A DNA stretch of 64,000 nucleotides from positions 22,872 to 86,871 of the forward strand of contig QPMI01000091.1 in NCBI GenBank assembly GCA_004431415.1, read 5' to 3'. This document shows positions 1 through 64,000 of the stretch, piece after piece. The notes beneath the pieces are model-generated. The model worked only from the letters and a program-made list of their open reading frames with translations. It had not been told where the DNA came from and ran no database searches. The DNA comes from Cyanophora paradoxa CCMP329 (Eukaryota > Plantae > Glaucophyta). Made by a program: the position numbers and the translations under genes. Numbering within the stretch: the first letter of the stretch is position 1; every line of letters begins with the position of its first letter.

Positions 1-1240
1 CCCCCGCCCGTGAGCGCCGGAGAAATCGGATCCCGCGCGGCCGCAGGCCCCGCGCGCGCCTGCTCGATGGGCATGCGCGCCTCCTCCCGCAGCGCCTCCA
101 GCTCCGCCGCGTCCGCCTCCTCTGCGCCCCCGCCTCAGCCGGGCTTCAGCGCGTCGGCTCGGCGGCGGCGAGCGAGGGCGCACCCATCCGCGCATCCTCC
201 TCCTCGCCCTCTTCCTCGTCCCCCGCCTCCACGCCCTTGCCGCCCTCAACCTCCTCCTCCTCCTCCTCCTCCTCCTCCTCGTCATCCTCGCCCTCCTCTT
301 CATCCTCGTGCTCGGCGGCCGCGCCCTCGCCCGATCCCCCGTCCTCGTCCCCGCCCTCGCCGGCCCGCTCCTCGCGCTCCTCCTCGTCCATGGCGGCCTC
401 GAAGCCCGCCTCGGCCTCCTCCTCCGCCTCGTCCTCCGTCGGGCGGAAGTCTGGGTCCTGCTCCTCGGTCTCCTCCTGCCGCCGCCTAAGCCCCTGCCCT
501 CGGCGCGCCCCGCGCCCCGCGTAGCGCACCGCCTCGGCCATAATAGTCTCCAGCGGCACGTCGAACACGAGGGAGCCGCCCCGGATCGCCCGCTCCAGGC
601 CGTCCCCCGCCGGGTCGAGGTACCTGAGCGCGCATGCTCAGTGAGAACGCGCACGCGCGAGCCTGCAGCTGGCGCCGGCAGGAGGAACCCAAAGCACTTT
701 TTCACGAGATCGTCCAGAGGCATAGCGGCCTCCTTCTTCAGCTCTTCAAGACCTGTGCAGATCGTGAGGCGGGTTAACGTTCATTGAACTCGAGGCGGCC
801 GGGCGCACTCGCGTCCTCAATGTCCTCGTCCTCGTCGCCTTCCCCCTCGTCAAGATCGTCGAGGGCGTCCTCATCAAGCGCGTCCTCCGCGGTTTGATCG
901 TCGTCTGCAGCGAGCTCCGCGTGTCCAACGTCCTCGTCCGCCGCGTCCTCGTCCTCGTCCTCGTGAGACATGAGGTGAAGGATCCACGAAGGCCGCACGC
1001 AAAGGATCTGCGCGCGAGGAGGTAGCACCGCCGCTTCTAGCTCTTGCGGCCGCAGCTAATACGCGCGCATGCGGGCGCAAATGCGGCTCTGAAGCGCGTT
1101 TCCGCTAAGCCGCGGACCCGCTGCGCGTGCGTGAAGTTGGCGCGCTCAAGCGCGGCCGCCGACTCCGCCATCTTGCGCGTGTCCACCGTAGACTCCGCCG
1201 GCTGCGCCGCGGCGATCGCCTCGCTCGCGGAGGGCTCCAT
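1..1240 (-). CDS. 5' part of a spliced gene for an acidic protein with repeated L..E..MP(L/I)(D/E) motifs (SWR1/PIE1- or MIER-like); runs off the left edge
   Basis: D/E-rich exons (ORFs 146..568, 774..1028); motifs LKKEAAMPLDDLVKK and ELEALREEARMPIEQ read on the minus strand. Confidence 0.4.
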
Positions 1241-1349
1241 TTCCAGGCTCGGACAGCCTCGGAGGCCCTACAATCACTCGTACCCAGTTGCTACTGCTTC
1301 CCCCATTGACGTCTTGTCTACGTCGCTCGATCGAGCTCGTGCAGGCCGC

Positions 1350-1455
1350 AGCTCTGCAGCTTCAGCGAGCCCACAGCGAGTGCGCTCGAGGCAAATAGCA
1401 GGTCGAAGCTCTGCAGCTTCAGCGAGCCCGCACCGAGTGTGCTCGAAGCAAGCAG
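1350..1455. repeat. 57-bp-period tandem duplication between divergent genes
   Basis: AGCTCTGCAGCTTCAGCGAGCCC...GAGTG.GCTCGA.GCAA starts at 1350 and again at 1407. Confidence 0.85.
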
Positions 1456-1522
1456 TCTCCCGCCGTCGAAGCCTGGCTCCTGCATTCCTGCATTGCTCCC
1501 ACGCTGTTTTGCTCGCTCCAAC

Positions 1523-3626
1523 ATGACCAAGAGTGATGCTGAAGCGCGAGAAGAAGCGCGGAAGGAGAGGGAGCGAGAGGCGGCGCGGCGGTTCCGTCTG
1601 AAGAGAAAGGAACAGTTCCAGGGCCTGCAGGAAGAGAACAACGTGCGCCCCTGCGGCGGGGCGTGCCTTGCACATGGCTAACATCTGGCAGGAGCTGGCG
1701 GAGAAGAACGCCGCCCTGCAGCGCGAGAATGACGCCCTGAAGCTGAAGGTCCAGCTGTTGGAGGCCGCAAAGAATCAGTGCATGGGCGAGGATCAAGGTG
1801 TTGTTTCTCTTCTCGTGCCGTTGCCGTCTCTCCTCACTTGGCCTGCCCGCTTGCGCAGGCCAGCTCGAACAAGCGAGGGCACAAGCAGTCGACGATCTAA
1901 AATCCATGTTTACAAGTATGCGTCTCGATCAGCCGCCGCCCCCTAAGTTTGTCGAGGCAGAGGAGAAGGTCCGCCTGCGAAAAGCCGATCTCTTCTCTGG
2001 CTCACTGCGCGTGCAGGTTCACGCCGTCAAGCGGAAAGAAGGCATGCTGATGCGACGCTACATAATCGAGTTCCAGCGCGCGCTGCTCCCGGCTGCGCAT
2101 ATGGAGGTGAAGCTGCGGTTGCTAAAAGGGATTGCGGGCGTGGGAGATATCGTGGCGGAGACCGCGGTGGCGGATCTCGCGAACACGGTCAAGTTCACGT
2201 GCGTGCAAGTCCTTTTCTCGCTGTAGCGTTGTCGCTGATCTTCTCGGGATGGCAGGGACGAGCAGAAGTCGAAGATGAAGCAGCACATCGCGGAGCAGCT
2301 CTCGAAGATCGAGGCCGTCCTGCCTCGCTTGCAGGCGCTGAGAGAAATGATTTTGGAGTTAGAGAGCATCCGGTCCGCGTTTCCCTTTCCTCGCTCGGGC
2401 GAAGAGAACGTCGACTGATTTCACTTCCAGCCCTGCGATGGAGAAGAACCTCTGCGTCCTCTTTGGGCAGCAGGACGCGTTCTTTAGGGATACCTTCAAC
2501 ACCCAGCAGCGCGCTGCGCTGCTGGTCTGGACTGAGTCAAACATGCCGAATCTGGTCGCCCGGCTGGTGAGCGAGCCCGCCGGCCGCTGTCGTCGCTCCG
2601 CGCTCACAAAAGCCGATGCGCAGCTGGGCGACGCCACGGCCGAATTCCTCGAGCTCCTCCCGAAGCAGCGCGAAATGGCCAAGGTGCCTTGGCTGCGCCC
2701 GGGTGAGGCCCCGCTCGCTCTGATCCGCGCCTCAGCTCGCGATGTGCTCGGTGCCGTGCGGCGCCCCGCCCGCTTCGACCTTCAGCGGGGCGAGCCCGAT
2801 GCTGGCACCAGGCGTGACGCTGCCCAGCCCGTACCCGAACATCTCCTTCTCGCCGTTTTCCGGCGCGGCGCCGGCCGCCCTGACCTCCTCCTCCTCGGCG
2901 GCGGTGGCGGCGGTGGTGGCGCAGCGTGGCCCCGCCCGGAGGGCGACGCGACCCAGCCCGGAGCCGCAGCGGCTGGCGCTGGCGCTGCCGTCGCCGGGGC
3001 CGGCGCCGGCGCTGGTGGGGGTGAAGCAGGAGGGCGCGGCGGCGCGGCCGGCGGGGGGCGCCGCGGGCGGGTCCTCGGCGAGCTCGTCGCTGGACCTGGA
3101 CGTCCTGCAGCGGCTCGTGCGGGACGCTGTGGCGCGGGAGCTCGCCTCGCAGCTCCAGTCGAGCTCGGGCTCGGCCGCCGACCCGCCGCGCAGCAGCTCG
3201 AGCAGCAGCGCCGTCTCCACCGCCGACGGGGGCTCGCCCGGCGGGCCCCTCATCGCCCAGCTCGACCCCATGTCCCCGACCGCCCCGGCGCCGGCCCTCT
3301 TCGCGGCGCCCCACGCGCCCGGCGGCGGCTTCAGCGCGCGTCTCGGGCCCGACGCGTTCTCCCCCGGGAGCGCCGGCGGGTCGTCGCCGGCGGGGGCGGG
3401 GCAGGGCGGGGCGATGCTGGCGGGGGCGCCGCTGGCGCTGACGGAGGCGGACCTCGTGCTGCCCGACCTCGAGCTCGACCTCCGGGAGCTCGTCGACGAT
3501 GAGCACCTCGACGCTTACTTCGCCGCCGCCTCCCCCGGCGGCGGCGGCGCCGCCCGCTCCGCCCCCGCCGGCCCCGGGAGCTCCTTCTCCGCCACCGCCG
3601 GCGACCCGTTCGCCTTCGGCCTGTAG
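1523..3626 (+). CDS. bZIP transcription factor-like protein (spliced)
   Basis: Basic region RKEREREAARRFRLKRKEQFQGLQEEN, then a leucine-zipper exon ELAEKNAALQRENDALKLKVQLLEA; long S/P/A-rich C-terminal exon 2742..3626. Confidence 0.65.
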
Positions 3627-3868
3627 ACTCCTCCTCCCTCCCTCCCTCCCCCTTCGTACCTGATGCTTCTTTCAACACTCCCTGGACAGTTTCCGCTCCG
3701 CTCGTTTCCTTTGACTGTACCATATCGTCTTCTTTCGAGCCGCGTGCCGCGCCTCAGCGCCGCCGCCTTGCAGTCGTTAAGTTTAAGCCCAGTGCCTCGG
3801 TAGAACAGTATTGTTATCGAAATAATGCAGGACCGGTTTTCAATGCGATCGTCGCCGGGGCGAGCTGG

Positions 3869-6800
3869 CTAGAAGCGGGCGACGAGGGGGAAGGAGAGCT
3901 CCTTGCCGGGGGCCCAGCGGCGCCCCTCGGCGTCCACGACGGTGGGGACGACGGAGACGGTGTAGTGCGAGGCGGCCTGCGGGTCGTGCCCGGGCCCGGC
4001 CCCGTGGTGCGCCCCCGCGGGGACGTTCAGCGCCGCCGAGAGGGCGAAGTACTCCGCCCCGCGCGGCCGCACTCTCAGCAGCGCGCTGTGCAGCACGGCG
4101 CCGGCGGGGGCGCCCTCGGGGGCCGCCGCGGCCGCGGACGGGCCCCGCGGGGGCTCCGAGAGCCGCAGGGCGACCTCGACGAGTGCGGCGCGGCGGCCGC
4201 GGGGCGGGGCGTGGGCGAGGCGCCCCGCGACGTGGAGCAGCAGCGCCGTGCCCGGCTTCGCGAGGACGTACTCCGCCGGCGGGCGCGGCGAGGGCGTCAG
4301 GTGCAGCTGCACGAAGGGCGCGGGGCGGCCCGAGAGGAAGTAGGGGGGTACGGGCAGGCGGGAGCGGAGGGGCGAGGCGAGGGCGGCGGCGAGGGCGGCG
4401 GGGGACTCGGGGGCGGCGGCGCGCAGGCGGTCGTAATCGGCGCCGGTGGCGTCGATGGCGCGCAGCGTCTGCGGGTCGGCCGCGAAGCAGCGCGACCGCA
4501 GCGCCTCGCACTGCTCCGCCAGGTCCGACGCGGGGCGCGCGCCCGGGGCCGCCTCGGTCTGCGCCCAGAGGGCCGTCCGCAGGGCGAGGTACGCGTGCTG
4601 GAACCAGAGGGCGCCGGGCGAGGGGGCCGCCTGCCGCGCGGCGTCAGTCAGAGGCGACGCTGCGCGGGGGCCGCGGGGGTGCGCGCGCCCGCTTGAGGTG
4701 GCCGGCGGCGCGGCGGAAGTGGCGCAGGCGGCGGGCGGCGTCGGCGGTCGCCTCGGCGCCGGGCGGGCCGTCCGCCTCGGCGGCGCAGAGGGCGCCCAGC
4801 GCGGCGACGAACTCGGCCGGCCTGCTGCCCGTGTCGGGCCCCGGGCTCAGCGCATCGAAGGCGGCGGCGGCCGCGGCGAGGAGGCCCCGCCGCGCGCAGA
4901 GGCACGCCGCGCGGTACGCCGTCCACCGCCGCGCCAGCGCCGCCCTCGCCAGCGACTCGCGCAGCGCCGCCTCGAGCGGCCCCGCCGCCGCCGCCTCCGA
5001 CGCCGCCGCCGCCTCACACAGCAGCGCGTAAGCGGCGAACTGGCGCCGGTGTGAAGGGCGGCGGCGAGGGCGGGAGGCGGGGCGGGGCGCGCACGGCAAA
5101 CCCGTCGTTGTCGGCGGTCTCCGCTGTGGCGAGGAGGGCGTCCGCGCGGGCCGCTGCCGCCTCGCGCGCCGCGGCGCCGCCTGCCGCCCGCACACAGGCT
5201 GCCACGCAGCGCAGCACGCCCGCGGAGCCCGCCCCTGCGCGCCGGCGTCAGCGGCAGAGCGGGGTTGGAGATTGACAGCAGAGCGCGCACCGCGGCTCTC
5301 GAGGGCTGGGGTGATTAGTTCGGCGGCGGCGCGGGCGGCGGGAGCGGGGCAGGGCCCGGCAGCGACGGCGGCCAGGATGCGGGCCGCGCAGGGGAGCGAC
5401 CCGTCCCTCTCTGGGGGCGCGCCGGCGGGGCCGCGTCAGCGGGGCCTGCGGGCGGGGCGAGGAGGAGGCTGCGCACCGGCCTCGGGGTCGTGCAGGGCCC
5501 TCCTGCAGAGGCCGCCGGCGACCGCTGCAGCCTGCTCCGCCACCGCGGGGTCGATGTCTGCCGGCGGGCGCGAGGTGAGCGGGGGCGACGAGGGGCGCGT
5601 GGAAGGGAGGCAGACCGGGGGAGAGGGAGGAGAGGAGGCGGGCGAGGGCGGCGGAGCAGTCGGCGGGGTGGGCGGCGGCGTGCGGGGCGCAGGCGGCGAC
5701 CAGGTCGGGGGCGGGGCGGGGCGGGGCGGGGGCGCCGAGCTCGGGCGGGGGGCAGAGGAGCTCGGGGCGGGCGTCGGCGACGACGCGGAGGGCGCGGCGG
5801 GCGACGGCCGGCGGCGCGTCGGGCTCGCGCAGGATGGCGGAGAGGCGGGGCAGGGCGCGGGGCGCCGGGGCGGCGAGGGGCCGGGCGCCCCCGGCGGCGA
5901 GCTCGGCGAGGGCCTCGAGGGCGGCGCAGCGGAGGTGGGGGCGGGGGTCGGCCTCGGCGAGGGAGAGGAGGAGGAGGACGTGGCCCTCGAGGGGCGCGAC
6001 GGCCTCCAGGGCGAGGTGCGTCATCGCGCCCAGCACGACGGGCGCCAGCTCCGGCTCGGCGAACGCGTGCATCATCTGCCGCAGCAGGTCGTACGCCTGC
6101 GCCGCGGGGGCGTCGGAGACCGGCGCGGCTGCCGCGGGGCGGGGCGGGGCGGACTCGGTCGACGGTCTTGGGGTCGGAGAGCATGTGCTGCAGAAGCGGG
6201 ATGAGCTCCCTCCGCAGCCACGGCGGCCCGTCCGCGTCTGCAGGGGCGTCGGTCCTCGGCGATCGGCGGGGACGCTACGGGGCCGGGCGAGGGGGCGGCC
6301 GCACTGGCGAGGAGGGCGGCGACGGCCTCGAGGGAGGAGCGGGCGAAGGCGGCCGAGATCGCGCAGAGGCGGTGCGCGGCCGCGATCGCCCCGCGCGCCT
6401 CCACCTCCCCCTCGGGCGTCCACAGCTCCGCGTGCCGAATCCCCAGCAGCGCGTCGTGCACCCTGCGGGGGCCTGCGTTGGCCGGCCGCGCTCGCGGACG
6501 CGGGGCACGCCGACCTGTGCTGGATCTCGACGCGCTTAATCACGTTCGGGGCCATGCACGCCAGCGCTCGCAGCGCGACGCCTCGCGCTACGGGGCTCGT
6601 GTCCTGCAGCACCGTGACGACGCGCTTGATCAGCTGATCCGCGTTCGACGCCCGGTTCAGCTGCGCTTCGCATCGCTTGAACACCGCGACGACAGCGTTA
6701 CGCGCAAGGTTGTTGTTGCTGCGTGGCGCGCGGCCGGGTTAGCGGCGAAGTGCGACGGGAGGGCGGTGCGGCGGACCACGACCAGAAGAAGTCCGCGAGC

Positions 6801-6952
6801 TTGAGGAACGCGGTATTGATCACGACGGGAAGCGGACGGCTCTCGATGAACTGCCCAGCCTGCAGGACCGCGTCGATCTGGGCCTGCAGCGACGGCGCGC
6901 GGAGGCCGGCTTCAAGCTGGACCAGCATGCGCGATCCATCCTTCGTCGCCAT
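3869..6952 (-). CDS. INTS7: Integrator complex subunit 7 (spliced)
   Basis: N-terminus LVQLEAGLRAPSLQAQIDAV...PLPVVINTAFLKLADFF...SPVARGVALRALACMA matches the conserved INTS7 N-terminus (LDKGLRS...PILINSAFLKLADVF...DPVARAITLRML). Confidence 0.85.
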
Positions 6953-8382
6953 GCCAGTCCGCCGCCGCTGGGGCGCCGCACTTGCTTTCCTCTTTTTTGC
7001 AGGGGGGGAGAGACGGCGAGGGGGTATTCTCGTTAAGTGCAGTGAAGCTTCACAGCTGCCTCCCGGCGCCCGCGATTCCCGGCGCATACTCGTCCTGCGC
7101 CACTCGATCCGCATCTCCACACAGCAGCAAAGCTTTAACGCAGTTGGCACCGCGCTTCCCTTCCAGCGGATCGGAGCTTGCCAGTGTTGCCACATCACGT
7201 CTACTCGACCACTCGAGTGCCATGAGCACAGCTCCGAGCGTCCCCTCGTCGAGGCCGGTCTATTCGGCTTCCGCCTTACAGCGAGCGATGTCGCCCTCCA
7301 AGCGGCAAAACCTCAACACCTTCGTGCTGAAGAAGAGCAGCATCAACCAACTCGGTGCGATGCGCGTAATCAGAACGCCGAACCCAGCTACGTTGCATCG
7401 ACCGAACGCTTTTAAGGCGCGTACATCGCGCTCGAAACGGCCCCTCCGGCGCGGCGCTTATCTGCAGCGCCGCAGTCGTACCACGACTCGCTCCACGGGC
7501 CTGTCCCGGAACTCCCTCGAATTATCCCGAAGCGCGAGCCACTCTTTTACTCGACACAACAATTCAAACAACTGGACCCGCGGTTGCACCAGGTCTGCGC
7601 CGCCGCCATCCTGCTAGCCCTCATGCCAGAGGCCGCTCGCCATGTTCTCTAGCGACATGGATTCCTAGCTCAGCAGCCGCTGGGCTCGTGGATTCCTAGC
7701 TTACCGTGAATTTTTCTCTGCGCTTGCATTGGCCCCCTGCCGCCGCCGCCGTCCCCGCTGCGTCGTCTGACCAACGCCATGGCGCAGACGCGGAGCTCAA
7801 AATATCTGAACGACTTGCATCGGGAACGCTACCTCGGCTGGTAGTAGGCAGCGTAGGCAGGCAGGTCCTGAGGATCAGAGAGCCAGGCGAAGCCGTAGAG
7901 CAGACAGCGTCAGATCGGAGAGCAACCTAGCAGAAGAGAAGGAAGATCTAGAGACAGTGTAATGAAATGGCCCAGTGGAGCGCAAATGTTTTTGAAGAAA
8001 GGTCGCAATTGCCAATTTGCAAATTAACGGTGCCACGGCTAGCGCTCATGATCAGCGAATATGATGTGCTCCGAGGCTCCCCGGGCCCCGGGGCCCCTCT
8101 AATCATGAATTCCGTCGACGTGCCCGAGTTCCGAAGTCCAGCCTGGCAGCTGCAGTTCTCCGAGTCGACCCTTCAGGCCCTGAGGCTTCGATTTCGAGAA
8201 CACTGAACATTCAATGACTCTCGCCCAACCGTGTTGAACGTTAACGGCCGGGCCCCGGGCCCCGCCCCGATCTGCATCAGGGCAGCCCTCAGGGCCTGGC
8301 AGCCTGAAAGGAGTTGCTTCGAAGCTCGCACGTTTCGAAAACAAGTTCGACTCGGCGACGCAAGCGTTCACGTGAAGAGCGC

Positions 8383-11300
8383 CTACTTCTTAGCGGCGGG
8401 CTTGGCCGGGGCGGCGGCCTTGGCGGCGGCGGCGGGGGCCGGGGCGGCGGCGCCGCCGGGGGCCGGCTTGGCGCGGCCGTCGGGGATGGCGATGAGGACG
8501 ATGGGGCGGGAGTCGCGGACGAAGACGGAGTCGCAGATGAAGAAGCCCTTGCGCTCGAGCTGGATGATCTCGCCCTTCTGGACGTTGCGGAGGTCGGGCA
8601 TGCCGACGGCCTCCGACTCGGCGACCGACTTGGGGTTGAGGAAGTCCTCAAAGTTGTCCTCCTCCTCGATCTTCTTCTTCGTGATCAAAAAGTCGAAGTC
8701 CTGCAGCTTCACCGGCACCAGGTCCCCCGCAGGCGTCTGCGCACCAGTCAGGAAACCATTGAGCCCTCCGCCCCGCCGGCCAGCCGGCCGGCGCGCACGT
8801 TGGCGAGCCAGGTGAGCTTCTTCTCGGTCTTCTTGAAGTCGCCCTCGAGGTGGAGGCGGCCGGAGAGGCGGACGACCTTGCCGGCGGCGTCCCGCTCGAT
8901 CTTGTCGACGAAGGCGTTGCCCCAGTCCATGAGCGTCACCTCCTCGCCCTCCTTCACCGCCCCCGCGTCCTCCGGGTCCAGCAGCACCTGCCGGAGCGGC
9001 AGAACGGTTCGTCAGAGGGGAGCGGTCGCCAGGCGGCGGCGGGGGAGGGTTCGTTCACCTCGCGGTAGAACTCGACGGTCTTGGTGCCGAGGTCGGCGTT
9101 CTTCTTGTGCCGGGGGAGGGCCCGCGCCTCGGGCCGCTCGGGGCCCCCGGCGAGGGCGAAGGGCACCGCGCCCTTGCCCAGCGCCGTGTACCGCGGCGCG
9201 ATCGGGTCGATCATCTGCCCCCGCCCTCAGCCGCCGCCCTCCCAAGCCCGAGATCTAAGGGGCGGGGGCAGTGGGGCGCGCGCCTTCTTGTTGATGGTCC
9301 AGAGCTTGTCCCACTCCATGAGGTTCAGCGCCTTGCTGGCGCCCTGGCTCAGGATGAACTCCCGCAGGGCCTCCACCAGCAGGCCCCGCCGCATGATCCC
9401 TGCCCCGCCGCCCTCAGCCCCGCCTGCGCCCGCCTGGGAGGGGAGGGGGGTGGCGGACCCTGGACGGTGGGGAAGCGGGGGTCGTCCCAGCCGGCGACGC
9501 GGCCCTTGTCCACGAACCACTGCAGCTTCCGCTTCGAGAGGAGCGTGTAGACGAAGTTCATCCGGCTGCGCCGCGTCATCGCGGCGGCGGCGCGGCGGGG
9601 CGGCGGGGCGGCGGAGGGCGGGGGCAGGGGCGGGCCTGTAGTCCCAGATGTGCGGCTTGCGGAGCCCCATCGCGTCGATGAACTGGTGGGGAGGTGAGCG
9701 GGGCGGCGCCAGGAGGGGGCGGGCGGGGCGGGGCGGGGAGGGTGGACCCAGTAGTACTGGTCGTTGCGGTCGTGGTATTCGGAGGTGCGCATGGCGTGCG
9801 TGACGCCCTCGACGCTGTCCACGATCGGGCACGCGAAGTCGTACGTCGGGTAGCACTTCCACTTCGCCCTGCGCCCCCGCCCGGGTGAGTGCGAGCGAGG
9901 CCGAGGCGAGCCGCGCGGGGCCGGGCGGGCCCTGTGCGGTGGTGCGGGGTGAGGTTGCAGCGGTACATGATCGGGTCCCGCAGCGCCTTGTTCTTCGCCT
10001 GCATGTCGATCTTCGCCCGCACGCAGCACTGCTGCCCCTGCGTCGCCCCGCTCTCAGCGGGGCGGGGCGGGGCGGGGCGGGGCGGGGCGGGCGGGGCGGG
10101 GCGGGGCGGGGCGGGGCGGGGCGGGGCGCACCCGCTCCGAGCCGGCGAGCATCTCCTTCCACAGCTTCAGGCTCTCCTCCACCGGCGCCGACCTGCCCCC
10201 GCCCTTTTCAGCACATCTGAGCCCCGTGGGCGCCACCCCCCGCTGCCGACGCCGCAGCCGCCGCCCGCCGCCTGCCGGCCGCACCGCGCCGCCGCCTCAA
10301 TGCCCTTCATGCGCTCGTCGCGGAGCTGTGGAAAGCGAGGCGTAGCGTTAGGGTTGGGCGGGTCGGAGCGCGATGCGAGGCGGGCGGGATGGCGAGCCTT
10401 CTCAACGGGCGTGTCGTCGACGTAGGCCTTGCCCTCCCTGCGGAGGCTCAGCCGCGGGCAAAGAGCGGGCGGGGGCGGCGGGCGCACTTGATCATCCTCT
10501 CGCAGAGCTCGGCGCACTTGTCGAAGTAGTCCGACGTGTGCGTCGTCTGGCGGCCGGCGGTGAGCAGCCGGGCGGGGCCGGGCGGGGGGGCGGGGGGTGC
10601 GGGGGGCAGGCCGGGGAGGGCGCGCACGACGTCGGGCTTGATCTGGAGGGTGGCGAGGTCAGCGATGATGTTCTCCACGAACTCGTCCTTCTCCTTGCTC
10701 GGGTTCGTGTCGTCGAAGCGCAGGATCAGCTTCCCCTTGTACCGCCGCGCGAAGTAGTCGTTCAGCAGCGCCGCCTTCGCGTGCCCGATGTGCAGGTACC
10801 CCGACGGCTCCGGCGGGAAGCGCGTGACGACGTTCCCCTCCGCCGCCCCGGGCAGGTCGATCTCGAAGGAGCCCGTCGACTGGCCCGTCTTCTGCGGCGG
10901 GGGTGAGGGAGCCCCCGCGGGGAGCGAGGGGGCGCCGGGGCCGGGGACCTTCGCGTCCGCTGCGGCGGCCTCCTTGCCGCCCGCCGGGGCCGGAGACGGC
11001 GCGGCGCCCTTCTTGCCCGCCCCGTCGGCGGCGGCGGGGCCGCGCCGGCGCCCGCGGCCGCGGCGGCCACGCCGGCGCCGACGGCCTGGAGGCCGGCCTT
11101 CGTGGCCGGGAGCCCCTCGATGTAGGCGAGCCAGCGGGCGAGGTGAGGCGCCTTGCCCGAGGCCTTCGCCGCCTCAAGCCCGGCGTGGCCTGCGCGCAAC
11201 GCCGCTCAGCCGCGCCGGGCGGTAGCTAGGCGCGCCGCGCGCACCGCGGATGGCGGCGAACACCGCGAGGTCGGCCAGCGTGAGCGAGTGGCCGACGACG

Positions 11301-11810
11301 AAGGCCTTGAGGGTTAGGTGCGAGTCGATGCGCGCCAGCGCGTCCTCTGCGCCGACGATTTCGCGGTCGACCAGCTCGATCCACATATCGACCTGTGCCG
11401 CCGCTCACTCTTTGCAGAACTGTGCCGCAGGTGCCGCAGAAATCACCTCGCTCGCGAGCACGGGGTCTGCGGAGCTGCCGTAGAGCCTCGCCGACGGGAA
11501 AGCGCGCGCAAAGTAGCGCGCCGTCGCGAGGTCGCCACGCAGCACGTCCCTGCGGCGACCGGCGTGCGGCGGTTGGCAAGGTGTCGCGCTAGCCGGGGCG
11601 GGGCGGAGCGAACCCGGAAGGAAGCCGAACCTCGGCGCAGGACACCGGCGACGGGGCGAACTGCACGCTGGCTCCCGACAGATTCGCCGCGATGGCCAGA
11701 ACCACAGGCGGCGACGCCTTGCTGTAAAGAATCATCGTCTGCGGGGCGGGGCTCAAAACGGTAGAGCAAGAAACCTCGCAGGCGAGCGCGGGGACCTTTT
11801 TCGTCGCCAT
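8383..11810 (-). CDS. Cytosolic glutamyl-tRNA synthetase (spliced, with GST-like N-terminal domain)
   Basis: [18 protein letters not shown] (HIGH motif), [40 protein letters not shown] (KMSKS-equivalent), [19 protein letters not shown]. Confidence 0.95.
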
Positions 11811-12062
11811 TGCGGCGCCTCCTCTCCGCGTCGATCCGACTGAGACGCGTACCCCTGTCGGTCCCCCAATTCGGCGCCAAATCCACGCAGGCGCCGCTGA
11901 TGCGCCGCTAGAAACAAGAGAACAAGAAGCTGCGAAAACGGCGCCCCACCGCCGGGGCGCCGCGCGGGATGGTCAGATGGTGCGCTTCGATTCCATCCCG
12001 CGAGCCGTTCGGCGCTCACGCGCGAGAGCAGCATCTTCCGGTGGAAAGCCTCGAGCAACAAA

Positions 12063-13147
12063 ATGGCGGCCGATGAGATCCAGGCGCGGCTGCGGTTCCT
12101 GCGGTGCGCTCCCGAGCCACGCCGCCGAGCGCCCGCGTGGCTCCGGCCATAGCTAAGCGCTTCCGTGCGCTCGGCAGGTTCAGGCAGGTGCGTCCGCAGG
12201 GCAGGTGGCGAACGTCCGTGATGCTCTACCTGCGAAAGCAGGCGCCCGTCGCGTCGGGTTCGAGAGAGCCGTGCTGCTTCGCCCTGCGGCCGCTAGCTCA
12301 CGGGGCGCGGCAGCTGGCGCGTCGATGCTGCCATCGCCGCTCGGGACGGACCCGAACATGGTGAAGGAGCTCTACGTGATTGTGCAAGCAGAGAACCCGC
12401 AAAACGTGCACGTCGTGTACGGTGGGGACGCCATCGCGCAGCACATCGTGCTCGAGGCATCCCGCGAGATGCTCGTGCGCCGCGCCGGCCCTCGCATCCG
12501 CCCTCGCCGCCGCCGCCGCCCACGCCGCTGCACGACGGAACGCAGAGCTTCATTGAGAGCACGAACCTCTTCCAAGCGAAGGCGCACCTCGAGATGGAGG
12601 CGGGCCGCCCCGCCACGCCCCGCCCCACGCTGGCGCGGCGGCTGAGCGGGGCGGGCAGGGGCTGGCGTTCACACACGGGGACTTCACGCTGCGGTTTGGG
12701 GCGATCCAGATCAACAAGGTGCACCGGGGGATGGTGCTCGAGCTGGACTACGCCGGCTGCACGGGGGCCGGCGAGGGCCAGGCCATCCTCGACGAGATGG
12801 TCGAGATGCTCGGCGGCACCGCCTCCTACGCCGACGTCAAGAACTACGTCGCCGCCCGCGCCGCCGCCGCCCGCTCCGCCGCCTCCACCCCGGCCGCCAT
12901 CGCCGCCTCCGTCGCCGCCGCCACGGCCGCCGGGCATCCGCCGAATCCCGGGGTGCCCCCGCAGGCGCCGCCGATGTTCCCGATGCCGCCGGAGCTCGGG
13001 GACGTGTGGGACGGCTCGCACACGGCGTACATGTACGTCTCCTTCTTCCGCTGCCTGCTCCAGAGCCAGCAGGCCGCCCAGGCGGGGCAGCACGCCCAGG
13101 CCAGCGCCCTCCAGCAGGCCCAGCAGCGCGCCTCCGCCGTCGCCCAG

Positions 13148-13184
<37 letters not shown>

Positions 13185-13222
13185 GCGGGGGGGCCCTCCC
13201 CAGCCTCACCCTCCAGAGCTAG
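12063..13222 (+). CDS. MED20: Mediator complex subunit 20-like (spliced)
   Basis: Exons give LEMEG..FTHGDFTLRFGAIQINKVHRGMVLELDY...ILDEM, the MED20 pattern (G..GDF.vr.G...rGi.vEveY). Confidence 0.65.
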
Positions 13223-13265
13223 CCCGCCAGCGCCGCAGGCGTCCCCGCGTAGCTAGCAGTCAGAT

Positions 13266-13890
13266 CTAGTTCTTTACACAAGGGCCGCACATGTACAGGG
13301 CCCCCGCCGCTACCTGCGCCTGCCGGGGCCCCGCTTGCCGCCGGGCCCGGGCCCGGAGCGCTTCAGGGAGCCGAAGGTCTTGCCGGGGAGGGTGGGGAGG
13401 TCGGCGGGGCGGCGGCGGCGGCCCGGGGCGGGGCGGGGCGGCCCCTCGAGCACCTCCAGGTCCTCCAGGTCCTCGTCCAAGGGCACGTCCCACTCCACCT
13501 CCCCCAGATCCTCCTCCTCCTCCTCCTCCTCCTCCTCCGCCGCCGCCGCCGCGGGCGGCGGAGGCGGCGGCGTGTGCGCGCCCCTCGCGCCGCGGGCGCC
13601 CCGCTGGGGCCGCTGGGAGCGGGGCCGGCGGTCGCGGTCGCGGTCGCGCTCGGGCTTGGAGGGCCCGTACTGCAGCGCCCGGCGGAACTCGTCCACGCGC
13701 CGCGCCACCGCCGCCGTGATCCGCCCCGGCCTCCCCGGCCCCGCCCCGGCGCGCTCGGCCCGCCACCGGTGGCGTGCCGGGCGCCGGCGAGGCCCGCGCC
13801 GGGAGGAGAAGCGCAGGTCCTCCAGGCGGCGGCGCGTCTCCGCGCCCACCATGTCCCCGAGGCGCTGCGGAGAGGTCAGGGAAGGCCCGG

Positions 13891-13925
<35 letters not shown>

Positions 13926-15282
13926 CGGGGGGGGGGGGGCGGGGGGGGAGGGCCGAGGGAGGGGCACGCACGGTGAGGCCAGCGTTGGAGTTGGCCTTGC
14001 GGAGGCGCTGGATGGTCTCGCGCACCTCAGCGCGCGTCCGCTCGAGCTCCACGCGCAGCGTCTCCTGGCTGATGACGAGCGCCCCGGAGCCGCCCACGAC
14101 CCTCTGCTGCGCGTAGTCCGACGTCGCTGCGCGGCGCGCGTCAGGCGGCAGCGGCGGCGGGGCGCGGGGCGCGGGGAGCAGAGCGGAGGGGAGGGGAGCG
14201 GACCGACGATGAGCTTGAAGTCGGTGTTCTTGTAGAGGCGGAGGAGCTGGTGGGCCTGCGCCTCGATGAAGCTGTCCGCCGTCTGGCCCTCCTCCGTGTA
14301 CACCACGTGCACGCCCTCCCCGCCCCCCTCCTTGCTCACCGACACGAACCCTGCCGCCCCCGCCTCAGCCCCCCGCCCCCCGCCCCTCGCCCGAGCCAGG
14401 CGCCAGGCGCTGGGGGCAGACCCTGCGCGTACTGGGCGTCGAAAACGACCTGCGCGCGCTTGGTCAACACCCCTTCCAGGCTTCAGAGCACCCGTATCAA
14501 AGTCAGCGGTTGCCGACCTCGACCTTCCAGGAGCGAGCCGAAGCGAAGTCGATTAGCCAGTCGATTAGCAGCTGCCGCGCCTGGGAGGGGGGTGGCCTCA
14601 GTGAGAAGTGGGGCACCGCGCCGGAAGCTCGAGACCGGGCCGGGCGCGCCTGGGCCATCTCCCCTTCCACGGCCAGCTTCCTCAGGTGCTCCCAGGCCCC
14701 AATCTGCCGCCCGGCCCGTCAGCCGCTGAGCTCCGCCGAGCCGCGCCCTCCGAGGCTCGCCGAGGGCAAACGCGGGGCTCTATGGCGAGGCCGAGTGTGA
14801 AGGCCGCCGGGCGCGGCTCACAGTGTTATATCCGTCTACGACCAGGAGCGTGTTGCGCTGGCCCATGTCGACCTGTGCGCGAGTCGGCCGGCACGTCCCG
14901 GGTCCGGCAAACAATTGCGGACCAAAAGGTGCTCGTCCACCTCCGTCTTCCGAGCCTCGACCGCGAAGCCGTGCCGCTTTGGAGGCAGGTTTAGAGGACC
15001 GGACGCGCTCAGCCGCCGCACGAGGCTGCGAGATGCGCGTGACCTACCCGCGCGCACGCGCTCGGGCGCGGCCGGCGCGGCACACCTGAACCTTGCCGTC
15101 CCGCCGAGATACGAGCAGCAGAACCGACGGGCGCCGCGCGTCAGCGCAGGCGCCTCGTTGCCGCGCAGAGCCGCCGACGCCGCCACGCCGCACAACGCGC
15201 CCTGGGCAGCCGACGGTCGGGCGCTCGCCGGGCCGTCGGCGCGCGCCGCCGACGGCAGCGCCGGCCCCGTGAAGCCGAGCAT
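13266..15282 (-). CDS. YacP/Rae1-like NYN-domain ribonuclease with putative plastid transit peptide (spliced; 3' end approximate)
   Basis: LLV(D)GYN motif, VVFDAQY, VHVVYTEEGQTADSFIE, ATSDYAQQRVVGGSGALVIS; Ala/Ser/Arg-rich N-terminus MLGFTGPALPSAAR. Confidence 0.75.
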
Positions 15283-15373
15283 CTTGCCCTCAGCAGTGGC
15301 TTGCGAAGAATCGTGTGCCCCCCCCCCCTGCACAGAGCGCCGAGAGGCTCAGAGCGCCGAGAGCGGCGCCATC

Positions 15374-17100
15374 ATGTCGCGGCTGAGCGCCGCGACTTGG
15401 TCGGGCGCGATTCCTTGTTTGGTCACGCTAGCAGAACACGAGCTCGTATCTCTAAACCCGCCGCCTCCCCTCACCGTGCGCCCGTCTGAGCTCACCGAAC
15501 GTCGGGCGGACGTCGAGCTCACCGGCGGCCCCGCGCAGCTCATGCTCAACCGCTTGAGCTACCTTCCGCTGTACGAGGCGCAAATCCGGGCACATTTCGC
15601 GGAGCACGTCCCGCCGATCGAAGACCAGCTCTGGTTCGACTTCGCCGGCCGGCCGCTGAAGTGGTGAGCATGCGGCGCAGCGTTTGAAGCGTACGCGGCT
15701 GATCGGCACGCGCCGCGGCAGGCACGTCCCCATCGGCGTGCTCTTCGACCTGATGGCGGGGACCGAGGACTTGCCTTGGAAGTTGCAAGCGCACTTCACT
15801 CAGTTCCCGGCAGACACGCTGCTGCGCTGCGCGGGCGAGGAGACCGCGCGGCAGTACTACATGAACTCGATGAAGGAGGTAGGGGCGCGGGCGCGTCGCG
15901 GCCGCCCAGCGCGGCCGACGGGACCGCGCAGGCGGTGTACCTGCGGCTTGGGACGGTACGCCCCGTCATTGGGATGACGAAGCAAGACCAGGAGGCGTTG
16001 TGGGAGTCCATCAAGGCTGGCGCGCGCGTCCCCTCGCCGTCCCCGCCTCCCGCCCCTCTGACGCCATGCGGGCCTCTGCAGAGAACCACGAGCGGTTCGT
16101 CGCGGCGTACAGGCAGCTCACGGCGGAGGGCGCGAAGATGCCCCTCAAGCACGTGCCCCTGCGGGTCCTCGTCTGGGGCCGCCCCACCGCCCAGCTCCCC
16201 ATCATGCCCACCGACGAGTCCGGTGCGTGGCCCGCCCCGGCAGCCCGTCTCAGGCGAAACCCGGCGCGTCGCAGGGCGGGAGCGCTGCCTAGCCGACGCC
16301 CTTGGCTTGTTCCTTCCTGACCTCTTTCCCGAGTTCGCCCCCGCCCGCCCCCCGCCCGCCCCGGAGGCTCCGCCCGCACCCGCGCCCGATGCGCCGAGCG
16401 CCCCCTCCGCCGGCACCCCGCCCGCCCCCACTCCCGAGGCGCCGAACCCATCCCCCGCCGACGCCCCCGGGGAAGCCGAGGCGGCTGCCCCCGTGGCACC
16501 GCCCCTCGTGCAGGCGCCTTCCGCCCCTCCGCCCGGACGCCCCGCGCCCTCCGAGCCGGCGCCCGCCGGGCTCGCCCCGCCCGAGCTCCCCGCGCCTCCC
16601 GCCTCCCCGTCCCTCTCCCCCGCCGCCCCGGGGCGCCCGGTAGCCCGGGCAGCTCTCGCCGGCCCCGTCGGCCTTCCCTCCACGTCGTCGCACAAGAAGC
16701 TGCCGCCCCTGCCGCCCCTTCCCCGCGCCCCTCCTCGGCCTCCTCCCTCGCCCCGCCCGCCCGCCGGCCCGCCAGGTGCGGGAGGAGGCGCAGGGCGAGG
16801 CGGCGCGCCCTGAAGGGACCTCGCCGTCCCCGGCCTCCAGCCCGCCGGTCCCCGCCCGCCCCGCCCCGCCCCGCCCCGCTCGCTCGGAGACCGCCCCCTC
16901 ACCGGCCCCGCCCCGCCCCGCCCGCAGAGCGCGAGGCATCCGCGGCGGCGGCTGCAGCGGCGGCGGTGCCGGCGGAGCACGGGCAGTTCACGGTGACGGT
17001 GCAGGGGATCCGCCCGGCGCTCACAACGGGCCTCGTCTGGCTCTCCGAGGCCCTCGCGCACCCCGACGGCTTCACGTACCTCGTCGTCGCCCGCCGCTGA
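15374..17100 (+). CDS. ATG5: Autophagy protein 5 (spliced)
   Basis: W.GAIP, RLSYLPL, LWFDFAGRPLKW/HVPIGVLFDL, LPWKLQAHF, YMNSMKEA, C-terminal VQGI...WLSEALAHPDGFTYLVV. Confidence 0.93.
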
Positions 17101-17412
17101 GCCCCGCCCCCACTGCATGCGCACCGGCGCTGTCTCGCACTCGAGCTTCTTGAAATGAAATCAAAACGCGGCCTGGCCTGCTGCGGGGGGGCGGGGCCAG
17201 GAGGGGGGCGGGGCAGACGCGCGGGCGGGGCGCCGGCGACGGCAAGGGAAGGGGTGCGAGAATAGCCGCGGAGTACGAACGGCGGCAGGAGCGGATGGTC
17301 GACAGGCGAGGAAGAGGGCGGGGGCGGGGTATGCGGACGGTGTGGAGTGTCGGAGGGAGGAAGGCGGGAGGGGCGAGAAGAGAGGAGAGGATCGGAGGGG
17401 CCTGTGTGGGGG

Positions 17413-18853
<1,441 letters not shown>

Positions 18854-19068
18854 CGCTCCTCCTAAGTTCGAGCCTTGAGACCTCCAAGGGCGAAGGCCGC
18901 TCAACCCGTCGACAGTGTACCCCCGGGATCAATTTCAGAAAACAATTCAACTGAGCCGCAGAGGCAGCAACGAGAGCGGCGGCAGCGGAGGCAGCGGCAA
19001 CCGGTCGGCGGTGAGGAGGCCGACACCAGAAGCTGCGTTGCGTCGGTGCGCGACCGCGTGGTGGCGGC

Positions 19069-22000
19069 ATGATCTTCGACGGCCTCCGCTTCGCGTGGGC
19101 GGGGCCCGGGTCGCGCAGCCAGGTGTGCATCGCTCGTTCATGCGAGTTCCTTTCGCAAGGCCGCGCGCGGCGTGCCCTCCGGGGCCCCGTGCTGCTTCGC
19201 GCCAAAAACACGGACCGACCTGTGCTGGCGCGCAGCGCTACCAGGAGCTGGTGCAGGACCACGGGGGAACGTGGTACGGTGCTGATCTATGCTCTGGGGA
19301 GAGAGCGTTCGTGCTCTGTGACGACGTGAGGAGTCCGCTCTACAAGGTGCCCGGGCTCCCGCCAAGTCTGACAGGTCCGCGTGTCAAGCGTGCATGCGAG
19401 CAGGATGCGGTGCGGGAGAATTGCACGGTTGTCCTGCCCGCGTGGGTGGAGGAGAGCGTCAATCGTGGGAAGCTCCTGCCGCCCGACAAGTATCGCACGC
19501 GGCCACTGGCTGGCATCATGTGCACGATAGCTGGAAAGCTCGAAGTAGACGGCAACACTGCTGGTGAGCAGATGCGGCGCCTTCTGTGCCTTCGCACACT
19601 CTGATCGCCGCGAAGCCGAACGCGAGAGGATATCCGAACTCGTTGTTTCACTCGGCGGCGTCTACAGCGGCGCCATGGACCTGAACAAAACCACGCACAT
19701 CATCGTTCTCGTGCGCGCGGTGGCCGCACCAGCCTTGCCCGCCCCAATCCTGCAGCAGGACAAGGAGTACGAGTCGTCCGAGAAGATCAAGAAGAACATG
19801 AAGCTGAAGAACAACAAGAAGATCGTTGTGCGCAGGGCCTGGCTCGACGCCTGCATTGAACGGCAAGGTGTGCTCGCCCGCTCTGGCCCGGGTGGGGCGC
19901 CCGCCGAGGAGGGTCGGCAGCGTGCGCGGACGAGGAGGAATTCAAGGTGGACATCACCCCGCCGGCGGTCGCCGCCGCGCCAGCGGTCGCACGCGGTGCG
20001 CGGCGGGCCTGCGCTGCGAACACGGGGGCGGCAGCGAGCAGGGCCCGCAGAGGTCGACGTGGAGCGAATGGAGCGGGAGGCGATGGAGGCGCTCGAGGCG
20101 AGCCTCTACCTCGACTCGGTCCGGGCCGTCTTCTCCTCGGTCTGCTCCCCGGCCCCGTCCCGCCGCCCCGCGCCGGCGCCCGCTGAGGGCGGCGCAGGCG
20201 CTGGAGAAGGGGCCGGAGGGGCAGCTGCGGGACGCGACGCTCCTTGCGCGGCGCAGCGGCGTCTTCCGCCTGCCCCTCTGGCGCCGCGACGTCACGCACC
20301 TCATCGTCGTCGACCGGCCCACCGAATCGTGCCCCCTGCGCCCCCTCCTCCGCGCCCCGCCGGCCGCTGACGGCGAGACAGGGACCTGGGCCGGATGCAG
20401 GCGATGCAGGCCTCGCCGCTGGTCGTGCGGCTCGAGTGGCTGCGGGCCTGCGCCCAGGCGAAAGAGCACCTGGACGAGGAGCCGTTCCTCTACCGGCCCG
20501 CCCCCGCCGACGCTGACGGCGGTGTGTGCCGCCCGCCCCGCCCGCTCCGCTCCTTCCGACCCCCGCTGCAGCCCTGCCGCCGCGGGCGCCGCCGCGGCGG
20601 ACGGCGTCGGGCGCCTCGGCGGCGTCGCAGCGGGCGCCGGTGCCGCCTCCGGAGGCGTCGCGCGGCTCGTCGCCCGTGCCGGGCGCGGAGAGCTCGCGGG
20701 ACGGGTCGGCGGGGGCGGCGGCCGAGGATGGGGACCCGTTCGCCGAGTTCCTGACCTACTACGAGAACGGCGGCAGCTCGCGCGACTCGACTGCCTCCGC
20801 CTCGCGCGACGCCCCGGCCGCGCCCCGCGCCTCCCCGCCCCCGGTCGCCGCCCGCCCGTTCGCCTTCGCCTCCGCCGCCGCCTCGGCGCCGTCCCCCCCG
20901 CCTCCCGCCCTCGTTCCGTACCAGCCGCCCTCCGAGCCGGCGCCGGCCGAGCTCTCCTTCGACGCGTGCTCGATGCCGGCCCCCTCGGGCGCCGCGGGGC
21001 AGGTCGCGCCGCCGCCGCCCCCCCCGGGCCTCTTCGAGGGGGTCCTCGTCCTCTGCGACGAATCCCTGCCCTTCCCCTTCGTGCGCCCGCTCGGATCCGC
21101 TTGCCGTTCTCGCATCTCTGAGCCGCCCGCAGCGGGACCAGTACCGGGTCGGCTTCGAGCGGCTCGGGGGCAGCTGGTTCGAGGGCGTGCCGTCCCCGGG
21201 CGCCGAGCGGGCCCTTCTCGACCAGGCGCTCGCCTACGCGCGCTTGAAGGCTCGCCCGCCAGCCAGCCTCGCCGGCGCCCGGCCGCTCCCCGCGGGTCTC
21301 AGCGCGGCTGGCAGGTTCTGCTTGTGGCGGAGCGGAAGGCGCTGGAGGCGTGCGTGGCGCCCTTCCCGCACATGCTCCTCGCCCTCGACCGCTGGCTCCT
21401 CTTCTGCTTCGAGGCAGGCGCCCCCTCCGAGCCGCCGCCGCCCCTCCCGCTGACGCCGCGGCGGGCGCCAGCACCGGCGAGTCTTCAGCCCGCTGGAGGC
21501 GGTGATGTTCCGGCCGACGCCGGCGTGCGCGAGGATGGAGGGCCTCGCCCGCCGCCGCGTCGCCTTATCGGGCTTCCCCGACGTCGAGCGGAGCGCGCTG
21601 GCGGCGCTGCTGGAGGCGATGGGCGCCCAGCCGAAGGGCGCCGGGGAGCGGATGAAGAAGAGGGAGACGGAGATGCTGGTGTGCGCGGAGGCGCAGGGGA
21701 CCAAGTACCTCGCAGCCACCAACTGGAACATCCCCGTCGTCTCCGGCGAGTGGGTCTACCAGACCGCCCGCTCCGTGCGCCCCGCCCCGCCGCCCCGCCC
21801 CGCCCCGCCCCGCCCCGCCCGACGGCGATCGCAGGGCCGCATGCAGCCCTACGCGGACTTCCCGCCGCCCCCGTTCAAGCTCATCCCGACGCCCGCGGTG
21901 AAGAAGGAGAAGGACGGGCCGGCGGCGCTGTCGGGCGCGCCCTCGGCCCCCGAGGACAGCCTCTCGGGCTTCCCCCAGGGCTTCGGTGCGGCCGCCGCAA

Positions 22001-25000
22001 ACAGGCGCATCGAAGCTTCTGGCCTGACGCGGTGCGGCAGACGAGAGCAGCCAGGCGGGGCCCTGCGGCAGCGCGCCCGTCCCCCCACACGACGACAAGG
22101 AGAATTCGATGCCGCCACCGGTGCGCGCCGAGCCCCGGCGCGCGCTCTCTCTGTCTCGCTCGCCTCCGCCGCCGACTCCAGCGCCGGGACGCGCGTGTAC
22201 AGGAGCGGGGGCTCGCCCGAGCGGGGAGCTCGCAGCGGAGCTCGCTCCTCGCGCAGGTCATCGCCAGCGCCGAGAGCCAGAGCCCCAAGAAGCGTGCCGC
22301 CGACTCCGCCCGCCGCCCGGCCCTCGCCCGTCCCGCGGTGCGCTCAATGCGCCCCGCGCCCGTCGCCTTCGCGGGCTAGCCTCACGGGGACGCAGGGCGG
22401 GCGCAACCCGAACCCGTTCGCGGCCGGCGCGGCGCGGCGCGGAAGCCGGGGGGCGCCGGGGCGGGCGGGCGAGCCCCTCCGCGGCGTCGAAATCCTCCTC
22501 TCCGCCGAGCAGACGGTCCGGGCCGACTCTCCCCGCGCTCGCGGCCACGCGTTAGATTGTGCGCGCAGGCGCTCGACCGGTTCGAGGAGCTCTCGCAAGT
22601 GGCGCGGGGCCTCGGGGCGACCCTCGTGCACGCCCTCGCCCCCTCCGTCACCCACGTCATGCACCGTGCGCCCCTGTTCCCGTCCACTTCGTCTGCGCCC
22701 GTTCGCCCCGCTCACCTTCCGGTCAGAGGCGAAGCTGGCGGGCGAGCAGTGCGACGAGCTGCGGGCCGCCCTCGAGCGCGGCATGCGGCCGCACGCCGTG
22801 AGCCCCCGCTGGCTCTACGAGGTTCGTCCCCCGCGCCTCCCGCCGCCCGCGCCCCGCCCGCCGCCCTCACCCCGGTCTCAGTGCGACAAGCGGCGCGCGC
22901 GGCTGCCCGAGGCGGACTTCCCCTGCTTTGCGGGGCCGGCCGAAGCCCCCTCGCCGCGCCGCGCGGCCGCCTCGTCGGAGCCCGCCGCACCCGCCCTTCC
23001 GCCGGCCTTTGGCAAGGACCCGCGGAAGCGGGCGGCGGCCGGCGGCGGCCCCGCGCACTCTCCGCCCTCAAAGGCGGCGGCCACGCCGAGCCGCCGCCGC
23101 TCGCCGCGGCTGCACGCGGGCGAGGAGGCAGAGGAGCTCGTGCCGCCGGCCCCCGCAGAGGCGGAGGCCGCGGACGCGGATGCGACCATGGACCTGGCCG
23201 GCGAGTCGCCCGAGGTCGGCGGCGCGCCTTTCTTCGAGGACTGGGGTTCGGATCCCGCCGACGTCGCCCCGCCCCTCCCGTCGCCTCCAAAGGCCTCCGC
23301 CGCGCCCGCCCCGGCGCCCGCCTCGCCAGCCGCTGCCCCCGCGGGCTCCCCCTTGGCCCGGTCCCGGCCCTCCTCTGCTCGGGCCTCCCCGGCGCGCCCG
23401 TCTCCCGCGCGCCCCTCCTCGGGGGCCGCCGCGGCTCCCCGCAGCTGCAGCGCCGGCGGCACAGGCCGCTTCGTCGCAGCCGCGGGCGGCGGAGGAGGAG
23501 GAGGACGAGGGGAGGGAGGCAGCGTCGAGCCCCGCGTCGCGGTCAGGCCGGCCGACGCTCCCGCCGGAGCTGGCGCCGCCCACGCCCGAGGCCAGCGCGC
23601 GAGGGGGCGGCTCCGGGGCCGGCACGCCGGCCAAGGAGCCCGAGGCGCGGGCGGCCGAGGTGGCGGGGGTGCAGGAGGAGGCCAAGGACACGCCCATTCA
23701 ACGGATCACGAAAGGAATCGCGAACGGCATCACGAAGATCTCGCCCAAGTCCATCGCGAACGGCATCACGAGCGGCGTGAAGGCTGCCGGCAAGCTGATG
23801 GGGATGGCCAGCAGGCCCTTCACCCGGCTCTTCGGCTCGCAGTCCGGCCAGGAAGCCGAGCCCGGCGCCGAGGCCGAGGCCGAGGCCGAGGCGAAGCCGG
23901 ACGTTGAGGCCGAGGCGGAGTCCGAGGCGGAGCCGGCGGCGGAGTCCGAGGCGGAGGCGCAGGCAGAAGAGAAGATGGATGCAGAGTCGGCCGAACCGGT
24001 GGCGGCGGCGGCGGCGGCGGCGGCGACGGATCGGTCGGACTCGCAGAATGATCTGTTGGACGAAGACTTCATGCCGATGGGCAAAGAATTCATCCCGATG
24101 CCGGCGATGCCGGCTGCCCCGACCCCGGCGCCTGTCCCCGTCGCCAACTCCTCCCGCGCGTTCCAACGACCGTTACGGCCCATGCCGCCCCGGCCCGGCC
24201 GCCCCCGCGGTGAGCCGCGCTGCGCCGCCGGCGCCATCTCCGTCGCCTGACCCGCCGCACGGCAGCTGCCGCGCCGCAGGCGGTCTCGCCGCCCCCCGAC
24301 CCGGTCACAGAGAGCCAGGTGCGAGCCCGTTCAGGCGCCGGAGCGGGGTGCGGGAGGGCAGAAGTGACGGGGGCGGGGCGGCAGTGGATGGCGGCGGAGC
24401 CGTCGATCGAGGTGGTGTACAACGGCAACCCGGGGCTCACGGCCTCGCAGCAGCGCCGCTGCGCGATCGCCGACAAGTCCCGCGCCAACCGCGTCATCTC
24501 CTCCAAGGACGCCAACCTGCCCGACTCGCAGTACACCTCCTACCACCACCACCCCTCCTCCTCCTCCCCCGCCTCCCTGCCCCTCTCGGACTCGGAGGAG
24601 GCGCCTGCCCCCGCGCCCCCTCCCGCCCCCGCCCCCCGCGCCCCCGCGGCCTCCGCATCCCAGCTCCCCTCCTCCGACCGCGAACGGATGCCTCCCCCCG
24701 CCCGGCCCGCCTTTGCACACCGCCAAGCCTCGGCCTCCTCCCTCGGCCGAACCCTCCCCACGGAGCCGCCCGCCGCGCCGCCCGCCGCGCCGCCCGCCGC
24801 GCCGCCCGCCGCACCGCCCGCCGCGCCCCTGGACCCGCCGCTGCCTCCCCCTTCGCCCGCTGCGCCGCTGGCGCCGCCGGCGCCGGCGGAGGCGCCAGTG
24901 CCGGCACCGGCACCGGCTGCCGAGGCGGAGGAGGAGGAGGAGCTGGTGGGGGCATCGCCTGCGGCGGGGACGAGTTCAGCCAGCTGGCTGGCGCGCTTAG

Positions 25001-25220
25001 GGGGCAGCGGAGCGAGCGGAGCGGGCGGGGCCAGCCGATGCGCAGCAGGGGCGCCGCCCGCCTCTCCCCGTGGCCTGGGCGGCGGCGCCGGACCCCGAGG
25101 CGGCGCCGCTCTCGCCCGACGCGACGCGGGACGAGGCGGCGCGCGGGCCGACGCCGCCCGTCCGGCGCTCCCTCGGCCTCTCCAGGGGCGACGCCTCGCC
25201 GCCCTCGCCCGAGAAGCAAC

Positions 25221-25251
<31 letters not shown>

Positions 25252-26727
25252 GCCCGTTGCCGGCCCCTCGGCCGCCCCGCAGCAGCTGCGGAGGAGGAAG
25301 AGGGGGCGGGGAGAGCCCGACGGTGGCCATCGACCTGGACGCGGAGGAGGCGACGCCCCCGGCACCAGGCTCCCGCGGCGCCCGCGCCCCGGCGGCAGCG
25401 CCGGCTCGCGCGGCTCGCGGGGCAGCTCGGGCGGCAAGCGCAAGCGGGGTGCCGGCTCCCCCGCGGAGCCCGAGGCGGGGAAGCAGGGGACCCCGCCGGA
25501 GGAGGCGGCGAGCGGGCGCCGCACGCGGAGCCGGGCCTCGCAGGAGGCGGCCGCCGGCTCGCCGCGCACGGCCGGCACCTGCCGCGTCCTCTTCTCTGGG
25601 TTCACCGACGACGAGAGGCCCGCCATGGAAGGTGCCAGCCCCGCGCGCCCCGCCTCGCCCCCGCGCCTTCGTCCTTGGCCGCTGAGGCGGCCCCAGCGCG
25701 CGTGCGGGAGGCGGGCGGTGTCGTGCTGCCGAACGGCCCCGAGAGCTACGCGAATGCTACCCACCTCGTCTGCGCGAACCTCGTCAAGGCGGGCGCCAAG
25801 GCACGCCCACGCCGCCCCGCGCCGCGCCCCGCGCCGCGCCCCCGCGTGCGAGCCACCGCGCAGGTCTACGCGGCGGTGGCGGGGGGCAAGTGGGTGCTGC
25901 GGCCCTCGTGGCTCGACCCCGCGCGCTCGCCGGGCGCGAGACGGCTGCTGCCGGACGAGGCGGCGCACGAGTGGGGGCCGGAGGACGTGCGCGCGCTCCT
26001 CGCGGGGGAGCCGGCGGCAGACAGGGAGCGCCTGCTGGCCCTGGGGCACGCGGTGCGGGCGAGCCGGGAGGCGCGCGAGGCCGGCGCCCCCGGCCTCTTC
26101 TCCTGCTGGGGCCGCTCCTTCATCCTCGAGGCGCCCGACGAGCGCGACTGGGCCCGCAGGCTCGTCGCCGTCCTCCAGTGCGGGGGCGCGCAAGTCGAGA
26201 CGAAGCCGACGCGGGCCAGCTACCTCGCCTGCGCCCGCGCCTTCTTCAAGAGCGGCGAGGCGATCGCCAGGGGCCCCTCTTGGCTGGGGCCGCTCGTCAA
26301 GGCCGGCACCATCCCCGCCCTCCTCACCTCCTACGTCGAGGCGTGCATCGCGCACCAGAAGGAGCTCCCGGCCGGCGAGCCCCGCTTCCACCCCCTCCAG
26401 TCCGCCGCGCGCGACACCGGTCCGGCCCGCCCTCGGCCGTCCCCGGCGCCGCCCTCACGCCCGCCCCCGCAGAAACGCAGCAGAGGCAGCATGGGGGCAG
26501 GAAAACGAGCGCAGGCGCGTCTCAGCAGCCGGCGGCCTCAGCGCGGCAGTCGATGCCTGCCAACAGTCTCAACGCCGCCGCCAGCAGCGCGGCCCAGAAG
26601 CGCAGGCGCGTTGCCCCGCCGCCTCCCTCAGCCTAAGGTCAATCTAACCCGCTTTGATTTGCCGCGCAGGGATGCGTCGGGAAGCGGGGCAGCCGCGAGC
26701 CAGTCCAAGAAATCGCAGCGCAAGTGA
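19069..26727 (+). CDS. Multi-BRCT-domain protein, TOPBP1/Dpb11-like (spliced)
   Basis: Several BRCT repeats: VVLPAWVEESV, LGGVYSGAMDLNKTTHII..VRRAWLDAC, VALSGF..LVCAEAQGTKYLAATNWNIPVVSGEWV, SVTHVMH..VSPRWL, THLVC..GKWVLRPSWL. Confidence 0.8.
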
Positions 26728-26754
26728 TCCGTTTCGCCGAGGACTTCTTTATAA

Positions 26755-27339
26755 TTACATGTACACACGTACAATCCGAAATATGTTGCATTTTTCGCAA
26801 GCGATGCGAATACCGGCGGAAGAAGCGATGTTCAGGCCTGCGCTACCGGTCAGGGCGCGCGGTACGGGCGGGGAAGGGCGGGTCGCGCGCACGGAGTCGA
26901 GGCGGGCGAAGATTCTGTCGCTGTCGGAGACGTACTCGCCTTGGAACTCCAAGACGGGGATTTTGTTCTCGGGGTTGATCCGCGCGAGCAACTCCGGCTT
27001 CGCGTGTGGGTCTACGTGGACGAACTCGTACTGCATCCCGCGCCGGTCCAGCGCCTGCTTCACCTTCATGCTGCGGGGACAAATTGTGTGAGGATTGTGC
27101 GGCGGGACGTCGACAGAAGAGAGCGAAACGCGCAGAGGGCACGCACGTGTACGGGCAATTCCTGCGCATCGGGGCGCGATCGCGAGCCGCGAAAGTCACG
27201 GACTCGTGCGACTGGGCGCGAGGCGGGAGAGCTCGAGCACGGGAGAATTCGCGCACGGGGACCCAAACAGGCGGGTGGGCGTCGGCCTCGCGCCGGGCTG
27301 CTCGCCAGGGCCGGTGCCGTAGGTGTACCGGGTTGCCAT
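26755..27339 (-). CDS. Small glutaredoxin/GST N-terminal-domain protein (spliced; 3' end approximate)
   Basis: CPY motif, then KVKQALDRRGMQYEFVHVD...INPENKIPVLEFQGEYVSDSDRIFARL (thioredoxin-fold GST-N signature). Confidence 0.75.
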
Positions 27340-28250
27340 CGAGGAGCGCGTCAGCTGCTGCGGTGTGCGAATAAACCTGGAAACACTGACAGCGCGAGCC
27401 CTGTCCATAGCTGTAGGGAGATCTCGCGATGCCGAGGGGACGGGCCGGGGAGGGGATGCCGGGCCTAGCTTGCAATTGTTCGGGCCCGGCCCGGCGGGAA
27501 GGGGAGTTCGAAATTTTAGTGAGGGGGCCCTGAGGGGAGCGGGGGCTTAACGTGATCGATATCGTTCGGGCCCGGGGAGGATCCGGAGAATTCGAGGCCA
27601 GACGTCGACTCTGAGATCTACATGGGGGGCATGCATATAAAACTCGAATTCGAACTTTGTGGGGGGAGGGCGGCCGGGGGGAATTCGAAGCTTAAAGGAG
27701 TCTAGCCTAGTAGATCTAGATCTGCGCATGCGGCTCTTCGACCTGTTAGCTAAATTTTTTTTTTTAAGTGTGAATCTACGTATATATATATACGATCTGA
27801 TCACGGTCATCATGCATACGTGAGGCTCGGAGCTCGAGCTCGCCGTGCACTGTGCATTTCGAACTTATCGCACATGTACAGGTTCACTGAGCCAATTGCA
27901 AAGGATCCCGGATCGGAGCGACTCGGTTGCAATTGAAGTTTCAAGTTCGTCAAATTGCCGCGCAGTGCGATTCGAATTCGAATTCATGATTCAATGATTC
28001 AGTGATTCATGATTTTGGGAGCCCTGTTCGACGGTCGCAGAAGTGGAGCCGATAGCTAGTGGAGAGGGCCTCGGACGGGGGTGATCAAGGTCTACCTAGG
28101 GCGACTCTGCAGCTTCACTCGCGACGGCCAAGTGGCTGACACGCCTCAAACACTGCAAGCGGCCCGGAGGGGGCACAGCCGGTTGGGGGGCGGCGGGATG
28201 GGCGAGGCCCTGAGGGTGGCGTTTGCCGCAGGGCTAGCGCTGGGGTGCGT

Positions 28251-29927
28251 CTAGGACGTGGGGCTGGGGAGGCGGCCGCGGACAAGGGCGCCGGGCCTCC
28301 GCGGATCGACCTCTGCGGGCGGCGGCTCGGCGTCGGCGGCGGCGGGCGCGGGGCGGGGCCGGCGGGGCGCCTCCCCGGGAGGGGGCGCACGGGTGGAGGG
28401 GCCCTCGAGGACGGAGAGGCAGAGCCACTCGCCGCCGCCGCCGAGCTTGCCGTCGCGCCACGTGCGCACGCGCCCGTCGTCCCCCGCCGAGGCGAGCACC
28501 GTCCCCAGCGCGTTCCACTCCACCTTCCACACCTGCCGGGGACGCGCGAGAGGCCGGCGAGTCAGCGGGCCGGCGAGCTGGTGGGAGGGCGGTCGCACCT
28601 CGGCGTTGTGGTCGCGGAGGACGGTTACGCATTCGGCGGCGGCGGCGGCGCCGTCGGGGCTCAGCTGCAGCCGCCACACGCGCACCGTCCCGTCCGACGA
28701 GGCCGTCGCCAGCTTGTGGTGGTTCCTGCGCCGGCGCGGAGGCCGCTCTCGGCGCGGAGAGCCTCGGGACTGGACGGGGCGAGGCGGGGCGGACCGGCCG
28801 GTGTCGGGCGCCCAGGCGACGTCGTTGACGCGCGCCGTGTGGCCCGAGAGGACGGCGATGACCTCCCAGCGCCGGCTCGCCTGCCGGAACTGCCACACCT
28901 GCGCCAGGCCCTGCAACCCCCCTCGGCTCAGGCGGGGCCCGGGGCGGGGCGGGGCGGGGCGCGCGCCTTGGGCTGGCCGGAGCCCGGGGCGGGATCGTCG
29001 GAGCCGACGAGGAGCGTGGGCGGGTCGTAGCGCGAGGGGTTCCACGCGAGGCACGCCCCGCGCTGCGACTCGAACTCCTCCTGCGCCCGCCGCTCTCGGC
29101 CCCCGCGCGGGGCCGGCAGGGAGAGCGCGCGGGGCGGGGAAGGAGAGCGCGCGGGCCGCGCCGCGGGGCGCACGAGGAGCGGCCAGTGCGTCAGGTTCAG
29201 CACGTCGATTGCCTCGTAGATGCGCACGAAGCCGTCCGCCGAGCACGTCGCCTGCGCCCGCGTTCGCGTCGGCGTCATCGGCTGCGCCCAGCGCGCGCCG
29301 GAGCGCCCGGGCGGGGCGGGGCGGGGCGGGGCGGGGCGGACGAGGCGGAGGCCCATGTGGCGCGGGGAGAACTTGATGTCAGTGACGGCGTCGCGGCTGT
29401 CCACAAGCGACGCCCGGTTGACCCACTGCGTCGGCCGCCCGGGGCCCGCGCCCGCCGCCGCCACGTCTGCCACCGCCGCCATGAGTAGCTCGGGAGCCCG
29501 GGCGGGGAGGCGGCGAACCCTGCTCCTCCCAAATGATCACGTTCCGGTCCACGGAGCACGAGGCGAGGATCTGGCCGAACTCCGGGTGCGCCCATTGCAC
29601 GCGGTAGACAGAGCCCGAGTGAGCCTGTCGCGACGGCCCGCGGCGATCGGCTGGCGGAACGCGCGGAGGCTGCACGCGAGCGCACCTTCCACTCCGCGCT
29701 GCAGCGCCACTGGCGGTCGCTGGGGTCCTGGTCCCAGACTTTGATGCGCTGGTCTGACGCGCAGGTCGCAAACCGCCTGCCGTAGAAATCGAAGACGCAA
29801 TCGTGCACTATCTCGTCGTGCTCGCTGCTAAACTGCTCGCAGGCGCGCTGCGCAGGGAGTCACCGGGCCGCGACTGGCCGAAACGAGCAAGAACGTGTTC
29901 GAACAACGTGTTCGAACGCACCAGCAT
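28251..29927 (-). CDS. SEH1: Nucleoporin/GATOR2 subunit SEH1 (spliced)
   Basis: [93 protein letters not shown]. Confidence 0.92.
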
Positions 29928-30267
29928 CTTCGCCGCGTGCCGCCTCTTGCGCCCCGGGAGCTCGCCAGCGACAGCACAAAGCTAAGCTCGAATTCCGACG
30001 TGGTGCCGAAGGGATTCGAACCGCTGCCCGTGTACCTTGCGTATACGAAGTTTGCCGCATGCACATGCGCAGTCACACTAGCACTGGTGTTACTCAGTAT
30101 ACGTGGCAGCCTGTGTCTCGAGCTCTGATCTCTTCCCGCTTACACAGATCGGGCCCACGGCAGGCAAATCGAATTTCTTCATGTTCCAGAAAAATAAAGG
30201 CCAAGGGAACAAAAGGCCGAAAACGGGCGCGTGGGGCCCGCTGGGGGCACACAGGCCGGTTTAGAGC

Positions 30268-31160
<893 letters not shown>

Positions 31161-31261
31161 GTTGTACCCGGCCGGGCGAATTCTTGAAATTCGATGTGAT
31201 GAAGAACGGAGCGCCGGAGGGCGCGTGCGGTGCGCAAGCGTGGACCCTCACCTGGCGCGGT

Positions 31262-34200
31262 ATGGACGAGCTCGAGGCAGCCCGGAATGACGCGCGATTG
31301 AGAGTACGCACGTCCACGTCCCCATTGAAGAGATGCTGGTCTCCCGGCCGCGCGCCGGGCGAGCCTGCAGAAGACGAGCAAACTGGAGGGAATTTGAGCC
31401 GCGGGCTTGCAGCAGAGAGCGCTTGCGGTAATTGCGGCGAAGACAGCTGTAGTTGCAGGCACTTCGAATTTCGACTGAAGGCCCTTGTGCATACGATCGT
31501 GAAGGATTATATGCTGGATGCTATCCCTCGCAGTGCGTGAGTGCTATCTACGGGCTGCAACATCGCTGACAGCGCGCGGCGCAGCATTTCTGCTGGGGGC
31601 GGCCCGCGAGGCCTCTGCGGAAGTGGGCGGAGAGCTGCCGGACAGCGTTCGTGTGAAGTGCGTGCGGGTCGGAGGCAGGCGGTGGGCGCTGGTCGACGGC
31701 CCCGTGGTGCGCGCGTCGGTGCTCCGACTTCCGGCGCCACCGGTACCGGCTGCAGCTGCGGGCCCAGCTGTCGTCCGCTGGCCTCGCGTAGTGCTCGTCG
31801 CCGCGGACTCGGACGGCGCCGCCCCGGTCCGCCCCTGCGCCCGACGCGGCGCCTCCTCCTAGATCCGCCTGAGAGGCGGCGCAGCTGCAGGGCGCGGCGG
31901 GAGCGGGCGCGCTGGCTCGGCTCCGGCCCGGCCTCCTCCTCTTCGAGGCCGGGGCGCCGTCGGAACTCGCACAGGCCGCCGCCGCCGCCTGTCCCGCCGC
32001 CCTCGTCGCCGCCGACGTCCGGCCGGGCGCCCTCCGCCGCCTCGCATCCGCCACCGGCGCCCGCCCCGTCCCCTCCAGCGGTGCGCCTGAGTAGCGGGGC
32101 CCCTGGGGCGGCCGCGCCGTAGCGCTAACGCCGGAGGATCAGAGGGCGCGACTGAGGGCTGCGTGGGCCGCTGCGCCGCCGCGGGGGTACTCCTGGAGGA
32201 GGAGGCCGCCCCGTCGTCCCGCGTGCGGCGGCGCCCCCTCCGGCTCCGGCCCCGCGCGCGCGCGGCTTAGCTGGGCATGCAGGCGGTGCTCTACGTGAGC
32301 GGGGCCCCGGGCGCCACCTGTCGCTCCATTCTGGTGGGGTCGGCCGCCGGGGACGCCCCGCGCCTCGCTGCCGCGCTCCGAGTGCGCCCGCTGCTACTGC
32401 TGCTGCCGCCGCCGCCGGCGCCTCTCACCGCCGACAGGCCGCCCTGCGGGAGGCCCGCGGCGCCCGTGCCGAGGCCGCCCTCCTCGCCGCTCTCGGGGCG
32501 CGCCCCGCGCCCGCGCCGTCGCGCCGCCCTCGGTCCTCGGCCCCTGACCCCGGCCGCCCGCAGGCGCGCCCCCGCCCCGCGAGCCGTCCCCCGAATGACG
32601 ACGAGGAGGAGGACGAAGGAGGGACGGCGGAGAAACCAGCCCAGCGCGAGCCCGAGCTGGGAGCCGGCGAGGCTCCCCCCGGCGGCCCCTGCTTCCGCGT
32701 CCTCTGCGCGAGCTACGCCCCGCCGACGTCCCGCGGGCGCGACGACTACTGCTGCGCTCCCCCCGAGATTCGGGACCTGCCGTGCGCGCGGGCCGCCTCT
32801 TGCCCCGCCGCCGCCGCCGCCGCCGCCGCCGCCCACCGGTACCGCCGGGCGGGCAGCCTCGACGAGGGGGAGGGCCCCGAGGGGACCCTCGCCTCGCTCC
32901 TTGCCGCCTGCTTCGACCCCGCCCGCCGCTGCCCCGCCCCCGGCTGTACCCTTCCGGTGCGTGCGGCTCCGCCCTGGTGCCTCTGCGCGAGGAGCTGGCC
33001 GCCGCTGACGGCGGAGGGGGCGGCAGGCGGGCGCTCACGTGCGCGTCTTCCTGCGCGGCGCCGGCGCCCTCGAGCTCCGCCTCCTCGGCGAGCCCGGCCC
33101 GCCGTCCGAGCCGGCCGCCGCCGCTGCCTGCGGCGTCGATGCCTGGGCCGAGCGCCGCGGGTGCTGCGGCCCGGCCCCCGCCGGCGCGCCCCGCGGGGCC
33201 TCTTTCACCTGCCGCCCTGTCCCTCCCGCTCGCCCGCCTGCTCCGCCTCGCGTTCGTGTCGGGGCCGCCGGCCCGGGCGCCTGCCCGGGCTCCCTCTTCC
33301 GCTCCCACGCGGTCTGCTTTGCCCCGCGGGGCCGCCCGGCCCCGTCGCCCGCCTCGAGTGGGCCCCCGCCGCCCGTTCGCCCTCGAGCTCGCCCCGGGCC
33401 CCCGCGCCGCCTGCTCGGAGGGCCCCGAGGCGGCCACGCCCTGCGCCCTCGACCACGAGCTCGCGAGCGCCCACGTGCGCCCGCCACGCCCGCCCGCCCG
33501 AACTGCTGCAGTCGGCTGCCTCTGATGGGCGCCGGCAGGCGGCGGCCGAGGAGCTCGCCGAGGGCGTGCGCGGGGTGCTGCGGGAGGCCTCCTCCGCCGC
33601 CGCCGCCGCGCGCCTCGCAGCCGAGCTCGAGGCCCGCCCGCCCTCCCCGCCTCCGCGCCGTGCGCGCCGGCTCGCTCAAGGGGCGCGAGACGCGCGCGCG
33701 CGGGCAGGGCGAGCACCGGGCCTTCCAGGCCTCCCTCCGGAGGACGGCGGCGCTGCTCGCCCTGCGCCCTGACAGGGAGGAGGCTGGCGCCGGGGCGGGG
33801 CTCGAGGCGCTGGACGAGCTGCGGGTGTCCCTCGCCGAGCGCGTCGCTCGCTGGAACACCGCCCTTCGCTCCGTGCGCCCGGAAGCCCCGCCCTTCCCGC
33901 CCGCCCCGCCCTCGTCTCCGCCCCCCTCAACGCCGGCAGCTCTCGGAGGGGGCGGAAAGACCCCTAGACGGGTCGCCGGCCGCGGAGCAGGAGGCCCCGC
34001 AGCCGCCCGTGGCGGCGGCTTCGCGTCTGGACGCCGTGCTCTCCGACCTGGGCATGGGGCGGGGGCCGGGGCGGGGCGGGGGCGGCCTGCGGGGCGCCCG
34101 GGCGCTGGCGGAGCGCCTCGCGGGGGTGCGCGTGGGGGTGCCCCTGGAGGAGGCCCCGACCCGGCCCCCGCCGTCGCCCACGCCCTCGCCTCCGCCGCCT

Positions 34201-35744
34201 TCCGCGAGCGGCTGCGGCGCCTGCGGCCGGCGGGGCGGCGCCCCTCGAGGAGCTCGCGGGGCCCTGCGGCGCCCCCGCCTCCCACCTCCTCCACGCCTTC
34301 CGCGACCCCGCGGCGCCGAGTTCTCCGTGCCGCCCTCCCAGAGGCCACCGCCCCCGCCGGCGCCGCCGCTGAGGGCCGGCGGTCTCGCAGGTGGTGGCGA
34401 TGTGCGCGCGGCAGTTCGCGGCGGCGCGGGCGCTCCTGCACCCCGGGGGCGAGGCGGCATTCCTGCGCTCCCTCGCGGGGAGCGGCCCCTGGCGCGCCCC
34501 CGCCGGCAAGAGCGGCGCCGCCTTCCGCGCCACCGCCGACGGCCGCCTCCTCCTCAAGGCCCTCCCCGCCGTGCGCGAGCCCGCCCGCCCGCCCGCGAGC
34601 CCGCCGGCCCGCCGCCGGCCCCCAACGTTAACGCCCCCGCGCTCAGGCCGAGTCCGACGACGAGGCCCTGGTGCGCTTCGCGGAGGCCTACTTCGCCCGC
34701 CTCCGCTCCGCCGCCGCCGCCGGGTCCGCCCGCGCCCCGCGCACCGCTGGGCCGCCGCGAGCGGGGCGTGGCGGGCGGCAGGAGGCGACGGCGCTGGTGC
34801 CGCTGCTGGGCCTCTTCGAGGTGGCATGGCGCGAGCCGGGCGGGGCCGGGGCCGGGCGGGCGGGCGGGGCGCTACGCGGTGGCGCCGAGCCTGCTGCACG
34901 GGGCCGCCTTCGCGCGCGTGTACGACCTGAAGGGCGTCCCCGGCTGCAGCGCCCGCGCGGGGCGGGACCCCGCGGGGGCCCTCCTCGACGAGGACCTCCG
35001 CCGCGGTGCCTGCCTCTCCCCTCCGGTCCCCTAGGCCTCCGCCCCCGCCCCCTCACCCGCCTCCCGCAGAGGCGCGCGCCGGCTCGGCCTGGGCCCGCTT
35101 CGGGTCGCCGAGGGGACCTGGGGCGCCTGGGGCGGCCCTGCGCGCCGACGCCGCCTTCCTCGCCTCCGCCGGCCTCGTCGACTACAGGCGCGCCCCGAGC
35201 CCCCGCCCCCTCTCCTTCTCGGGCGCCTCACGGGACCCCCAGCCTGGTGGTGTGCGTGGACGAGCGCCGCCGCCGCTACGTCGTCGGCCTCGTCGGTGCC
35301 CCCGCCGCCCCCGCCCCCGCCCCCGCCCTGCCCCGGCCTCCCCGGCTGTGAGCTCGAGCGTCCGGCGGCAGACTACCTCCGCCGCTGGGGCCTCGCCGAG
35401 CGCATCGAGAGCCTCATCAAGACGCCCTTCGCCCCCGTCCGCCCCGCTCCCCCTCGAGATCTAGACTCATTGTTCCGCTCCTCCCCCGCTGACCCGCGGC
35501 GCAGGCGCGGCCGCCGTCGCCGCTGCCGGCGGGCCCCGCGGGGCCGACGGTGGAGGGCGGCCCGACCGTCATCAGCCCGCCCCTCTACGCCGCACGCCTC
35601 CTGCAGGGCGCGCCCCACTCCGTCGCGCCGGGCTTGGGCCCGCTCTGCCCCGCCCGCTCACCTTCCCGCCTCTTCGCAGCTGTCCTGACGCGCTACTTCG
35701 TCGGCGTTCCGTGCACCGAGGGGAACGCAGACCGCGTGTTTTGA
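31262..35744 (+). CDS. FAB1/PIKfyve-type phosphatidylinositol-3-phosphate 5-kinase (divergent, spliced; start uncertain)
   Basis: CCT-like segment VRVKCVRVGG / VLYVSGAPGATCRSILVG; kinase motifs GKSGAAF.AT.DGRLLLK, YDLKG, LLDEDL, D..FLAS.GLVDYSL, DYLRRW, PTVISPPLY. Confidence 0.8.
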
Positions 35745-35894
35745 GTCATCTCTCAAACCTCTTTTGATTTTCGCAATGAACCTCGGATCGGGAACAGCTC
35801 CCCTAGCCTTCCCTCGGGGCCTTCTGGCTTTGGGCCACTTCACAGTTAGTTCCGCTCATGATGAGTTTCATCAGGTGTTCGCATTTGTTCCACG

Positions 35895-36298
35895 AGCTCA
35901 GCACTGCGCCGTGTCTCCAAAAAAATACCCGCGAAAAAATCAAAAACAAATCAGAAAACAAACCATTCCCAGTAACCCAATCTTGAATATCAGTAAATCT
36001 CAGTAAGCCTCAGTAACCAAAATTGAATTAATCGAAGTTATATCATAATCTCGATTAATTATATCTTATCGAAGTTATATCTTTTTTATGCGCCGTGTCT
36101 CCAAAACAATTCCCAAGAAAAACAAACCATTCACAGTAACCCAATTCCAAATCTCACTAAATCTCAGTAAGCCTCAGTAACAAAAATCGAATTAATCGAA
36201 GTTATATCTTAAATCTTATTTATCGAAGTTATATCATAATCTCGATTAATTATATTTAATCGAAGTTATATCCTTTTTATCCGCCGTGTCTCCCATGA
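35895..36298 (+). repeat. Left terminal inverted repeat (404 bp) made of ~185-190-bp tandem units
   Basis: Reverse complement of 47286-47382 plus 49249-49555; units start with CGCCGTGTCTCC at 35907, 36091 and 36282. Confidence 0.95.
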
Positions 36299-36299
36299 T

Positions 36300-37360
36300 T
36301 TAGCGTTTGGTTAAACCACTTCTCAAATTGTATCTTCTCCTTACAACATTACTTCGATTGGGTTTTATGCCTTCCTTTGCTACCAATCGATTCACTTTAT
36401 TCGTTTTATTAACCTGCTGAATTCGTTTTTGTGATGGGATCTTAATGATATCATCTTTATTCACCTTTTGCAATTCTTGTTTCTTAAATCTCCTCTTCAC
36501 TTCTTTTGTTTCCTCACCATCATTATCTTCAAGGACTTTGAAACGATTCCTATCAGCCTTTGCAACAGTGTAGACCTTTTGACTGAATTGCGCACCTTCT
36601 TTTTCAAATAATCCCTTTGGTTGCAAAACTCGAACTGTGTCTCCTGGTTTCACTTGATTAGTATCAGCCTCCTTTACACGATTGTTGTGAACAGTATCCC
36701 TCATGTAAATAAATAACTGTTTATCTTCATTTGTATACACTGCATTCGGTGAGTCATTTTTCAATGCCGAATGGGGACTGCTATTATACAAGTCAATTAC
36801 ATCACTAAGTAGATCGATCCATTTCGTGGTTCCTTTGCTGTCATCGTTTTCCTGAGATATTGTTTGAAAGTCCTAGTGAACCTATCAATTATCCCCAGTT
36901 TATCTCCTACTGTGATGTGGTCATCCTTTGCCACATCTGTGTAAAGCATTACACCATGTTCACTGCACCAATTTCGGTATACTGCCTGGGAAAACTCATT
37001 ATCCCCAGAGAGAGCATTAACTTTGCCTGCATCTTGCTTGAACCTATTTAAAATGTTCGGGATCTCACTGCTGTTTTTAAAAGGATAAACAAATCCTTTG
37101 CGACTAAGTATGTCTACGAAACTGAGCATTTTGAAAATGCCATTGTTGGCAGTCTGAAACCCTCTGAAATATGTTATATCGATTTGAAACGATCTAGGCT
37201 TTGCTACTATGCGAAGAAACGATTTGGGTTTCCTTGGTTTCTTGTAGATTTGCTGGAGTTCTGAATTTTTGAATTTCTTTTTCAACTCTTTCTCATCAAA
37301 ACTCACCTTTTCATTAATAAGTTTCTGCCTATACTTCTTGAATGATAATACACTATCCAT
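36300..37360 (-). CDS. Retroviral-like (rve) integrase; one frameshift near 36830
   Basis: FQID...VDILSRK...GDNEF...IIDRFTRTFK catalytic core; a shifted frame continues KWIDLLSDVIDLYNSSPHS (YN..PHS motif). Confidence 0.92.
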
Positions 37361-40300
37361 TATTGGGCGGCACAGTTACACTTAATATGAGATAGGAAAC
37401 AATTTTTGGTAATATGAGCCACAGCATTATTGATTCGATCTACCGAGATATCTTCGAAGTCCATGGCATTGTAGCATCGCAGGCAATGCCCATACTGCTT
37501 CCCATATCGCTGCTTGATCCAGTCCCATGTGATGTAATCATGCTCATCGAATTGTCTATTTGCTGCTCGGTCCTGATCCTTGTAAGTCGATATCTTCTCG
37601 TTATTCTCTCTCTTCCACACTTTCCAGTGAGCCATTTCGAAATTATCATGGTAAATAACAACATCATCCAGCCTTGTGGTTCGAGTGAGAGCAACATAGA
37701 GCCACTTCTTTGAAACAAATGGCGCCCCAGTTTCAAACACGACTACCCTGTTCCCTTTGCAGCGAATCGTATCACCTTGAACAACATGGCAGGTGTTTGC
37801 ATAAGCCAGGGCGAAATGTTTGACTGCATCCCTGCTGAGAACGATCTCATCTTTCTTGTTGGCAATGTCAGCAATAATGAAACTGTCCTTTGAGAGCTTG
37901 ACAATCTTGTAGACAAATCCATTATGAACTATTTTTCCGCCCTTTGCAATACGAGTCTTTGCAACAACTTTGATGCCGCCAGCATAAATGGAAACATTAT
38001 CCCCGTAGTTCATTTTGTGAAGGGCTAGGTTCACCTCTGCACCCTTGCGGTTTGTGTAAACAATGCCAATATCAGTCTTTTCCAATTCGTCCACAACCTT
38101 GAACCCATACTTTGCAAGGACCTCACTTACACTCAAACCTTTCTCGAATAAATCAATTCGAATTTGCTCAACCTTCCTGCGATCTTCCTCAGTCTCATGT
38201 CGCTTGTTCACTTGGAGTAACAATTCGTTGGGGAACAGGCGATGGAGGATATCGAGGTAATACTCATCTTGGTCAACACTCATATCTTGGATGGGTGGGT
38301 TTTGGTACGGGTCCCCTGTGGCGATGTATACCTTATCTGGGAACTGCTCATTCATGATGTGGTCCAAGGCTGCCAGTTCCCCAATCTTAAACTGACAGAT
38401 CTCATCAATAACAATGCAATCAAATTCTACCAAACCAGAGGCATTTCCTCCTACAATTTCATCCATGTTTGACTCATCAATTTTAAGGTGAAGGGCATCA
38501 TAGATTGTCTTCACATTTTTCAATCCTTGCTCTTTCATTTCTTTCACTCGCTTGTTGGTTGGAACAATGTAGAGGGGATTTCTGAAACGCTTTCCATATT
38601 CAACTGTCATGTGAGTCTTTCCCACTCCCGGAACTGATCCGAGAAGAACCCATCGTTTTTGTGTAGCCAGCAAATCACAAATCGCGGTTGTGTCATACTC
38701 ATCAACCACAGAGTGTTTGGTATAACTGTAGTTCTCGATTTTCACAAAGTCAGTCGCTCTCTCAAACTTTCCGTAACGAATTCGTTTTGCCTCGAGGTCT
38801 TTCTTCTCACCTGAAAACTTTTTAGAAAAATTGGGGCAGCATTTCACACTGAATTTTCCAATATTCTCAAAGGCATTGCGATCGAATGACACTGGGGCAA
38901 TGGTTCATAAGCGATCCCATAAACACAATCGGTGTTCAAAGCGAGTGGTCGGATTTGCTGTTTAGCGAGTTCGACACACTTCTCATACATACACATCCTC
39001 ATAATTGACAAGAGGGTAGTGTACAATGGCATGAAGCCATCAATGAGCTGCTTTTCTGCTACCTGATTGACATAGTAGATATGGGTTCGGTCATCTCTTC
39101 CTCACACAGAACGAACTCTGTCTCCTCATAAGTGGCAAGAGTCTCACCAAAGAGGTAAATCTTAACCTCCCCTCCGTTCTGTTTCTGGAACTCGATCGCA
39201 TCGTCTCTGTTGTGGAAAATGGTGGTTTTCACTCTGCTATTTCGTTGCTTTCCAGTTTGCCCAATCGCACTCACTAAGATCTGCTTCTTATCAACAGGAT
39301 CGAGGTCGCTATCTAAGATTCGAGCAACTGTGTTGCCTGCAAGGTTGGGAATGAGTTTGTAAGGTCGCAGAACCGCTTTGATGGAGATGTCATCCTTGAA
39401 ATCCTCGAAATGCTTTTTGAGAACCAAACCAGGAACGACATTGTACTTGGAATCAATGATCATCCTCTTGTATCTGTTGTAGGTGTTTGCTTCGTACTCC
39501 TTTCCGTTCTTGTCTTTGGCTTTGAAAAAGTATTTGTCGTCCAGTTTCACGTAATAGAAGCTGTATTCCTCGATTTGCTCTGCATCTGTGATTGTCACAC
39601 TCTTGAAGACATCGAACTTGCTGAGAACAGGAACGAATTTGATCATCAAGGCTACAATGTAAGGGTATGCTTTGCACATATCGAACTCGTAAATATCTGT
39701 GTTATAGCGAATTTCATCAAAGGTCTCCTCATCCACATCAAAGAGACCACGAAGGCAGTCTGCACTCCATTCTTGAATGCATTTATGGTTTGCTCATTGT
39801 AAGTACTCTTGTTGGAAGTGTTGATTAGAGACCTATACATATCCAGATTTAGTTTCTCGAATTTATCTCTGTACTCAGCATTCTTGAAGCTAATCTCGAA
39901 AGCTGTTTCTACATCTGTATCGTTACCAGGTGGGGTCACGACAACATCCTTATCGTCAATAGTGAAACGAATATGGGTTGCCTTTCCGATTTGGGAGAAC
40001 CCAGGTTGGACCTGATAATTATGCACCACAATGAACTCTCTGAGTAGCTCATCCAGTGAACCACCATAGCAGATTCGAATGCTCGATTGGTTCTTTGGAT
40101 TGTCAGACCTGACAATTCTCAGAATGTCATCGGGATTTGTGGCAAACTCCTTGAACCTTCTTTGCTTTATAATCTTGTAACGAGAACTGAGTGGAACATT
40201 GGTATCTTTTGGCTTGGAGCCATTGAAGGACTGTGTGAGAGCCTTAATATTGTGATTTAACAAATACATGTGACCATTCTCAATCTTCACATATGCAACA

Positions 40301-41440
40301 GAAGGGTCAAGTGTGTGTTCCTGGTCTTGGGCAGGAAAGTCAGTTCAGGGACAGGGGTCCTGTCGTCCTTTCCAATTGTAACCATGCCTAGGCGCAGTGG
40401 GTCAAGAACCTTCTCCGAAATGGACTTGAAAGAAATGCCCCAATCATCTCCTTCAACAGGGTCTCGCCCATTCACCATCTTAAACAGTCCGTTGTAAGAC
40501 CAATCGATGCGCTTGTATTTCCCTTTGGTCTTAGCCTTCTCAAATGCTCCTCCAAACCATTTGATGAGGACATCAAAGACACACTTCCCAACCTTGAATG
40601 AGTCACCTTTTAAGAACATTTCCTTGAATGTGGTGGCTTGGGGTTCCCTTCGTTTTAATGAAATTCGAAATAATCATGGGAGCGTTTGTATTGTCTCTGA
40701 GAACTTGTTCATTTCTTGGGATGTATTCTTCATTATCTGTCGTGATGACTCTTTCAATTGTCATAATATCGGGGTAGGTATCTTGCTCAATTAGTTTTAG
40801 GTAGCGGAAATCTTGATTGGTCGAGTTAAACTCGATGACTGCTGCAATAAATTCAGCAATGACGGTCCCTCAACACATGGAACGTATTGAACGTGGATTG
40901 AACCAGACCAAGAGCATTCAGAAAAGCTGCCTTGGTACACTGGATACCAAAGGGGCGATTGTTCCGAAGCCTCTTCGATTCGATGTAGGTCACACCATTC
41001 TCAGTGACCCTGTTCGCGTTTGCGGGAGCCTGTTCTCCCTCTTGCAACTCACGGAAGAGTCTCACATTCAGAGTGACCATGTTTCCAGGTGAGTTTTCAA
41101 CAAACTCACGAAGGTTAGCCATCAATTGCTGGAAAGGAGTCAAGCGCTTCCGCTCTCTCGCTTGCTCCGCTTTCTTGTTTTGCTTCTCAACATTCTTAGC
41201 GGCTCTCTCAGCCCTCTTCTCCTTCTTCTCTTGCTTGCGATACAAACGAGGCTCTACGATACCTCTCAGTGTATCTCTGATATCAATCAACTTTGGAATT
41301 CTAATTGCTTTGAAAGTAAATTCTCTCAAGAAATAGATATCCTGCTCTCGGGTCAATTTGTCTTCTACTTTTGCTTGCATGTAGTAACCAAGAATCTCAT
41401 CCTGTAAATTCTTCGAAATTCGATTACTTGGTCGAGGCAT
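37360..41440 (-). CDS. Replication polyprotein: putative terminal protein, OTU-like protease, divergent family-B DNA polymerase, SF1 helicase, HNH/Zn domain (~1360 aa, about 6 frameshifts)
   Basis: Abutting ORFs join through 1-nt shifts (~40870, 40650, 40290, 39740, 39085, 38895); GKCVFD...NGHMY; PolB motifs FDMCKAYP, K...VSAIG, NTDC; SF1 motifs GVGKT, IDE, GDPYQ, AYANTCHVVQG, YVALTR; C..C...SVDRINN..H..N..H..CN. Confidence 0.8.
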
Positions 41441-42028
41441 TTCTTTGTTCACTCTATTAATATATACCTACAAAAGTTTTCTTTAAATACTTTTATACTC
41501 GCGTCAAATTTTACCGGCAAAACCAAAAGTCTCCAACAAATATATTTAGTCGAGGGCATTTATAAAAATAACGAAGGGTTGGCTCGATCATCGAACTCTA
41601 AAAATAACAGAATGATTTTATTTGTGGTTCCAGCGCGGTTCCCACGGGTTTCTCAGAGCAGATCGCGCTGAGAAAAACGATTAACAGAGATATTTCGATT
41701 TGCGACCACGGTTAGAATACGGGACACCATAGAGATACTTCACAAAGCAGACTGCATTGGAAGCATAGAGACGCTGGGAACTCTCAACGATTCTCATGGC
41801 TCTGTAACACTCATCAGTATGGTATAAATCACGCATTTGCTTTGCGAATTTCGCATTATACTTTTTTAAATATTCCTGACCTTTTTCACTTTTACGATAA
41901 CGATAAGTAGCACGCTTCTGAGCCTCACTGATTGGCATTTTGTCTTTTTCTACTCTCTTAATATATGTTAAGAAATCTTTAAGTAGTTTTTCTGTCTGTA
42001 TATAGCGAATAAACTCCTGTCAAATTTT
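41440..42028 (-). promoter_or_regulatory. Two copies of a shared putative viral promoter (AAAATTTGA ... YTTAAAG ... ATATATTAA.AGAGT ... ATG)
   Basis: Upstream of the ATGs at 41440 and 41938; TCAAATTTT on + strand at 41504-41512 and 42020-42028; a related third copy at 47271-47279. Confidence 0.65.
41681..41938 (-). CDS. Small basic viral protein (85 aa), possible DNA-binding protein
   Basis: Intact ORF starting MPISEAQKRATYRYRK; shares its upstream motif with the polymerase gene. Confidence 0.7.
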   Translation of the reverse strand: MPISEAQKRATYRYRKSEKGQEYLKKYNAKFAKQMRDLYHTDECYRAMRIVESSQRLYASNAVCFVKYLYGVPYSNRGRKSKYLC

Positions 42029-42082
42029 GGTCCCGATTGCAGAGCATCCAGTACGAAAGAAGATGCTGGAAAAATGATAAAG

Positions 42083-42141
42083 CTACCGATACCCAGAAGG
42101 TTCACTTGTCGGCTGCAAGTTTCTACCACTGAACCCGGTAG
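42083..42141 (-). ncRNA. Candidate tRNA-like structured RNA (mini-cloverleaf) in a viral intergenic region
   Basis: CTACCG/CGGTAG closing stem, GGTTCAGTGGTAGAA D-arm, ACTTG-cagccga-CAAGT arm, ACC-TTCTG-GGT arm, T-run shortly downstream. Confidence 0.35.
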
Positions 42142-42287
42142 AACAGGTGATTAAAGTGATTTACCTATGGATATTTCACTTCGCTCTACAACGCCTCCAT
42201 AAAAATGAAGAAGTTTTGAGCCTACGGGATAGGATTGGTTACGTAGCGCTAACAATGTTCAAGATTTTTTAAATTCGGAAATGATCC

Positions 42288-43048
42288 TTAACGGCGATAT
42301 CCAGGTCTGATCCCGAGCTTGGCAAACCCTGAGACCATTGGAGCAGCATTTGGAATCGAGTTGACTGGATCAGCCTGCGAAGTGGCAACCCGAAGGATCG
42401 ATTTATTGAGGACCGGCAAATCCGTTTTGTTGGAGTCTTGGTAATCGATTGTCTTTGCAATCAATTCGGTTGGTGATTCTTTTACAACTTGAACAGGTTC
42501 AGGGATGACTTCATGGGTTACTTCTGGTTTCTTCTCAACCTTCTCCTTTGTGATTGGCTGTTCCTTGATCTTGTTTTCGTTTTTGGTCTCTGCTGCAATG
42601 CCATCAACAAGACTTTTAGCATACTGATATGTCACAGATTTCAGTCCGCCAGTGGTTGAACGAATAAAGTAGCGGTTGCGATGGTCTTTCTCGGAATAGG
42701 TTGAGTAGAGCCTCTCGCCACCATCAAGCAGTTTCAGCAGTGTCGATGATGAGGCAACCTTATCCTTTGTGGATGATTTGAACTGCCCTTTCTTGATTCC
42801 TCGTTTGGCTCCGGGCATGCGGTTCAATGGGACTTGGTCAACCAGGGCATTATCATCGTTGCTGTTTTTCGTAGTGGCTTGGGTGAATTGGTTTCGTTCT
42901 TTATGGACTTCTTTATCGAGGTCACCAGTTCCGTATGCAGCGATTCCCTTCGATTTCTTATACCAGTTCCTTCCAGTCTCACCATTGCCAACATCCGCTT
43001 CAGCGGCTGGTTTGGACAAGAAATTCTTGGCTGAGTCTTGCGAGCCAT
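42288..43048 (-). CDS. Lys-rich viral protein of unknown function (~250 aa; probable frameshift just after the ATG at 43048)
   Basis: 243-aa ORF 42288..43019 with no nearby in-frame ATG; the ATG at 43048 is in an adjacent frame; lies downstream of the penton gene. Confidence 0.7.
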
Positions 43049-43084
43049 TTGTAATATCGAGACAAATTTATTCTACAGTATTTC

Positions 43085-43971
43085 CTATGACCGTGAGAAC
43101 GGCAGGTAGAGTCCCTCCAACTCTTTTATGACATTCTTCAATGCTTTCTTCGTCAGATCTTTATCATCTTCAGTAATCAGTTCAAGAGTCATCGACCAGT
43201 CGGTAGTAATGTCTGCTGTGGCTCCGTTCCAGTAAGAAAGTCTCACATCTAGAGTCTCAACCTCAACCAAGCCATTCTGCTCGTGAACGATCATGGAATT
43301 ATTCGATGAATCATATTTTAATAGACTGCCAACCGTTTGGTCAATCTCAATTTTTGCAATAGCATTGTTATCTCGTTTGTTATTGCTCACATATCTTCCT
43401 TTCAGTGGATCAACATGAAGAAGCAAATAGGAATTAAATAGGAGATCTAATGGCATTTCACTATCAATGTAGTGAGCATAAGTAAAGGCTCCAACTGTGA
43501 CATTAGATGATAGAGGACTCGATTGATAAAGTGTGTTTGCATTTTCAAAACCGCAGAAATTGGCTAAGAGTTGAGTGTTCATAGTGATTGAGAATGGAAC
43601 CTCGCACATAAACCTTAGAAGCAATGTTGTGGATCATAGGTTACATAGAAATGGCGAGTGTAAGTTCCGCCACCCGCTTGATTATAGGGCTGGGATCCAA
43701 TGCGAGCGATCAGATAATTCACCAGTGAATCGGGTGTATATGCACCTCGGAGGACTTCGTTGTTTCTATTCTTTGGGTTCCCAGCATTATCGAGTGTTTG
43801 AGTGGTGAGGGTTCCTACTTCAGAGAGGTTGTAAAGATTGTGAAACATCTCAAAGTTCGTTACTCGACAGGCTCTGACCTTTTGGATCGCATAAGGGAGT
43901 CTGTATGTGAAATTAGTTGGGGTTCCATCCGATCGGTCCCTGGAATCAATATTGAGATAGTAACGCGTCAT
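43085..43971 (-). CDS. Minor capsid protein (penton); one frameshift near 43620
   Basis: N-terminal YLNIDSRDRS..PTNFTYRLP and C-terminal LDVRLSYWNG..DITTDWSMTLEL, typical of PLV/NCLDV pentons; divergent from the major capsid gene. Confidence 0.85.
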
Positions 43972-44023
43972 TCTGTTTAATAAAGCATTTTAAAAATTTC
44001 TTTTGGTATTTTAAACATAAGAG

Positions 44024-45250
44024 ATGGCACTCACTGGAACTACCCTTAAGGAATTACTCGTAACTCCCGGTTCCGATCAAATTTATCTGTCCCCTGGTCT
44101 CCAGATTGGAACCAACCCCAAATACAAACCATTCCTCGAGCAAGTTCGTCCCCGAGGCAATACTTTTGGCTTTAAGAATACCGCTTACTTTGATCTACCT
44201 CGCAAGCAACTCCTTGCTGGTGTTTCGCTCTATTTCAAGATTGCCACTGGTGGTGGTGTAGCCTGCACCCTCCCCAATGGTGGTTCTTCCTATATTAATG
44301 AGGTCCGCTTCGTTCATGGTGGTTTCAAGTATATCATCCCTGGTGACTGGATCACTGTAAACGCCCTGATCGATAATGATCACGCTACCATGGGCAGTAT
44401 GTTTGCTTCTCTCGGTTACTTCAAAGAACTTGATCGTGAAAGCACAGATGAGGCTATGGAATACATTGTTAAAATCCCCGCTGCTTTCTGGGATGATGCT
44501 TACTTCCCACTATGCACACTGGCGGATATGCCAACAATTGAGGTGGATTTCCGTGATGCTGCAATTGTCCAGGTTCCCGCCGGTGGATCTGTTACCTTTG
44601 CGGATTGCTCTCTGATCTGCCAATTCGTTAACATCGCTTCGGCTGAGGCTGAGACACTCTTGAAGATGGCGAACGAACAAGGTGGCATTCGCATTCCGAT
44701 CACAGAGGTCATCCACAAGAAGACCCGAGCGCTCAAAACCGCTGATGCTGGTGAATCGGTTGAGGTGACACTCGCTAATGTTTCCGGTCTGGTTCATTCG
44801 ATTCTTATGACTGTTCGAGAGGTGAACAAACTGAACACCTACACTCATTCTGATTTCTGTGGTCATGTTTCGGATGTTAAGATTGATCAGTTCCAGATCT
44901 TCCACAACAATCGCTCCCTCGATATCTCCAACAAACCCATTTCCGGTTTCCTCTCGGCAATGAATCACATTCCATCCCATTATAAGGGCGTTTCAGTTGG
45001 CAATACCACCTATGGATTCGAGTCTGGAAATGTTTACGGAATTGTTCTATCCAAATCCGGAAAGGATTCACTCCACAACTCGGTTATGGGTTACCAGGAT
45101 TTCTTCAACAGCAGTTCGAGTTACATGGATCTCACTGTTTCCGGATGCACTGATGCCGCTCCTGTTCAGGTTGATATCTATGCCCTCCGACACAATGTTA
45201 TGGTACTCAATGGCTACAACATCTCTACCCTGAAAGTCTCGAACTTCTAA
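44024..45250 (+). CDS. Major capsid protein (double jelly-roll)
   Basis: Intact 408-aa beta-rich ORF with F.LPR..L....LYF, INEVRF..GG, IPAAFW...FPL..L...IEVDF; lies between penton and ATPase genes. Confidence 0.85.
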   Translation: MALTGTTLKELLVTPGSDQIYLSPGLQIGTNPKYKPFLEQVRPRGNTFGFKNTAYFDLPRKQLLAGVSLYFKIATGGGVACTLPNGGSSYINEVRFVHGGFKYIIPGDWITVNALIDNDHATMGSMFASLGYFKELDRESTDEAMEYIVKIPAAFWDDAYFPLCTLADMPTIEVDFRDAAIVQVPAGGSVTFADCSLICQFVNIASAEAETLLKMANEQGGIRIPITEVIHKKTRALKTADAGESVEVTLANVSGLVHSILMTVREVNKLNTYTHSDFCGHVSDVKIDQFQIFHNNRSLDISNKPISGFLSAMNHIPSHYKGVSVGNTTYGFESGNVYGIVLSKSGKDSLHNSVMGYQDFFNSSSSYMDLTVSGCTDAAPVQVDIYALRHNVMVLNGYNISTLKVSNF

Positions 45251-45305
45251 GCGCGGTTTCGCCCGCGCGCAACGACCGAAGGAAGTAGATTCTTTTCTTC
45301 CGTTA
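45251..45305 (+). terminator. Hairpin(s) immediately after the capsid stop codon
   Basis: GCGCGG-tttcgc-CCGCGC directly after TAA, followed by GGAAG...CTTCC. Confidence 0.4.
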
Positions 45306-45367
45306 GAGTAGGAAGCGCAATTATTTGCAGGTGTGTACTTTATTTTGTTTTTTATCTTATTACTGTA

Positions 45368-46126
45368 ATGGATAACACAGTAAATCTTGATGATATTCCG
45401 GAGTTCGATCCAAGTAAGACAGTTCGAATCCCGACGAGAATTTTGAATGTTGGTCGCTCCAATACAGGTAAGACAATGTTCACAAAATACTTACTTTACG
45501 AGCTTCGTGACAAGATCGATCAGATCGTTATATTTAGTTCAACAGCTTTTACTGGGCAATTTAATGACATCACCCATCCCGAAAACATCTATGAGGAGTG
45601 GGATGATAACATTGTTTTGAGATTGATCAGTATGCAAAAGAAACGAATCGAGAACAATGAGAAACGCAATAATCTAGTAATTATACTTGATGATATGATA
45701 GGTTCAAATTTGGATATGCATAATTCGGCTGTTTTATCTAAATTGGTCACGAGTGGAAGACATTATGCAATTTCTGTAATATTTAATGTTCAGCGTTTAT
45801 GTTCGATTTCAACTACGATTCGTAGAAATGTTGAGTTTGTAGTATTTTTCAATATACTCGGAAATGAGAAAGAGTTTAATTGCGCTTTTGATGAGTACAA
45901 TGGTGGAATGGATAAAAAGACCTACAAGGAATTGCATCGGTTGTGGGGTTATAATTACCAAACTGTCATAGCTAGCCTGCAAGGTTACGATATCAAGACC
46001 TATACTGATCGAGCAGTACTAACAGATGATGATATAAAGGGTTTTAAGAAGTTTGTGAAGAGAAAAGCAATTAAAAGGGGTCAGATGGCTCGGATTCAGC
46101 GAGAAATGACCACAATCAGTGTTTGA
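45368..46126 (+). CDS. A32/FtsK-like genome packaging ATPase
   Basis: Walker A GRSNTGKT, Walker B LVIILDD, and GRHYAISVIFNVQ...IRRN A32 signature. Confidence 0.95.
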   Translation: MDNTVNLDDIPEFDPSKTVRIPTRILNVGRSNTGKTMFTKYLLYELRDKIDQIVIFSSTAFTGQFNDITHPENIYEEWDDNIVLRLISMQKKRIENNEKRNNLVIILDDMIGSNLDMHNSAVLSKLVTSGRHYAISVIFNVQRLCSISTTIRRNVEFVVFFNILGNEKEFNCAFDEYNGGMDKKTYKELHRLWGYNYQTVIASLQGYDIKTYTDRAVLTDDDIKGFKKFVKRKAIKRGQMARIQREMTTISV

Positions 46127-46370
46127 AAAGTCGATTTCTGAAGAATATTGTATGGTAAGGTAGCTTGAAATACTAAGGAGATAGCATAGTTGCGAAGAGC
46201 TTAAACAGCGCTTCAAACCGATATGCAGAACGTTGCGAGATCATAATCTGGTGATGAGATACAAGCGTTTGAAGATGCCGATAATCGATTTACCGAAACT
46301 TCGGTGAAACGTGAGCGAAACTTGAACCGTGAGATCATATACCCTACTATGGTTTATTCCCCGGGTTTTC

Positions 46371-46454
46371 ATGGCGCATTTAATGGCGCATTTAATGGCG
46401 CATTTAATGGCGCATTTTATGGCGCATTTTATGGCGCATTTTATGGCGCATTTG
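46371..46454. repeat. Seven-copy 12-bp tandem array ATGGCGCATTT(A/T/G)
   Basis: 3 x ATGGCGCATTTA, 3 x ATGGCGCATTTT, 1 x ATGGCGCATTTG. Confidence 0.95.
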
Positions 46455-46516
46455 ATGAAAAGTCCCTACTCTGTGGCATGAACCAATCAGAAGCCAGCAA
46501 ATTTAAAATTAATATA

Positions 46517-46624
46517 TGAGGTATTATCTGAGATATAATCTGAGGTATTATCTGAGATATAATCTGAGGTATTATCTGAGGTATTATCTGATCGAGATGT
46601 TATCTGAGATGTGATCTGTGATGT
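46517..46624. repeat. Second 12-bp tandem array TGAGGTATTATC/TGAGATATAATC
   Basis: Six clean units at 46517-46588, then degenerate units. Confidence 0.9.
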
Positions 46625-47037
46625 AAACCTGGGGAGAAGTTGAAGGGGATACATTGAAAGTCAGTGAGCCAATCAGATTGCGTCACACATATATACATAT
46701 ACATCATGACAATATACACATCGCCGTGATCGTCATAATCTCCCGAGTCACGTGGTATGTCATATATATCATATACATATACATCGTCATCATGACGTCA
46801 TATATATATATCACATATACACAAATCGATATGTCATAGCTATGACCATAAATCGATTTTCTATGATATATATCGTATATACTATATTGATATAGTGACG
46901 TATATACGATTAAAAAGCAATTACAATTCTATTGTTTTTATTGTCTTTTCTATCGTTGTTTCTAGTGTAAAAAATACAGTAAAAAACCGTTCAAAAAATA
47001 CAGTAAAAAATAAGAGGTTTTAAATTGTTACTGAGGC

Positions 47038-47223
47038 TTACTGAGATTTTACGTTTTGTTTTGTGTGGTTACTGTGAATGGTTTGTTTTTTATTTGTTAC
47101 TGGCTTGTGTTTCTCACAATAAACTTGATACATTTCCCTCTCATCATTAAAGAAATCATGGACTTCCCATACTGTGTGACATCCACATTCCTTAACATCT
47201 CTTTGGCGCTTTTCCCAAGCCAT
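47038..47223 (-). CDS. Small (61 aa) viral protein with CxCH...CxxH putative Zn ligands
   Basis: MAWEKRQRDVKECGCHTVW...YCEKHKP...KSQ*; preceded by the AAAATTTGA/CTTAAA/ATATA motif. Confidence 0.6.
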   Translation of the reverse strand: MAWEKRQRDVKECGCHTVWEVHDFFNDEREMYQVYCEKHKPVTNKKQTIHSNHTKQNVKSQ

Positions 47224-47285
47224 TGGTATATGTTTGTGTTTAATAACTTTTAAGCATGTTAAAAAAGCAATCAAATTTTTGTAAT

Positions 47286-49555
47286 TCATGGGAGACACGG
47301 CGGATAAAAAGGATATAACTTCGATTAAATATAATTAATCGAGATTATGATATAACTTCGATAAATAAGATTTAAGATATAACCACGGAGCACGCCGGGA
47401 GCGTAGAGTAGGGCGCGCGGGATAGCGGCGACCGGTGGGCCCCCGCAGAGACTCCGCAGCGTGTCCGAAAACCTCCCCAAGCCGCCACGCCTCCCAGGGA
47501 GCAAGCGTATCGGTTCTCGCATTCCGCGCGCCAGCAGTCGCTGCCGGCCTTCAGCCCTAGTCGCAGGTAGCTCAGTGTGCGATCGAACAGCCGTCCAGCC
47601 GGCCCCGCTCGCCCGATCGGGAGCGCGGCCCGATCGGGAGCGCGGCCCTCGCGTACGCGAACTGGGCAAGGGTCGCCAACCGCGGCCACCAGGACGCTAT
47701 CCCCTCGCTCTTAACTGCTCTTCATAGGCACCGATGCTCTGCGCTCCGTCGATCACGGGCTCGGGCTCACGCTTTCCACTCGGCAGCTTCGTGCACGCGG
47801 GCGCGCGCAGGCGTACGCGAGGGCGATCATCGACACCGGGCTTCGATACCGCCAGGGAGCCGCCTGCGCTGCCCCCGCGCGCTGCCCCACCGCCCCGTGG
47901 CACAGCCGCCCTGTCCGCACTAGCTATAGCACTTCAGCCAGATCTAGCGACCGCGGCGCCGGCCGCCGCTTAGAGACTGGAGACGTCGCTTAGGCCCTCA
48001 GCGCGCAGCCGAGTACGCCCTCATAGCTGCACGACTGCATCGATATCGTTACTTTTAAGCCATGAATACCGCTCGCCGTCCCATGTCTGCGCATGCGACG
48101 ACGTGGCCTGCCCCGACGGCGCTCGGCCTGCCCTCGCGGGGCGCTGTGCAAATGCCGTCCCGGGCGGCCCGTCGAGCGGCCAGGAAGAGACATGGCGCCT
48201 TTTAGTTTTGCTGCACTGGCAGCGTGCCTGCGCCACCGTTTCTCGCTTTTCCGCCGGCGCCGGGCCGCCATGGCGCGCGCGCGCCTCACTCTCCGCGCCC
48301 CAGGCCTCAGGTTCTTGCTCCATTGATCCACCCCCGCCCCCGCCCCGCCCCCGCCCCCGGCCCCTGTCGCCCGGCCCTCCCTGCCAGGCGGCGACCCGGG
48401 CTCTGGTCCACCTCCTCTCGGGCCCTGCGAATGCGGCGACCCCCCCCCCCTCCCCGGCATGTCCGTGGCCACGGCCGCGGCCCCCGCCCTCCTGACCCTC
48501 CCGATCCCCGCGCCCGCGGTGTGCGGCAGCGCGACCCGTGGCCGCGCCGGCGGCGGCCACGGGGTGGGCCTCCCACCTTGACGACGGCGAACACTAGCAG
48601 AGACGGCCCCTGCGGCCGGGCGTCCTCATTTCCTTTTTGTATTCGGGCCTTCCCCTCCCTTCCTCCGTTCCGTTCCGTTCCTCAGCTAGCTATAGCGCCG
48701 CTAGCAGTACCTATTATGTAGAGCCCCATCGAAGTTTTAGATGAGCACGTCGACTACAAACTCATGTACATAGCCGTAGGGACCAGCCAGTGCTTATTTT
48801 CGGTCGATGTCCCACCTCGCCTCAACGACCACTAGTCTTTCCAGACGCCGCTCTAGCATTCCGGAGACGAGCACCTGGCGCCCGTTAGGGGCGTCAGCTC
48901 TACGTATACTCGCCGCGTGGCGGACTAGGCTCGCGGGGCGGCCCCTGGCTGCCCTGACGCACCAGCCCTCTAGAGGGCGTCCCATGCCCCGACGGGTCCG
49001 GTCCGGCACGCTCTTGTATATGCATACCTCGTAGATCTCCGACATCGCCTCAGTTCATGATCATGATCATCCGTGCAATCGGTTTTCCACATCGGCTTCT
49101 AGCACTACCACTTGTACATATACCTCTTCATAGTGGCCCCGCGCCCCCGCTGTCCGGGGCGGGCGCCAGTAGAGTAGCACGCCTCGGTCACGTAGATAGA
49201 GGTGTGCTTGAATAACGCAAACGACCCCGGCGGGGTCCCCTCCTGGAACTTCGATTAATTCGATTTTTGTTACTGAGGCTTACTGAGATTTAGTGAGATT
49301 TGGAATTGGGTTACTGTGAATGGTTTGTTTTTCTTGGGAATTGTTTTGGAGACACGGCGCATAAAAAAGATATAACTTCGATAAGATATAATTAATCGAG
49401 ATTATGATATAACTTCGATTAATTCAATTTTGGTTACTGAGGCTTACTGAGATTTACTGATATTCAAGATTGGGTTACTGGGAATGGTTTGTTTTCTGAT
49501 TTGTTTTTGATTTTTTCGCGGGTATTTTTTTGGAGACACGGCGCAGTGCTGAGCT
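47286..49555 (-). repeat. Right terminal inverted repeat, split by a nested insertion (47286-47382 and 49249-49555)
   Basis: 97 + 307 = 404 bp, matching the left TIR by eye. Confidence 0.95.
47383..49246. mobile_element. Nested GC-rich non-autonomous insertion (1864 bp) in the right TIR
   Basis: Absent from the left TIR; flanked by a duplicated AA (or AAC); ends CCACGGAG...CTCCTGG; subterminal hairpin GACCCC-ggc-GGGGTC; no recognisable transposase. Confidence 0.88.
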
Positions 49556-49771
49556 TCCACGTGCACGCAGAACAACGGCTGCAGCTGCGCTACGAGGCTA
49601 TACAGTATGTGTACATGTGTGTACAGCCGTAACCTGCTATCCTTGCCCATTCAGAGCCTGGTTCATACTATGAGACTATGGCAGACTAGACTAGTTTTGA
49701 TTTACACTAATAACACGCAGTAGCCTCGCCCCCCTCCCCTACCGTCGTACCCCCTTTCCATCTGCTCTGTG

Positions 49772-50382
49772 CTATTCTGGACCTGTGCTGTTCGAAGCTT
49801 CGTGTGCCGAACTTTGCCCGTCGCGCCCCTCGGCGAGGGCGTCGTCCTGCACCAGCGGCTGCTGCTGCTGCTGCTGCGGGGCCCCCGCGGACGCCTCCGC
49901 CGCCACCCGCGCCCGCGTCCGCTTCCGCGAGCCGGCGACCTTCCCCTCCCAGGTCGCGGGGCCGCCGGCGGCGTCGGGGGGAAAGGCCTGCGGGGCGGGG
50001 CTGGGGCGGGGCGGCGGGCGGGGCGGGCTCGGGAGGCCGAGGGCGCGGGCGGCCTGGAGGGGCCCGAGGTCGGCGACGAGGGCGGGGTCGGCCCCCGCGG
50101 CGAGGAGGCCCTCCACCGCCCGCCCCTCCTCGAACGCCAGCACCTCCTCCTCCGTCGCCGCCCCCGCCGCCCGCCACAGCGCCGTCTCCACCGCGCGCCG
50201 CCACCGCTCCCGCGCGGCGCAGTGGCGCTGGAAGGAGGGCGGCCCCTCGAAGCGCGCCAGCTCCTGCTGCCGCCTCCGGTTCCGCTCCGGCACCGCCATC
50301 GCCACCGCCACCGGCACCGGCACCGGCGACGGCAGCTCCGGCGGCGGGGGCGGGCCTCGGCCTCGTCCTCGGCCTCGGGCGG

Positions 50383-50414
<32 letters not shown>

Positions 50415-52018
50415 GGGCCTCCTGGGCGCGCGCGAGGCGGCGCAGCTGGGTGGGGCGTCGGGGCGGGGGGCGGGGGCGCGGGGGGGTGGCGGCGGGGGCG
50501 CGCCTCGGCGAAGTCGAGGATGGCGTCCAGGTGGGGCACCACCGTGCCCCCCTCCACGCTCTCCGCCCACGGCAGGCCCTCCTTCCCCACCCGCGCCACC
50601 GCCTGCCCCACGCACCGCCCCTCAGCCTTCGCTGCCGGCGGGCAGGAGCGGGCGGGGGCGGGGCGCCTGTCGCAGCTCGTAGTAGCGGTCGCCGACGGCG
50701 CGCGGGGAGATGCCGCCCAGCGCGACGCAGACCTGCCGACCCGGCTCGCTCTCCGCTCTTCGCGGGGCGGGGCGCAGGGGAGCGGGGCGGTGCGGGGCGC
50801 CTTGGCGATGATCTGCTTGCGTTGAGGGACGGTAAGGGTCAGGCGGGGACCCTCCGGGGCGGCGGAGGCGGCGCTCCCCGCCTCGCGCCACTCCTCCTCG
50901 TCCGTCTCCGCCGCCTGGCCCGCCTCCCCCGCCCCCGTCGCCGCCTCGGCCCCCGCCTCCGCCGCCAGGACGCGCCCCGCCGCCCGCGGGTTGTTCTCCA
51001 GCGCCAGCGCGATGGCCGCCCCGCAGACGAGCTGCGGCCGCCGCCCGTCCTGCACCCACATCTCCTGTGCGCCCGTTAGCGACGGGAGGCGGGCGGGGAG
51101 GCGCGCCGGGGGCACAATCGCGTGCCTTCGCAATCTCGAGGATGCGTATCGTCTGCTGCAGGACCCTGCTTCTCCTCCCTGCCGTGGCGGCGGCGCCTCA
51201 GAGAGGGGCGCGGGGGTGCGAGCGGGGCGGGGCCGGAGACCCAGGACGAGGCCCAAGTTCGAGCACGTGCGCTCGACGTAGACCACGGGCTCGTGGGCCG
51301 GCACCACGAGTTTGAACTCCTGCTGCACCGCCCCGCACATGCGGAACAAGGAGAAGACCAGCATGCCGGCCGCGTCCTGTGCCGCCGGCGGCAGGTGAGC
51401 GGGCACGCGCGCAGCGACGGCGGGCGACGCACGGCGACGTCCATGCAGGAGACGGGCGTCTCGTTCTGCCGGCATACGATGTACGTGCTGGCGGCGGCCA
51501 TGTAGTTGACCAGGCGCCGCCTCGACCAGCTGTCGCCGCAGTGAGCGCAGGAGCGCAGGCCGTTGCGAAGAAAACGTAAGCGCAAGAACACCTGGAGTCT
51601 ATGATGCGCCGCATCAGGCTGCACGCCTCCCCTTTGATGCGCCGCGAGACCCCAAGGATCGACCCTAGCTGATCTACGCGCTTTAAAGCGGCTTTCTGCG
51701 AAAGATAAGACACAGGTATCTAGTGGCAGGACGTAGAGAGCGCACCACACGCCAAGCCTGGCGCTCACACTCCGAGTGAACCCCCGGCCCGCTGAGCCGG
51801 GCACCGCGTAGGCCGCCGTTCACGTCGTTGTTCCGCACGACGGTGCCGACGCGGTTGAACTTGTCGTCAGGGCCGTTCGCTCTTTCCTTCTTGGTGAACT
51901 CGAGGCTGGCGTGCAGGACGCCCTCCTCCACGACGAGGCCGCAGCTCGAACACACACGTTCGTTCGCCTCCTGCACAATCTCGTCGTTGCAATCTGGACA
52001 TCGGTCGACCCGGGCCAT
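49772..52018 (-). CDS. TFIIB-related factor (BRF-type, TFIIIB subunit; spliced; 3' end approximate)
   Basis: Zn ribbon CPDC...VCSSCGLVVEE, cyclin-fold AAASTYIVCRQ, and WVQDGRRPQLVCGAAI (cf. BRF GRRP..LCGA). Confidence 0.8.
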
Positions 52019-52029
52019 CTCAAGCTAAG

Positions 52030-52365
52030 GCGCCAAGCTGTACCCTCCTCGCGCCAGCCTCAGGCAGCCTGACGCTTCCCGCAGTCGGTGGAGATGAGCG
52101 CAATCGACCCTTCTCTGTCGGAGGCGGACGGGGCTCTTCACTTTGGGACCTGCCACAACGCGCGCCCGAAGAGACCGATTCAGTGCTTCGGGTGTGAGCG
52201 TTTTGGACACACTTCAAGAGAGTGCTCAGGAGCGAAGCGCTCGGCGAGGCGCCACCCCCCTCCCGCGGCCTCACGGCCGCTGGAGACGGAGGTGGGCTCC
52301 CGAGCGATAGTGCAGACGGCGCCGGCGCCGAGCCCGGCGTTGGGGGCGGTGGAGACGACCCCTGC

Positions 52366-52415
<50 letters not shown>

Positions 52416-53186
52416 CGCCGCCAGTGGCGACGGCGGTGGCGGTGACGGCGGCGATGCCGCCGGCAGCGGTGGCGACGACGGGGCCGGCTGGTCCGGGGAC
52501 GGCGTCAAAGGCGGCGAAGGCGTCGCCGGCACGGCACAAGACCACGGCCAACAAGCCGAAGGGGACTCGGGCCAGGGAATCCGGGCCCTCCGAGGACGGC
52601 TCCCCTTCGGCCGCCCTCACGAAGCGGCGAGCGATTACAGAGGAGGCGGATGAAATGGCGCTGGCGATGGAGGAGGCGGGCCTCTCCCCGGAAGAGAGGG
52701 CCCAAATGTTTCTTGCGGCCCTCCAGGCGGAGGAGACCCCGTCCCCGCCCGCCCCAACCGTTACAGAACCCTTTCTTTTGCCAGGATTGAGAGCAGGATT
52801 CTTTAGATGAGTCGGTATAGTTCTTCCTTTCTGATTGACCCTTCATCTCTTCAGAGGTTTTTGCACCTACAGCTAGCCACTGTAGGTTCTGTGCCACCGC
52901 GCTTCACAGGCTTTTCCTCTGTTCGTACACGGGTCGATCAGCTCTTTGGCCGTCTCTTGGCTAGTCGGATGCTTCTGGTATACGTAGTCACTGAGCTCTG
53001 GGCTTTACTCAGTTCCTCGGTTTCAGTCCCTCCTCGTCTACTGTACGTCATGGCGGTAGATGGCGCCACCTACGTGTCTTCATGCCGTAGGTGTCTCGAC
53101 CAGCGAGATTTAGCGCTGAGAGGATAGACTTTAAACCTGTTAGGTGTACATAGGTGGTGTACCCCTAATAGGAGCACACACACACC
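52030..53186 (+). mobile_element. 5'-truncated non-LTR retroelement fragment: ORF1/gag-like zinc knuckle, 3' UTR, (CA)n tail
   Basis: Intronless ORF 52088..52810 with CFGCERFGHTSREC (CX2CX4HX4C); lower-GC T-rich trailer ending in CACACACACAC; no ORF2; boundaries approximate. Confidence 0.6.
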
Positions 53187-54727
53187 TGAACAGCTTCAAG
53201 GGCAGCTAGCTAGCTATAGCTACAGCTGCAGTTCATGGCGTGCAAGCCGGCACGTTTAGGCTGTTGAGCCTGCGTACGCGTGCGCTAAACCGATTCCGCT
53301 GTGGAGGCTATTCAAACTCGCTAGCGCTACGACACTACGTATACCGATTTGAGTCTATCTAGACTAATCTAGACAGACTCAGGTCTAATCTAGACTACTA
53401 AGGTCATGCGGCAGTAGGCGCGCTACGTCCGCGCGCCTCCCAAGCCTATAGCTAGGCCTGCGGCCGCGGCCGCGGCCGCTGCCGACGCCGGCGCCGGCGC
53501 GGCGGCTCGTGCGGTCGCAGCCCCCGCGGCGTGCCTCGCGTCATTGTCCCGCACGGTCGCCGGCGGCGTGACGCTCGAGAACTCCATGTCCATCCGCTGG
53601 GCCGCCCTGAGGCTCGCCGGGGGCGTACGCGTGGGGATCCACATGGGAGGCGTGAGGTCGTAAAGCCCTGCGCCGCCCGGGCGCAGGTGTGAAGGGCGTC
53701 GAAGCGGAGACTTTGGCAGTAGAAGCGGAGACTTTGACAGTATCTTACTACTAATGCGTACCGGCGCATTGCTCTTTTGTCAAGGGCTTGGGCTTCTCAC
53801 TGCAAAAGAAGAGCCGACTGACGCCCGGGCAAGGTGAGCTTCAAGAAGGGCAGGAGGGAGCATTCGCGGCGGACCTCAGCGTGCTGTCACCAGCCGCCAT
53901 TTTACACTCCATCCACGCGAGAATGCGCCGGGTCCACGTGCCGTCCAACTCCTTCCGAGGCGAGGCCGGCGGCCACTCCTCTGCTGTAAGGTCTCGGTGG
54001 GGGGAAGGTTGTACGTCACCGTCTCCGCCGCGGCCGCTGCTCGTACTACTGCTACTGCTGGTACCGCTGCTGCCAGCACCCGCCCTCGAACCCGCTCCTT
54101 GTCGGTGATCTGAAAGCGTCTTCAGCTCTGCATGACGCGAAGGTCGCGGCGGGCGCACAGGCGCTGCTGGCGTGGCACCGGTCTGGCTGCATGCAGCTGA
54201 CGGGCCGGCGGTACTTGTTGTTAACGTTGTAGGCGGCGGTGCGGGCGGCGAGCGCCTGCCTGCGAGCGCTTCTGGTTCAATTGTGAGGCCGAAGGACAGA
54301 GCGTGCAAGCACGGACTCGTGGCTTCTCGTTGCGCGAGCTCAGCGAGCTCGTCAGCGGTCGGAGGAGTGAAGAATTGCGCGACGTTAGAGGCTGACAGCA
54401 CCTGCTCACGTAAACGTCGAGCGTCGCTGCGCTCGCTACGCTGTCAGCGCGGCACCTTGCGGATCTTGCGCGGTCCGCTGTTCAACCCCAGTTCCTGGAA
54501 GCTGCCTCCCCCGGCCGCGGCTTCGGCGGGCGGGCAAGTGCGAGTCTGCGCTTGCCATGTTGCTACACACTTCACGGCCTACCAGTATACGTTCGTTCCT
54601 GGGAGCCGAGGTGAGGCTGATAGGCACGGCTTGAAGGCTAGCCAGGAGGCTCTACATGGGCTACCGTGATAAACAAACCGGCCGTTCCAGCAGCTCGCCG
54701 TTCCAGCAGCAGGGGGGGGGTACTGTG

Positions 54728-54800
54728 TCCAACTCGTCCAACTTTCCTCCAACTTTCGTCCAGCTTTCGAATTTGTCTAAAACTTTCGTCCAAACTTTAA
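54728..54800. repeat. Degenerate ~11-bp tandem repeat (G)TCCAACTTTC just upstream of a gene
   Basis: About 5-6 copies following GGGGGGGGGTACTGT. Confidence 0.6.
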
Positions 54801-54835
54801 ACCACACGCGTCTGACCCCCTGTCTGCCCACGGAG

Positions 54836-55821
54836 ATGGCTTTCCGCGCGAAACCCAGCATCTTGAATCGGCCCTTGAAGAACCCCGCGCCCAACACGCA
54901 GCTGCATGCATCAATCGATGTGCAAGCCGATCAGGAGAAAGCAAGGCTGGAGGCGCTCGCGCAGAAGAAGAAGGTATTGAAAGCCGTGTCTTTTGAAGAC
55001 GACTGCTAACTACTGCGCCCTCTTCACAACAAAGGCGATGCAAGACGAGGCCTTGAAACGCATGTTTGGTAGCTGCTTCAGCACGCGTCCAACTAGTTGC
55101 TCGTCGCTGAACCGTGTCCCGCATCCAGGCACGCCAGAGGAGAAGGCGGAGATCGCACGCCGGGAGGCACAGGAACACGAACGACACCTGCAGGTCCGTC
55201 CTCCCCTCGGTCCTTCGGGCATCTTGATCATGGGGCTGTCGGATCGTACGCGCACGCGTAGCGCTAAGTATTTTGCTGCAGATTAGGCATAGCTTGCAAG
55301 CCCAGGCCCAAGCCCAGGAGGCCAACGTCTCGGTGCGCTGGAGGCCCCCCGCAGGCTTCGCTTCGATGCTGCCGTCGTGCATTAGGACAGGAAACGGGCT
55401 GGCTGACGCCAACTGTCGGCGCAGGCTGCCATGATCTCCGCAGTCCAAGTACTTATACTGCGCGCCTCGCGCCTCGCGTCGCTTGCTGACACTGCTGTTC
55501 GCAGGCTAACCTGGACGCGGACAAGGAGAGGGAAGAGGCACGGAAACAGTATGCGCGGCAGGTGAGGAGCACAAGCGCTCGCGCGCCGACCGCAGCCTGC
55601 GGGACGCGATACGCGGCTCACCGGGGGTCATTGGCCGCCAGGTCCTGGAGGAGAACAAGCGGCTGATCGAGCTTCGCAACAAGTCTCGTGCGGAGCAGTA
55701 CCGCAGCGAACTGGAAAAAGACCGCGCCGACGCTGCGCGCCCCGAGGTGAGCAGACCTTCGCTCCCCCTTCCACGCCCGCCCAACGGTTCCGCGCAGCCC
55801 TGGAATAGGAGCCTGGTATAG
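54836..55821 (+). CDS. Small spliced coiled-coil protein of unknown function
   Basis: Exons bounded by GT-AG introns join into an E/K/R/Q-rich helix (QEKARLEALAQKKK / AMQDEALKRMF / VLEENKRLIELRNK). Confidence 0.55.
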
Positions 55822-56265
55822 TACGAATGACGCGACCTGGTATAGTGCGTGCAGCAGCGCGCTTGTATTCAACCGCAGTGTAAAGCACCAAAACATATTT
55901 ACAAAGAGGGCGCCGTGGCGCGAGGGCGCCGTGGCGCGGAGGCGCCCGTCCGGATCCATTCAGGTGGCGGCGGGGGCGGCGAGGAGGGAGGGGCGGCGGG
56001 GGCCTGCGGGGGCGGCGGCGGGGGCGCGGGGCTTGTCGTGGGCGGGCAGCTCGGTGCCCTGCATCGCGGCGTGAAGCGCCTCCAGCGAGTCGGCGAAGAC
56101 GAACGTCGGCCGGTGCACGTGCCTCGCATTCGCGTGCGCCGCCTCCTGCTCCCCGCCGGCGGGCCCGGGGCCGCCGAAGCCGCAGCCGGGGCAGCGGGGC
56201 GCCGGGGGCGGGCGGCGGGCTGGCCGAGGGCACGTCCGTGATGTCGAGCTCGAGGGCCGGGGCCT

Positions 56266-58349
56266 TTAGCGCGCGGGCGGGGCGGCGAGCGGGGGCGGCG
56301 CCGTGAGGGCGAACGTGCACTCCACGCCCTACACGCGGCGCGGCTCAAGCGTCAGCCGCCCATCGACGCGACGCGAAGCGGGGCGGGGCGGGGCGGGGCG
56401 GGGCACGTAGTGGTCGGAGAGCTGGGAGTAGGGGCGGCGGGCCACGAAGAAGGGCTCGACGCGGGCGGTGCCGGCGACGGGCCGCACGTGGGCGTGCCGG
56501 TGGGCCGCGTCCAGCCCCGGCACCAGCTCGCAGAGCGGCGGGATGTAGAAGATGTAGTCGATCCTGCCGCCCGCGCGCGCCCCCGCGCGCTCGGTGAGGC
56601 GGGCTGGAGGGGGAGAGGATGCAATGGGGCGCGGCGGGGCACACGACTGCATGGTGACGAGGTCGTCCTCGTGCGTCAGCGCCGTCTCCCGGGGCAGCAG
56701 CGGCCCGCCCGGGTAGTCCTGCGAGGCCCTCGAGCGCGCCCCGCGGGCCGGCGGGACGGGGCGGCGGGGCGGGACGGGGCGGAGCGGAGCGGGGCGGGCC
56801 TGGACGGCATCGCCGAAGGTGACGGGGTGCTGCCCGCCGTTGTCCTCCTGCGCGCGCGCGCGCCTCGACGCCCTCCGGCGCGCGCGCGAGGCCAGGGACG
56901 GCGGCGGGCGGGCGGGCGGGCACCTTGAGGAGGTCTCGCACGTGACCGGCCGGGTCGACCGCCTGCGCGGGCGCGCGCGCCGCGGCCGCCCGTGAGGCCC
57001 CGCGGCAGCAGAGGGGCGAGCATGCGCACTCGGAGGAGATCCAGGTACTCGCGAGACTCGCCGGGGGGCGGCGGCGGCGCGTGCGGGTTCTTGCGGGTGA
57101 TCGCCGGCGGGTGGCGGGGGGACAGGCCCGTCGGCGAGTGCTCGTGGTGCGCGCGCGAGTTTATGTTGAAGTCCTGCGGAAAACGGCATCGGCCGGCACT
57201 GCGTTGGCTGCGCAAACGCGCGGGGCCCCGCGCACGCCGGCGAGGATCACGGGCAGGTCGTTCCCGCGCCGCTTGCTGCCGACGTCGACCCCTTCGCGCG
57301 AGCCGGCACTGCGCCAGCTGTGGGCGGGCAGGCGAGCGCGGACCTCTGCACGAAGGCGCTCAGGCAAGCGAGCTGCTGCTTCCGAATGGCGACGTAGCGC
57401 TCCGGCACGGGACAGCCAACCTCCGGGTACGTCGCCTGAACCGCGTGCTAAGCGAGAGACTGTAGCTGCACCCGGCGAGAGAACACACCTGCAAGTGCGT
57501 GCTAAAGAGGTGGAAGCGGCTGGAAGGTGTGCCGTCCGTCCCCTCAATGAGAGCGTACAGAACGGACTTCGACGCCAGTGCATCGGCCCCTTTGATCGTG
57601 CCGCGCGGAAGGACGACCGCGTCAGAGAGCAATATTCTGAGAGAGCAATCAGTTTTTTGAGCCGAACCCGTTCGTCAAACTTTCGTCTAAATCACTTGGA
57701 CGAAACGTTAAGCCCCGCGGCGGCCCGTCCAACTTCAGCGCAGCGTATGCGCGGGGTTGAGTACCGCTTCTTGCTAAGTATAACAAGGCCCGAATCCACG
57801 AGGAAGAAGAGCGGCTGCCGAGGTCTCGCGGAGTATTTGAAGCCGAGTTCCTGGGTACGGAAGGTCAGAGAGCGGTGCGGGCGTTCGAAGGCAGTGCCGC
57901 GCGCACCTGTGCGGCCTTGATGAGACGCCGCGGGCGGTTTGTCCCCAGCGAGAAGACCTCCTCAAGGCAAACGACCTGGCGAAGGGCACGAGTGAGTGCT
58001 GCATGCACTTGACGGACCGGACGAGCGCTGGCGATCCGCGCGGCGAAGAGCGCGCGGCGTGGCTGAGGCGCGATGAGGACGTCTAAAGAGACAGGCAAGG
58101 CTACTGTTGAGCGACGGGAGCGCCTCGAAGGCAAGGGCGGCGCGCGCGCGCGGGGCTCGGGCGTCGGAGTGGCGCACGTCGTACGAGGAAATCAACGCGA
58201 GGAAATCGTCCAGTCGCTCGTCCTTGAAGTCATCTAAAAGAAGATGAGGCGCGCATTCCAAAGCCCTGTACACGGCGCGGGAATAGCAGACCGCCGTTGT
58301 TACAGACCCCGGGCGGCCGCAAAAAGAGGTTCAGCGCCAGGATCCGCAT
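56266..58349 (-). CDS. EEP-superfamily phosphodiesterase, neutral sphingomyelinase-like (spliced; 3' end uncertain)
   Basis: MRILALNLFLRPP, DVVCLEEVF, DSGLVILSK, DALASKSVL, FSTHLQ, GDFNI, RIDYIF, LSDHY. Confidence 0.88.
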
Positions 58350-58753
58350 GTGGGTGCCGTATTCGCCCGACGCGCGCCGCGTGTCTAGATCTAACGAAGC
58401 TGTACCCCCTCCCGAAAGGGAGAGCTGTACCCCCTCGAGCTCCCGGAGGGGGAGAAGTTCCAAATTCGATCTTCGAACGTCGAAGTTTGCCAAGTATACG
58501 TACGTATACGTATATACGTATACGTTGCCCGGCCCGAAATCAAAGTCCGCACATGCACGTGATTCGAAGTCCCCGAGATTGCTATAGCTAGCGCTTGCCG
58601 CAGTGCATTGCCGCAGTGCGATTGCAATTGCAATTAATATTGGAATGGCGCCAGGTTTGCACAAGGAAAACAACGGGACGAGGCTAGGCCTAGGTGAAGT
58701 ACGTATACAGTGGGAAGCGCGGGATCGAGCTCGGGATCGGAGGGGTTCTAGAG

Positions 58754-61700
58754 CTAGCGGGCCGCCGGGACAGGGGCGCCGCTGCTGGAGGAGGCCCCCG
58801 CGGGCGCGGCGGCTGCGGGGGCAGCAACGGGCGCCGGCGCCTGGGCGGGCATGGCCTCGAAGAGGCGCCGCCACTGGTCCGTGCGGAGGTTCGGGCGGTC
58901 GGTGCGCGAGAGGCCGAGTCGGCCGGTTTCGGGGCGCGCGAGGCGCGGCGGCGGCGGGCGCGGCGGCGGCGGGGCGCGCCGAAGAGGCCGGCGTAGCGCG
59001 CCATGTACATCTCCATGTCCGAGTCCGAGTCGGAGTCCTCCATCTCCTCCTCCATGCCCGGCGGGCCGTACATGAAGCCGGGAACGGGAACGGGTACGGC
59101 TCGTCCTCGTAGACCTCGGCGTCGGAGTACCCGTCGTACGAGTCGAGGGAGAGGTTGTCCGCGGGGCGCGCCCCGGGGCGGGGCGCCGCGGAGGACGAGG
59201 AGGAGGGGCCGTCCGGGCGCGGGGCGGCGGGTCCGGCGGGGGCCGGGGCGGGGCGTCGGGGTCCGGGAGCGGGGCGCGCCGGCGCTGTCGGCGAGGGCCG
59301 GGTGCGGGTCCCGGACCTGCAGCACGCGCTCCTCGGCCGTGCCGCGCGTCGCGAAGACCACGATCTCCACGTCCCGCGTCTGGCCTGCGCTCGCCACCGC
59401 CCCCTCCATCACAACGAGCGCACCCAGAGCGGAGGCGACGCGGACCGATGCGGTAGACTCGGTTGACGGCCTGCGCCTCCGTGCCGGCGTTGAGGCACGG
59501 CTCCATGATGAACGTCAAGTTTGCCGCCGTCAGAGTTAAACCAACCGCCCCCGCCTGCCCCGCGTCAGCGCCGGCAGCGCCGCGCGGGGGCCGGGGGCGG
59601 GATGCAGGGGGCAGCACCCGGACGGAGAGGAGGAAGACACGGCAGGCGGGGTCGTCCTGGAAGGACTGGAGGGCCTTGGCGCGCGTCTTCGCCGCCGTCG
59701 ACCCTTCGATCTTCACGTACCTGCGCCGCCCCCGCCGCCCGCCCCGCCGCCGTCAGGTCCCGGGCCGCCGCGCTCGGATCGGAGCCACTCGAGCGGCGCG
59801 CACCGGAAGGCCTCGCGCTTGAGGGCGGCCTCGATGCGCGCCAGCGTCTCGTTGAAGCTCGAGAAGACGATCGCCTTGTCGCCCTCCGCCATGCCCCGCA
59901 GCGCCGCCAGCAGCGCCCGCACCTTCGGGCCCTCCGCTGCCCCGCCTGCCCCAGCGCCCCGCGCGTAAGCTGCCGGCGGCGGCGGCGCGCTCGGGCGACG
60001 AGCCGGCGCCGGAGCGGCGCACCGCGATGAGTTTGAGGTCGAAGTCGTCGGCGTCGGCGCCGCCCGCCGCGGCTGGCGCAGGCTCCGGGGCCGGCTGGGC
60101 CGGCGGCTTTACCACCATCAGCTGCGGCGCGGGGCAGGTCAGCGCGCGGCCAGGGTGGGTGAGTGGGCGGGGCGGGGCGGGGCGCGGCGCGCGCCTGGTT
60201 GTGGCGGAGGGGCCGGCGGCACTGGGGCAGCCGGTGTTGGTGCCGCGGGAGATGGCTGCCTCGATGCAGCCCTGGCAGTAGACGTGCCCGCAGGGCGTGA
60301 TAGTCGGCTCCTCGCACAGCTCCCAGCAGATCTGCCCCCGTGAGTGAGCGGGGCGCGGCGGGAGGGCGGGGCGGGTCTCCGGGCGCGGACCGTGCACTCG
60401 ATGAGGTTTCAGCTGCGCGATGTTCTTCTGCACCTCAACGACGAACTCCTGCGCGTTCGCTGCGCCCAGGGGCCAGTCGGCTGCCCGCCGCGCGGGGCGG
60501 GGCGGGGCGGGGCGGGGCGGCGCACTGCTCTGCGCGATTTTCTGAAGGATCTCTTCAACGGGCATCTTGGCGGGCCTCCCCGCCTCGGGCGCCCCGCCCT
60601 CGGGCTCCGGCTCGCTGGCGAGGGCCTCCACCGCCTTCACCAGCTGCCCGTACTTCTCCGGCGTCACCAGCGACGGGTGGCTCGCGAACTGCCGCAGCAC
60701 CAGCAGCAGGCTCATCGCCTGCCCGCCCCGCCTCAGCTGCGCACGGGTGCACGGGGCGCCGGGGGGCGGGGCGCGCCTGGACGTAGTTGGAGCGGAGGAG
60801 GTCGTCGGAGCGGCCGATGCGCGCGAACTTCCTCTCGACGAGGGCGTGCAGGCGGGCGTAGAGCTCGGCGTCCTCGGGCGGCATCTCCACCCGCTGCACC
60901 GCGTACGTCTTGGCGGGCAGCGCCACCAGCGGCGCCCCGTCCATCACCTGCGAGCCTGCGCGCGCGTGAGCGGGGCGCAGCCGGCGAGAGGGCGACCCCG
61001 GAGGGGCCGGGGCCGGCACCGATGTGGCGGATCATGAGGATCTTGAGCATGCTGAGGAGGACGCCGCGCTTGGCGTCGTAGAGGACTCGTAGGGCCGCAC
61101 GACGGCCTCGCGCCAGCCCGAGGCCGACGAGGCGAACGGCTCCACCTTCAGGAACGCGAGCGTCGTGTGCAGGTCGTTCGCCTGGTTCTGCAGCGGCGTC
61201 CCTGCAGCAAAATACGTCGGCCTGCAGATCCCGGAGGCGCAGCCGATATCTCGAAGGGCGCACCCGACGCGGCCCACCGGAACTTGGCGTCCAGGCTGCA
61301 GATGAATTTGGTAGTCTTGGCCTGCGCGTTCTTGATGTAGTGGGACTCGTCTGCGGCGCGGGGTCGGCCGCGAGCGCCGGCCGCGCACGCGGGGCGGGGC
61401 CTACCAAGAATAATGCGCCGCCAGCGGACTTTCTGGAGAGCGTCCACCTCCGTGAGGCCGACCTTGGCCAGGATAGAGTAGGTCGTCTGCGGCGCCCAGT
61501 GAGCGGCGGCGGCGGCGGCGGCTGCGGCGGCGGCGGCGGAGCGGCGCACCAGCACGATGTCGCACTTGGCGAGGGCCTTGGCGCTCGTCGTGCGGTTCTC
61601 GTGGTACTGCGCGGGGCGTCAGGGGAGATCGGGGCGGGCGGGCGGCGGGGCGGGCCTGGAGGACGCGGAGCTTGCGGGAGCACTTGCGCTCGATCTCGTT

Positions 61701-63640
61701 GGCCCACTGCCCGAGCAGCGAGACGGGCACAACGACCAGCGTCGCCGCCGAGTCCACCATCTCCTCCGCCTTCGGCTGCTGGAGCGCCGGGCCCTTCTCC
61801 GCCTTGGCGCCCGCCTTTCCCCCGCGCCCGCCGCGCGCGCCGCGCCCGCCGCGGCCGCCGCGGCCCCGGCCGGTGCTGGAGGCGGAGGCGGAAGAGGCGC
61901 CGTCTCTGCGGGCGAGCCGGGGCGCCCCTGCGGGCCGTCCGCGGAGCCCTCCGTTGAAACCGCCGCCGACGCCGGCGCGCCCAGGTCCGCCGCGGGCGCC
62001 TCCTCCGGCTCGGCGGCGGCGGCGGCAGCGGCGGCAGCGCCCTTGCCGCCTCGCCCGCGGCCGCGCGCGCCGCCGCGGCCTCCGCCACGGCCGCGGGCGG
62101 CGCGCTTGCGGGGCGGGGGCGCCTCGTTCCTCCGACGAGGACGCGTTGGAGCCGCTGGCCGAGCTCCCTGCCTCCTCCTCCTCCTCCTCCTCTTTTAACC
62201 GCCGCCTTCCGCTTCTTCTCCGCCGCCGCCGCCGAGGCGCGCCGCGGGGCGCGGGCCCCCCGCTTGGGCCGGCGGCGCGGCCGCCTCGCCGCCCGAGGAC
62301 GAGCCGTCGCTTCGTCTCCGCGTCCTCCATCTTCTCCTCCTCCTCCTCCTTCGCGGCGCGCCCGCGCTTCTTCGCCGCCGGCTTGCGGGCCGCCGGGCGG
62401 GCCTTGCGCTTGCCGGCCGCCTTGGCCGGCGCCTCGTCCTCCTCGCCGAGCTGCTGGCGGCCGCCGCGGCCCTCCCTTCCTCCCTTGGAGCTCGAGCCCG
62501 CCCGCTCCGCGTCCTGCCGCGCCGTCGGCGGCCGGCGGGGCGGGCGGGGCGGGCGGCGGGCGGCGGGCGGGGCGCACCAGCGCCTCGAGGTCGGCGAGGA
62601 TCAGGGAGAGCAGCTCGACGGTCTTGCCGAGCCCCATCGCCTCCCCCAGGATCCCGCCCCGCTCCCCCGGCAGCGCCCACGCGAACGACGCCGTCAGCGG
62701 GCAGTAGAAGTACGGTTTGCCTGCGCCCGAGGGCATCGGAGGGGCGCGAGGGACAAGCGCGGCGGCGCAGCGGACCGCTGGGGAACTTGAGGGGCGTCCA
62801 GAAGGGGGCGGAGATGGACTCGCCGCGCTCCTTGTCGAGCATCCAGGCGAGGGACTGCCTCTGGTAGTTGCGCAGCTCCACGGAGAGGCCCTTGGGCGCC
62901 TCCGCCTCGCGGTACCCGTCCGACACGCAGCGATCCAGCAGCTTGCCGAGCGAGTCGGGGACGTCCACCCAGCCGCCCCGCATCATCTTCCACTCCGCTG
63001 CGGGCCGGAGTCAGGGGCGGCGTCTCGAGTGCGCTGGCGCGCGGGCGCGGTGCGCACGGCGCTGCCTCCCTTCGAGGGTCGCCGTGAACTTCTTGAAGTC
63101 GCCGGGCGAGCCCGGCGCGGGGGCCGAGGAGGAGGACGAGGACGCGGCGCGGGCCGAGGAGGAGGCGGCGGGGGTCGAAGAGGAGGCCGCGGCGGGGCCC
63201 GAGGAGGCGGGGGGCGCGTCGGCGGGCAGGCAGAGGTTCGGCATCTCCAGGTGCTCCATCATCACTGCGAGGCGGAGGTCAGACTTCGCGGGCGAGAGGC
63301 GGGTCCACAGGGCCGGGCCGCACGGCGGATCCGGTCCTGCCGCTTCTTCTCCCAGTCACGGCTCGCGAAGAGAGGCTCCTGGGCGTACACCTTGCACTGG
63401 AGCGAGCGCGCGGGGCGGCGTCAGCGCGGCGAGTGGCGCCGGGCGGGCGCGGGCCGGCGCGAGCCGGCCGCACGCACCTCGAGCTTCAAGAGCGAGCTGA
63501 ACCACGTGCTTGATGCGTCGGCGAGAGTGTAGGTGGCCGAGACGTAGACGTAGCCATTCGTTGCGAGGAACATGAGCGCCTCGAGCAGGCGGTTCTCAGT
63601 GATCTCCTTCTTGTTCACTGCCCGCAGGATGAGAGGGCGT
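58754..63640 (-). CDS. RAD5/HLTF-like SNF2 ATPase with RING finger (spliced; ends approximate)
   Basis: LRNYQRQSLAWM, GGILGEAMGLGKT, TLVVVPVSLLGQW, WRRIILDESHYIKN, GTPLQN, RING ICWE..PCGHVYCQGC..CP.CR, GAVGLTLTAAN..QAVNRVYRIGQ. Confidence 0.92.
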
Positions 63641-64000
63641 CGCACGAGGCGTGGCGAGCCACGCACGGACGGAGCTCAGCCGCAAGCCGCGCAGGCGACG
63701 CAGGTCGAATGACGCTGCGGAGAGTGTAAGCACTATATATATATACAGTGCAAGCGCATATACACTACACAGGTCAAATGACGCTGTGGAACAGCGACGC
63801 GCTACATATACAGAGCGCTAGCGGGGCCGGACTCACTCGGTAGCTTCGCAATGAGCTTCTTGAGCTTCTTTTTGGTCCTGCTGCCACCAGGCGGAGGCCG
63901 CTCCATCCGGACCTGGAGAATGGCTCAGCAGCGAGCGCTTGGCCCAGCATTCGAGGCGCGCGCACGGTCAGGCGTCCAAGCAGTTGTCCTTGCACTTGGA

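What the first reader, a model, noticed from the sequence alone, without database searches (positions are those of the whole stretch)
35889..49561. Complete, compact (~11.8 kb) endogenous Polinton-like virus, recently integrated between two convergent host genes
Seen: perfect 6-bp TSD (TCCACG), AG...CT ends, 404-bp TIRs that look identical, a sharp drop in GC, and integrase, polymerase, penton, capsid and packaging ATPase genes. No separate adenain-type maturation protease gene is recognisable. It sits in the short gap between the 3' ends of FAB1 and the BRF-like gene. Known: these ends and this gene set define Polintons/PLVs, which are usually larger. Inference: a young, possibly reactivatable provirus with a minimal gene set in a probable glaucophyte host.
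Basis: partly seen in the sequence, partly recalled or inferred. Interest (0 to 1): 0.85.

Follow-up and report, generated by a model that had tools for sequence, protein, structure and literature searches.

The report
Compact Tlr1-like virus integrated in protist
A small DNA virus of the already known Tlr1-like polinton kind, whose capsid protein is predicted to fold like giant-virus capsids, sits integrated just behind a host gene as one of likely tens of copies; it is unusually short (11.8 kb), its frameshifts are likely assembly errors, and a second insertion splits one of its ends.

Summary
The element is real: 35895-49555, TSD TCCACG, AG...CT ends, GC 0.41 against about 0.7. Two corrections. 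The right TIR is split by a 1,863-bp GC-rich repeat; only without it are the TIRs 404/404 identical and the element 11,795 bp. As written, the integrase, replicase, penton and one more gene are frameshifted; short-read contigs of three DNA runs carry one extra base at each break, all in homopolymers, so these are likely assembly errors. The 408-aa protein models as a double jelly-roll (Z 28 to PBCV-1 capsid). The 'polymerase' is a 1,362-aa vOTU-palm-SF1 helicase-HNH fusion. With RVE integrase, penton, A32 ATPase and no recognisable adenain, this is the published Tlr1-type PLV gene set, so the missing protease is normal. Depth suggests tens of copies, and their differences are mostly synonymous (51 of 63). 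The insertion lies in a host gene's transcribed 3' UTR. Unusual points: size below the quoted 14-40 kb PLV range, a capsid with only five plausible relatives found, and very deep contigs of a diverged sister element in three probable RNA runs. Host likely glaucophyte, not shown. Verdict: new member of a known kind.

The parts
35889..35894 (+). Left target-site duplication TCCACG
35895..36298 (+). Left TIR, 404 bp, begins AG; built of about 2.2 internal repeats of 164-191 bp
36300..37360 (-). RVE-type integrase, 353 aa when read through with X at one break (36831); acidic triad D-D-D by eye (third residue D where E is usual, recalled)
   Evidence: Pfam rve E 0.0036, below the curated cut-off
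37360..41440 (-). Tlr1-type replicase (pPolB-S1H): N-terminal domain, vOTU (C and H kept), palm motifs A, B, C (NTD), SF1B helicase, HNH; 1,362 aa with X at 8 breaks
41457..41486 (-). Shared upstream motif TTAAAGA-N(10-15)-TATATTAA before the replicase start; candidate promoter, picked after the fact
41681..41938 (-). 85-aa basic ORF, no family; the same upstream motif lies at 41958-41982
42288..43048 (-). 253-aa ORF with one break (43028), no family; possibly a core or cement protein (guess)
   Evidence: no hit
43085..43971 (-). Likely penton (minor capsid protein), 295 aa with one break (43630)
   Evidence: N-terminal LNIDSRDR motif recalled from PLV/NCLDV pentons; no library hit
44024..45250 (+). 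Major capsid protein, 408 aa, intact, predicted double jelly-roll
45368..46126 (+). A32-type packaging ATPase, 252 aa, intact
   Evidence: Pfam Pox_A32 E 3.2e-15
46355..46633 (+). Two arrays of 12-bp tandem repeats in a 900-bp non-coding stretch that other copies partly lack
   Evidence: joints such as 46304 to 46712
47038..47289 (-). 83-aa ORF with Cys/His pairs, its ATG at the inner end of the right TIR; no family
47286..47383 (-). Inner 98 bp of the right TIR
47384..49246 (.). Secondary insertion, 1,863 bp, GC 0.68, flanked by AAC/AAC, no recognisable coding or RNA family; itself repeated (about 5 times host depth) with other flanks; likely a non-autonomous host transposon, class unresolved
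49247..49555 (-). Outer 309 bp of the right TIR, ends CT
49556..49561 (+). Right target-site duplication TCCACG
35680..35894 (+). Last exon and 3' UTR of the PIP5K/FAB1-like host gene (stop TGA 35742-35744); a spliced contig continues from here to 36003, 109 nt into the TIR
   Evidence: (X18 record 1, joint 35606 to 35679)
49772..52024 (-). TFIIB/BRF-like host gene, stop TAG 49772-49774

Best explanation
This is an integrated polinton-like virus with the Tlr1-type gene set, bounded by terminal inverted repeats and a 6-bp target duplication, likely inserted by its own retroviral-type integrase and likely still coding-intact. Shown: ends, TSD, gene order, replicase motifs, A32 ATPase, a double jelly-roll capsid model, related copies that differ mostly at synonymous sites. 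Inferred from the family (PMC11161782, PMC5499653): the excised or free form would be a linear dsDNA; the single replicase would prime on its own N-terminal domain, release it with the vOTU protease, and copy by strand displacement using the palm and SF1 helicase; the ATPase would pump DNA into a capsid of MCP and penton without a maturation protease; the integrase would join the AG...CT ends to host DNA with a 6-bp stagger. This copy landed in a host 3' UTR, appears fixed in the sampled cultures, and later received a host transposon in its right TIR. It is probably near-silent apart from low-level RNA at its left end. I favour spread through particles over purely intragenomic copying; dependence on a giant-virus helper is about even odds.
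For: TSD and ends; TIRs 404/404. MCP model pLDDT 64, pTM 0.71 from a 6-sequence alignment; Foldseek E 1e-16 to PBCV-1 capsid; VIA Z 28.4, rmsd 2.8 over 325 residues, against Z 15-16 for Sputnik and mavirus. vOTU Cys and His, polymerase motifs A, B and xTD, Walker A/B and SF1 motifs align in the window and 5-6 of 6 relatives; the HNH D-R-x-H motif in 5 of 6. All 12 indel rows shown (of 27) are one extra base in all three DNA runs, each in a homopolymer run; N at those places gives ORFs of 1,362, 353, 295 and 253 aa, while 300 random placements gave at most 580. Single-copy host flanks show the same error type: 7 gaps and 0 substitutions in 292 bp (X2 record 9), 3 gaps and 0 substitutions (X5 record 22). 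51 of 63 scored coding substitutions are synonymous against 27% expected, none makes a stop. Element-to-flank contig depth 15-47 in four DNA runs. Host-side contigs run 28-30 nt into the TIR at both ends without a difference, and one probable RNA contig 109 nt.
Against: The deep contigs that carry the extra bases belong to the majority variant, 41 substitutions in 1,681 bp from this copy, so they do not prove this copy intact; the six X18 pieces identical to it cross no break. DNA junction contigs hold only 28-30 element bases, under the tool's 31-base rule. No listed contig bridges the insert-TIR joints (tables cut). The integrase scores below Pfam's cut-off and has D at the third acidic position; the last HNH cysteine pair reads HxxC. 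The penton is unscored. Depth is not a copy count and GC bias inflates it. No particles, free DNA or enzyme activity were tested.
Confidence: 0.82

Rival explanations
1. This copy is a decayed provirus: the frameshifts are real, and with the TIR insertion it is dead, while other copies are intact.
For: The intact reading comes from the majority variant, not this copy. The TIR has been hit by another element. Fragmented fusion genes were read as pseudogenisation in Oxyrrhis (PMC12721341, section 15).
Against: 12 of 12 shown indels are single-base losses in homopolymers, with no stop codon and 404/404 TIR identity; host flanks show the same losses. PMC10120064 describes artificial fragmentation of such multi-copy elements in long-read assemblies. 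An X18 contig identical to this copy leaves 7 letters unlaid just at the integrase break, which is suggestive only.
Confidence: 0.12
2. The family multiplies only inside the genome, as a self-synthesising transposon; capsid genes are passengers.
For: Tens of copies by depth, similar to about 30 for Tlr1 (PMC5499653); no close relative in viral or metagenome contigs; the same replicase runs a capsid-less linear element (L001).
Against: MCP and ATPase differences between copies are mostly synonymous (13 of 18 and 8 of 10), and a sister about 80% identical in ATPase DNA keeps the same peptides; selection on packaging genes argues that particles are made.
Confidence: 0.2
3. The element is a contaminant or a misassembly joined to host DNA.
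For: Large GC step; no listed contig spans the whole stretch.
Against: Perfect TSD; junction contigs in runs of 2012, 2019 and 2024; a spliced host transcript contig runs into the TIR.
Confidence: 0.02

Closest known systems
Tlr1 of Tetrahymena thermophila and PLVs with 'Tlr1-like helicase' (pPolB-S1H), e.g. PLV-Bnat (PMC5499653, PMC11161782)
   Same: MCP, minor capsid, A32 ATPase, RVE integrase, no maturation protease, one 1,000-1,400-aa replicase with vOTU, palm lacking the first Asp of motif C, SF1B helicase; TIRs; about 30 copies for Tlr1. C-terminal HNH as described for the PLV form.
   Different: Tlr1 ends its replicase in GIY-YIG, this one in HNH. Only 8 ORFs in 11.8 kb, below the 14-40 kb quoted for PLVs (PMC12220804 abstract). 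MCP has no sequence hit to any Pfam, PHROG or NCBIfam family.
Endogenous PLVs and 'pMVRE group 2' elements catalogued in Cyanophora paradoxa (PMC12220804, PMC13215967)
   Same: TIR-bounded elements with truncated pPolB, many of group 2 fused to SF1 helicase; 12 rows for this species in the supplement. The only named MCP relative found here (P0008, 23% identity) is a Cyanophora protein.
   Different: The 2 of 12 rows seen span about 25 and 18 kb; whether this family or its size class is among the other 10 is open.
Canonical Polintons/Mavericks (Polintoviricetes)
   Same: RVE integrase, 6-bp TSD, AG...CT ends (recalled), TIRs, capsid genes, ATPase.
   Different: No recognisable Ulp1/adenain gene; the polymerase is a palm-helicase fusion with NTD instead of DTD.
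Virophages (mavirus, Sputnik)
   Same: Small integrating dsDNA virus; mavirus also has RVE and a truncated pPolB.
   Different: Capsid model ranks with NCLDV-type capsids (Z 22-28) well above virophage capsids (Z 15-16); no recognisable protease.
Transpovirons
   Same: pPolB-S1H replicase, linear with TIRs.
   Different: Transpovirons lack capsid genes; this element has them and an integrase.

Membership tests
Tlr1-type polinton-like virus | [quoted passage not shown] | tested here: met
   Z 28.4, rmsd 2.8, 325 aligned to PBCV-1 capsid
Tlr1-type polinton-like virus | [quoted passage not shown] | tested here: inconclusive
   295-aa gene next to MCP with recalled penton motifs; no hit; not folded
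Tlr1-type polinton-like virus | A32/FtsK-type packaging ATPase | tested here: met
   Pox_A32 E 3.2e-15
Tlr1-type polinton-like virus | pPolB-S1H fusion: vOTU, palm motifs A/B/xTD, SF1B helicase, C-terminal nuclease | tested here: met
   motif alignment with 6 relatives; RecD2 E 3.9e-11; read through with X at 8 breaks
Tlr1-type polinton-like virus | RVE integrase with short TSD | tested here: met
   rve E 0.0036, below cut-off; 6-bp TSD; activity untested
Tlr1-type polinton-like virus | No Ulp1/adenain maturation protease | tested here: inconclusive
   none scored; three ORFs (253, 85, 83 aa) remain unassigned
Tlr1-type polinton-like virus | Terminal inverted repeats | tested here: met
   404/404 after removing the insertion
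Tlr1-type polinton-like virus | Placement with Tlr1/PLV-Bnat in MCP or ATPase trees | not testable with these tools
   no reference PLV protein set was available; searches returned only unnamed relatives and one Cyanophora protein
Tlr1-type polinton-like virus | Forms virions | not testable with these tools
   needs particles
Canonical Polinton (Polintoviricetes) | Stand-alone pPolB with DTD motif C | tested here: not met
   motif C is NTD and the gene continues into a helicase and HNH
Canonical Polinton (Polintoviricetes) | Ulp1-family protease gene | tested here: inconclusive
   none recognised
Virophage (Maveriviricetes) | Virophage-type MCP | tested here: not met
   Sputnik and mavirus capsids Z 15-16 against 28 for PBCV-1; the ICTV profile itself was not available
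Transpoviron | No virion genes | tested here: not met
   MCP and ATPase present

The most novel reading that the evidence does not exclude
The smallest complete Tlr1-type virus, with a capsid from a barely sampled lineage, is alive in laboratory cultures of a glaucophyte: most copies are silent, but a low-copy sister is heavily transcribed or replicating without a known helper virus, giving the first culturable system in which pPolB-S1H replication and virion formation could be tested.
Probability: 0.2. Interest if true: 0.75.

Novelty: new member of a known kind. Interest (0 to 1): 0.42.

Why it matters
Whether the pPolB-S1H fusion is an active polymerase was argued both ways (inactive in PMC5499653, active in PMC11161782), and I saw no experiment in the passages read. 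An 8-gene, 11.8-kb element with all motifs kept, tens of copies under purifying selection and a sister with deep contigs in probable RNA runs would be a tidy system for that question and for whether such elements make particles or need a giant-virus helper. It also shows how long-read homopolymer errors make intact proviruses look decayed, and gives a case of a provirus sitting inside a host 3' UTR.

Tried and rejected
No whole genome was held, so copies could not be counted directly. MCP searches that found nothing: word-indexed protein search, viral contigs, phages, PDB by sequence, Pfam (one sub-threshold unrelated hit), PHROGs and NCBIfam. A profile of six sequences returned only P0008 and one PDB row, the EhV-201 capsid at E 0.63. 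Of 7 representative hits I dropped 2 from the alignment: P0010 (jacalin repeats) and P0012 (5,280 aa, short repeated match, not examined). Single-sequence folding failed, pLDDT 30. ATPase in viral contigs, helicase in metagenome contigs and P0013, P0011 in viral contigs gave no loci. The ESM Atlas gave no answer in 7 tries. No holder was on record as RNA; four probable RNA runs of 2019-2020 held next to none of the words, which is no evidence either way, and X18 had no cover over 38411-44095, likewise uninformative. An alternative genetic code or introns were rejected for the broken genes: the breaks are frame changes without in-frame stops. For the insertion: no Pfam or Rfam hit; its 3' hairpin folds no better than shuffles, z -0.09; Replitron, Helitron and CACTA were considered from the ends only, and Replitrons were not detected in glaucophytes (PMC10288648, passages), so the class is left open. 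Two literature searches for the TTAAAG upstream motif found 0 papers. No empty-site joint was looked for directly, because no call held both flanks; the unbranched junction contigs only suggest fixation. The intron-based host guess was not confirmed in print.
Full report
Boundaries. The sequence reads TCCACG, then AG at 35895, and ends CT at 49555 followed by TCCACG. Two random flank 6-mers would agree once in about 1,000. GC is 0.407 inside against 0.731 and 0.682 in the flanks. The inverted repeat is perfect for 309 bp and then resumes 1.86 kb further in. The gap, 47384-49246, is a GC 0.68 stretch flanked by AAC on both sides; without it and one AAC the TIRs are identical at 404 of 404 positions and the element is 11,795 bp instead of 13,661.

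Genes as written. The MCP (408 aa) and the ATPase (252 aa, Pox_A32 E 3.2e-15) are open. The minus-strand block is in pieces: seven overlapping frames from 41440 to 37360, two for the integrase, two for the penton, two for a 253-aa gene.

Are the breaks real? Laying contigs of public runs on 35000-46340 showed 12 of 27 indel rows; all 12 are one extra base in all three DNA runs. Each lies in a homopolymer run, 10 of 12 G or C. An N at each gives frames of 1,362, 353, 295 and 253 aa; 300 random placements reached at most 580. Single-copy host flanks show gaps without substitutions too (7 in 292 bp; 3). The limit: those deep contigs are the majority variant, 41 substitutions in 1,681 bp away from this copy, and the six X18 pieces that match this copy exactly cross no break. 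Intactness of this copy is therefore inferred (about 85%), not shown. PMC10120064 (passages) describes the same artefact.

Capsid. Sequence libraries did not recognise it. The unindexed search gave 7 hits among 1.84 billion representatives; 5 are full-length relatives at 22-28% identity and 2 were dropped. One of the five is a Cyanophora paradoxa protein. With these the model reached pLDDT 64, pTM 0.71 and matched PBCV-1, faustovirus and iridovirus capsids (Foldseek E 1e-16; VIA Z 28.4, rmsd 2.8, 325 aligned), with Sputnik and mavirus at Z 15-16. It is a double jelly-roll of the non-virophage type.

Replicase. Six long relatives were found. Read with X at the breaks, the protein aligns with them at a vOTU cysteine and histidine, polymerase motifs A (D588 region), B and C, where C is NTD as in the relatives' xTD, then Walker A and B, SF1 motifs III, V, VI and a terminal HNH. 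This is the TP-vOTU-PALM-S1H design of PMC11161782 (passages) with the HNH tail that PMC5499653 (parts 1-3 of 5) gives for PLVs. That paper lists Tlr1 as MCP, minor capsid, ATPase, RVE integrase and this helicase, without protease, at about 30 copies. The element matches that list gene for gene, so neither the gene set nor the missing adenain is new. The N-terminal priming domain and the absence of an exonuclease domain were not tested here.

Family. Single-contig depth over the element is 15-47 times the host flank in four DNA runs; GC bias inflates this and depth is not a count, but tens of copies are likely. I scored the 63 distinct coding substitutions with DNA support among the 80 rows shown (745 rows exist; non-coding, duplicate and RNA-only rows left out): 51 are synonymous against 27% expected and none is a stop. 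The rows shown are the best supported, not a random sample. The family diverged under selection, including on MCP and ATPase.

Junctions and age. Host-side contigs continue 28-30 nt into the TIR without a difference at the left end in X2, X3 (2012) and X7, and at the right end in X5 and X7. That is just short of the tool's bridging rule but is what a junction into a repeat looks like, and the lack of a branch at the TSD suggests no common empty allele. An X18 contig skips a 72-bp GC-AG intron and runs, with no difference, from the last exon through the junction to 36003. So X18 holds spliced RNA and the virus sits within the transcribed 3' UTR of the PIP5K-like gene, 150 bp after its stop; the TFIIB-like gene stops 216 bp beyond the other end.

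RNA hint. In X18 this copy appears only as contigs of depth 2-9 over 36336-38042, like the host exon (8). Contigs of a diverged sister reach depth 948-4,245 in X18 and 6,400-19,300 over MCP and ATPase in X19 and X20; their loose ends translate to near-identical integrase, MCP and ATPase peptides. The same sister joint is in X3 at depth 75, about three times its host flank. Contig depth cannot measure expression, the RNA label is a guess, DNA may be present, and the three runs may be one campaign, so this is a lead only. Capsid transcripts in cultures are already reported for other protists (PMC12220804, section 14).

Insertion. About five times host depth, with other flanks in the loose ends; no Pfam or Rfam match. 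It separates the 83-aa ORF's start from the outer TIR repeats but leaves the terminal 309 bp whole, so ends needed for priming and integration would remain. No listed contig bridges its joints in this copy.

Host. Not established. High GC, GC-AG introns and the Cyanophora capsid relative fit a glaucophyte. In C. paradoxa repeats and viral genes are CpG-methylated and silent and giant-virus insertions exist (PMC12344493, passages), which would fit silence and offer a possible helper.

Prior description. Glaucophyte PLVs are in PMC12220804 (passages, sections 6 and 14, three supplement rows) and PMC13215967 (passages, section 7, supplement search: 12 complete group 2 rows for C. paradoxa, 2 seen, about 25 and 18 kb). 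PMC8502044 (abstract, passages) notes related contigs in that alga. A search for Cyanophora with Polinton returned 5 papers, none devoted to this family by title or abstract start. Also seen: PMC12721341 (abstract, section 15), bioRxiv 2026.10.13.758929, PMC9952930, PMC10288648, PMC11296320, PMC10639083 (passages; bioRxiv supplements not seen). I did not establish that it is the smallest PLV; it lies below the 14-40 kb of one abstract and the 15-30 kb of PMC10120064.

Verdict. A real, clean, compact Tlr1-type provirus; new member of a known kind. Interest 0.42, raised by its size, its isolated capsid lineage and the sister-element lead.

Noticed in passing
runs X18, X19, X20 laid on window 36300-46000: Very deep contigs of a diverged sister element (same gene order at replicase-integrase and MCP-ATPase, about 80% DNA identity in ATPase, conserved peptides) in three probable RNA runs of 2024; possibly an active provirus or free virus.
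   Followed up: partly
window 47384-49246: Unclassified 1.86-kb non-coding repeat with a 3-bp AAC duplication, weak GGAG...CTCC ends and a terminal hairpin; several copies, other flanks AT-rich; its right part has contigs of depth 50-190 in X19 and X20.
   Followed up: partly
window 35608-36003: A spliced host transcript contig (GC-AG intron) runs into the viral TIR; read-through would be antisense to the integrase and replicase.
   Followed up: partly
window 41457-41486 and 41958-41982, minus strand: The same two-block motif lies before the replicase and the 85-aa ORF and nowhere else in the window; chosen after the fact, so the shuffle controls overstate it.
   Followed up: partly
L001:1-17505: A linear 17.5-kb element with perfect 127-bp TIRs and the same vOTU-palm-helicase-HNH replicase, a second 1,476-aa helicase-like ORF and no capsid, ATPase or integrase recognisable by eye: a large transpoviron-like element.
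   Followed up: no
P0008: A Cyanophora paradoxa gene model without annotation is a distant capsid relative (23% identity), pointing to a second, far-diverged PLV family there.
   Followed up: no
window 47025-47098: A degenerate extra copy of the TIR's internal repeat lies just beyond the stop of the 83-aa ORF.
   Followed up: no
window 34440-35430 and 49985-50253: Host exons also carry single-base losses against short-read contigs, so host gene models in this window are likely frameshifted by assembly error too.
   Followed up: partly

What the first reader, a model, noticed from the sequence alone, without database searches (positions are those of the whole stretch)
37360..41440. All-in-one replicase: terminal protein / OTU protease / atypical PolB / SF1 helicase / HNH in one reading frame
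Seen: consecutive ORF fragments join through single-base shifts with no intergenic gaps into ~1360 aa. The order is a basic helical N-terminus, a Cys...His pair (GKCVFD...NGHMY), PolB motifs A/B/C, all major SF1 (RecD/Pif1-like) motifs, and a C-terminal CxxC...DRINN..H..N..HxxC module. Known: protein-primed PolBs of Polintons can carry terminal-protein, viral-OTU and HNH/EndoVII-like domains. Inference: a self-processing polyprotein that supplies primer, polymerase, unwinding and resolution functions. I cannot tell how well described this exact fusion is.
Basis: partly seen in the sequence, partly recalled or inferred. Interest (0 to 1): 0.85.

Follow-up and report, generated by a model that had tools for sequence, protein, structure and literature searches.

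The report
Known polinton-like virus polymerase-helicase gene
This is the single large DNA-replication gene of a small virus integrated in a microbial eukaryote's genome; its apparent breaks are very likely assembly errors, and the same five-part design (likely primer domain, protease, polymerase, helicase, nuclease) was already described in 2016 and 2024, so it is a new member of a known family.

Summary
The fusion is real, and it is already known. 41440-37360 (minus strand) reads as one 1362-residue frame once eight single-base gaps are allowed for. Short-read contigs of four DNA runs carry one extra base at each gap, and adjacent single-copy host DNA shows the same one-base gaps with no substitutions, so the breaks are very likely assembly errors. 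Of the 150 best database relatives, 103 are full-length with the same order; the OTU Cys and His, three polymerase residues and the helicase motifs are invariant in all 103. Folds of an intact relative match OTU proteases and phi29 polymerase. This is the 'Tlr1-like helicase' or pPolB-S1H protein (TP-vOTU-palm-SF1-HNH) of polinton-like viruses (PMC5499653, PMC11161782). The gene lies in an 11.8-kb integrated element with an rve integrase, A32 ATPase, inverted repeats and a 6-bp target duplication. Small additions: the likely priming domain is the alpha/beta domain after the basic leader, with a candidate linking Thr222/Tyr223, and a dead exonuclease remnant persists. This scan noted the same family at least five times in other genomes.

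The parts
35895..49555 (.). Whole integrated polinton-like element (11,798 bp and 40.5% GC without the nested insert), ends AG...CT, 6-bp target-site duplication TCCACG at 35889-35894 and 49556-49561
35895..36302 (+). Left terminal inverted repeat, 408 bp, with internal 83-94 bp direct repeats
47282..49555 (-). Right terminal inverted repeat in two pieces (47282-47383 and 49247-49555), split by a 1863-bp, 68% GC insert flanked by a 3-bp duplication; one mismatch to the left repeat
37360..41440 (-). pPolB-S1H ('Tlr1-like helicase') gene, 1362 aa; assembly is one base short at 38901, 39082, 39753, 40303, 40639, 40652, 40866, 40878
41111..41440 (-). Variable, basic, helical N-terminal leader (about residues 1-110); no function shown
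   Evidence: no BLAST match among 154 relatives; long helix in the model of a relative
40738..41090 (-). Alpha/beta middle domain in the terminal-protein position (about residues 118-235); candidate linking residue Thr222/Tyr223 (40779-40774)
   Evidence: family HMM 59 bits against at most 6.2 in 200 shuffles; model of a relative; Ser/Thr/Tyr in this loop in 101 of 104 rows
40245..40680 (-). vOTU cysteine protease domain, Cys288 (40583-40581) and His392 (40272-40270)
   Evidence: both 103 of 103; OTU fold in a relative
39813..40158 (-). Likely remnant of the 3'-5' exonuclease domain, without a conserved acidic catalytic set (about residues 430-545)
   Evidence: phi29 polymerase alignment starts at its residue 5 with 349 residues aligned; column conservation
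38751..39760 (-). Protein-primed-type PolB palm/fingers: motif A Asp589, motif B Lys721, motif C Asp840 (NTDC, first Asp replaced)
37639..38706 (-). Superfamily 1B (RecD/Pif1/Dda-like) helicase
   Evidence: Pfam AAA_19 E 6e-8; PHROG 325 E 4e-18; Pif1/RecD chains in the PDB for a profile of relatives
37360..37596 (-). HNH / endonuclease VII-like zinc module (CxxC...DR...H...N...HxxCN)
   Evidence: columns conserved in 93-101 of 103 relatives; PHROG 1035 endonuclease VII on relatives P0006 and P0002, not on the window's own fragment
36300..37360 (-). rve-type (retroviral) integrase; ATG overlaps the replicase stop (TAATG); assembly one base short at 36831
   Evidence: Pfam rve E 0.004, below the curated cut-off
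43085..43970 (-). Candidate minor capsid protein (named by size, position and recalled look only); one gap at 43630
   Evidence: no family hit
44024..45250 (+). Candidate major capsid protein, 408 aa (named by size and position only)
   Evidence: no relative found
45368..46126 (+). A32-like packaging ATPase
   Evidence: Pfam Pox_A32 E 5e-15

Best explanation
This is one continuous gene for a Tlr1-like pPolB-SF1 helicase protein of an integrated polinton-like virus, which likely primes DNA synthesis on its own terminal-protein domain, likely cuts that domain off with its OTU protease, and likely copies the linear genome with a proofreading-less polymerase coupled to the helicase. Shown: one open frame in sister copies, the domain order, invariant catalytic residues, purifying selection, and the element's ends. 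Inferred: after excision the inverted repeats act as origins; a hydroxyl residue in the loop before the last strand of the middle domain (Thr222 or Tyr223) takes the first nucleotide; vOTU cleaves between that domain and itself; the palm extends while the SF1B helicase unwinds; the HNH module nicks or resolves branched DNA; the rve integrase, possibly made by reinitiation at the TAATG overlap, inserts the product with a 6-bp duplication. The eight breaks in this assembly are very likely long-read deletion errors.
For: Contigs of 4 of 4 DNA runs laid have one extra base at each of the 8 breaks; one 2352-nt contig spans 38638-40981 with exactly 8 gaps. All lie at runs of 2-4 equal letters. Single-copy host DNA at 32845-35291 shows 7 + 17 such gaps with 0 substitutions, and 27000-32795 shows none (table 8). 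16 of 16 listed substitutions between this copy and the main sister contigs are synonymous in the replicase, 20 of 23 in the integrase. 103 of the 150 best relatives are at least 1150 aa; 99 of 103 keep all ten key residues. A relative's residues 176-325 match OTU chains (ranks 3-18 of 50, best Z 6.7, rmsd 3.1, 104 aligned), and all 33 Foldseek rows shown are OTU/deubiquitinase entries. Its palm region matches phi29 polymerase at Z 14.3 (rmsd 5.0, 349 aligned; next 8.1). Ser/Thr/Tyr occurs in the predicted linking loop in 101 of 104 rows, the top of 134 windows (median 52%), with Ser and Tyr interchanging. The architecture is the one in PMC11161782 and PMC5499653.
Against: No activity is shown for any domain; a search for in-vitro work on vOTU cleavage of pPolB listed only 3 papers, none experimental on it by title and abstract start. 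Folds were run on relative L001 (26% identical), not on the window's protein. OTU matches are all under Z 8 and Foldseek E is at best 0.054. The middle domain's best structural matches were reovirus polymerase-cofactor chains (Z 7.6 and 7.0), which is within the tool's noise range. The hydroxyl-loop window was picked after looking at the alignment; 5.5% of windows elsewhere in the protein also reach 95%. The replicase contigs are pooled sister copies (about 18-34 times host depth), so they prove an open frame in the family, not strictly in this copy. Motif C lacks its first Asp, which the 2016 paper read as inactivation.
Confidence: 0.88

Rival explanations
1. The family is intact but this genomic copy is a real pseudogene that gained eight (with the integrase, nine) frameshifts after insertion.
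For: The contigs over the replicase are pooled sisters and differ from the window at 0.4-3% of sites, so they are not this copy. Fragmented fusion genes were read as decay in Oxyrrhis PLVs (PMC12721341). The right repeat carries a nested insert.
Against: Every break is a one-base loss at a short run; there is no nonsense codon or larger indel; the repeats differ at 1 of 408 sites; the same gaps occur in single-copy host DNA next door with 0 substitutions; a low-depth contig that matches this copy with 0 substitutions over 36350-37423 has one gap there. PMC10120064 section 7 reports such artefacts in endogenous viruses.
Confidence: 0.05
2. The palm domain is a catalytically dead scaffold (the 2016 reading); the protein works as a helicase and origin-binding factor and a host or helper-virus polymerase copies the DNA.
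For: Motif C has N/K/R/H in place of the first Asp and no YGDTDS; motif B lacks the canonical Asn and Tyr; PMC5499653 argued for inactivation.
Against: Asp589, Lys721 and Asp840 are invariant in 103 of 103 relatives at about 30% identity; PMC11161782 notes that active polymerases lack the same Asp; fold matches phi29 over 349 residues.
Confidence: 0.1
3. The vOTU acts mainly as a deubiquitinase against host defence or turnover and the protein is not self-cleaved; the HNH is a passenger homing endonuclease and not part of replication.
For: The structural neighbours are deubiquitinases; PMC11161782 ascribes the HNH to intein or homing invasions; Tlr1 has GIY-YIG there and transpovirons none.
Against: The HNH residues are kept in 93-101 of 103 divergent relatives, which suggests a lasting role; the fixed place of vOTU behind the TP-position domain fits cleavage; the two roles do not exclude each other.
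Confidence: 0.25

Closest known systems
Tlr1-like helicases / pPolB-S1H fusion proteins of polinton-like viruses, Tlr1 and transpovirons (PMC5499653; PMC11161782)
   Same: Length (1362 aa; published range 1000-1400), order (variable leader, alpha/beta middle domain, vOTU with Cys and His, palm with motif C lacking the first Asp, SF1 helicase, C-terminal HNH), no working exonuclease.
   Different: Sequence only 27-35% identical to the best relatives over the helicase part; third zinc ligand of the HNH is His (3 of 103 relatives share it); a structural remnant of the exonuclease is visible, which the text I read describes for mavirus and not for this family.
Tetrahymena Tlr1 element
   Same: pPolB-S1H together with an rve integrase, packaging ATPase and terminal inverted repeats.
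   Different: Tlr1 ends in GIY-YIG, this one in HNH; this element is about 11.8 kb; its capsid type could not be placed.
Polinton/Maverick pPolB (TP-vOTU-EXO-PALM)
   Same: TP-position domain, vOTU, protein-primed palm; rve integrase; 6-bp duplication and AG...CT ends (polinton hallmarks, recalled).
   Different: No intact exonuclease; helicase and HNH fused; no Ulp1-type maturation protease found among the element's ORFs.
Oxyrrhis marina OmPLV SF1-pPolB fusion (PMC12721341)
   Same: Helicase and pPolB in one protein of about 1500 aa; seen as fragmented ORFs.
   Different: Opposite order (helicase first), full exonuclease, no TP or vOTU found.

Membership tests
Tlr1-like helicase / pPolB-S1H | One ORF of 1000-1400 aa with the SF1 helicase in the C-terminal part | tested here: met
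   1362 aa, no stop; extra base at all 8 breaks in 4 of 4 runs; helicase at residues about 915-1270
Tlr1-like helicase / pPolB-S1H | PolB palm with motifs A, B, C; first Asp of motif C replaced | tested here: met
   D589, K721, D840 in 103 of 103; position 838 is K/N/R/H
Tlr1-like helicase / pPolB-S1H | Palm of the protein-primed kind (TPR1, TPR2) | tested here: inconclusive
   A relative's model matches phi29 at Z 14.3 over 349 residues against 154-181 for RNA-primed PolBs, and pPolBs lead the viral library; the two subdomains were not inspected residue by residue
Tlr1-like helicase / pPolB-S1H | vOTU domain with catalytic Cys and His before the palm | tested here: met
   C288, H392 in 103 of 103; OTU fold in a relative, Z up to 6.7
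Tlr1-like helicase / pPolB-S1H | Alpha/beta middle domain in the terminal-protein position | tested here: met
   Shared with the family (59 bits); sheet plus helices at residues 29-154 of a relative
PRD1-like terminal protein | LF/PAD-like fold with a Ser/Thr/Tyr between the last helix and last strand | tested here: inconclusive
   Hydroxyl residue in that loop in 101 of 104 rows; fold search of the two-domain model gave only matches under Z 8 for this part
Tlr1-like helicase / pPolB-S1H | No functional 3'-5' exonuclease | tested here: met
   No invariant Asp/Glu between residues 400 and 585; only a partial structural match to the phi29 exonuclease region
Tlr1-like helicase / pPolB-S1H | C-terminal HNH (PLVs) or GIY-YIG (Tlr1) domain | tested here: met
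   HNH-type residues conserved; endonuclease VII / HNH profiles hit relatives
Tlr1-like helicase / pPolB-S1H | Polymerase, protease and priming activity | not testable with these tools
   Needs purified protein
Polinton-like virus (Polisuviricotina) | A32-like packaging ATPase, integrase, terminal inverted repeats | tested here: met
   Pox_A32 E 5e-15, weak rve hit; repeats and duplication
Polinton-like virus, class Aquintoviricetes | [quoted passage not shown] | tested here: inconclusive
   408-aa candidate had no match in Pfam, PHROGs, PDB sequences or three collection searches; it was not folded

The most novel reading that the evidence does not exclude
This compact 11.8-kb element is a still-active virus of an unplaced capsid lineage whose replicase primes on a non-PRD1 terminal-protein fold at Thr222/Tyr223, keeps a dead half-exonuclease as a structural part, uses its HNH as a domesticated resolvase, and makes its integrase by termination-reinitiation at the TAATG overlap, so tying integration to replicase output. 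With some 20-30 near-identical copies in a much-sequenced host it would be a handy system for the first biochemical test of pPolB-S1H priming and self-cleavage.
Probability: 0.2. Interest if true: 0.5.

Novelty: new member of a known kind. Interest (0 to 1): 0.2.

Why it matters
As an architecture it adds nothing new: it is published and common (over 100 clusters at 50% identity among the best hits alone). It matters modestly in two ways. The family's activities are still predictions, and this analysis names testable residues (Thr222/Tyr223 for priming, Cys288/His392, Asp589/Asp840, His1345) backed by invariance and synonymous-only change between copies. It is also a clean example of assembly deletions making an intact endogenous virus look dead.

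Tried and rejected
No whole genome was held, so sister copies were seen only through run contigs. No RNA holder was listed; nothing is claimed on expression. Programmed frameshifting was rejected: the run contigs have the extra base in DNA. Separate polymerase and helicase genes were rejected: one contig spans the junction and 103 relatives are fused. A palm alignment had no stretch conserved enough to scan with. The capsid candidate matched nothing. No Y-family little-finger chain is among the 50 rows; the middle domain was not folded alone, so this does not exclude that fold. The reovirus cofactor match (Z 7.6) was not taken as homology. The Atlas feature search on a relative gave only leads under 0.9, mostly DNA_pol_B_2. 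Left-junction host contigs run 29-30 letters into the repeat, under the tool's 31-letter bar, so they are not counted as bridging. The best viral-library match, H6WBE3, has no name at hand and is in no searched paper. Rows dropped: 47 of the 150 representative hits under 1150 aa were left out of the motif counts; the folding alignments used 55 relatives because of a size limit.
Full report
Setting. The window is 60-83% GC eukaryotic DNA (INTS7, Med20, ATG5, BRCT, GST, WD40 and SNF2 pieces among 56 ORFs scanned) with one AT-rich island. The island is an integrated element from 35895 to 49555: 408-bp terminal inverted repeats that differ at one site, ends AG...CT, and a 6-bp duplication TCCACG. 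The right repeat is split by a 1863-bp GC-rich insert. Without it the element is 11,798 bp at 40.5% GC. It encodes an rve-type integrase (weak Pfam hit, E 0.004), the gene in question, an A32 packaging ATPase (E 5e-15) and two ORFs that by size and place are likely capsid proteins. The host is probably an alga: one host ORF starts with what looks like a plastid transit peptide (my recalled reading, no call).

Is the fusion real? Yes. The motifs lie in seven fragments over three frames. Twenty of 24 listed public runs hold the stretch or part of it. Contigs of the four DNA runs laid all carry one extra base at 38901, 39082, 39753, 40303, 40639, 40652, 40866 and 40878, and at 36831 in the integrase; one 2352-nt contig spans 38638-40981 with exactly eight gaps. 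With N at those eight places the frame runs 1362 residues from ATG 41440 to TAA 37360 without a stop, and omitting any one gives an early stop. All eight sit at runs of two to four equal letters.

Error or decay? The replicase contigs lie at roughly 18-34 times the depth of host contigs (from; the tool warns that depth is no copy number), so they are pooled sisters, 0.4-3% different from the window. The control is the host flank: single-copy contigs match the window with no substitutions, with no gaps over 27000-32795 but 7 gaps over 32845-34044 and 17 over 34090-35291. The assembly is therefore short of single bases from about 32.8 kb on, in host and element alike. A low-depth contig matching this copy exactly over 36350-37423 also has one gap. 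PMC10120064 (passages and section 7) describes the same artefact. Between this copy and the main sister contigs, 16 of 16 listed substitutions in the replicase and 20 of 23 in the integrase are synonymous (the tables list only the best-supported differences, 38 of 41 for the contig over the integrase and helicase end).

Relatives. A word-based search gave 5 long relatives, all colinear with the read-through over the regions they cover; a profile search added 3. The index-free search with the helicase-HNH fragment gave 1022 proteins at E up to 0.001 and listed 150. Of these 103 are at least 1150 aa. In all 103 the columns for Cys288, His392, Asp589, Lys721, Asp840, Lys944, Glu1016 and Arg1256 are invariant; 99 of 103 also keep His1345 and Asn1349. 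Residues 69-279 match a profile of the relatives' N-terminal regions at 59 bits, against at most 6.2 for 200 shuffles. An IMG/VR contig (L001) holds an unbroken 1222-aa relative near an A32-like ATPase.

Folds. The window's domains are split by breaks, so I folded L001's protein in two parts with 55 relatives and two window fragments each (mean pLDDT 82.8 and 89.5). Residues 176-325 match OTU proteases: ranks 3-18 of the wide search, best Z 6.7, rmsd 3.1, 104 aligned; all 33 Foldseek rows shown are OTU or deubiquitinase entries, though none reaches E 0.001. Residues 324-770 match phi29 polymerase at Z 14.3, rmsd 5.0, 349 aligned, well above the next row (8.1), and protein-primed polymerases, mavirus among them, lead the viral library. 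The phi29 match runs from its residue 5 to 498. Since phi29's exonuclease covers about residues 1-189 (recalled), at least 40 aligned residues fall in it. The stretch between vOTU and palm is thus likely an exonuclease remnant; it has no invariant acidic residue, so it is likely dead.

The priming domain. The basic helical leader has no match among relatives. The conserved unit is the alpha/beta domain behind it (strands 30-40, 81-92, 104-106, two helices, last strand 140-150 in L001). Its best structural matches are reovirus polymerase cofactors at Z 7.6 and 7.0, within noise. PMC11161782 places the linking residue of PRD1-like terminal proteins in the loop between the last helix and last strand. 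In that loop 101 of 104 rows have Ser, Thr or Tyr within four residues (L001 duplicates one row), the top of 134 windows tested, median 52%; Ser (45), Tyr (30) and both (14) interchange. In the window this is Thr222/Tyr223. The window was chosen after seeing the alignment, and 5.5% of windows elsewhere in the protein reach 95%, so this is support, not proof.

Mechanism. Shown: single frame, domain order, conserved catalytic residues, selection, element ends. Inferred, following PMC11161782: protein priming at the inverted repeats, release of the priming domain by vOTU, synthesis by a proofreading-less palm with the fused SF1B helicase unwinding, and insertion by the rve integrase. The HNH module's role is open: homing passenger per that paper, or kept for cutting branched DNA given its conservation. 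The replicase stop overlaps the integrase start (TAATG), the pentamer known from hypovirus termination-reinitiation (PMC2699510, search listing only); no difference is listed there in the sister contigs, and L001 and L002 do not show it.

What is known. PMC5499653 (passages and section 8) reports 1000-1400-aa Tlr1-like helicases with a pDNAP palm, an SF1 helicase and, in PLVs, a C-terminal HNH. PMC11161782 (parts 1-4 of 6; figures and supplementary figures S6-S7 not seen, and they may already show the exonuclease remnant or this middle-domain variant) adds the variable N-terminal domain, the TP-position domain with at least three folds, and the vOTU with conserved Cys and His, predicts self-processing and an active palm, and names the family pPolB-S1H. 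Tlr1 already pairs it with an rve integrase. Two 2026 preprints (passages and one section) treat polB-SF1 genes as typical of PLVs and note that PolB goes with DDE integrases. PMC12721341 (passages) and PMC13215967 (one passage) repeat the description; PMC8502044 (passages) added nothing decisive. Five earlier notes of this scan in at least four other genomes filed similar genes under the same family.

Verdict. Observation confirmed, architecture already described, this gene a divergent new member. Interest 0.2.

Noticed in passing
window 37358-37362: The replicase stop and the integrase start overlap as TAATG with no intergenic space, which may mean a bicistronic message with termination-reinitiation; not seen after the replicase in L001 or L002.
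   Followed up: partly
window 47384-49246: 1863-bp, 68% GC insert inside the right terminal repeat, flanked by a 3-bp duplication (AAC), with weakly similar ends and no Pfam hit in two ORFs scanned; probably a non-autonomous host transposon. It may disable this copy's right end.
   Followed up: partly
window 32845-35291: Single-copy host gene region (looks like a FAB1/PIP5K-type gene, recalled) has 24 one-base gaps against run contigs and no substitutions, while 27000-32795 has none: an unpolished stretch of the assembly starts near 32.8 kb.
   Followed up: yes
window 44024-45250 and 43085-43970: Divergently arranged candidate major and minor capsid genes about 50 bp apart; the 408-aa protein has no relative in any search run, so its capsid lineage is unplaced.
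   Followed up: partly
window 41300-46300: Run contigs at 85% likeness are two to five times deeper and more varied over the capsid and ATPase half than over the replicase, which suggests related elements that share the capsid module but carry other replication genes.
   Followed up: no
window 46355-46633: Two arrays of 12-bp tandem repeats and an AT-rich repetitive stretch between the ATPase gene and the right repeat; partial copies of terminal-repeat motifs at 47025-47098.
   Followed up: no
L001 model residues 23-154: The middle domain's best structural matches are reovirus and aquareovirus polymerase-cofactor chains (Z 7.6, 7.0), within the tool's noise range.
   Followed up: no
L002 10963-15393: A second ORF of 1476 aa faces the pPolB-S1H gene on this 14% GC contig; not examined.
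   Followed up: no
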